The notes under the pieces are model-generated. The model saw nothing but the letters and a program-made list of their open reading frames with translations, did no database searches and was not told the origin of the DNA. From Candidatus Saccharimonadota bacterium (lineage in GTDB: Bacteria > Patescibacteriota > Saccharimonadia > Saccharimonadales > Saccharimonadaceae): DNA of 32,000 bases. Positions 1-32,000 of the stretch are shown piece by piece. The stretch is from NCBI GenBank assembly GCA_023898645.1, contig CP060232.1, positions 1-32,000 of the forward strand. Direction: 5' to 3'. Position numbers and translations under genes: made by a program. The number at the start of each line of letters is the position of its first letter. The stretch's first letter is position 1.

Positions 1-21
1 CTGTACTTATGTTCAAATTTC

Positions 22-30
22 TGGTAAAAT
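22..30 (+). promoter_or_regulatory. Possible extended -10 promoter element (TGGTAAAAT) upstream of the first gene
   Basis: TGnTAnAAT-type 9-mer ending 20 nt before the ATG at 51. No convincing -35, and the window edge truncates the context. Confidence 0.25.
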
Positions 31-50
31 ATACACGAAAGTGACCTCTG

Positions 51-2984
51 ATGAAAACACCTTTGGATGTTAATGCCAGGGTGGGCGAAATGGCTGACCC
101 GAATAGCAAAAGACGGGAGGGCTTACGACGTGCCCAAAAACAGGCTGAAATAGACGCTACATCAAACCAAGATACACATAATAGATCGTCTAGTTTTTCG
201 ACCAGCTCACTAAAAGATCTTGAAGAAACCGGTAGTAAAACCACATCTCAAAGCAATCAATCGTCAGTACGATACCGACCACAATCTAATCGCACTAGAG
301 GGGCGTCTAAATACTTACAGCGGCTTACAAAAATAAAACTACAAGGTAAAAGCTCTATGGCGGCTGTCATTATGGCGGTATTTCTAGGTGGTGGATTTTT
401 GACTATATTATTTTCGCCTAGCTTAGCGATTGTCGAGATGAAGGAAGTGCTTACTCAAGCACTTAACGACCAGCTACATGCCGTTGATTCACGCTCGACG
501 TCGCTTTTTAAGGCAACAATGAAAGGTCCGGCTTCATGCGGAATGGTTGCTGTATGTAAAAAGTTTTCAACCATGTCGACGAACGAAGTAAAAGAATTTG
601 AAAAAAATAAGAGCGGTATAAAAATCGACAGAGAAATGATTGATGCCGAAAATGGAAAGGTAACAAAGGTCACCTTTACAAACGAAACGGGGAAGGTAAC
701 ATCGATCACGAGTGATGTGGAATTACAAAATTCTCTTAAGAATAATGTCGAATTTAAAGCCGCTTGGACAAAGGGATTTAATCCACAATATAAAAGCTTG
801 TCCGATCCGCTGGTTAAAAAAGTCCTCTACAAGCTAAAGGCGACAAAGAATGAAGATATAAGTGGTAAGAACGACGAGGAGCGCCAGAAAAAACTCAACC
901 AAGCGGCTGGTGGTGTTGAAAATACCGGCGCCAAAACAATTACCGAAGTAACAGACAAAAACGGTAACAAGACATACATCGATGAAAACGGTAATCCGAT
1001 CGATCCGAGTAAGGTCGACTCCGCCAGTGCGATGGAAAAACGCATCGAAGGGTACGTGTCACATGGCGGTACGGCAGGTGTGTTAAAGAATGCCACCGTC
1101 GGAGCAGTCGCAGTAGATGGAGCTGCAGACACCGCTTGTACGCTCTTTAACGGCATTAGGCACGTATCAGCATTAGCGAAGGATATTAAGAAAGCTCAGA
1201 TAGCACGTTATGCGCTCGCGCTCGTACTAACACCCGCCGATCGTATAAAGGCTGGTGATGCGACCGAAGCTGAAACGAATTTCGTCGGCAATACCCTCAT
1301 GGCGAGCACACCATCTTCACAAGTGCTCGATGAATCGAAATTATCAAAAACTGCAATCGGCAAACCACCGACAATTGCGAGTACAGACATCGGTAGTGCG
1401 TTCGATTCAAAAGGTTACAAATTAGCATCCGGAGAATCAATTGGCAAACTCACAGCTAACGATGCGCGCTTTGCGCTTGGCGGGGGCGGATCACCGGCAA
1501 TTCTCGACACCGTTACAAGAGATATCTCTAAAGTTGTTAATGGCGGCAATTCAGACCCGAAGGCTCTGAGTAAAAAATGTAGTTACATACAAAGCTGGTT
1601 TGTGCGCGGAGGTGCGCTAGCTGCTGGAATTGTAACTGGCGCAGCGACTCTTGGAATATCGACGCTCGTCATTGGCGGTGCGTCGTTCGCACTACAACTC
1701 GCAGCTCCGTTAATCGAATCAGCTCTTGGTGACATGATTGCTGGCGACGTCGTGAAAGATATATCCGGCTACGACAGTGGTAATGCAGTTTACGCCGGTA
1801 GCGCCGGCATGCTTGGTGACATAGCTGAAAATAGAGGCATGGCTCCAGTTACCACTCAAGGTGGCGCTGATTACCTAGCTGAAAACCGTCAAACCACTGC
1901 GCAATATGCGTCACTTAGCCGCTACATGGCGCGCACGACGCCATTTGACATCAGTAACCGATATTCATTCCTAGGCTCTATCGTTTCAACCCTGATACCA
2001 ATTGCAGAACAGTCAAAATCTAGCGCCAGTATGGCGATGATGAATATTGCTGCGCTCATACCAAATTCGTTTGCTAGCATCTACCAACCAGCAGCCGGAG
2101 CACTGTCGAGTAATTATTTTGGTCAATGTAACGATATGACATATCAATCACTTGGCATAGATGCGGGGCCATTCTGCGAAGTTCGCCACTGGATGAGCAA
2201 TAAAGAACTTGCTATAGATCCCGTTCAAAATGCCATCTGGATGGCAAATAGTGGCAACATCGACCCGTCGAGTGAAACAGGTGACGCAAAGGACAATGGC
2301 CAAGACTGGAACTACGTTAAATTCCTTGATCAATGTGCGCATCGCACCGCCGGATGGGGTGAACCTCAGGACGAAAACGGTGGTGGCGATGGAAGTAATT
2401 GCCTCAACCCTAAGTACCAGGACATGAATGAACATTTCCGCGTTTACACAATGGATCAATCACTAAAGACATCTATGGATACCGTAGATCAAACCCAATC
2501 AAATCTACCTGGTACTACTGGCTTCGCTGACGGGCAAACTACTTCGGTCAGTTCCGACGGCTGGGCGTATCCGACAGCAAAAGACGACACCATAACATTC
2601 GGCTATCAGCCTGGTCATGAAGGAGTAAATATAGCTGATAAAAATTCTACGGCGACAATCGGTCAACCGATTTTTGCAGTTTACGACGGAAGGGTTGTAG
2701 CCGCCGGACCATCCCTAAACTACGGTAATTGGATCGTGCTCGAACATCAGGTAAAAAATCAGACGATGTCGACCGTCTATGCTTACATGAATAATGATGG
2801 TGTGCTTGTACGCGCAGGCGACACGGTGAAAGCAGGGCAAGAAATTGGCCGCATAGGCACTAATGGTAGCGGGAATAGACCGTATCTATACTTTGAACTA
2901 TGGCAGGGGCAAGCACTTAATAATGGTACACGTGTTGATCCGACAGAAATACTCAACAAGGCGCAAGGAGCAAAAAATGCTTAG
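51..2984 (+). CDS. Large membrane-anchored envelope protein with a C-terminal degenerate (probably non-catalytic) LytM/M23-like domain
   Basis: 977-aa ORF. Basic, disordered N-terminus, then a hydrophobic helix MAAVIMAVFLGGGFLTILF and a Gly/Ala-rich hydrophobic block (GGALAAGIVTGAATLGISTLVIGGASFALQLAAPLI). The last ~125 aa follow the M23 fold pattern (GHEGVNIA..YDGRVV..GNWIVLEH..YAYMNN..VKAGQEIGRIGTNGSGNRPYLYFELW), but the Zn and catalytic residues are substituted. The exact start is uncertain (ATG 51, or the internal Met at MADPNSK). Confidence 0.85.
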   Translation: MKTPLDVNARVGEMADPNSKRREGLRRAQKQAEIDATSNQDTHNRSSSFSTSSLKDLEETGSKTTSQSNQSSVRYRPQSNRTRGASKYLQRLTKIKLQGKSSMAAVIMAVFLGGGFLTILFSPSLAIVEMKEVLTQALNDQLHAVDSRSTSLFKATMKGPASCGMVAVCKKFSTMSTNEVKEFEKNKSGIKIDREMIDAENGKVTKVTFTNETGKVTSITSDVELQNSLKNNVEFKAAWTKGFNPQYKSLSDPLVKKVLYKLKATKNEDISGKNDEERQKKLNQAAGGVENTGAKTITEVTDKNGNKTYIDENGNPIDPSKVDSASAMEKRIEGYVSHGGTAGVLKNATVGAVAVDGAADTACTLFNGIRHVSALAKDIKKAQIARYALALVLTPADRIKAGDATEAETNFVGNTLMASTPSSQVLDESKLSKTAIGKPPTIASTDIGSAFDSKGYKLASGESIGKLTANDARFALGGGGSPAILDTVTRDISKVVNGGNSDPKALSKKCSYIQSWFVRGGALAAGIVTGAATLGISTLVIGGASFALQLAAPLIESALGDMIAGDVVKDISGYDSGNAVYAGSAGMLGDIAENRGMAPVTTQGGADYLAENRQTTAQYASLSRYMARTTPFDISNRYSFLGSIVSTLIPIAEQSKSSASMAMMNIAALIPNSFASIYQPAAGALSSNYFGQCNDMTYQSLGIDAGPFCEVRHWMSNKELAIDPVQNAIWMANSGNIDPSSETGDAKDNGQDWNYVKFLDQCAHRTAGWGEPQDENGGGDGSNCLNPKYQDMNEHFRVYTMDQSLKTSMDTVDQTQSNLPGTTGFADGQTTSVSSDGWAYPTAKDDTITFGYQPGHEGVNIADKNSTATIGQPIFAVYDGRVVAAGPSLNYGNWIVLEHQVKNQTMSTVYAYMNNDGVLVRAGDTVKAGQEIGRIGTNGSGNRPYLYFELWQGQALNNGTRVDPTEILNKAQGAKNA

Positions 2985-4254
2985 ACGTCTACTCGCACTC
3001 GTTCTAACTGTCGTAATTATATCGAACCAGCTATGTGACGTCGCAAGGGCAGCTTCAACATATGATCAACAATTTTATTCGGGCAACGACATATTGTTTT
3101 ACGACCCGCGCTGCAGTAGCGGCCAGGCAACTGGTTACGTAACACTAAATGGTAAAGATAATCTGGAAAAAATACTTACATTCTTCATGCAACACGGGCT
3201 AACATTGGCGCAAGCTAGTGGCATCGCCGGTAACTTCATGGCGGAGTCCGGCCTTGACCCAACTATCATCCAAGGAGGAGGTCATGCACAGTCAGGAAGT
3301 GGCTACTCGCCAGTGTCCGGCGTAGGCTTCGGACTTGCTCAATGGACATCCGGCGGGCGTCAAACGGGACTCGTCCAAGAAACTCAACAGCTCGGCGTAG
3401 ACGTCACTGACCTAGGGGGGCAACTGTCTTACGCGTGGAAAGAATTGTCCGTAAACTACCCGAACACATTAGTTGCACTCAAAGCCACAGATAATCCTGT
3501 TGATGCCGCGGTTACCGTTCATGACGGATATGAAAGTTCGGCCGACTCTCGTGCAGCCGTCGTGAATAATCGCGGTGGCAACGCGCAAAAATTTTATAAC
3601 ATGTATAGCGATGCACCAGCCCTCGCCGGTTCGACAAGCGATGTTAAATCACTTAGTAATGTATCTTCCAACGGCTCGTCGAGTACGACTAGCGGCGCTT
3701 GTGTTTCACCCGGCTTTGGTAATGGCGACATTCAAAACATGGTCAAGCAGTACGCTTGGTCGCAATACATCAGCTACAGTTCAAACTTATTACCCGAAAC
3801 AGGCGGAAGAACCGTCTTTGCATCTGATCAAACACCAGCCTATGCCGCAGCTGTAGTGAAGGCACACAGCGAAGATCGCTACACTGGCGGTATATCAGTT
3901 ATTGGCGATGACTGTGGTGGCTTCGTCAGTATACTTATGTACGACAGTGGCTTCGACAAAGGCTACAACTCAGGTGACAGAGGAGGTCCAACAACAGCTC
4001 AAGAGGCATGGTTAAGACAGAACTGGCAGCAGATAAGTTCAACCGATGCGACTGATCGTCAGCCTGGTGACGTCGCGATTAATAACGATCATACTTACGT
4101 CTACGTCGGCAATATACCAGGTTTCGGCAGTCAAATCGCATCAGCATCGGTATCTGGACCTGTACGAGCACCAATGGCCGGTCAGGAGTCTGTTGCTGAT
4201 TCGTCGTTCCGTTGGTATCGTAAAAAAGCAAACTTAACACCGGCTAATTTATAA
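2977..4254 (+). CDS. Secreted bifunctional peptidoglycan hydrolase: lysozyme-like N-domain (CwlT / phage-tail-lysozyme type) plus NlpC/P60-like cysteine peptidase C-domain
   Basis: Start taken at ATG 2977 (MLRRLLALVLTVVIISNQL.., a signal-peptide-like N-terminus), overlapping the upstream stop by 8 nt. The motif GIAGNFMAESGLDP..GFGLAQWT has a candidate catalytic Glu at 3244-3246. The C-domain has DDCGGFVS (Cys 3913-3915) and GDVAINNDHTYVYVG (His 4090-4092), resembling the NlpC/P60 DCSGxV and HVxIYxG motifs. Confidence 0.8.
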   Translation: MLRRLLALVLTVVIISNQLCDVARAASTYDQQFYSGNDILFYDPRCSSGQATGYVTLNGKDNLEKILTFFMQHGLTLAQASGIAGNFMAESGLDPTIIQGGGHAQSGSGYSPVSGVGFGLAQWTSGGRQTGLVQETQQLGVDVTDLGGQLSYAWKELSVNYPNTLVALKATDNPVDAAVTVHDGYESSADSRAAVVNNRGGNAQKFYNMYSDAPALAGSTSDVKSLSNVSSNGSSSTTSGACVSPGFGNGDIQNMVKQYAWSQYISYSSNLLPETGGRTVFASDQTPAYAAAVVKAHSEDRYTGGISVIGDDCGGFVSILMYDSGFDKGYNSGDRGGPTTAQEAWLRQNWQQISSTDATDRQPGDVAINNDHTYVYVGNIPGFGSQIASASVSGPVRAPMAGQESVADSSFRWYRKKANLTPANL

Positions 4255-4257
4255 ATT

Positions 4258-4890
4258 ATGTATTACGATTTCATTCATCAGCACAAACAGCAATTTAAAA
4301 TAGCTGGTATCGCATTTATAGTGCTCGTAGTATGGTGGGGGATTGCAACATTCGTCGACCAAAATGGCAAGATTCCGGTTGTCGTATCGGTCGTACCTAG
4401 TGATGCGACTGTCACGTTTAACGGCAAAAGTGAAGGAAATGGCACACACTATTTACCAGCTGGGTCATATGAAGTGACTGTTCGTAAAGATGGGTTTAAA
4501 ACTGAAACGGAACAGGTGATAGTTACTGGTAAAAAACAACAAAATGTCGTCGCTGCATCGCTTACCGCCGAGAGTACTGATGCGAAAAAGTGGGCAAAAG
4601 AACATTCTGATGATTATGCAAAAAATCAAGCATATGGCGCCATCGAAGCTAATAGTAACGGAAGTTATTTTACCGCTAAAAACCCAATCACAACCAAGCT
4701 GCCCTATAATGACCCGTACTTCACGATTGGCTATATCGTCAACAAAGACCAGTCTATTACTTTGACCGTAGTAACACCGTCACCACGTTACCGATTCTAC
4801 GCCGTGCAACAAATCCGCGATCTCGGCTATGATCCGACTGATTTCAAAATTATGTTCAAGGATTTTCATAATCCGCTGGAGCAGAAATGA
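4258..4890 (+). CDS. Membrane-anchored PEGA-domain protein
   Basis: 210 aa. N-terminal TM helix (IAGIAFIVLVVWWGIATF) followed by a PEGA-like beta motif (VVSVVPSDATVTFNGKSEGNGTHYLPAGSYEVTVRKDGFKTETEQVIV). Starts 3 nt after the upstream stop. Confidence 0.75.
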   Translation: MYYDFIHQHKQQFKIAGIAFIVLVVWWGIATFVDQNGKIPVVVSVVPSDATVTFNGKSEGNGTHYLPAGSYEVTVRKDGFKTETEQVIVTGKKQQNVVAASLTAESTDAKKWAKEHSDDYAKNQAYGAIEANSNGSYFTAKNPITTKLPYNDPYFTIGYIVNKDQSITLTVVTPSPRYRFYAVQQIRDLGYDPTDFKIMFKDFHNPLEQK

Positions 4891-5360
4891 ACGAACAAAT
4901 AAAATTAACGCTAATTATTATCGTATCCGTGATTGTCGGTGTCGGCGCCTTTACTTACGGCGCACTAACAGCAAACCCCGATCAAAAACAGACCTCAGTA
5001 GTCGCATCTACACCTAAGCCAGCAAAGATCGATTTGACGAAACAGCTACAAACCGAGCGCTCAACAATAATTGGCGTACTAACAAGTGCATACCCGAAAA
5101 TCAGCTCCGATTATACAATTGCCGACGGCAAGCTTTATAACAAAGGGGAGTGGTACGGCACCACGTTAACATACCACGGAAAAGACACCTTAAGTCGCGA
5201 CACACTCCGCGTACTCATGCAAAAAAAGCAGGGTCTATGGATACTACGAACAACTCCGCCACGCCTACTACTTTCGACTGTTGAATTCCCAGATGTGCCA
5301 AAATCCATACTCACCGCAATCAACCAACCTGTTAGCTTGCCAGCTGGTAGCGAAAACTAG
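4887..5360 (+). CDS. Small membrane-anchored hypothetical protein
   Basis: 157 aa. N-terminal TM helix (LTLIIIVSVIVGVGAFTYGAL). ATGA start/stop overlap with the upstream gene, and GGAG lies 5 nt upstream of the ATG. Confidence 0.7.
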   Translation: MNEQIKLTLIIIVSVIVGVGAFTYGALTANPDQKQTSVVASTPKPAKIDLTKQLQTERSTIIGVLTSAYPKISSDYTIADGKLYNKGEWYGTTLTYHGKDTLSRDTLRVLMQKKQGLWILRTTPPRLLLSTVEFPDVPKSILTAINQPVSLPAGSEN

Positions 5361-6391
5361 CGAAGACGAATAACCCTAGCATCGCCAACGACACTTGGTG
5401 GATTCGTACTCGTCATAATAATCTGATGATTCTGAAATTTCGTCGCTAAATGCGCTTGGCGCTTGTCGTCCAACTCGCTCAGTACGTCGTCGAGTAGTAC
5501 AACCGGTGGTAGGCCAGTTACCTCCTGTAATATATCGACTTCTAGGAACTTTAGAGCCAGTATAATCGTACGAACCTCACCGCGCGACGCCGAACTAACG
5601 GCAGGCGTGTCATTGAAACGAAAAAGCACGTCATGCCTATGAGGACCCACCGACGTAAACCCAAGCAACTGATCACGTTCCATACAAGACTCTAATTCAG
5701 TAAGTAATTTCTGCTCAGTATTGTCGATAAGTGTATGCGAGTAATGCAACGTTGCTACATCACGCGTCTGCGCAATTGTCTTATACGTCGAACCGAGTCC
5801 GGCATTTAGTCGCTCAATCAATCGCACGCGCACGTCGATCATCTGAGCGCCATATTTCGCAAGGCTAACGTTCCACGCAAACAACGTGTCGCCGCTAGCA
5901 CCACTTTTGAGAAGCTTATTGCGCTGAGCAAGTGATCGCTCATAACGACGAACGACTTTACTGTAATCGGGTATTAGCTGCGCTGCAAAACGATCGATAA
6001 ATTGACGGCGCCTGGTTGGCGACCCGTGTAAAAGTCGTAGATCGTCCGGCTCAAACAATACCACTGGGTAACGAGACGCAGCCGGCAGGCGAATACTCGA
6101 TTTATCATCAATAATAAACTGCTTTTTCTTAGGTGCTTCCGGTTGATACTTCACTGTCCGTGTCTGATCGTCAAACTGTATATCAATCCGCCACCACTCT
6201 GCATCACGACGCAACAGCTCTTGGTCGCTACCTTTAAACGAATGACCAGAGAGCGCCATAGTGACCGCTTCGATAAGTGTCGTCTTGCCACTGCCATTCG
6301 GTCCAGTTACAACCGTCACGGCATGCGAAAACGTACGCGAAAATTTTCGATGAGAGCGAAAGTTTTCAACGGTCAGCGACCTAATAATCAC
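5357..6391 (-). CDS. recF: DNA replication and repair protein RecF
   Basis: 344 aa with a GTG start. Walker A GPNGSGKTTLIEA, SMC/RecF-like signature ASRGEVRTIILALKF, Walker B VVLLDDVLSELD. Conserved position after dnaN. Confidence 0.9.
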   Translation of the reverse strand: MIIRSLTVENFRSHRKFSRTFSHAVTVVTGPNGSGKTTLIEAVTMALSGHSFKGSDQELLRRDAEWWRIDIQFDDQTRTVKYQPEAPKKKQFIIDDKSSIRLPAASRYPVVLFEPDDLRLLHGSPTRRRQFIDRFAAQLIPDYSKVVRRYERSLAQRNKLLKSGASGDTLFAWNVSLAKYGAQMIDVRVRLIERLNAGLGSTYKTIAQTRDVATLHYSHTLIDNTEQKLLTELESCMERDQLLGFTSVGPHRHDVLFRFNDTPAVSSASRGEVRTIILALKFLEVDILQEVTGLPPVVLLDDVLSELDDKRQAHLATKFQNHQIIMTSTNPPSVVGDARVIRLR

Positions 6392-6403
6392 AGTCGAAAA
6401 ATC

Positions 6404-7507
6404 CTAGCTCTTTAACGGCATAATAATATGCTGATAATCAGCCTCTTTTTCATCAGCAGCCGAAAGGACGCAAGGGGAAAGCTTGCCACTAAATCGGAAA
6501 ACAACCTTGTTGGCATCTACGACACCAAGCGCCTCTGTAAGATAACGAGAATTAAGTGTCACTTGACCGTCAGCACTCACTTCGGCAGCTGTTTCGGATG
6601 TATTTTCACCAAGTTCACTAGCGACAGAGTGGAGTGATAATCGATCTTTTTCCTCATCTGCTGTTATCGTCACGCTTCCACCAGATTCGCGCGCAAACAG
6701 ACCAGCAACTTTCGTAATTTGTGCAAAATCTGATCGAGCAACAGTAATGACCGACTCTGATGTTGCCGGTATCAACTGCCTATAATCAGGGAAGTTTCCA
6801 TCTATCAATCGACTCGTAATCTCCGCGTCGTTAAGGCGAAACCTTACTTGCGACTCGTCAAAAAGTATCTCAACTTCGTTTACGTCATCACCTAGCATTC
6901 GCAATACTTCCTGAAGTGTACTTGTAGGTATAATGGCTGCCACGTCACTCTTTGTCTGTACTAATCGTTTTTCAGATAGGCGATACCCATCAGTTGCAGC
7001 CAAGTAAAGTGCGCCGTCATGAGAATGCCAATATACGCCAGTTAATACAGGGCGAGTTGCATCGCTACTAGTAGTTAGGATTGTCTGGCCAATGGCCTGC
7101 TTGAGCTCACTTGTATCGATCGCATAGCTTACAGCCGTCTTGTCGTTGATAGTTGGCAGTTCCGGAAAATCATCCGCAAGCGTGCCATTGATTGTTGAGT
7201 TATAGCCATCAGCAGTGATGTGAAGTTTATTGTCGGTCACCCGTAACGTGACTGTCGTTTTAGGCAGACTAGCAACGAATTCAGTAATTAAGCGAGCGGG
7301 GACGGTGATTGCACCTTTGTTTACAATTTTCGCACCAATATGTTGAGTTGTTGCGATTTCTAGGTTTGTTGCTGCAACCATTAATCTGTGCCCGTCAGTC
7401 CTTAAAAGAATATTTCCTAGTATAGGTAACTGTGTTTTTGAACTTGCTACGCGTGAAGCTGCACCGAGCGCACGGGTGAGATTTTCTTGTGTGACGGATA
7501 GTTCCAT
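6404..7507 (-). CDS. dnaN: DNA polymerase III beta sliding clamp
   Basis: 367 aa of typical beta-clamp length, with an N-terminus (MELSVTQENLTRAL..LPILGNILL) that matches the family and a three-domain repeat feel. Lies in dnaA-dnaN-recF synteny. Confidence 0.93.
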   Translation of the reverse strand: MELSVTQENLTRALGAASRVASSKTQLPILGNILLRTDGHRLMVAATNLEIATTQHIGAKIVNKGAITVPARLITEFVASLPKTTVTLRVTDNKLHITADGYNSTINGTLADDFPELPTINDKTAVSYAIDTSELKQAIGQTILTTSSDATRPVLTGVYWHSHDGALYLAATDGYRLSEKRLVQTKSDVAAIIPTSTLQEVLRMLGDDVNEVEILFDESQVRFRLNDAEITSRLIDGNFPDYRQLIPATSESVITVARSDFAQITKVAGLFARESGGSVTITADEEKDRLSLHSVASELGENTSETAAEVSADGQVTLNSRYLTEALGVVDANKVVFRFSGKLSPCVLSAADEKEADYQHIIMPLKS

Positions 7508-7512
7508 TGTTA

Positions 7513-7794
7513 TTACCTTTCTAGTTTATATACTTCGTAGTGGTTATTATAGGCGCTGTGGAAAGTGCGGATAACAGCTTCATAAACGGGGGCGGAACGA
7601 GGCATATTGATTGTGGACAAAGACGTGAGGAAAGGTCGGATGAAATGGGTGAAAGTAAGGGCTTTTACACGTTCAAATGTTGTACTTGTAGGGCTTTGTC
7701 GGCCAACTGTGGACATGTGTCCGCTAACATTCACCAGCTTGTCCGCAAGCTTTTCGCAGGTTTTCCCCAGCCCAAAATGAGAAGTACTATACAT
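7513..7794 (-). CDS. Possible small hypothetical protein (93 aa) filling the dnaA-dnaN gap
   Basis: The ATG (7792-7794) overlaps the dnaA stop by 8 nt (ATGTATAG). AAGGGAG (7802-7808) lies 7 nt upstream. The stop TAA is 5 nt before the dnaN ATG. I recognise no family, and the region also carries DnaA-box-like 9-mers, so it may be non-coding. Confidence 0.35.
   Translation of the reverse strand: MYSTSHFGLGKTCEKLADKLVNVSGHMSTVGRQSPTSTTFERVKALTFTHFIRPFLTSLSTINMPRSAPVYEAVIRTFHSAYNNHYEVYKLER
7557..7769. promoter_or_regulatory. Cluster of DnaA-box-like 9-mers in the dnaA-dnaN intergenic region (possible second oriC segment)
   Basis: Plus-strand TGTGGAAAG 7557-7565, TGCGGATAA 7566-7574, TGTGGACAA 7612-7620 (reverse complement TTGTCCACA), TGTGGACAT 7708-7716. 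Weaker TTGTCCGCA 7739-7747 and TTTTCCCCA 7761-7769. Each has 1-2 mismatches to TTATCCACA. Confidence 0.45.
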
Positions 7795-9130
7795 ACAGAC
7801 GCTCCCTTATTTCGGCAACTTGCTCGCGAATCGTGAAATCAAGTTTGATTGATTTCTCTATCTTTTCAATTGAGTGGATGGCGGTGGTGTGGTCTTTGCG
7901 GCCGAGCTCTCGAGCAATTTTAGGAAAGCTGAGATGTAGTTCGCTGCGGAGTAGATACATGGCAATCTGGCGAGGCGTGACGATATGTTTGTCGCGTTGA
8001 GCGCTGCAGATTTCAGAAGGACTAAGCGAGAAGTATTTAGCTGTCTTGTCGATGATTTGTTTTGCTGAGACGTGCTGTGGTCGCGATCGACGGACGCTAC
8101 CAAGTAATCCTTCGGCTGTTGAAATATCCGGCGTAACAGAACGCATCTCGGCGTAAGCAAGTAATTGATTGAGCGCTCCCTCTAGCTCACGAATATTCGT
8201 TTTGATGTTGTTTGCCAGATATTCGACCGTTTCACGATCAAGCTCAACTCCAGAGAGTGCTGCCTTGGCTTCAATAATGGCGCAGCGTGTTTCAAAATCA
8301 GGCATTTGTATGTCAATTGGCATGCCCATCTCGAAGCGGCTACGTAAACGCTCTGTGAGAGTCGGTATACTGCGTGGCGGTTTGTCGCTAGTGAGGATGA
8401 TTTGCTTGTTGTTCTGATGAAGCGCGTTAAACGTGTGAAAGAATTCTTCCTGTGTTTTTTCTTTATTGGCTATAAATTGCATGTCGTCGACAATTAAAAC
8501 GTCAACGTTTCGGTATTTGTCTGAAAAACCTTTCTTTTTGAAACGGATACTATCAAGAAATTCTTTAACGAACGTTTCGGAGCTTATATATAACACATGC
8601 GCGTCAGGTTGCCGCTTGATGATTTCATTGCCCACGGCTTGTGCGAGGTGAGTTTTACCAAGACCAACGCCACCATATAGAAAGAGCGGATTGTATTTGG
8701 TGCCGGGATACTGAGCAACAGCTTGGCAGGCTGTGTAGGCTAGGTCGTTGCTAGAGCCGACTATAAAGTTACTGAATGTATAGCGAGGATTAAGATTACC
8801 TGACTGTGTAGAAGTTGACCTTGCTTTGGTTTCTGTAGGTGATCGAAGTTCGCGCGTCGTCTCGCGGTTTATGGTAGAACGTCGGCTCGTTGTTTTGACG
8901 ATATATTCAATTTTTTCTGGATTAATGTCGTTTTTGGCAAGTGTCTGCTTAATTAAGTCGCTGAATTTTACTTGAAATTGCCGAACGGCAAAAATATTAG
9001 GGACAGCTATGACAACCTGGTCGTTGGTGGATTCAATCAGCTCGGTGTTTTTGAACCAAGTGACAAACGTCGCATGGGGAACAGACAATTCGATTTCCCC
9101 TAAGACACTTTGCCATAAAGAATGTTCCAC
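7787..9130 (-). CDS. dnaA: Chromosomal replication initiator protein DnaA
   Basis: 447 aa with a GTG start preceded by GGAGAGGGAG. AAA+ Walker A GGVGLGKTHL and Walker B DVLIVDDMQF. C-terminal DNA-binding domain (RQIAMYLLRSELHLSFPKIARELGRKDHTTAIHS). Confidence 0.95.
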   Translation of the reverse strand: MEHSLWQSVLGEIELSVPHATFVTWFKNTELIESTNDQVVIAVPNIFAVRQFQVKFSDLIKQTLAKNDINPEKIEYIVKTTSRRSTINRETTRELRSPTETKARSTSTQSGNLNPRYTFSNFIVGSSNDLAYTACQAVAQYPGTKYNPLFLYGGVGLGKTHLAQAVGNEIIKRQPDAHVLYISSETFVKEFLDSIRFKKKGFSDKYRNVDVLIVDDMQFIANKEKTQEEFFHTFNALHQNNKQIILTSDKPPRSIPTLTERLRSRFEMGMPIDIQMPDFETRCAIIEAKAALSGVELDRETVEYLANNIKTNIRELEGALNQLLAYAEMRSVTPDISTAEGLLGSVRRSRPQHVSAKQIIDKTAKYFSLSPSEICSAQRDKHIVTPRQIAMYLLRSELHLSFPKIARELGRKDHTTAIHSIEKIEKSIKLDFTIREQVAEIRERLYV

Positions 9131-9591
9131 AAATCTCCCTCTCCAGTCTAGAACTGGTTGGCATCTATTTGTCGGTAGCGAATTTTAAGCAGTTACTATG
9201 ATTTGATATTTACTTTCTCGTGACAAGGCGTATCTAGATGATACGTCGCGAAGCGAAAAGCGGATATCAAGTAGTAAAACTTGAAATTTTAGCCGGCATA
9301 TAGATGTTAACTAGTTCTCTTAACGCTGCGTCATCGACGCGGTGAATACTGGTTAGTACTATACGGTAGACGGAACTTTTCCACAACTACAAAAGAGATA
9401 AATTCAGACAGGCTTATTAGGGGAGGTATTTTTCCACAGTTTGGATCCTCATCTATAAATATGTGGATAAGTCTGAGAGTTTGGTGGATAAATTAGAACC
9501 CGTCTTTGAATTTTTTACAAATATAAATGGAAACTCAGGTGTGTGCCTTGACCTTGCGAAAATATGAAAAATACGGTAGAGTAGTACAGTT
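9131..9591. other. Candidate oriC (dnaA-rpmH intergenic region) with DnaA boxes and an AT-rich stretch
   Basis: A 461-bp non-coding gap. It contains TTTTCCACA at 9377-9385 and 9430-9438, a perfect box TGTGGATAA (reverse complement TTATCCACA) at 9462-9470, and GGTGGATAA at 9483-9491. The two plus-strand boxes face the two minus-strand boxes. An AT-rich run follows at about 9505-9535. The rpmH and dnaA promoters must also lie here. Confidence 0.6.
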
Positions 9592-9729
9592 ATGCCAAAG
9601 AGGACACACCAACCACACACACGACACCGTGCAAGGACGCATGGCTTTCGAGCGCGCGTTGCAACCAAGGCTGGTCGCGCAGTATTGAAGCGCCGCCGAC
9701 TTAAAGGTCGCGCAAAGGTTTCAATTTAA
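9592..9729 (+). CDS. rpmH: 50S ribosomal protein L34
   Basis: Not in the ORF track because it is under 60 aa. Hand translation gives [45 protein letters not shown] (45 aa), a typical L34 pattern (..THGFRAR..T..GR.VL..RR.KGR). Sits in the conserved position before rnpA. Confidence 0.92.
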
Positions 9730-9730
9730 G

Positions 9731-9756
9731 AAACTCCGCCCAGTGGGCGGAGTTTT
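9731..9756 (+). terminator. Rho-independent terminator-like hairpin directly after rpmH
   Basis: AAACTCCGCCC (9731-9741) pairs perfectly with GGGCGGAGTTT (9745-9755) around a 3-nt loop, and the stem runs into TTTT (9753-9756). Confidence 0.55.
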
Positions 9757-9779
9757 CATAGTATTCTATATAGACAAAT

Positions 9780-10130
9780 ATGATAGCTTTTGAAAATCGC
9801 TTTCACGGCCACGGTAGCCTCAAGTACGTATATGCACACGGACATACGGTGCGTTCTCATTTGATGGCGCTTAAATACACCACTCACCCAAAGCGCAACA
9901 AACCACGAGCTGCGGTTGTGGTGAGTAAAAAGGTGCTCAAGCACGCCGTAGGAAGGAATCGTATACGACGTCGTATCTATGAAATTATTCGTCTTGAGTT
10001 ACCTGAGCTGCACCAAAATCGTGACTTGGTGTTTCTTGTGTTTTCGGCAGAGGTACTCACAGTACCGCACGAAGAGCTGACGGAGATCGTCCGGCAGCTA
10101 CTTGCATCTGCTGGTGTCTATAAAAAATAG
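9780..10130 (+). CDS. rnpA: Ribonuclease P protein component
   Basis: 116 aa and basic. Carries the RNR motif region KKVLKHAVGRNRIRRRIYEIIR. Lies in rpmH-rnpA-yidC synteny. Confidence 0.88.
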   Translation: MIAFENRFHGHGSLKYVYAHGHTVRSHLMALKYTTHPKRNKPRAAVVVSKKVLKHAVGRNRIRRRIYEIIRLELPELHQNRDLVFLVFSAEVLTVPHEELTEIVRQLLASAGVYKK

Positions 10131-10185
10131 TAAAAAAATGGTACCATGGAGGAAACTAATGTGCCCGATTGTGGAGTGTTAAAAC

Positions 10186-11151
10186 GTGAACATTTTTGAA
10201 ATTCTTATTGTCCAACCGCTATTCAACCTACTAATGTTGCTTTACGCAGTAATACCTGGTGCTGATTTTGGCGTCAGTATCATACTGTTCACTATCCTCC
10301 TCAGGATCGCACTATACCCTCTTGTTAAACGACAGCTTCACCAGACGAAGGCTATGCGTAAGCTCCAGCCAGAGCTGGAACTAATCAAGAAGCGGACAAA
10401 GGGTAATCGCCAACTTCAGGGCGTTCAGATGATGGAGCTCTATAAGCGCCACGGAGTTAGTCCATTCCGTTCTATCGGTATTGTCGCTATTCAGATCCCA
10501 ATCTTTATCGCACTTTACTTGGTCATTCGTATATTTACACTTCATCGCGATCAGCTAGCTCAATACACATATGATTTCTTGCAGAATATCGGGCCAATTA
10601 AACACGTCCTTGATCACCCGGAAGCGTTTAATGAAAAGCTCTTTGGTTTCGTTGATCTTACAAACCAGGCTATCGCTGCAGACGGCATTAATATCGTTTT
10701 GATCCTACTAGCTGTAGTGGCTGCTGTTGGCCAATACTACCAAAGCAAGCAAACATTGCCACAGGTAGACAATAAACGTAGTTTACGTGAAATTCTAAGT
10801 GAAGCCGCGAGCGGCAAAGAAGCTGACCAGTCAGACATCAACAACGCTATTATGGGTAAGATGGTATATGTACTACCATTCTTTATGTTGTTTATTATGC
10901 TTAGTTTGCCAGGTGCAATTTCACTTTACTATGCGACTAACACTATCGTTGCTGTGATACAACAAGGTAGAGTCTTGCGTGAAGACGAAGAAGAACTGGA
11001 AGACATGGCTGATCACCCTAAAAAATCAGGCAAAAAAGCCACCGCTAAAGCTCGAGCGCGCACCGCCGAAGAAGCGACCGTTACAAGAATCGTTGCAAAA
11101 GGCTCACGCCCTAATAAACAAAACGACCGCAGTAAAGGAGGGAAATCATGA
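10186..11151 (+). CDS. yidC: Membrane protein insertase YidC/Oxa1 family (short form with a basic C-terminal tail)
   Basis: 321 aa with a GTG start and GGAG 9 nt upstream. Multi-TM protein with the conserved LYPLVKRQ..MRKLQPE..IKK..K motif and a Lys/Arg-rich tail. TGA stop. Confidence 0.9.
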   Translation: MNIFEILIVQPLFNLLMLLYAVIPGADFGVSIILFTILLRIALYPLVKRQLHQTKAMRKLQPELELIKKRTKGNRQLQGVQMMELYKRHGVSPFRSIGIVAIQIPIFIALYLVIRIFTLHRDQLAQYTYDFLQNIGPIKHVLDHPEAFNEKLFGFVDLTNQAIAADGINIVLILLAVVAAVGQYYQSKQTLPQVDNKRSLREILSEAASGKEADQSDINNAIMGKMVYVLPFFMLFIMLSLPGAISLYYATNTIVAVIQQGRVLREDEEELEDMADHPKKSGKKATAKARARTAEEATVTRIVAKGSRPNKQNDRSKGGKS

Positions 11152-11609
11152 ATAGTCAGGAATCTCTAGAAGAGGCAAAGAAATACTTAGCCGATACGCT
11201 GTCGTTTTTTGGTGTGAATGTTGAGGTTGAGGGGCATTTAGACGAAGACGTTATAGAACTAAACGTACCATCTACCGACATCAATAGTTTACTTATAGGT
11301 CGCAACGCTGAAACGCTTCGTAGTATGCAACTTTTGGTATCTACGATGCTTCGCACAAAAGAAGCGGAGGTGTCACGGGTTAATATCGACATTGCTGACT
11401 ACAAGAAGCAGCGTGCTGAAAAGGTTGCCGAACAAGCTCGCGAGTGGATCAAAGAAGTGTTAGAAACCGGTGATTCGCATGTTGCTAAACTTAACGCCGC
11501 TGATCGTCGTGTCGTACACCACGTAGCGAGTGAATTCGAAAACATCCAGACGTTTTCTGAAGGCGAAGGCCGCGATAGGCGCATCATTATAGCTCAACAA
11601 AGCTCATAA
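11148..11609 (+). CDS. jag: Jag/KhpB-like RNA-binding protein (KH plus R3H domains, no long N-terminal Jag_N region)
   Basis: 153 aa. ATGA overlap with yidC. R3H-like C-terminus (LNAADRRVVHHVASEFENIQTFSEGEGRDRRIII). Conserved position after yidC. Confidence 0.8.
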   Translation: MNSQESLEEAKKYLADTLSFFGVNVEVEGHLDEDVIELNVPSTDINSLLIGRNAETLRSMQLLVSTMLRTKEAEVSRVNIDIADYKKQRAEKVAEQAREWIKEVLETGDSHVAKLNAADRRVVHHVASEFENIQTFSEGEGRDRRIIIAQQSS

Positions 11610-11648
11610 TCTATAGATTCTATCAGGTAATTAGAAGTAAGTACTGAG

Positions 11649-12770
11649 TTACTGTGTTTTAGATTTATCTAAAGCGTTGTTATAGACGTCGAGTGTTTGC
11701 CCAGCCATGCGCTTCCAGGAGTATTTCTTAACCTGTAAGGCGCCGCGGCGTATGAGTTCTTGTCGTACTTTAGAGCTGTCGAGGATTCTACTTACTTGCT
11801 TGGCGATGTCTTGTGGTTTAGAAGGGGCGAAATAGAGCGCGGCGTCGCCGAGTACTTCAGGTAGACAAGTGGCATTACTGCTAGCAACTGGTGCTCGGTG
11901 TTTCATGGCTTCAAGTGCAGGCAACCCAAAGCCTTCCATGTAACTCGGAAATACATAAGTAGCGCAATGAGTATAGAACCATGCTAGTTGCGCATCGGTG
12001 GCAAAGCCGAAGAACTCAATTTTACGGTAGCCTTTGGCGTATGCCCACTCCTCTAGCTCGCGACTAGTGCGATCGCGGTTGCCGATGATAACCAGGTGTA
12101 GATCGGGGTGGGTCTTGCGGAGTTTATGGTGCGCGATTATGGCGCCTTTTTGATTTTTGTATGATTCCGCCCGACCAACGACAATCATGAATTTTTTTCC
12201 TACGTATCGTTGAGTTGGTTCTGCCTTTTTAGACACTAAATCCGCAGCTTCGTACGTGACTACGACTTTATATGGTGGTATTGATTGAAATTTAAGTAAA
12301 TCATCTTTTGTATATTGCGTTGGCGTCAACACAAAAGCTGAGCGCTTTACGACTTTGCGGAGGAGTCGGCGGAATACTCGTTGTTTAAATCTAAGCGTGC
12401 GCTTGGACATACCTTCGTTTTCTTTGATACGAAGGAGGTTAAGGTCGTGGACGGTTGTGACAGACAAGCCGCGGTAGAGTAGCGGTTGCTGTGGCATGCA
12501 GAAATGAACTAAGTCTGGTTTGAGCCTGCGCAAGAAAAAGTAAAAACGAAACTGCTCGGCTAGGGAGTACTGATGATAATCCGCAACGACGATTTTGAAA
12601 TTATCTTTACGTGGTTTCCAGTAGTCTACGTCTTTGGCGCGTACAAGTACACTGTATTGGTGCGGTGAATCAAGCCGTTCCAGGTAGGTGAGAAGCCGCT
12701 CTATATAGCGACCAGTGCTGGAGTTGATAATGCGAGCATCAATCGCGATGTGCTTGGGTGGAGTTTTCAT
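11649..12770 (-). CDS. GT-B fold glycosyltransferase, family 4-like
   Basis: 373 aa with the typical GT4 C-terminal motif (FPSYMEGFGLPALEAMKHRAPVASSNATCLPEVLGDAALYF). Confidence 0.85.
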   Translation of the reverse strand: MKTPPKHIAIDARIINSSTGRYIERLLTYLERLDSPHQYSVLVRAKDVDYWKPRKDNFKIVVADYHQYSLAEQFRFYFFLRRLKPDLVHFCMPQQPLLYRGLSVTTVHDLNLLRIKENEGMSKRTLRFKQRVFRRLLRKVVKRSAFVLTPTQYTKDDLLKFQSIPPYKVVVTYEAADLVSKKAEPTQRYVGKKFMIVVGRAESYKNQKGAIIAHHKLRKTHPDLHLVIIGNRDRTSRELEEWAYAKGYRKIEFFGFATDAQLAWFYTHCATYVFPSYMEGFGLPALEAMKHRAPVASSNATCLPEVLGDAALYFAPSKPQDIAKQVSRILDSSKVRQELIRRGALQVKKYSWKRMAGQTLDVYNNALDKSKTQ

Positions 12771-13711
12771 TTCTTACTCTTCTTTTTGTGGTATTCATCA
12801 ACAAAGTATAACGGCCGCTGCTTAGTTTCGTGAAATATCCGCCCTACGTATTCACCAATAATACCAAGCGACAGTAGCTGAACTCCACCAAGAAACAAAA
12901 TTGCCGCCATAGTCGACGGGTAACCGGCGATATCTGCGCCATAGAGCAACGTACGTGCAATTAAGTAGATGATATAGATGAACGCTAGAAACGACACTGT
13001 CATGCCGAGAATGGTCGAAAACCGTAGCGGTGCAGTGGTGAACGATACAAAACCGTCGACTGCTAGGTTTATAAGCTTGAAGTAATTCCACTTGGTGGCG
13101 CCGGCAACTCGCGGATCGCGTACGTAGGAAATCTCTTTTTTGCGGTAACCAATCCAACTAAACAGGCCTTTGGTGTAGCGTTCACTTTCGCGTAGTTGCT
13201 GGAGTGCTTGCACGCAGCGACGGTCGAGTAGGCGAAAATCGCCAGTGTCGCGCTGAATCTGGATGTTGGTTGAGCGCTGGAGTATACGGTAGAACCACGA
13301 CGACGTCTTGCGCTTGAGCCACGACTCACCTATACGAGCAGCTCGGCGGGCGTAGACGTCATCGTAACCTTCCTCCCATAGCTTAATCATGTCGGGTATA
13401 AGTTCTGGTGGATCTTGCAAGTCGGCGTCTATGATCACGAGTGCATCGCTCTGTACGTGGTCTATACCGGCAATCATGGCAATTTCTTTACCAAAGTTAC
13501 GTGAAAGATTAACGTAGCTTATCGACGTGTCTTTTTTGGCAAAGTTTTTTATTAATTTCAATGAGCCGTCTGTGCTGCCATCATTTACAAACAAAAGCTC
13601 AAAAGAATAGTTGGGGAGTGATTTCACGAGACTCGTGAGTCGTTTATGAAGTTTTGGTAATACTTCTTCCTCGTTGTAAGTGGGAATCAGGATCGTGATG
13701 GACTTCGTCAT
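12767..13711 (-). CDS. GT2 polyprenyl-phosphate glycosyltransferase (GtrB/ArnC/DPM1-like) with two C-terminal TM helices
   Basis: 314 aa. Motifs ILIPTYNEE, FVNDGSTDGS, IIDADLQDPPE. C-terminal TM pair ending in the GIIGEYVGRIF motif typical of this subfamily. Confidence 0.85.
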   Translation of the reverse strand: MTKSITILIPTYNEEEVLPKLHKRLTSLVKSLPNYSFELLFVNDGSTDGSLKLIKNFAKKDTSISYVNLSRNFGKEIAMIAGIDHVQSDALVIIDADLQDPPELIPDMIKLWEEGYDDVYARRAARIGESWLKRKTSSWFYRILQRSTNIQIQRDTGDFRLLDRRCVQALQQLRESERYTKGLFSWIGYRKKEISYVRDPRVAGATKWNYFKLINLAVDGFVSFTTAPLRFSTILGMTVSFLAFIYIIYLIARTLLYGADIAGYPSTMAAILFLGGVQLLSLGIIGEYVGRIFHETKQRPLYFVDEYHKKKSKK

Positions 13712-13759
13712 ACTTTCCTCAGTATAGCACTTTTACAGAGGTTGAGGCGTCGATTACTG

Positions 13760-14773
13760 TTATTTTCCAGTGAAGATTTTGCGAAATTTTCGTAGCCCTG
13801 TTTGGTTGGGCGGCAGGTCGTGAACGATGACAGAGTTAATATAATTAGTTGATACTGATTTACCTCTTTGAATTATCCACCGCTGATGAACTGTATGGGG
13901 TATGTATATAAATGAATACCAAACACCCTTTACAGCCGGCCATGCCTTACCACTAACCAATGCCTTGAGTAATATTAGGTTGTAAGCAATAAAAAAACGG
14001 ATACCGATAGGTAATAGGAGATTACGCGGTGTATTTTTCCAAAATAACATCGGAAGATTTTTAAAGGTTTGATATACGGTGAATCCTGGGACCATTTTTT
14101 TGCTTGTTTCACCCTGGTGATGAGTAACGAATGATTTTGGATTATATACAACTTTCCAACCCGCAAGTTGCGCACGGAAACTAATATCAGTATCTTCGTA
14201 GTAAGCAAAAAACTTTTCGTCGAATAAACCAATGTCACGAAAAAGTGCAGTTTTGTATAAACTTGCTCCGCCGCTAGCCCCAAAGACGAATTCTTTCTCG
14301 TGGTAGCTGTCTACAGACTTTCCGCGGCCACGTGGGTAAGGCAAGCCCCATGTCGTATAAAATTCACCTGTACTATCGAGGATTGAGCCGTCTTTGAGTT
14401 TGATGCAGCAGGTTGCGATACCGATCTTAATGTCGTCTTGTATTGAATTTACGAGTTCAGACAACCATTCACTATCAGCCACGGCATCGTTATTAAAAAG
14501 TGCCACAGCGTCGTAACCATGTTTGATTGTGTAAGATATGCCAACATTTACGCCACCTGCAAAACCAAGATTCTTCTCATTTTGTAAAATGGTTATTTTG
14601 TCATTGTATGATTTGAGGATATCGAGAGAGTTATCCCTTGATCCATTCTCTACAATGATAATATCGGCAGACATATCTTGTTGTAGTAGGGAATCGATAG
14701 CCTCCTCAATAAAGTCCGCACCATTGAAGTTGGGAATTACAACCGCTAGCTTCTCTATCGACTTATGGGACAT
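13760..14773 (-). CDS. GT2 glycosyltransferase (rhamnosyltransferase-like subgroup)
   Basis: 337 aa. Motifs VVIPNFNGADFI, VENGSRDNS, NLGFAGGVNVGI, FNNDAV, FFAYYEDTDISFRAQLAGW. Confidence 0.8.
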   Translation of the reverse strand: MSHKSIEKLAVVIPNFNGADFIEEAIDSLLQQDMSADIIIVENGSRDNSLDILKSYNDKITILQNEKNLGFAGGVNVGISYTIKHGYDAVALFNNDAVADSEWLSELVNSIQDDIKIGIATCCIKLKDGSILDSTGEFYTTWGLPYPRGRGKSVDSYHEKEFVFGASGGASLYKTALFRDIGLFDEKFFAYYEDTDISFRAQLAGWKVVYNPKSFVTHHQGETSKKMVPGFTVYQTFKNLPMLFWKNTPRNLLLPIGIRFFIAYNLILLKALVSGKAWPAVKGVWYSFIYIPHTVHQRWIIQRGKSVSTNYINSVIVHDLPPNQTGLRKFRKIFTGK

Positions 14774-14786
14774 ACCACTTTATAAT
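14758..14786 (+). promoter_or_regulatory. Candidate sigma70-type promoter for wzm (TCGACT-17 nt-TATAAT)
   Basis: A perfect TATAAT at 14781-14786 lies only 10 nt before the ATG at 14797. The -35-like TCGACT at 14758-14763 lies inside the divergent GT2 coding sequence. Confidence 0.35.
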
Positions 14787-14796
14787 ACAGTAAAAG

Positions 14797-15597
14797 ATGA
14801 AACAATTTGTCTCAAAATCAAACCGTGCATTACTGTCGGAACTGGTACGGACAGACTTCAAACTACGATATCAGGGATCGCTGCTTGGGTACGCATGGTC
14901 GCTATTAAAACCCCTTCTCCTCTTTATTATTCTTTACGTTGTATTTGTTTATTTTCTAAGGATAGGCAAGGGAATTCCGCATTTTCCTGTGTATTTATTG
15001 CTCGGAATTGTATTATGGAATTTCTTCGTTGAGATGACGATGCAAAGTCTTAGTTCTATTGTTGGACGAGGCGACCTTATCCGAAAAATCCGTATACCAC
15101 GGTGGATGATTGTATTTTCAAGTAGTATATCGGCAACGATAAATCTATTCCTTAGTCTTATTGTTGTTATTGTTTTTATGGTAATAAACCAGGTTCCTAT
15201 AGGTGTAGGGATATTAATACTTCCACTATATGCACTTCTCATATATCTGTTCGCACTTGGCTGTTCATTATTTTTAGCTGCTGCATATGTAAAGTTTCGT
15301 GATTTGAGTTATATATGGGAAGTTGTCTTGCAAGCTGGGTTTTATGCGACACCAATTATCTACCCACTACAGCTTATTCACGACCAATTTATTGTAAAAA
15401 TTCTACTTCTTAATCCAATAGCGTTTGCGGTCCAGGGTGCTAGATACTATCTTGTCACACACGAAACTATAACGGCACAAGGCGTTTGGGGTGGATCATG
15501 GTATATTCTCGTTCCTCTCTTCTTTACTATCTTAATTCTTATCTTTGGTCTACTTTACTTTAAGAGTCAGGCTCGAACTTTTGCGGAGAATATATAA
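14797..15597 (+). CDS. wzm: ABC-2 type polysaccharide/teichoic-acid export permease
   Basis: 266 aa with about 6 TM helices. N-terminal LVRTDFKLRYQGSLLGYAWSLLKPLL motif typical of Wzm/TagG/RfbA permeases. Directly coupled to the ATPase gene. Confidence 0.85.
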   Translation: MKQFVSKSNRALLSELVRTDFKLRYQGSLLGYAWSLLKPLLLFIILYVVFVYFLRIGKGIPHFPVYLLLGIVLWNFFVEMTMQSLSSIVGRGDLIRKIRIPRWMIVFSSSISATINLFLSLIVVIVFMVINQVPIGVGILILPLYALLIYLFALGCSLFLAAAYVKFRDLSYIWEVVLQAGFYATPIIYPLQLIHDQFIVKILLLNPIAFAVQGARYYLVTHETITAQGVWGGSWYILVPLFFTILILIFGLLYFKSQARTFAENI

Positions 15598-16784
15598 TGA
15601 CAAACGACGACAATATAGCAGTAAGAGTTTCTGGAGTTAGCAAAAGTTTTAAATTACCACTCGAAGCTCAAAACTCACTCAAAGGAAGGCTTATTAACTT
15701 CAATAAACGTGGCTATGAAGTACAACACGCATTAAAGGATGTATCGTTTGATGTAAAAAAGGGTGATTTCTTTGGAATTGTAGGTCGTAATGGCAGTGGA
15801 AAAAGTACCCTACTTAAGCTTATATCGGGTATATACAGTACGGATAAGGGTAGTATAGAAACGAATGGAAAACTGGTTCCTTTCATTGAGCTTGGCGTAG
15901 GATTTAACCCGGAATTATCTGGACGAGATAACGTTTACCTTAACGGTGCACTCCTAGGTTTTAATCGGAAAGAAATGGACGCAATGTATGACGATATTGT
16001 CGAATTTGCCGAATTAGGGCGTTTCATGGACCAGAAACTTAAGAACTATTCCAGTGGAATGCAAGTGCGATTGGCATTTTCTATCGCAATACGTGCAAAT
16101 ACTGACATTCTTGTTTTAGACGAGGTGCTTGCTGTTGGAGACGAGGCGTTCCAAAAAAAATGCATAGCTATTTTTGAAGAATATAAGGCTCGCAAACAAA
16201 CTATCATATTAGTGACACATGACATGGGGGTTGTTGAGAAGTTTTGCAATAGAGCTATTTTGATTGAAGATGGTGTAATAAAAAAAGAAGGCTCACCCAC
16301 ACAAGTTGCTCTTGCGTACCGTGACAGTAACAATGTTTCATATGCACGTGACATGGAGAGCTCTCAACAGCGAAAAACAGCTCGTATTGAGAGAAAGATA
16401 GATATAGAAATATTGTCAGCGAAGACCCATGAGAAACAAAATCGTTTCAATTATGGCAGTAAGATGATTGTAAGACTACGGTGGGATGACGCGCATGTAC
16501 ATTCCGCAGGGGTTGCTATCATGAAGCTTAGTGGTGAGAATATATTTGCACCTAACACGTATCAGGATAAGTTGAAGCTTAGTGATAGCACTCGTGAGAT
16601 TGAATATGAAGTAACACTCAATTTAGCTACAGGGGACTATTATATCAAGGCAGGATTATTTGGAAAAACAGACGAAATGATAATCGCCTTTGATGATGAG
16701 GGCCCTTCGTTTATAGTTGAACCAGAGGTTGGGGGTAAGCATTGGAATGGCCTTACAAAACTAGATTACAAGTGGAAGATATAA
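15597..16784 (+). CDS. wzt: Polysaccharide export ABC transporter ATP-binding protein with a C-terminal substrate-binding-type extension
   Basis: 395 aa. Walker A GRNGSGKST, signature YSSGMQVRLAF, Walker B ILVLDEVLAVGD. An extra ~140-aa beta-rich C-domain (..LNLATGDYYIKAGLF..) resembles Wzt C-terminal glycan-binding domains. TAATG start/stop overlap with wzm. Confidence 0.88.
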   Translation: MTNDDNIAVRVSGVSKSFKLPLEAQNSLKGRLINFNKRGYEVQHALKDVSFDVKKGDFFGIVGRNGSGKSTLLKLISGIYSTDKGSIETNGKLVPFIELGVGFNPELSGRDNVYLNGALLGFNRKEMDAMYDDIVEFAELGRFMDQKLKNYSSGMQVRLAFSIAIRANTDILVLDEVLAVGDEAFQKKCIAIFEEYKARKQTIILVTHDMGVVEKFCNRAILIEDGVIKKEGSPTQVALAYRDSNNVSYARDMESSQQRKTARIERKIDIEILSAKTHEKQNRFNYGSKMIVRLRWDDAHVHSAGVAIMKLSGENIFAPNTYQDKLKLSDSTREIEYEVTLNLATGDYYIKAGLFGKTDEMIIAFDDEGPSFIVEPEVGGKHWNGLTKLDYKWKI

Positions 16785-16849
16785 ACACGTAACCACTAGG
16801 CATGAAGTATAATAGTAGAAGTTAATGAGCAAGGATATAACATTTAAAC

Positions 16850-18106
16850 ATGCCTGATCGAAACACGCCAAAGAAATATCTTAATAAGTCTGTGCAAGTA
16901 CTTCGTGATGAGGGGGTATTATCGCTTGGTGTGAAGGGGCTACGAAAGATTGCTGATAAAATTGAGCAATCGAATAAGGGCTCGGCATTTATGAAAAGGA
17001 AGAAGTTTACATCGATTGTGGATCGACGCGATGTGATGCTTGCAGACTGGGTTGGATCACCGTATAAACCAAGCTTAGAACCAATTGACCCACTAAAGGT
17101 GACGAATTGGATTATCTCACCACCATCTGGTGGTGGCGGTCATCAGAATATGTTTCGTTTTATCGAACATTTGGACCGGAATGGTTTTCAAAACAATATT
17201 TATCTTTACTCAGCACTTGACCCGATGCCAATAACTGAGGCAAAATTGAATGTAGCTAAGTATGCGAAACTAAAAAATACAAATTTTTACAATTATAAAC
17301 GTGGGTCAAAAATGTCTGATGCAGATGTTGTATTTGCAACAGGCTGGGAGACGGCGTATCCGGTATTTAATGAAAAAACAACCGCAAAAAAGTTCTATTT
17401 TGTGCAAGATTTTGAGCCGTATTTTTACTCGATAGGTACGGAATATATACTAGCCGAGAACACATATAGATTTGGATTCCACGGTATCACTGCAGGTAAT
17501 TGGTTATCGACAAAACTGGCGGCAGACTATGGCATGAAGTGTGATTCATATGATTTTGGTGCCGATAAAGATGTGTATAAATTCAAAAACAACGACAAGC
17601 GCAAGGAGGTGTTCTTTTATGCCCGTCCCGTTACAGAGCGTCGTGCCTTTGATTTGGGCGTTATGACACTCGAAATTTTTCATAAACTTCATCCAGATTA
17701 CATAATAAATCTTGCGGGGTGGGATGTGTCTTTGTATGATATTCCATTTCCCTATGTAAATCACAAGGCGCTTAGAATCGAGCAACTGCCAGATTTGTAC
17801 AATAAATGTGCCGTCGGGCTTGTGTTATCACTTACTAATATGTCGCTACTGCCCCTTGAACTCATTTCATGTGGCGTCATTCCAGTAGTAAATGAAGGTG
17901 CTAATAATCATGAAGTAAGTAGTAACCCTTACATTTCCTACATAGATACTTCACCGGTAAGTTTAGCAAAGGCGATGTCAGATATTGTTACTCGCAAAGA
18001 TTCCTCCGAGTATGCGAAAAAGGCTTCCAGAAGTACTGCAGACGCGTCGTGGGAAGAGGCGAAGGAAAAGTTCATGGCCATTCTGGAGCGAGAAATCTAT
18101 GGCTAA
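16850..18106 (+). CDS. GT-B glycosyltransferase, WsaF-like (possible rhamnosyltransferase)
   Basis: 418 aa. N-domain SPPSGGGGHQNMFRFIEHL and FVQDFEPYFY resemble, from memory, the WsaF-family N-terminal domain. The C-half is Rossmann-like. The family assignment is not verified. Confidence 0.6.
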   Translation: MPDRNTPKKYLNKSVQVLRDEGVLSLGVKGLRKIADKIEQSNKGSAFMKRKKFTSIVDRRDVMLADWVGSPYKPSLEPIDPLKVTNWIISPPSGGGGHQNMFRFIEHLDRNGFQNNIYLYSALDPMPITEAKLNVAKYAKLKNTNFYNYKRGSKMSDADVVFATGWETAYPVFNEKTTAKKFYFVQDFEPYFYSIGTEYILAENTYRFGFHGITAGNWLSTKLAADYGMKCDSYDFGADKDVYKFKNNDKRKEVFFYARPVTERRAFDLGVMTLEIFHKLHPDYIINLAGWDVSLYDIPFPYVNHKALRIEQLPDLYNKCAVGLVLSLTNMSLLPLELISCGVIPVVNEGANNHEVSSNPYISYIDTSPVSLAKAMSDIVTRKDSSEYAKKASRSTADASWEEAKEKFMAILEREIYG

Positions 18107-19037
18107 GTGTCTCGTATTAGGTGCGAACGGTTTAATCGGCAGTTACATTGTCGATTCGCTCGTGGATGCGGGTCACGAAGTTAGGGCATTTGACCGATTT
18201 GGCGCTGATAAAGAGAATTATAAAGAGTCGGATAATGTAAGTCAGTTTACTGGAGATTTCCTTAATAGTAATGATTTAAAGATTGCGCTTGAAGGGATGG
18301 ACTATGTTTTTCACTTCATATCAACAACAACACCGATAACAGCAGAAAATGATCCAACAATAGACATTGAAACGAATATACGTATGAGTGTCGAACTATT
18401 TCAATTATGTGTAGAAAAGGGTATTAAAAGAATTATCTACCCTTCAACGGGCGGAGCAATTTATGGATTGTCACCAACGAGCACTGGTGTTCATAGTGAA
18501 GACGACCCGACTCTTCCAGTTTCCCCGTATGCAATTGGTAAGTTGACAATTGAAAATTATCTCCGATATTTTTATACAAAATATGGTCTGGACTATATTA
18601 CATTTCGTATATCAAATCCGTATGGAAATCGACAATCTCACCAAAGTAAACAAGGTGTGATTCCTATTTTTCTTGACAGGATAAGTAATAATCAGCCGAT
18701 TACGGTTTATGGTGACGGGTCTATGATTCGTGACTATATCTATGTTAAAGATGTCGCAGATATGATTGTGAATGCTTTCGATAAACAGCATAAACGCAAT
18801 ACATATAACATTGGCTATGGTAATGGGGCTTCGGTAAATGAAATCATTGACTGTATAGAAGAGGTGACGGGTATAAAGCCGAATATTAAACACGAAACCA
18901 AACCGGTGACATTCATCGACAAAGTAGTTCTCGACACGTCACGTTACATGTCGGAATTCCACATGGAGCCATCGACAAGTCTCCGTGATGGGATAGATGC
19001 GACATATAAAAGTATAACAAAGACACAACCGTCATGA
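18099..19037 (+). CDS. NAD-dependent nucleotide-sugar epimerase/dehydratase (extended SDR)
   Basis: Start taken at ATG 18099 (MAKCLVLGANGLIGSYIV, a GxxGxxG motif), with an 8-nt overlap on the upstream gene. Catalytic YxxxK at SPYAIGK. Confidence 0.85.
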   Translation: MAKCLVLGANGLIGSYIVDSLVDAGHEVRAFDRFGADKENYKESDNVSQFTGDFLNSNDLKIALEGMDYVFHFISTTTPITAENDPTIDIETNIRMSVELFQLCVEKGIKRIIYPSTGGAIYGLSPTSTGVHSEDDPTLPVSPYAIGKLTIENYLRYFYTKYGLDYITFRISNPYGNRQSHQSKQGVIPIFLDRISNNQPITVYGDGSMIRDYIYVKDVADMIVNAFDKQHKRNTYNIGYGNGASVNEIIDCIEEVTGIKPNIKHETKPVTFIDKVVLDTSRYMSEFHMEPSTSLRDGIDATYKSITKTQPS

Positions 19038-20023
19038 CGAAAGATGACATAAAAGCAACTATATTTATACCAACATGGTTTGGTGAACAGTACCTCGATG
19101 AGGTGCTAGGCGCTATTTTTAAACAAAAAGTACCGTATAAATTTGAAGTCCTCATATATGATACGAGTAGTACTGATAAAACTCCTGAAATTATCGCGAA
19201 ATATGCAAAGCAACACGACAATTTACGCCACAAAACCATCTCGAAGTCTGAGTTTGGTCATGGTAAAACGCGTAATGTCGCCGCACATGATGCGAAAGGT
19301 GAAATAGTTGTGTATATAAGTCAAGACGTTACACCAGCGCATGATTATTGGCTTTATGAAATGGTAAAACCTTTTGAACTCAGTGAGCGTATTGTGGGTG
19401 TTATTGGTAAACAGGTGCCAAGGCCACATAGTTTTCCACTACTTAAATCGGAGATAAAATCCGTGTTTAATGGTTTTGGTCCTGATTTTGGCACAACACT
19501 GTTCTACAAAGATGAATTTGTAAAAGATCAGGGTATATATGACGCAATTTCTTTTTACTCTGACGTGAACTCAGCTGCACGTCGCAATATCCTTGTAGGT
19601 AAAATATCATATCAAGATGTTCCATACGCAGAAGATCAGTTACTTGGTAGAGATTTTATTGATGCTGGGTATATTAAAGCCTATGCACCACGCGGTACCG
19701 TTATTCATTCGAACGATATGACTATTAGTGAATATAAACATCGTATGTTTGATGAGACATTAGGGCTTCGCAAGATTGGTTTGCCCGTGGAGGTGCCTTC
19801 TCGAAAAGTTGTCGCAAAGATGATAGTAAGGGGTATCGTTCGTGATACGCTTAGAATTCCACGTGACGAACACTATTCATTTAAGAGGAAAATATACTGG
19901 ATTGTAGTAAATCCACTCTATCATATACAAAAATGGCGAGGCGTGAGATTAGGGGCAAGGGTAGATATTAATGATTCATCTATACTTAAAAAATACTCTT
20001 TAGAACACAGACGTAGTCAATAG
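19034..20023 (+). CDS. GT2 (GT-A fold) glycosyltransferase
   Basis: 329 aa. IFIPTWFGEQYLDEVLGAIFKQ, IYDTSSTDKT and YISQDVTP (DxD-like). ATGA overlap with the epimerase gene. Confidence 0.75.
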   Translation: MTKDDIKATIFIPTWFGEQYLDEVLGAIFKQKVPYKFEVLIYDTSSTDKTPEIIAKYAKQHDNLRHKTISKSEFGHGKTRNVAAHDAKGEIVVYISQDVTPAHDYWLYEMVKPFELSERIVGVIGKQVPRPHSFPLLKSEIKSVFNGFGPDFGTTLFYKDEFVKDQGIYDAISFYSDVNSAARRNILVGKISYQDVPYAEDQLLGRDFIDAGYIKAYAPRGTVIHSNDMTISEYKHRMFDETLGLRKIGLPVEVPSRKVVAKMIVRGIVRDTLRIPRDEHYSFKRKIYWIVVNPLYHIQKWRGVRLGARVDINDSSILKKYSLEHRRSQ

Positions 20024-20040
20024 ACGATGTAAAACTCTTA

Positions 20041-20049
20041 TGGTATAGT
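20041..20049 (+). promoter_or_regulatory. Possible extended -10 element (TGGTATAGT)
   Basis: TGnTATAGT ends 13 nt before the TTG at 20063 and 22 nt before the ATG at 20072. Confidence 0.3.
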
Positions 20050-20062
20050 AAGAGGGGTTATA

Positions 20063-20635
20063 TTGCATATTATGAAAATAAATAGAGTGTCGCAAAGAAA
20101 AAGAACCACGGTCGTGCTAATACTGTTAGTAGTGGGCATTGTTGCTGGTGCGTACTATTTCTATATCAAAACTCCAAGTGACAACACGACTAAAAAGTCG
20201 AATACTAGTAGTACGATTAATTACAACCAGGCGTCGGATGATCAAAAAAAAGCCGGCGAAAGCATTAAAAAGACTAATGTAGATGCGAGTCAGAGTGAAT
20301 CCCCATCGCCAAACCCGCAAGCAGCAGGGACCTCTAGCTCGAGTAAAAGTGAAGTAGCCGTCACCATAACAAGCCCTGACACTGAAAATGCAAATGTACT
20401 CACAGTCAATGCCTATATAAACAAAGCCGTCAGCACGGGTACTTGTACGCTTAAACTGACGAAACCAGGTAGTCAGACGATTACGCAGTACACAGAAGTT
20501 CAGGCTCAGGCGAGTATATCAGCCTGTAAAGGATTTACTGTAAGCGATGCCACAAAAGGTACGTGGACTGCGACGGTTTCTTTTGAAAACGATATGTACG
20601 TCGGAACAATAACGAAAAAGATAACGCTACAGTAA
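20063..20635 (+). CDS. Membrane-anchored Ser/Thr-rich surface protein (hypothetical)
   Basis: 190 aa. TM anchor VVLILLVVGIVAGAYYFYI, an S/T/N-rich linker (TPSDNTTKKSNTSSTINYN..SPSPNPQAAGTSSSSKSE), then a ~100-aa beta-rich domain with two Cys. The start is either TTG 20063 or ATG 20072. Confidence 0.7.
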   Translation: MHIMKINRVSQRKRTTVVLILLVVGIVAGAYYFYIKTPSDNTTKKSNTSSTINYNQASDDQKKAGESIKKTNVDASQSESPSPNPQAAGTSSSSKSEVAVTITSPDTENANVLTVNAYINKAVSTGTCTLKLTKPGSQTITQYTEVQAQASISACKGFTVSDATKGTWTATVSFENDMYVGTITKKITLQ

Positions 20636-20639
20636 TATT

Positions 20640-23000
20640 ATGAGTCATTTATTATTGAAATTAGTAAACAAAACCTTGGCCCTAGTAGGCTTAGTAAGTC
20701 TTCTTTCTGTGAGTACTTTCCAGATTGCGGGAGCGTCGACGGTTGTTGGTTTTATACCGGGTAATATCATTGATGATGCAACGTTTACCAATACCTCTAC
20801 AATGGACGCGAATCAGATACAGGCATTTCTTAGCTCTAAAGTGCCTAGTTGTGACACGAACGGTGTACAGAACCTTGATGCTGGTTTTAGTGCTGCTGGT
20901 GTGCCGGACTATAACGGAAATGGAAGTATTCAACGATGGGAATGGGGTAAGTATCATTACAATCAGGTAACATTTCCATGCCTTAGGGATTATATCGATA
21001 ATGGTCACTCGGCTGCGCAGATTATTAGAAGTGCAGCAGTCCAATACAACATCAATCCTGAAGTACTCATAGTGTTACTTCAAAAAGAACAGGGTCTTGT
21101 CACGGATACATGGCCCCTTTCTACACAATATAAAACAGCAACTGGCTATGCTTGTCCTGATAGTGGTACATGTGACTCATTGTATTACGGACTAACAAAC
21201 CAGGTAGATAACGCTGCTAATATGTACCATCAAATTATGATTGCAAATCCTAGCTGGATAACACCCTATGTGGTCGGAAGCAATTCGGTTAAATGGAATC
21301 CAAATACTTCATGTGGCAGTAGCTCTGTATTTATTGAGAATAGAGCAACTCAAGCACTATATAACTACACTCCATACCGACCAAACCAAGCGGCACTAAA
21401 TGCTGGTTATAGTAATGGGGATTCGTGTAGCTCGTATGGCAACAGAAACTTCTACTTATATTTTAGTGACTGGTTTGGGCCTACACACGAAGGAAGCTTA
21501 GTTCGATCAACAACGAGTGCACAGGTATATATTGTGTCTGGCGACAACAAGTACCCTGTTAACGCTATGGCTGTATTGAATGTATTTAGTAAATTGGGTC
21601 CATTATGGTATGCGACCGACAGTTACATTAATAGTTTAACAACTGGTCCAGCGGCGTCTCCACTCATAAAAGAGGATAGTGGAAGTACACTCTACTTTGT
21701 AAACGCCAGTATTAAACTACCATTCACTAACTGTACGGTAGCATCTGACTACGCTACCCCCTGTGGTAGTGAAATCACACTCTCACCAACCCAGATGAGT
21801 AAGTTTGTTACCGGTCCAAACATGACAAACTTTTACCAGACGACAACAGGCTATAGCTACTACATAGTAGAAGGTAAAAAAAGAGAAGTTTTCGATAATC
21901 AGTCTGCGATTACTGCCGGACTTACACCAGTGTACAATAGGTTATTAGACAGTGGTATATCTGGACTGCCGGACGACATTCCTGTTATTCGAGACAACGT
22001 AGTAGTGACTAATCGCACCACAGGAAAAAACTACCTGTATCAAAGCGGGAAGGTGACATATCTACCATCAGACATATTGAGCCTCCGTGCTTTTTCAACA
22101 CTACCGCGACAGCCACTAAATGATTCGAGTATAAGTATAGAAACTGACAACGGTACAGTTAGTGGGTTTATACAAGACAGTAGTAGCAATAAGTATATCC
22201 TGGATGCTAATGGCAAGACACAGCTTACAAACCCAGCTGAATGGTCGTCTACCTATACAACCCTTGACGATGCCTTTATTTCTACTATTCCAAATAGCTC
22301 TCAACCAACAAACAGTCAGTTTGTTAAGGGTGGGTCTAGCAAGACAATTTATTACGTAACCGGTGTTAAGAAGTACTCAATTTCCAGTTGGGGTGATTTC
22401 ATTAAATTACATTCTGACAAGTCAACAAAACTCTCTACGGTGTCTGGCACGACAATGAACACAATTCAGAGCGGGTCAAATATATATGCTCCTGGTAGCC
22501 TTATCAAGTCTAGTAATAGTGCTTCAGTGTATGTAGTAGATGGAGTGCTTCACAAAATCGCACTAGGATCATTTGCGGTCAGTAGTGACCTTGGTCTTTC
22601 TGGGGTAAGGACGGTTTCGGTAAATGACCTAAGTTCATATACTAACGACAGCGGTGTTATTAACAACCTTGTTTCTTGCGGAGGCAAAAAATATCTTGCG
22701 AACAATGGCAAGCTCTACGAAGTTGATTCCACGGCGGAAACGATGTACGGATACTCACAATCAGCGGGAAGTACTTGGGATAGTCTTGGCTGTACGAACC
22801 TGTCGATTGCGCCAAACGCTTTGTCGACGTATTCATTTATCAAGTCTAGTGGTTCAAAAACAATTTACTATGTTGATTCTGGAGAAAAACATACAGTGGG
22901 TTCTATGGCTCGATATACGACTCTTGGCGGGGGCTCCTCAAACCTATTAATCGTATCGGGTAACGTCCTAAATACGATACCAGTTGGCCCGACAGCGTAG
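20640..23000 (+). CDS. Large secreted repeat protein: conserved Cys-containing N-domain with a lysozyme-like motif plus nine tandem ~55-aa repeats
   Basis: 786 aa. Signal-like N-terminus (ALVGLVSLLSVSTFQIAGAST). N-domain motifs MDANQIQAFLSSKVPSCD and AAQIIRSAAVQYNINPEVLIVLLQKEQGLVTD. The C-terminal 500 aa are repetitive. Function unknown. Confidence 0.85.
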   Translation: MSHLLLKLVNKTLALVGLVSLLSVSTFQIAGASTVVGFIPGNIIDDATFTNTSTMDANQIQAFLSSKVPSCDTNGVQNLDAGFSAAGVPDYNGNGSIQRWEWGKYHYNQVTFPCLRDYIDNGHSAAQIIRSAAVQYNINPEVLIVLLQKEQGLVTDTWPLSTQYKTATGYACPDSGTCDSLYYGLTNQVDNAANMYHQIMIANPSWITPYVVGSNSVKWNPNTSCGSSSVFIENRATQALYNYTPYRPNQAALNAGYSNGDSCSSYGNRNFYLYFSDWFGPTHEGSLVRSTTSAQVYIVSGDNKYPVNAMAVLNVFSKLGPLWYATDSYINSLTTGPAASPLIKEDSGSTLYFVNASIKLPFTNCTVASDYATPCGSEITLSPTQMSKFVTGPNMTNFYQTTTGYSYYIVEGKKREVFDNQSAITAGLTPVYNRLLDSGISGLPDDIPVIRDNVVVTNRTTGKNYLYQSGKVTYLPSDILSLRAFSTLPRQPLNDSSISIETDNGTVSGFIQDSSSNKYILDANGKTQLTNPAEWSSTYTTLDDAFISTIPNSSQPTNSQFVKGGSSKTIYYVTGVKKYSISSWGDFIKLHSDKSTKLSTVSGTTMNTIQSGSNIYAPGSLIKSSNSASVYVVDGVLHKIALGSFAVSSDLGLSGVRTVSVNDLSSYTNDSGVINNLVSCGGKKYLANNGKLYEVDSTAETMYGYSQSAGSTWDSLGCTNLSIAPNALSTYSFIKSSGSKTIYYVDSGEKHTVGSMARYTTLGGGSSNLLIVSGNVLNTIPVGPTA
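21498..23000 (+). repeat. Nine degenerate tandem protein-level repeats (period about 55 aa) inside the 786-aa gene
   Basis: The core pattern [LI][IV][KR]xxxSxx[VLI]Y[YFI]Vxx(G)xK recurs at aa 287, 342, 398, 454, 509, 560, 621, 675 and 732. Examples: SAQVYIVSGDNKYPV, GSTLYFVNASIKLPF, SKTIYYVTGVKKYSI, SASVYVVDGVLHKIA, SKTIYYVDSGEKHTV. Confidence 0.6.
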
Positions 23001-23020
23001 CGAGAAAAGACCCGCAAGGG

Positions 23021-23029
23021 TGTTATAAT
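23021..23029 (+). promoter_or_regulatory. Candidate extended -10 promoter element (TGTTATAAT) for the GT-C gene
   Basis: A perfect TGnTATAAT ends exactly 13 nt before the ATG at 23043, with no SD in between. The paralogue at 30877-30885 has the same geometry. Confidence 0.4.
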
Positions 23030-23042
23030 AAATGCAATAATC

Positions 23043-24524
23043 ATGCATTGGAATTGGGAATATATCCAGAATCTTATCGTTAAGAAGCTTAGTAGTCGCG
23101 GCTTCTTGATTTTTGTTATCGCATTGTTTGTAATACAAGCACTTTGGATTGCTCTCAGCTATCGTTTCCCAATGCTCTACGACGAAGCCTACCATATATA
23201 TGGGATTGACCTTTTTAGTAAGCAGTTATCCCCATTAATTATGAGTCAACCAAGTTCATACGATGTGTACGGTGCATTTGGTCACGGTGGAGCAACTCTG
23301 TTTCATTATCTACTTAGTTTTCCGTATCGTTTCATATCACTATTCACAAGTAACTTAGCGGTGCATGTCATCGCGATGAGAGTTATTAATATTATAATGG
23401 CGGCAACCGGTGTTTATCTCTACGCTAAGCTATTTAGTAGGCTTAGGGTGAAGGCGATCTATACCAATATATCGCTTCTGATCTTTACACTAATTCCAAT
23501 TACAACTTTTGTTGCAGCAACAACGAATTATGATAATCTACTTTTTCCATTAACTGCGCTTTACCTAATATGGTGCGTAGATATACTTCAAAGTAAAAAT
23601 ATAAGAACCAACGACTACCTACAGCTCTTTTTACTTGGTTGTGTAACATCTCTAGTGAAGTCTACCTTTTTGCCAGTGTTTGCAGCTAGTGTCGTATTTC
23701 TCGGGGTTTATTTGTACAGAAAAAATCGTAAAAAATTTATTTCGAAAGTCATTGAATCATTCAAGAAAAACTCAAAAAAACAGATGTATATAATTGCATC
23801 TCTGACAATAATTATTATTGGCTTATTTTCTTCGGTTTATTTCTATAATTTTGTTGCATACAAGACCCTTCAGCCTGGATGCAATCAGGTTATTGGCAAG
23901 GTACGATGTAGTAAGAACTACCTAGGTGTACGTGATGAGATTACGCGAGAAACAAAAGGCACACGTTCCGAGATTACAACCGCAGACTATATCTCACTGT
24001 GGACTATGCAGATGGTTAACTGGTCTGCTATGACGGGCGCACACACGACCGACAAGGGTGTTGTTGTCGCGAAGCCAATTCCGGCCATGTATAGTACTAT
24101 TTTCATTGCCGGTGTTCTTGGAATTAGCTTACTCTTATATGCATGGAGAAGTCTCGACAAAAACATCAGTTGGTATTTCCTTGTGATGATAATGGTATCA
24201 TTGACTATTACGGTTTTTATACAAAACTACCATGTTTATTTAGACCTACGAGAGCCATACGCTATACAACCGAGGTATTTATTAACTATTGTACCTATTG
24301 CTATTATTATGTCAGTGGCCGCTGGTGGCTTAATAATTAGAAAAGTGAAGCCAGTATATAAGCTGCTATTTGTCGCGATATTTTTTGCTCTTTTGACCCA
24401 GGGCGGCGGAGTAACGACGGATATTCTTTTAAGCAAGGATTCATGGTATTGGAATAGTGAGATAGTACACAAACTAAACCACGGGGCTAAAAAAATACTT
24501 AATCCACTCGTGAAAGGCGCATAA
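23043..24524 (+). CDS. Polytopic GT-C fold glycosyltransferase-like membrane protein (PMT/ArnT-like)
   Basis: 493 aa with at least 10 hydrophobic helices. YDEAYH follows directly after TM1, comparable to the DE motif in loop 1 of GT39/GT83 enzymes. A large loop carries CX8C (PGCNQVIGKVRCS). A paralogue lies at 30899. Confidence 0.75.
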   Translation: MHWNWEYIQNLIVKKLSSRGFLIFVIALFVIQALWIALSYRFPMLYDEAYHIYGIDLFSKQLSPLIMSQPSSYDVYGAFGHGGATLFHYLLSFPYRFISLFTSNLAVHVIAMRVINIIMAATGVYLYAKLFSRLRVKAIYTNISLLIFTLIPITTFVAATTNYDNLLFPLTALYLIWCVDILQSKNIRTNDYLQLFLLGCVTSLVKSTFLPVFAASVVFLGVYLYRKNRKKFISKVIESFKKNSKKQMYIIASLTIIIIGLFSSVYFYNFVAYKTLQPGCNQVIGKVRCSKNYLGVRDEITRETKGTRSEITTADYISLWTMQMVNWSAMTGAHTTDKGVVVAKPIPAMYSTIFIAGVLGISLLLYAWRSLDKNISWYFLVMIMVSLTITVFIQNYHVYLDLREPYAIQPRYLLTIVPIAIIMSVAAGGLIIRKVKPVYKLLFVAIFFALLTQGGGVTTDILLSKDSWYWNSEIVHKLNHGAKKILNPLVKGA

Positions 24525-25607
24525 GTGACGAGAAAAAAAGTATGCCTTACTCTTTGCTACTGGGATACGGAATACGTACGCGGCAAAGCATTTCAAAAAG
24601 CGCTTTCAACACTCGCCATCGACAGCGACATCGAACTTGTAATAGTAAAAAATACACACAGGGGGATATTGAGGTATTTTGAAGTCATAGCAAAACTCAT
24701 TAGGACTAGACTGACGACCAACCCAGACATTTATTTAATCAGTTTTCGGGGATATGAAATACTACCCTTTGTTTTGCTTATTGGCGTTGGAAAAAAAGTT
24801 ATCTATGATGAGTTTATCAATCCCGTTGAGTGGGCTGTGTACGAACATAAAAAAGCGGATCAAGATAGTTTGGTGGTGAAAATACTAAAGAGTCTCTACA
24901 AGTTTTTACTTATGAGGACAGCAAAAATCCTTTCCGACACAAAGTCGCATGCGGCTTACTCGGCAAAAATAATGCACATTCCCGTTAGTAAATATGCAGT
25001 GCTTCCGGTTGGTACAGATGAAGATGTGTTTAAGCCTTTGAAAGAATCAAGACATAGGCGGAAGTTTCAGGTGCTCTATTACGGTAGTATGTTACCGCTC
25101 CACGGAGTTGAATATGTAATTGAATCAGCGGTAAAACTAGGTAAAAACAAGGATATAGAATTTCTCATTATCGGTGGATCGAAAAAACTACGCGATGACA
25201 TTCTAGTCGCTAATTCGAAAGGTGCGCACATCACGTATAAAAAATGGGTCAACTACCATAAGCTACCAGATGTTATAAATGATGCAGACTTATGTTTAGC
25301 GGGACCGTTCGGCGGTACAGTACAATCACAATTTGTCATTACGGGAAAAACTTATCAGTTTCTTGCCATGGGTAAGGCGGCTGTGGTTGGTGAGACAAAA
25401 GAGAGTGGTATATTTGAGAATAGACACAATATACTCATTGCTAAGCAGACAAGTAGTTCCAGTTTGCGGGCAACGATTAAATGGGCGTTCGATAATAGAG
25501 AAAGTCTTTATGATATTGGCAAAAATGGTCGGAATATATATAACGAGTGCTACTCGGACAAGGCTAACGCAAAACGACTACAACTAATTCTAGACTCACT
25601 CGACTAG
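24525..25607 (+). CDS. Probable GT-B fold glycosyltransferase
   Basis: 360 aa with a GTG start abutting the upstream stop. The C-half is Rossmann-like (FQVLYYGSMLPLHGVEYVIESA..IIGGS..GKTYQFLAMGKAAVVGE). The family is not firmly recognised. Confidence 0.55.
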   Translation: MTRKKVCLTLCYWDTEYVRGKAFQKALSTLAIDSDIELVIVKNTHRGILRYFEVIAKLIRTRLTTNPDIYLISFRGYEILPFVLLIGVGKKVIYDEFINPVEWAVYEHKKADQDSLVVKILKSLYKFLLMRTAKILSDTKSHAAYSAKIMHIPVSKYAVLPVGTDEDVFKPLKESRHRRKFQVLYYGSMLPLHGVEYVIESAVKLGKNKDIEFLIIGGSKKLRDDILVANSKGAHITYKKWVNYHKLPDVINDADLCLAGPFGGTVQSQFVITGKTYQFLAMGKAAVVGETKESGIFENRHNILIAKQTSSSSLRATIKWAFDNRESLYDIGKNGRNIYNECYSDKANAKRLQLILDSLD

Positions 25608-26605
25608 TAAAGGCGAAAAGCCTTCAATAAGAGACCCTTAAGAGTGCCACATGAGAATGCGACTAGTGCGATGGGTAGTAGTATGACAGATACGAGGAAG
25701 TCTAGATAATTTTCCGACAAGTAGAGCGATACACATGCAACCAAGACAATAAATATGAGTAACTCATACAATACAATCTTCGGTAATAGAAATAAAAACG
25801 CTATGTTTATAACCATAAAGACAATGAGTACAACTATTGGTATAAAGAAGCGTCGACCCGGCTTTGCATAGAAATCTACGAACTTCGGACCTCTACCGTA
25901 AAGATGTATGATATTTTCAGTAAATCCTGATCTATTGAGATACTCTATTTTTGCTGATGAAGTTTTTAAAATCGGCTCAATTTTTGACAATTGCTCTATA
26001 AATAGTGAGTCGTCATTAACATGTTTTCCTGTGGGCATATTTTTCGCAACCCTTAAATAGTAGGTTCTTAAAACATACATACTACCGCCACCACCCTTAT
26101 TTTTGAATTTTTTATATGCTGCATGGTCGAGGATGATGTCATCAAAAGGGTGGTTGAAATAAGGGTAGTATATTCTCTTGCGTATAAGTGTCAATACTCT
26201 TGCCCATAGGCTTCGAGATTTATTTATATACGGATTTCCAATGACAATATTTCTATTCTTATTAATGAAGCTTATCAAATAATCATTATCTGGCCGACAC
26301 TTCTTATCTATAAATGTTAAGTATTTTCCTTTTGCTGACTTTGCTCCGTCGAGACGTGTTTTTGCAAGACCAATATTGCTACTATGCTCAACGATATTAA
26401 TCTTAAAGAAGCCACTCAGGAGGTTTCGACTATTCTCGACCACTTGCATTGTTGTGTCTGTTGACCCGTCATTGACAATAATAATCTCCATAGAAGCTTT
26501 ATCAATAGAAACCTGTCGCGACAGGCATGTGAACAGCGCATCGATATCTTCGGATGCGTTGAATAACGGAAGTATGATGGATAGACTTAACTCTCTTTTT
26601 GTCAT
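25604..26605 (-). CDS. GT2 glycosyltransferase with C-terminal TM helices
   Basis: Start taken at ATG 26605 (MTKRELSLSIILPLFNASEDI), followed by IIVNDGSTDTT. The C-terminal ~90 aa form 3-4 hydrophobic helices. Its stop overlaps that of the convergent upstream gene (CTAG). Confidence 0.8.
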   Translation of the reverse strand: MTKRELSLSIILPLFNASEDIDALFTCLSRQVSIDKASMEIIIVNDGSTDTTMQVVENSRNLLSGFFKINIVEHSSNIGLAKTRLDGAKSAKGKYLTFIDKKCRPDNDYLISFINKNRNIVIGNPYINKSRSLWARVLTLIRKRIYYPYFNHPFDDIILDHAAYKKFKNKGGGGSMYVLRTYYLRVAKNMPTGKHVNDDSLFIEQLSKIEPILKTSSAKIEYLNRSGFTENIIHLYGRGPKFVDFYAKPGRRFFIPIVVLIVFMVINIAFLFLLPKIVLYELLIFIVLVACVSLYLSENYLDFLVSVILLPIALVAFSCGTLKGLLLKAFRLY

Positions 26606-26671
26606 TTGATCTATATATATTATATAGAATAACTGACAAATATAACCCAAAAACAACTATAATAGGATTCA

Positions 26672-27634
26672 GTGAAAATCGTGCAAAATGTGAAACTGAT
26701 TTTTTCCGTATTTATCGTTGCGGTGTTTATATTGTATTTTGTCTTGAATGCAAAAAGTTTTGAACCCGTCCTTCATGTAAATCCGATCTACTTGTTATTT
26801 ATATCAATATGCTCAATTTTGGGAATCGTATCAAACGGTATCTTTACAAAAATTGTACTCAAGTCATTTGACCGTGATATTTCTACAAGAGAGAGCATAT
26901 TCGTATCTCTAATAGCGGCTGTTGGCAACTTCTTCGCACCAGCAGGAAGCGGACTAGGGTTTAGGGCGGTATACCTAAAGAAAAAACACAAACTACCATA
27001 CAGCGACTACGTAACTATTTTATCGGGAAATTACGTCATGGTTTTTATAATTGTTTCTTTGATGGGTATCGTAGCGTTAGCTTTATTGGGTGGAGGAGTT
27101 GGCCGTGAGGAATCTGTAGCAAAAGCAACCTTATGGCTTGTTTTTACGCTGCTTTTTTTGTTGTCCACACCACTGCTATTTATACGAAAACAAAATACCA
27201 TAAAGACAATCAAGACAAACAATAGTATTATGCAAAAAATAATAGTTATTGCCGGTAGGATATCAAATGGCTGGATAAAGATAACATCAGACCGATCCCT
27301 TGTCGTAAAACTACTAGTACTTATCGTAATTAATACCTCGGTTAGTACTATAAGTCTTGCACTCATTATGATTGCTCTTCAATTTAGTTTTACAGTTCCA
27401 GCACTATTTTTGTTTAGCGCGCTTGGATCTTTGACGACGTTTATAAATATTACCCCGGCAAATCTCGGTGTTAAAGAGGCGGTTTACATCGCCTCATCTA
27501 GTGTTCTGGGTTTTACGACTGGGCAGATACTATCAATTGCACTCGTTGACAGGGCAACACAGTTCTTTGTACTTGCAGTCGCGTGGCTTATTTTCGGTAA
27601 GAGTAATAATAAAATAGCAAGCAAAGATCTTTAG
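26672..27634 (+). CDS. Polytopic membrane protein, flippase-like (LPG_synthase_TM / UPF0104-type) candidate
   Basis: 320 aa with a GTG start and about 8 TM helices. Motifs GNFFAPAGSGLGFRAVYLKK and NITPANLGVKEAVY resemble that family, from memory. Divergently paired with the GT2-TM gene. Confidence 0.55.
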   Translation: MKIVQNVKLIFSVFIVAVFILYFVLNAKSFEPVLHVNPIYLLFISICSILGIVSNGIFTKIVLKSFDRDISTRESIFVSLIAAVGNFFAPAGSGLGFRAVYLKKKHKLPYSDYVTILSGNYVMVFIIVSLMGIVALALLGGGVGREESVAKATLWLVFTLLFLLSTPLLFIRKQNTIKTIKTNNSIMQKIIVIAGRISNGWIKITSDRSLVVKLLVLIVINTSVSTISLALIMIALQFSFTVPALFLFSALGSLTTFINITPANLGVKEAVYIASSSVLGFTTGQILSIALVDRATQFFVLAVAWLIFGKSNNKIASKDL

Positions 27635-28395
27635 GGTCGCTTCTCGCACAGGACAAGATAACCCTCAGACAAGTCGAACCTATTGAATGGGCGACTCATG
27701 TGATAAAAAGGAATGATTACCCTCTCGATATCTAGCTTAGTCAGGGCTGTGGGTAGCTTGATGGGGTTAATGCCACTATCTTTTGACCGGTTCTTCATAG
27801 ATGTTTTTTTGTTGCGTATGAGCTTTATGATGAATGCGGATTTTCGGCTAATACGAACGGCATTAGTAAAAGGGTACCCGTAGTTGATAAATGTAATAAC
27901 ACCTAGGTTGGCGCCATCCAGCATTTTTAAAAGTTCTTCCTTTTCATAACGTCGAAAGTGACCGACAGCTTCATCGGAGGCATCGAAAAGGCGCTGCTTT
28001 GCTGGTACTGAAATAAGAACATATTTCTTGCTCTGTTTAACGATTTCATGAAGGAGCTTCTTGTCGTTTTTGACGTGTTCCAGTACTTCGAAACAGGTAA
28101 CAAGGTCAAATTTTTTACCGGCAACATTTTCAAGACCACCTAGTTTGAACGTCAAATCTGATTGCTTAATACTGCGGGATTTTCTCATTGAAGTAGCTAT
28201 TGCGATAGCACTTTCGGAAAAGTCAACAGCGACACCCTTTTTCCCCATTTCAGCCAACGTACACGCTAACTCACCAGCACCGCAACCGACGTCGAGAAAT
28301 GTCTTGATGTCGGTTCTGTTACTAATTAAATTCAGAATATTGTGTTTACGGAAAAGATATCGGGGTGCTTTAAAAAAGGTTGTTGAATGTGACAT
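27631..28395 (-). CDS. Class I SAM-dependent methyltransferase
   Basis: SAM-binding motif I FLDVGCGAGELA, plus DLVTCFEVLEHV. I prefer the start at ATG 28395 (AAGGAG 13 nt upstream, 4 nt after the upstream stop). The alternative ATG at 28440 would overlap the dehydrogenase gene by 41 nt. Confidence 0.8.
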   Translation of the reverse strand: MSHSTTFFKAPRYLFRKHNILNLISNRTDIKTFLDVGCGAGELACTLAEMGKKGVAVDFSESAIAIATSMRKSRSIKQSDLTFKLGGLENVAGKKFDLVTCFEVLEHVKNDKKLLHEIVKQSKKYVLISVPAKQRLFDASDEAVGHFRRYEKEELLKMLDGANLGVITFINYGYPFTNAVRISRKSAFIIKLIRNKKTSMKNRSKDSGINPIKLPTALTKLDIERVIIPFYHMSRPFNRFDLSEGYLVLCEKRP

Positions 28396-28399
28396 AGAG

Positions 28400-29788
28400 T
28401 TATATGTTCTCCTTAGCCCCAGTAGTAGGTCGTAAGTCATTTGAGTTGTTTACCTTAATCGCATCAGTTGACGATAATTGTTGTTCCAGTGGGCGGCTGT
28501 CTGTTGATGAGACACCAACACCTTCGTAGATAATGTTGTATTTTACAAACTCGCTAATGTGCGAGCGGAAGATATTGCGGCCGTCGATGACTGCTTGTAC
28601 GCCAGCGGCCTTTAGCTTGTTAACACTAATAGCCTTGAACTCGTCGTGACCCGTTGCGATGACGATAGCCTTAGCGCCCTTTAGGGCAGATGAGAGGGTT
28701 TTGGCTGTTGAATCGTCGATATATGGATCGTAGACGGATAATTTAACGCCTGCGTCTTCAAGTAAGGCGCGGATTACCTTTGCAGGGCTTTCGCGGCTGT
28801 CACCAACGTTGGATTTGTATGATAGGCCAAGTAGTGCAACTTTGGTGCCTTTAACCGGAAGTTCGAGGCGGTCGAGAGATTCTGTAAGTAAATCTACTGT
28901 AAACTGGGGCATTGACTCATTTATATTGCGTGCTAATCGTAGGAAGCTATGATCAAAACCGTGCGTATGTGCATATTCAATCAGGTAGTATGGGTCAACT
29001 GGTATGCAGTGACCACCAACACCACAGCCGGGGCGGTGCGCCATAAAGGCGAATGGTTTAGTGGCCGCACCATCAATGACGTTTTCGAGGTTGATGCCAA
29101 GTTTGTGAAACGACATGGCAAGCTCGTTGACGAAAGCGATATTGATATCACGAAATGAGTTCTCGACGATTTTGACAGCTTCAGCTTCTTTGAGGCTACC
29201 CATGGGTTTGATTTCAGCGTCAATAAGGCCACTATATAATTCAACTGCTTTTTCGAGCTCAACTTTACTGTTGGCTCCTACGACTCGGTTGATATTGCGT
29301 ACGCTCCATGTCTTGTCGCCGGGGTTGATGCGTTCGGGGCAGTGAGCAAGGTAAATGTCGGTGCCAACTTTTTTGCCAGATTTTTCTTCGAGTAAAGGTA
29401 CGACGATCTCGTCGCAGACGCCGGGGTTGATGGTGGACTCAACGACGACAAGCGTACCTTTTTTGAGATGTGGGGCGATTGACGATACGGCACTTTTGAC
29501 TATTCCTAGATCGGGCTGTCGGTTTTCATCAACTGGTGTGGGGACGCAGATGATAACGGCGTCGACCTTGGAAACTGCGGCAATGTTATCAGTAAAATCA
29601 ACTTTCGAGTCCGTAATATCGGAGTCGGAAATATCATCTACATAGGATTTACCATCCTTGAGAGACGATAGTTTACGCGCATCAATTTCGATGCCGTACG
29701 TACGAAAACCTTTGTTGGCGGCGAGTAGGGTAAGTGGCAACCCGACGTAGCCCAAGCCGATGACAGCAATTGATTTGACCGATGACAT
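28400..29788 (-). CDS. Nucleotide-sugar 6-dehydrogenase (UDP-N-acetylhexosamine dehydrogenase-like, TviB/WbpA/WecC subgroup)
   Basis: 462 aa. N-terminal IAVIGLGYVGLPLTLLAA, a catalytic-Cys region PGCGVGGHCIPVDP, and a C-terminal UDP-binding domain. AGGGAG RBS. Carries an extra ~37-aa tail after the expected domain end. Confidence 0.88.
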   Translation of the reverse strand: MSSVKSIAVIGLGYVGLPLTLLAANKGFRTYGIEIDARKLSSLKDGKSYVDDISDSDITDSKVDFTDNIAAVSKVDAVIICVPTPVDENRQPDLGIVKSAVSSIAPHLKKGTLVVVESTINPGVCDEIVVPLLEEKSGKKVGTDIYLAHCPERINPGDKTWSVRNINRVVGANSKVELEKAVELYSGLIDAEIKPMGSLKEAEAVKIVENSFRDINIAFVNELAMSFHKLGINLENVIDGAATKPFAFMAHRPGCGVGGHCIPVDPYYLIEYAHTHGFDHSFLRLARNINESMPQFTVDLLTESLDRLELPVKGTKVALLGLSYKSNVGDSRESPAKVIRALLEDAGVKLSVYDPYIDDSTAKTLSSALKGAKAIVIATGHDEFKAISVNKLKAAGVQAVIDGRNIFRSHISEFVKYNIIYEGVGVSSTDSRPLEQQLSSTDAIKVNNSNDLRPTTGAKENI

Positions 29789-29808
29789 TGGTACTCCCTG
29801 ACGTTACT

Positions 29809-29817
29809 TGCTATACT
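29809..29817 (+). promoter_or_regulatory. Possible extended -10 element (TGCTATACT) in the divergent intergenic region
   Basis: TGnTATACT lies 74 nt upstream of the ATG at 29892. Confidence 0.3.
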
Positions 29818-29891
29818 AGGGAAAATCCTGTAAGCAAAAGATATTGTCACCATTATACAGAGTTTTCGACTGTCGGGAAAGGAAAGTGTAT

Positions 29892-30857
29892 ATGAAACTT
29901 GCTATCGTGTCGATTTGCAAGAATGAAGCAAAAACAATTCAAGAGCTTATTAAGCGTATACCCAAAAAGATCAAGGGCGTAAAGTTGATTGAAGTTATCG
30001 TCATTAATGACGGTAGTACCGATGATACGGCGAAGCTAGCAAAAAAGGCTGGCGCTAAGGTGTACGGAGATAGTCATTCCAAGGGGCTGGCTTTTCGTTT
30101 CCGTGAAGCGGTCAGTATTGTGCTGGAGCAAGGTTTTGATGCTATGGTAAACATCGACGGCGACCTACAGTTCGCACCCGAGGATATACCCATGATGTTG
30201 GCGCCGATTATAGCGGATGAAGCGGACTTTGTGGCGGCAGACAGGTTTACTGACCCAAAGACAGGGAAGCGAATCAAACCCAAGAATATGCCATTTGTGA
30301 AATACCACGGCAACAAGGTTGGTGCCTGGGTGGTGGGCAAGCTAAGCGAAGAAAAATTTAGAGACGTAACTTGTGGTTTTCGTGCCTACGATCAAAAAGC
30401 GCTGTATGCACTCAATATCAACGGCACACACACATATACGCAAGAGTCATTTCAGTTACTAGCCGCCCGACGTATGCGTATAAGGTCTATGCCGGTGAAG
30501 GTTAAATATTTTAAGGATCGTAAGTCGCGCGTTGTAACGAGCATACCTAAATATATGGCCATTAGCTTGCTGAATATATTGCGAGCATTTCGTGATTTTG
30601 CTCCGCTACGATTCTTTTTACTTATTGGCACGGTGCCGTTTGTTCTTGGCGTGATATGTCTCGTTTTTCTTGGTGTGTATTGGCTACGCGCACAACAACT
30701 TTCACCATATAAATCAGTTGGTTTTGCAGGGCTTTACCTTGTGACACTGGGAGTATTCTTTTGGGCGCTTGGACTTGTGGCAGACATGCAAGTTCGCGTA
30801 CTTAACAATCAAGAGAAGACCTATGAAGCTTTGCGTCGGCTGGCGAATCGTAAGTAA
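29892..30857 (+). CDS. GT2 polyprenyl-phosphate glycosyltransferase-like enzyme (DPM1/GtrB-like) with C-terminal TM helices
   Basis: Start taken at ATG 29892 (MKLAIVSICKNEAKTI), preceded by GGAAAGGAAAG. VINDGSTDDT and NIDGDLQF motifs. Two C-terminal TM helices end in GLVADMQVR. Confidence 0.8.
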   Translation: MKLAIVSICKNEAKTIQELIKRIPKKIKGVKLIEVIVINDGSTDDTAKLAKKAGAKVYGDSHSKGLAFRFREAVSIVLEQGFDAMVNIDGDLQFAPEDIPMMLAPIIADEADFVAADRFTDPKTGKRIKPKNMPFVKYHGNKVGAWVVGKLSEEKFRDVTCGFRAYDQKALYALNINGTHTYTQESFQLLAARRMRIRSMPVKVKYFKDRKSRVVTSIPKYMAISLLNILRAFRDFAPLRFFLLIGTVPFVLGVICLVFLGVYWLRAQQLSPYKSVGFAGLYLVTLGVFFWALGLVADMQVRVLNNQEKTYEALRRLANRK

Positions 30858-30876
30858 ATTCTACAAAGGGAATTGG

Positions 30877-30885
30877 TGCTACAAT
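30877..30885 (+). promoter_or_regulatory. Candidate extended -10 promoter element (TGCTACAAT) for the second GT-C gene
   Basis: TGnTACAAT ends exactly 13 nt before the ATG at 30899. This is the same spacing as 23021-23029 relative to 23043. Confidence 0.4.
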
Positions 30886-30898
30886 AGGCTTAACAATT

Positions 30899-32000
30899 AT
30901 GCGTTTATTTTTATTGAAATCATATAGTTACGTTATGGCGAAATTAAACAGTCGATACTTTATGTTTGCTGTCCTTGCTTTGTTTGTGATTCAAGCACTT
31001 TGGATAGCTCTTAGTTTTCGTTTTTCAATGCTGTACGATGAAGCGTTTCATGTAGACGCTATAAAGTTATATAGCCATCAGATCTCACCGTATATTACAG
31101 ACCAGGCAACTTATTACGATAAATACGGTAGCCTAAGCCACGGCTGGGCTACATTGTTTCATTACGCGATGAGTTTTCCGTATCGCTTAATTTCTGTTTT
31201 TACGAACGATTTGGTAGTACGGGTTATTTCGCTACGCATTATAGACATTGCTATGGCAGCGACGGGAGTTTTCTTGCTTAGTGTGCTGTTTAGGAAGATG
31301 AAAATCAGACAGATATATATAAATATTACTCTTTTGATATATGTTCTCATTCCAATTACCCCATTTGTCGCTGCGACCATAAGCTATGACAATATGCTCT
31401 TGCCACTTACTGCTCTCTATTTCATCATGGGTATTGATCTACTAAAGAAAAAGAAAGTAGACGCGACCGATTACCTGAGGTTGATAATAATTGGATGTAT
31501 AGCGTCGCTTGTAAAGTTCACCTTTTTGCCGATATTTGCCGCAAGCGTACTGTTTATAGCTGTATTTATGTATAAGAAGCATTCTAAAGCTTTCTTTGTT
31601 GAATTTATAAAATCACTAAAGAAAAAATCAAAGAAAAGTATATATGTCTTAGTCTCACTTACTATAATCATTGTTGGGTGGTTTTCGTCGATATACTTAT
31701 ATAATCTTGCTGTTTATCACGCTGTAAACCCAGAGTGCTCAAGATTGATGAGTGAGAAAAGATGTGAAAGCAGTGGACTCGTGCAACGTAAAGAACAGGC
31801 GCTTGCCATAAGGAATGAGCTAAAGCAGACGGCAATGAACGCCGATCAATATATACAGTACTGGGTAAGTCATATGATCAACTGGTCGGTAACGACTGGG
31901 GCGCGCCCAAGTGATGGCGGAACCGTGGTAGCACAGCCAATAAAGTCTATATATAAGTTGATTTATATAGCTAGTTTTGTAGGCTTTGCTATACTACTTT
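30899..32000 (+). CDS. Second PMT/ArnT-like GT-C membrane protein, paralogue of 23043..24524 (3' end beyond the window)
   Basis: Absent from the ORF track because it runs off the end. Hand translation is open from ATG 30899 (alternative ATG 30935) to 32000. The product (..FVIQALWIALSFRFSMLYDEAFH..PLTALYFIM..SLVKFTFLPIFAAS..NPECSRLMSEKRCE..) aligns without gaps to the 493-aa protein. Confidence 0.75.
   Translation, partial: MRLFLLKSYSYVMAKLNSRYFMFAVLALFVIQALWIALSFRFSMLYDEAFHVDAIKLYSHQISPYITDQATYYDKYGSLSHGWATLFHYAMSFPYRLISVFTNDLVVRVISLRIIDIAMAATGVFLLSVLFRKMKIRQIYINITLLIYVLIPITPFVAATISYDNMLLPLTALYFIMGIDLLKKKKVDATDYLRLIIIGCIASLVKFTFLPIFAASVLFIAVFMYKKHSKAFFVEFIKSLKKKSKKSIYVLVSLTIIIVGWFSSIYLYNLAVYHAVNPECSRLMSEKRCESSGLVQRKEQALAIRNELKQTAMNADQYIQYWVSHMINWSVTTGARPSDGGTVVAQPIKSIYKLIYIASFVGFAILL

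Follow-up and report, generated by a model that had tools for sequence, protein, structure and literature searches.

What does a LytM/M23 peptidase domain do once it has lost the residues of a peptidase, and why is it carried on a large membrane protein? This question is raised by the ORF at 51–2984 of the window, the whole 32,000-nt stretch of DNA analyzed here, whose 977-aa product we label BIG. The very large membrane protein with a LytM domain described in the earlier note was recovered as such, and consists of a conserved N-module (~730–830 aa in the family) and a C-terminal M23 head. An NCBI MAG protein of identical length, USN96574.1, is named "M23 family metallopeptidase". The features of the gene are as follows.

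51..2984 (+): BIG gene, 977-aa membrane protein with conserved N-module and C-terminal degenerate LytM head
357..431 (+): predicted TM anchor, aa 103–127 (hydropathy scan)
1608..1727 (+): second hydrophobic stretch, aa 520–559, 40 aa (hydropathy scan)
2556..2966 (+): degenerate LytM/M23 domain, aa 836–972 (Pfam match aa 856–964, nt 2616–2942)
2616..2630 (+): motif 1, HEGVN (canonical HxxxD), with His856 kept and the Zn-ligand Asp replaced by Asn860
2778..2786 (+): motif 2, YAY, Y910-A-Y912 (canonical YxH), with the catalytic His replaced by Tyr912
2880..2897 (+): motif 3, PYLYFE (canonical PHxHFE), with the catalytic His replaced by Tyr945 and the Zn-ligand His by Tyr947

The N-terminus ahead of the TM anchor is Lys/Arg-rich, so the protein is probably oriented N-in; the AF2 model is of low confidence there (pLDDT <50, aa 1–122). 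The second hydrophobic stretch, flanked on either side by invariant Cys residues, possibly forms a helical hairpin or a re-entrant segment. The N-module of ~830 aa found no match in Pfam or NCBIfam, and fold searches of PDB and BFVD with the full-length model returned the M23 domain only, giving the N-module no structural relative; a VirB6- or VirB8-like label was therefore not adopted.

An M23 fold with one of five zinc and catalytic residues left

The Pfam Peptidase_M23 profile (PF01551) matched BIG with 74 bits against a cut-off of 28.7 bits (E 1.2e-20), which places the M23 domain call far beyond chance. The AF2 model of the domain was confident (pLDDT ~85–90), and Foldseek aligned it to the M23 structures StM23, EnvC, DipM and LytM with TM scores of 0.70–0.81, the head thus combining a profile score above the gathering threshold with the M23 beta-sandwich. 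Translation of 2559–2984 (...GYQPGHEGVNIADK...STVYAYMNNDG...GNRPYLYFELWQG...) reproduced to the base the HEGVN, YAYM and PYLYFE losses and the codons given in the earlier note: His856, CAT 2616–2618; Asn860, AAT 2628–2630; Tyr912, TAC 2784–2786; Tyr945, TAT 2883–2885; Tyr947, TAC 2889–2891. Its view that the LytM fold is intact held as well, and two of the checks it proposed gave concordant answers, the HMM alignment by matching aa 856–964 and the structure prediction by returning an M23 fold.

Four of the five zinc and catalytic residues are replaced, His856 alone remaining, and none of the three motifs of an active M23 zinc endopeptidase (HxxxD, the YxH His and HxH) is complete. Alignment by phmmer to the active StM23 (9gy1) placed HNGID, YGHV and PHLHFE opposite HEGVN, YAYM and PYLYFE of BIG, and EnvC (4bh5/8c0j) showed YGY and PSLYFE at the positions of motifs 2 and 3. 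Intact BIG orthologues read DH[KR]GVD, YGHM and PHLHFE in the same ungapped columns, so that the correspondence of the motifs does not depend on LytM; when LytM itself was aligned by phmmer, YxH was shifted by two residues, and there the family alignment favors the assignment made earlier. Motif 1 reads HEGVD, HEGVN or HEGVS among the closest relatives. The domain contains two His only, H856 and H899, the latter in the conserved structural "VLEH" strand, and an alternative His/Asp/His site could not be drawn from the canonical positions. Judged from sequence and from the precedent of EnvC and of PrgK (see below), the head very probably lacks catalysis.

A type IV secretion cluster beside dnaA and a coupled muramidase

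BIG is part of a conserved Saccharibacteria T4SS cluster beside dnaA. The order VirB4, BIG paralogue, lysozyme, BIG, HYD, PEGA, P157, recF-dnaN-dnaA is conserved in 17 or more Saccharibacteria loci, and VirB4 (DUF87/TraG P-loop) lies 6.5 kb upstream of BIG on a contig of 100% identity (L001); the locus is thus a Gram-positive-type T4SS cluster with VirB4, and by N-module and position BIG belongs to the SEML1_0007-like family of large Saccharibacteria T4SS membrane proteins. The query genome encodes two paralogous large proteins, the paralogue being 1069 aa long with a Cys-peptidase domain. In the literature, the Patescibacteria T4SS is MPF-FATA-like, located near dnaA and essential for epibiotic growth, and S. 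epibionticum cannot do without the "peptidase and lysozyme homologues" encoded downstream of virB4 (Wang et al. 2023). The T4SS/dnaA context of BIG, decisive for its reading, was missed in the earlier note. Four features follow from the end of the BIG gene.

2965..2984 (+): translational-coupling junction, SD AAGGAG 2965–2970, ATG 2977–2979, TAG 2982–2984, 8-nt overlap
2977..4254 (+): HYD, secreted hydrolase, 425 aa, signal peptide aa 1–25, two domains and a disordered linker
4258..4890 (+): PEGA-domain protein, membrane-anchored, 210 aa, always next after HYD, counterpart of SEML1_0005
4887..5360 (+): P157, membrane-anchored, 157 aa, last gene of the BIG-HYD-PEGA-P157 module

The overlap of the BIG stop with the start of the next gene, already pointed out in the earlier note, is not peculiar to the window: across the 17 or more loci, HYD begins within the end of BIG or directly next to it, with overlaps of 1–14 nt in at least 12 orthologous loci. 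Genomes with intact heads show the same adjacency and overlap, and the linkage is therefore independent of degeneration. The BIG-HYD-PEGA-P157 block is also duplicated as a unit at three loci (L015, L016 and L022). P157 had no family match, and DnaA-box-like sites were no more numerous in the window than expected by chance.

The two-domain hydrolase that had been proposed for the overlapping gene was resolved into a gp13-like muramidase and a Cys/His domain. The N-domain of HYD (aa 61–210) is a Phage_lysozyme2/phi29-gp13-like muramidase, matching the lysozyme of phi29 gp13 in both sequence (E 6e-9) and fold (E 2.4e-5), with Glu90 at nt 3244–3246. The C-terminal domain (aa 250–418) carries Cys313 in DCGGFV (nt 3913–3915) and His372 in HTY (nt 4090–4092), and all three residues are invariant in 50 homologues. 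This C-domain matched no Pfam family (CHAP and NlpC included) and no PDB sequence, and its Foldseek match to MagC (7bk8) was insignificant (E 0.88); its description as NlpC/P60/CHAP-like rests on the DCGGF...HTY motif together with the ECOD class that Wang et al. (2023) gave to SEML1_0006. Degenerate heads go together with a 14–16-aa insertion in HYD; co-adaptation with the dead head was considered and rejected, since the insertion follows phylogeny (locus L006 has it, L007 is without it).

Derived loss of the catalytic residues under purifying selection

The N-module family comprised at least 795 cluster representatives at E≤1e-30, the clusters being drawn at 50% identity. Besides M23, its N-module carries M15/VanY, Amidase_2/3, NlpC/P60, CHAP, glucosaminidase, C39-like, Alginate_lyase2 and Exo_endo_phos+CHAP (nuclease-like+CHAP) heads, and 15 members, some possibly on truncated contigs, end without any head. 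BIG orthologues in other Saccharibacteria keep all five residues (HDHHH) and branch off at the base in the tree of N-modules, so that the loss is derived; it is common to the query clade and arose from an intact ancestor inside Saccharibacteria. Degeneration is thus a trait of one sub-clade, other members having intact M23 or other hydrolase heads. The N-module tree also shows independent losses of M23 residues (P0018, L006 and P0021/22), and the catalytic positions of degenerate orthologues were replaced by several different routes. The census states "--HHH" and "GGHHH" were rejected as clean losses, reflecting alignment trimming or a separate subfamily whose first motif is G[IL]AxDI. An alignment of all 31 sequences had no stretch conserved enough, and a 19-sequence alignment was used for related loci.

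The degenerate head is still under purifying selection. Omega for the M23 domain was 0.22, below neutrality (binomial p=0.004), as estimated from a single close pair (dS ~0.10) with 16 substitutions in the domain; for the rest of BIG it was 0.027, making the domain ~8 times more relaxed (Fisher p=0.011). No frameshift, stop or truncation was found in ~20 degenerate orthologues. In the query clade (7 sequences, 53–75% identity) Tyr912, Tyr945 and Tyr947 are invariant, and invariant columns make up 47% of the M23 domain vs 38% of the N-module. The ratio of M23 identity to N-module identity is 1.47 in lineages with an intact head and drops to ~1.0 in degenerate ones. The ~8-fold faster evolution of the head fits a loosely constrained binding surface and would also fit a partly dispensable one. 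With its fold kept, its catalytic set incomplete and its selection maintained, the head has the general properties of degenerate LytM domains.

Known parallels and competing explanations

The closest analogue of BIG and HYD together is PrgK of the Enterococcus faecalis plasmid pCF10, a VirB1-like protein of the DELTA class with the order TM, degenerate LytM, MUR, CHAP. Both are cell-wall modules of a T4SS of Gram-positive type (MPF-FATA), and both have a membrane anchor (N-in, as predicted for BIG), a LytM domain without HxxxD/HxH (in PrgK extracellular and without metal), a gp13-like muramidase and a Cys/His peptidase-type domain. The crystallized PrgK LytM domain is degenerate and metal-free, LytM and CHAP modulate MUR, the dead LytM down-regulating the neighboring muramidase rather than activating it, and phi29 gp13 was the single PDB homologue of MUR (PMC11323569). 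The role suggested for the head in the earlier note was to activate a partner or to scaffold a complex. PrgK is one polypeptide, whereas in the query the set is divided between two genes coupled in translation: the dead LytM ends an unrelated ~830-aa membrane module, and MUR and the Cys/His domain, the latter without a Pfam CHAP match, lie on the separate secreted HYD, so that the degenerate LytM, gp13-like MUR and CHAP are not found on one membrane-anchored polypeptide. The PrgK LytM structure (8S0U) was absent from phmmer matches of BIG at E≤0.01 and from its Foldseek top 50; the parallel is therefore one of analogy and not of descent, the degeneration of the BIG head having arisen independently, inside Saccharibacteria.

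In position, the counterparts of BIG and HYD are SEML1_0007 and SEML1_0006 of "Ca. Southlakia epibionticum" ML1, where the order is VirB4, large protein, lysozyme/Cys-proteinase protein, PEGA protein, small protein and recF-dnaN-dnaA (Wang et al. 2023, Tables S1/S2). Both were essential in Tn-seq, and SEML1_0007 was needed for epibiotic growth (Wang et al. 2023). Like BIG, SEML1_0007 is a large membrane protein with a C-terminal cell-wall peptidase fold, but its head has the Hedgehog/DD-peptidase (M15) fold instead of M23, and the query genome differs in having two paralogous large proteins. N-module homology between BIG and SEML1_0007 is indicated through VanY-headed family members (P0025 and P0028), not through the Southlakia sequence itself.

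The proteobacterial EnvC, NlpD, ActS and DipM share with the BIG head an M23 fold without catalytic residues, are among its best structural and NCBIfam partial matches, and employ the vacant groove for binding and control of a cell-wall hydrolase, the amidase in the case of EnvC; alignment shows that EnvC also has Tyr at two of the BIG positions (YGY, SLY). EnvC, NlpD and ActS, however, partner with enzymes of the Amidase_3 family that carry an autoinhibitory helix, and DipM with lytic transglycosylases, whereas the query cluster has no amidase gene. BIG lacks a coiled coil/FtsEX interface as well as LysM (Pfam), and it scored far below the NCBIfam cut-offs (NlpD, 52 bits vs 311; EnvC, 43 vs 270; ActS, 53 vs 375), so that it is not an amidase activator of the EnvC/NlpD type. 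SpoIIQ of the Bacillus A-Q channel is likewise a membrane-anchored degenerate LytM protein with a fold match to the head (3uz0/3tuf). It scaffolds a secretion-system-like conduit between two cells with SpoIIIAH, which has a ring-building motif, as its partner; SpoIIIAH is absent from the query cluster, NCBIfam SpoIIQ gave 23.7 bits vs a 250-bit cut-off, and a cell-to-cell role of BIG would be speculative.

Our preferred reading, to which we give a probability of roughly 0.45, is that the head does not catalyze but serves cell-wall remodeling at the T4SS as a docking or regulatory module. BIG would be a membrane-anchored, extracytoplasmic component of a Gram-positive-type Saccharibacteria (Patescibacteria) T4SS, whose head would have passed from a zinc endopeptidase to a non-catalytic domain that keeps the beta-sandwich and groove while Asp860, His912, His945 and His947 became Asn, Tyr, Tyr and Tyr. 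The groove would now serve as a docking site that tethers and regulates the coupled secreted HYD, and docking would restrict cutting of the wall to the point at which the T4SS passes through, BIG and HYD together presenting the PrgK arrangement (TM, dead LytM, MUR, CHAP) over two polypeptides.

Alternatively, the dead groove may bind peptidoglycan stem peptides or cross-bridges and anchor or target the T4SS protein to the wall with no regulation of HYD, a reading we consider possible but doubtful. All PrgK extracellular domains, dead LytM included, bind peptidoglycan in vitro (PMC11323569), nearly all alternative heads in the family are directed to wall or envelope, and conservation extends to the fold and to the strands that form the groove; yet three His-to-Tyr exchanges should partly fill the substrate site with bulky side chains, and the coupling of BIG and HYD would go unexplained, though not contradicted. 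The wall bound by such an anchor or lectin could be the epibiont's own or the host's. A host-directed, effector-like role, with an exchangeable head shown to the host envelope that now acts as a host-wall adhesin or licenses HYD at the contact site, appears quite unlikely. It draws on the high polymorphism of the heads, among which Exo_endo_phos+CHAP and Alginate_lyase2 make little sense for remodeling of the self wall, on the need for the T4SS in epibiotic growth and on the faster evolution of the head, but this support is purely comparative, and VirB1-like hydrolases of conjugative systems vary in their domains as well. The broader picture, of a Patescibacteria T4SS module with exchangeable host-aimed heads in which the query M23 was converted to a host-wall-binding or hydrolase-licensing module and kept by selection, seems to us rather unlikely.

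Drift of the head as a relic, dispensable once the Cys-peptidase domains of HYD and the 1069-aa paralogue took over, would agree with its eightfold higher omega, the falling identity ratio, the headless members and the diverse routes of replacement; we hold it improbable given an omega significantly below 1, the intact reading frames of the degenerate orthologues, and three Tyr kept invariant at 53–75% identity in a domain that Pfam still scores at 74 bits. Persisting hydrolysis through His856, with Tyr or Glu857, for example, as non-canonical ligands, is hardly credible: His856 is kept, motif 1 still has its His and its Asp in the closest relatives (P0002–P0004) and the NCBI name implies an enzyme, but both catalytic His have been lost along with the second Zn-ligand His, the sole other His is the structural one of VLEH, and equivalent losses in the PrgK LytM and EnvC gave metal-free, inactive domains.

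To our knowledge, no T4SS other than that of Saccharibacteria/Patescibacteria has proved essential for the growth of its bearer. The "peptidase" adjoining VirB4 is not uniformly an enzyme, since in one clade the M23 head is, by its residues, dead and yet selected, while sister lineages have an intact head or a different hydrolase; the annotation "M23 family metallopeptidase" is misleading for the query clade. Dead-enzyme LytM domains are already well known, and the BIG head is most likely a new example, binding or regulating rather than cutting. The PrgK parallel suggests that dead LytM domains may be a recurrent means of restraining wall hydrolysis at monoderm T4SSs. Intact and dead orthologues offer a natural comparison for the job of the head, be it cutting, binding or regulating the coupled muramidase, and, if the host-directed reading were true, the query head would amount to a "catalysis-off" allele of natural origin, in a secretion system essential for epibiotic life.

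A further parallel is the tail-tip enzyme gp13 of phage phi29, which belongs to the same lysozyme family as the HYD N-domain and pairs it with M23 for local penetration of the wall. The M23 domain of gp13 is an active endopeptidase fused in cis, whereas that of the query is dead and lies on a protein other than the lysozyme.

Catalytic residues and fold of the M23 head

The ORF at 51–2984 on the plus strand encodes a 977-aa product (BIG), in which Peptidase_M23 at aa 856–964 was the sole Pfam match, scoring 74 bits against a cut-off of 28.7 bits (E = 1.2e-20). Profile alignment thus bore out the M23 domain proposed in the earlier note, and the codons named there were exact on translation: His856 (2616–2618), Asn860 (2628–2630), Tyr912 (2784–2786), Tyr945 (2883–2885) and Tyr947 (2889–2891). 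M23 enzymes require HxxxD and HxH ligands (PMC9662197). Alignment to solved structures placed HEGVN, YAYM and PYLYFE of BIG opposite HNGID, YGHV and PHLHFE of the active StM23 (9gy1), upholding the claimed loss of zinc-binding and catalytic residues; EnvC, a known dead domain, has YGY and PSLYFE at the corresponding positions. A two-residue shift at the YxH motif appeared in the phmmer alignment with LytM, but the register is settled because BIG orthologues carry DH[KR]GVD, YGHM and PHLHFE in the same ungapped columns. No alternative His/Asp/His site was available at the canonical positions of the domain, which contains only one further His, within the conserved VLEH strand.

The full-length AF2 model, built on a homologue (P0001) whose sole difference from the window protein is residue 384, had a mean pLDDT of 72 and a pTM of 0.68, with pLDDT ~85–90 in the M23 domain. 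Foldseek matched this domain to StM23, the EnvC–AmiB complex, DipM, LytM, lysostaphin and SpoIIQ, with target-normalised TM of ~0.70–0.81 for single-domain entries, in agreement with the intact fold claimed earlier. The degenerate M23/LytM observation is confirmed, and the residue pattern makes a non-catalytic head very probable. The NCBI MAG copy of BIG on a 1.13-Mb contig (USN96574.1) is named 'M23 family metallopeptidase', a metallopeptidase name in public annotation for a dead-head protein; the neighbouring H6797_00010 is named 'hypothetical'.

A hydropathy scan detected a strong transmembrane segment (aa 103–127) after a basic, disordered N-terminus, a 40-residue hydrophobic stretch (aa 520–559) and a weak one near aa 659–677. 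Cysteines flank the second stretch on either side; there are eight, and seven are invariant across the family. The topology we infer is N-in and would leave most of BIG, its M23 head included, outside the membrane. The N-module of ~830 aa had no relative in Pfam, NCBIfam, PDB folds or viral folds.

Partner hydrolase and T4SS locus

As the earlier note described, the BIG stop (TAG 2982–2984) overlaps the start (ATG 2977–2979) of a two-domain hydrolase gene (HYD); AAGGAG lies at 2965–2970, and overlaps of 1–14 nt occur in at least 12 orthologous loci. HYD has a predicted signal peptide and a Phage_lysozyme2 N-domain (Pfam E = 3e-28) homologous to phi29 gp13 lysozyme (3csr profile E = 5.8e-9; fold E = 2.4e-5), followed by a disordered linker and a C-domain that folds confidently in the model (pLDDT ~90). 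Lysozyme Glu90, DCGGFV (Cys313) and HTY (His372) were invariant in 50 HYD homologues. Family and fold searches with the C-domain gave no significant match (best MagC 7bk8, E = 0.88, also the template assigned to SEML1_0006 by Wang et al.), so we label it Cys/His peptidase-like, with reservation.

This domain contains a 14–16-aa insertion (ISYSSNLLPETGGRTVFAS; aa ~262–281, window 3760–3820), modelled as a β-hairpin. Every genome whose head is fully degenerate has it, as does orthologous locus L006; locus L007 and every intact-head genome lack it. Because its distribution follows phylogeny, it was not taken as evidence of co-adaptation with dead heads. Elsewhere in Saccharibacteria, homologues of the lysozyme domain occur in fusion with a class A β-lactamase-like domain (PF13354) or an SGNH/GDSL hydrolase (PF13472) (P0208, P0209, P0212, P0214, P0217; P0294).

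The window begins 50 nt upstream of the BIG gene. A 100% identical Logan contig (L001) reaches further upstream and carries, in order up to BIG:

L001, first: VirB4-type ATPase (DUF87/TraG P-loop)
L001, second: 1069-aa protein
L001, third: 155-aa protein
L001:5908–7236, fourth: Phage_lysozyme2 protein, 443 aa
L001, fifth: 475-aa protein

The 1069-aa protein is a paralogue of the BIG N-module (23% identity over 714 aa, E = 4e-14) that ends in a weak NlpC/P60-like region (DCSSLV...H). Downstream of BIG lie the 425-aa Phage_lysozyme2 protein, a PEGA-domain protein and a 157-aa membrane protein, and beyond these recF, dnaN and dnaA on the opposite strand. Among 20 species-representative genome loci recovered with the family profile, the gene order around BIG was the same in at least 17; 18 were labelled Saccharibacteria/Saccharimonadia and the other two Sphingobacteriales and Chloroflexi, compared with 'Candidatus Nomurabacteria bacterium' in the public record (USN96574.1/USN96575.1).

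The BIG locus is the chromosomal, dnaA-proximal, MPF-FATA-like T4SS of Patescibacteria, as described in PMC12102498. In 'Ca. Southlakia epibionticum', epibiotic growth requires this T4SS (SEML1_0006–0019), as shown by Tn-seq (PMC10633639), with SEML1_0007 and SEML1_0006 both scored essential. SEML1_0007 (1113 aa) occupies the cluster position of BIG and has a Hedgehog/DD-peptidase (M15) fold as its C-terminal head; SEML1_0006, the next gene as HYD is, encodes a lysozyme–lysozyme–cysteine proteinase.

In some Saccharibacteria the four-gene block (large protein, lysozyme/Cys-His hydrolase, PEGA protein, small membrane protein) occurs twice in tandem (L015:3691–9666 and 9713–15263; L016:4454–9922 and 9989–15383; also L022). 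The first copy in the query genome has diverged into the 1069-aa paralogue with its NlpC/P60-like end and the 155-aa, 443-aa lysozyme and 475-aa proteins. In the L022 MAG, the BIG orthologue, recF and dnaA are each split into several ORFs (9908–12299, 14916–15627, 17336–18734); frameshifts in the assembly are a likelier cause than genuine pseudogenes.

The intergenic region upstream of dnaA (9377–9470) holds three DnaA-box-like sites in 94 bp (TTTTCCACA twice, TTATCCACA once). It is probably oriC, because these sites are clustered and the GC skew changes sign near 6–8 kb; across the whole window the motif count was not above chance. Further on lie rnpA (9780–10130), yidC (10186–11151), jag (11148–11609) and a ~19-kb surface-polysaccharide cluster (11649–30857) of GT1/GT2/GT4 glycosyltransferases, ABC-2 Wzm/Wzt, a WsaF-like rhamnosyltransferase, epimerase, UDP-glucose dehydrogenase and methyltransferase, with two large proteins without family matches (20063–23000). 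Its GC content is 0.37–0.40, versus 0.45–0.49 in the T4SS/origin part.

Head exchange, loss of catalytic residues and constraint

Searching 1.84 billion cluster representatives with a profile returned 795 family members at E ≤ 1e-30. An M23 head was recognised with our own HMM in 96 of the 175 best members with a complete N-module (~55%); all five catalytic residues were present in 45/95 scored M23 heads and only one in 14/95. Other heads were VanY/M15B, CHAP, Exo_endo_phos+CHAP, Amidase_3, Amidase_2, NlpC/P60, glucosaminidase+M23, Peptidase_C39_2, Alginate_lyase2 and an unnamed LAS-like group (HxxxxxxD...HxH); 15 members had no head, some of which may be truncated contigs. The C-terminal head is exchangeable family-wide (P0001–P0179), the variable part corresponding to window 2499–2984. 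This modular family, in which envelope-directed heads are freely exchanged on a conserved T4SS membrane module, was absent from the earlier note and is more unusual than the dead head. One M23 subfamily (P0029, P0062, P0064, P0073, P0136 and others) keeps the three later His and has G[IL]A[SAV]DI as its first motif, lacking His at −4, with a conserved Cys (..NLCG..); its first ligand may be a different one, or it may represent another form of partial degeneration.

The five catalytic positions (HxxxD His and Asp, YxH His, both HxH His) were scored across 46 M23 domains, drawn from both homologues and loci and including paralogue heads. HDHHH was retained in ten orthologue lineages and HDNHH in three; the query clade is H[N/D/S]YYY, with YSHHL, KVHY[A/T], [K/R]THY[S/A], [I/F]DNHR and YARYY as neighbours, and homologue P0018 (HARYY) and L006 (HDHRR) fell among intact relatives. 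In a rough neighbour-joining tree of the N-module (BLOSUM distances), all basal branches were intact and dead states formed one derived clade plus at least two to three independent events, a polarity that clearly points from intact to dead.

Between the window and strain L023 (98.4% identical in BIG, dS ~0.10), the M23 domain had only 16 substitutions, 7 non-synonymous and 9 synonymous, for an omega of 0.22; non-synonymous changes were significantly below neutral expectation (binomial p = 0.004). Omega was 0.027 in the N-module and 0.023 in HYD, and the N/S ratio was higher in the head than in the rest of BIG (Fisher p = 0.011). At deeper divergence, the M23/N-module identity ratio was 1.47 in intact lineages and ~1.0 in degenerate ones. 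Within the seven-sequence YYY clade, H856, Y912, Y945 and Y947 were invariant, as were 47% of M23 versus 38% of N-module columns. The head is therefore neither free-drifting nor constrained like an enzyme, as would be expected of a binding or regulatory surface, the close-pair omega coming from 16 substitutions. Of the 16 amino-acid differences from L023, seven fall within the 142-aa dead head (aa 851–924: G851S, D863G, V877A, N890D, Q900K, N903D, D924N), mostly charge changes in loops.

Candidate roles of the dead head

M23 members with an incomplete catalytic set or without zinc retain the fold, and they function mostly via protein–protein interactions (PMC9662197); in EnvC, the vacant groove binds the interaction helix of its amidase (PMC10268282). 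Degenerate LytM domains are well known, and one has been characterised in the wall module of a monoderm T4SS: membrane-anchored PrgK of the Gram-positive pCF10 T4SS combines a degenerate LytM, metal-free in the crystal, with a gp13-like muramidase and CHAP, and neither its LytM nor its CHAP shows hydrolysis, while both down-regulate the muramidase (PMC11323569). A comparable set is found in BIG and HYD, whose T4SS is of a homologous class: a dead LytM on the former, and a gp13-like muramidase and a Cys/His domain on the latter. Here the set is split over two translationally coupled genes rather than on one protein. No sequence relationship between the PrgK LytM and the BIG head was detected, and the loss is dated within Saccharibacteria; the resemblance is thus convergent. 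Our literature search found nothing linking degenerate M23 domains to T4SS proteins of Saccharibacteria.

Because the domain set parallels PrgK, we adopt a tentative explanation by analogy (probability roughly 0.45), in which the secreted HYD would be held and tuned at the T4SS by the head, acting as a docking or regulatory site. The coupling of the two genes persists whatever the catalytic state of the head, and so supports functional linkage rather than a specific role for the dead head. Pure wall binding by the head, the main rival, is rather unlikely. The free exchange of envelope-directed heads leaves room for a host-directed, effector-like head, which we consider improbable.

The 443-aa lysozyme protein (L001:5908–7236) has, past Phage_lysozyme2, a very weak M23-like region at aa 281–368 (Pfam E = 0.06) without His motifs. 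Its counterparts carry a recognisable M23 domain at L006 (YGHI...PHLHID) and a fully intact one at L013; if the region is real, the T4SS cluster of the query has two M23 domains and both are dead.
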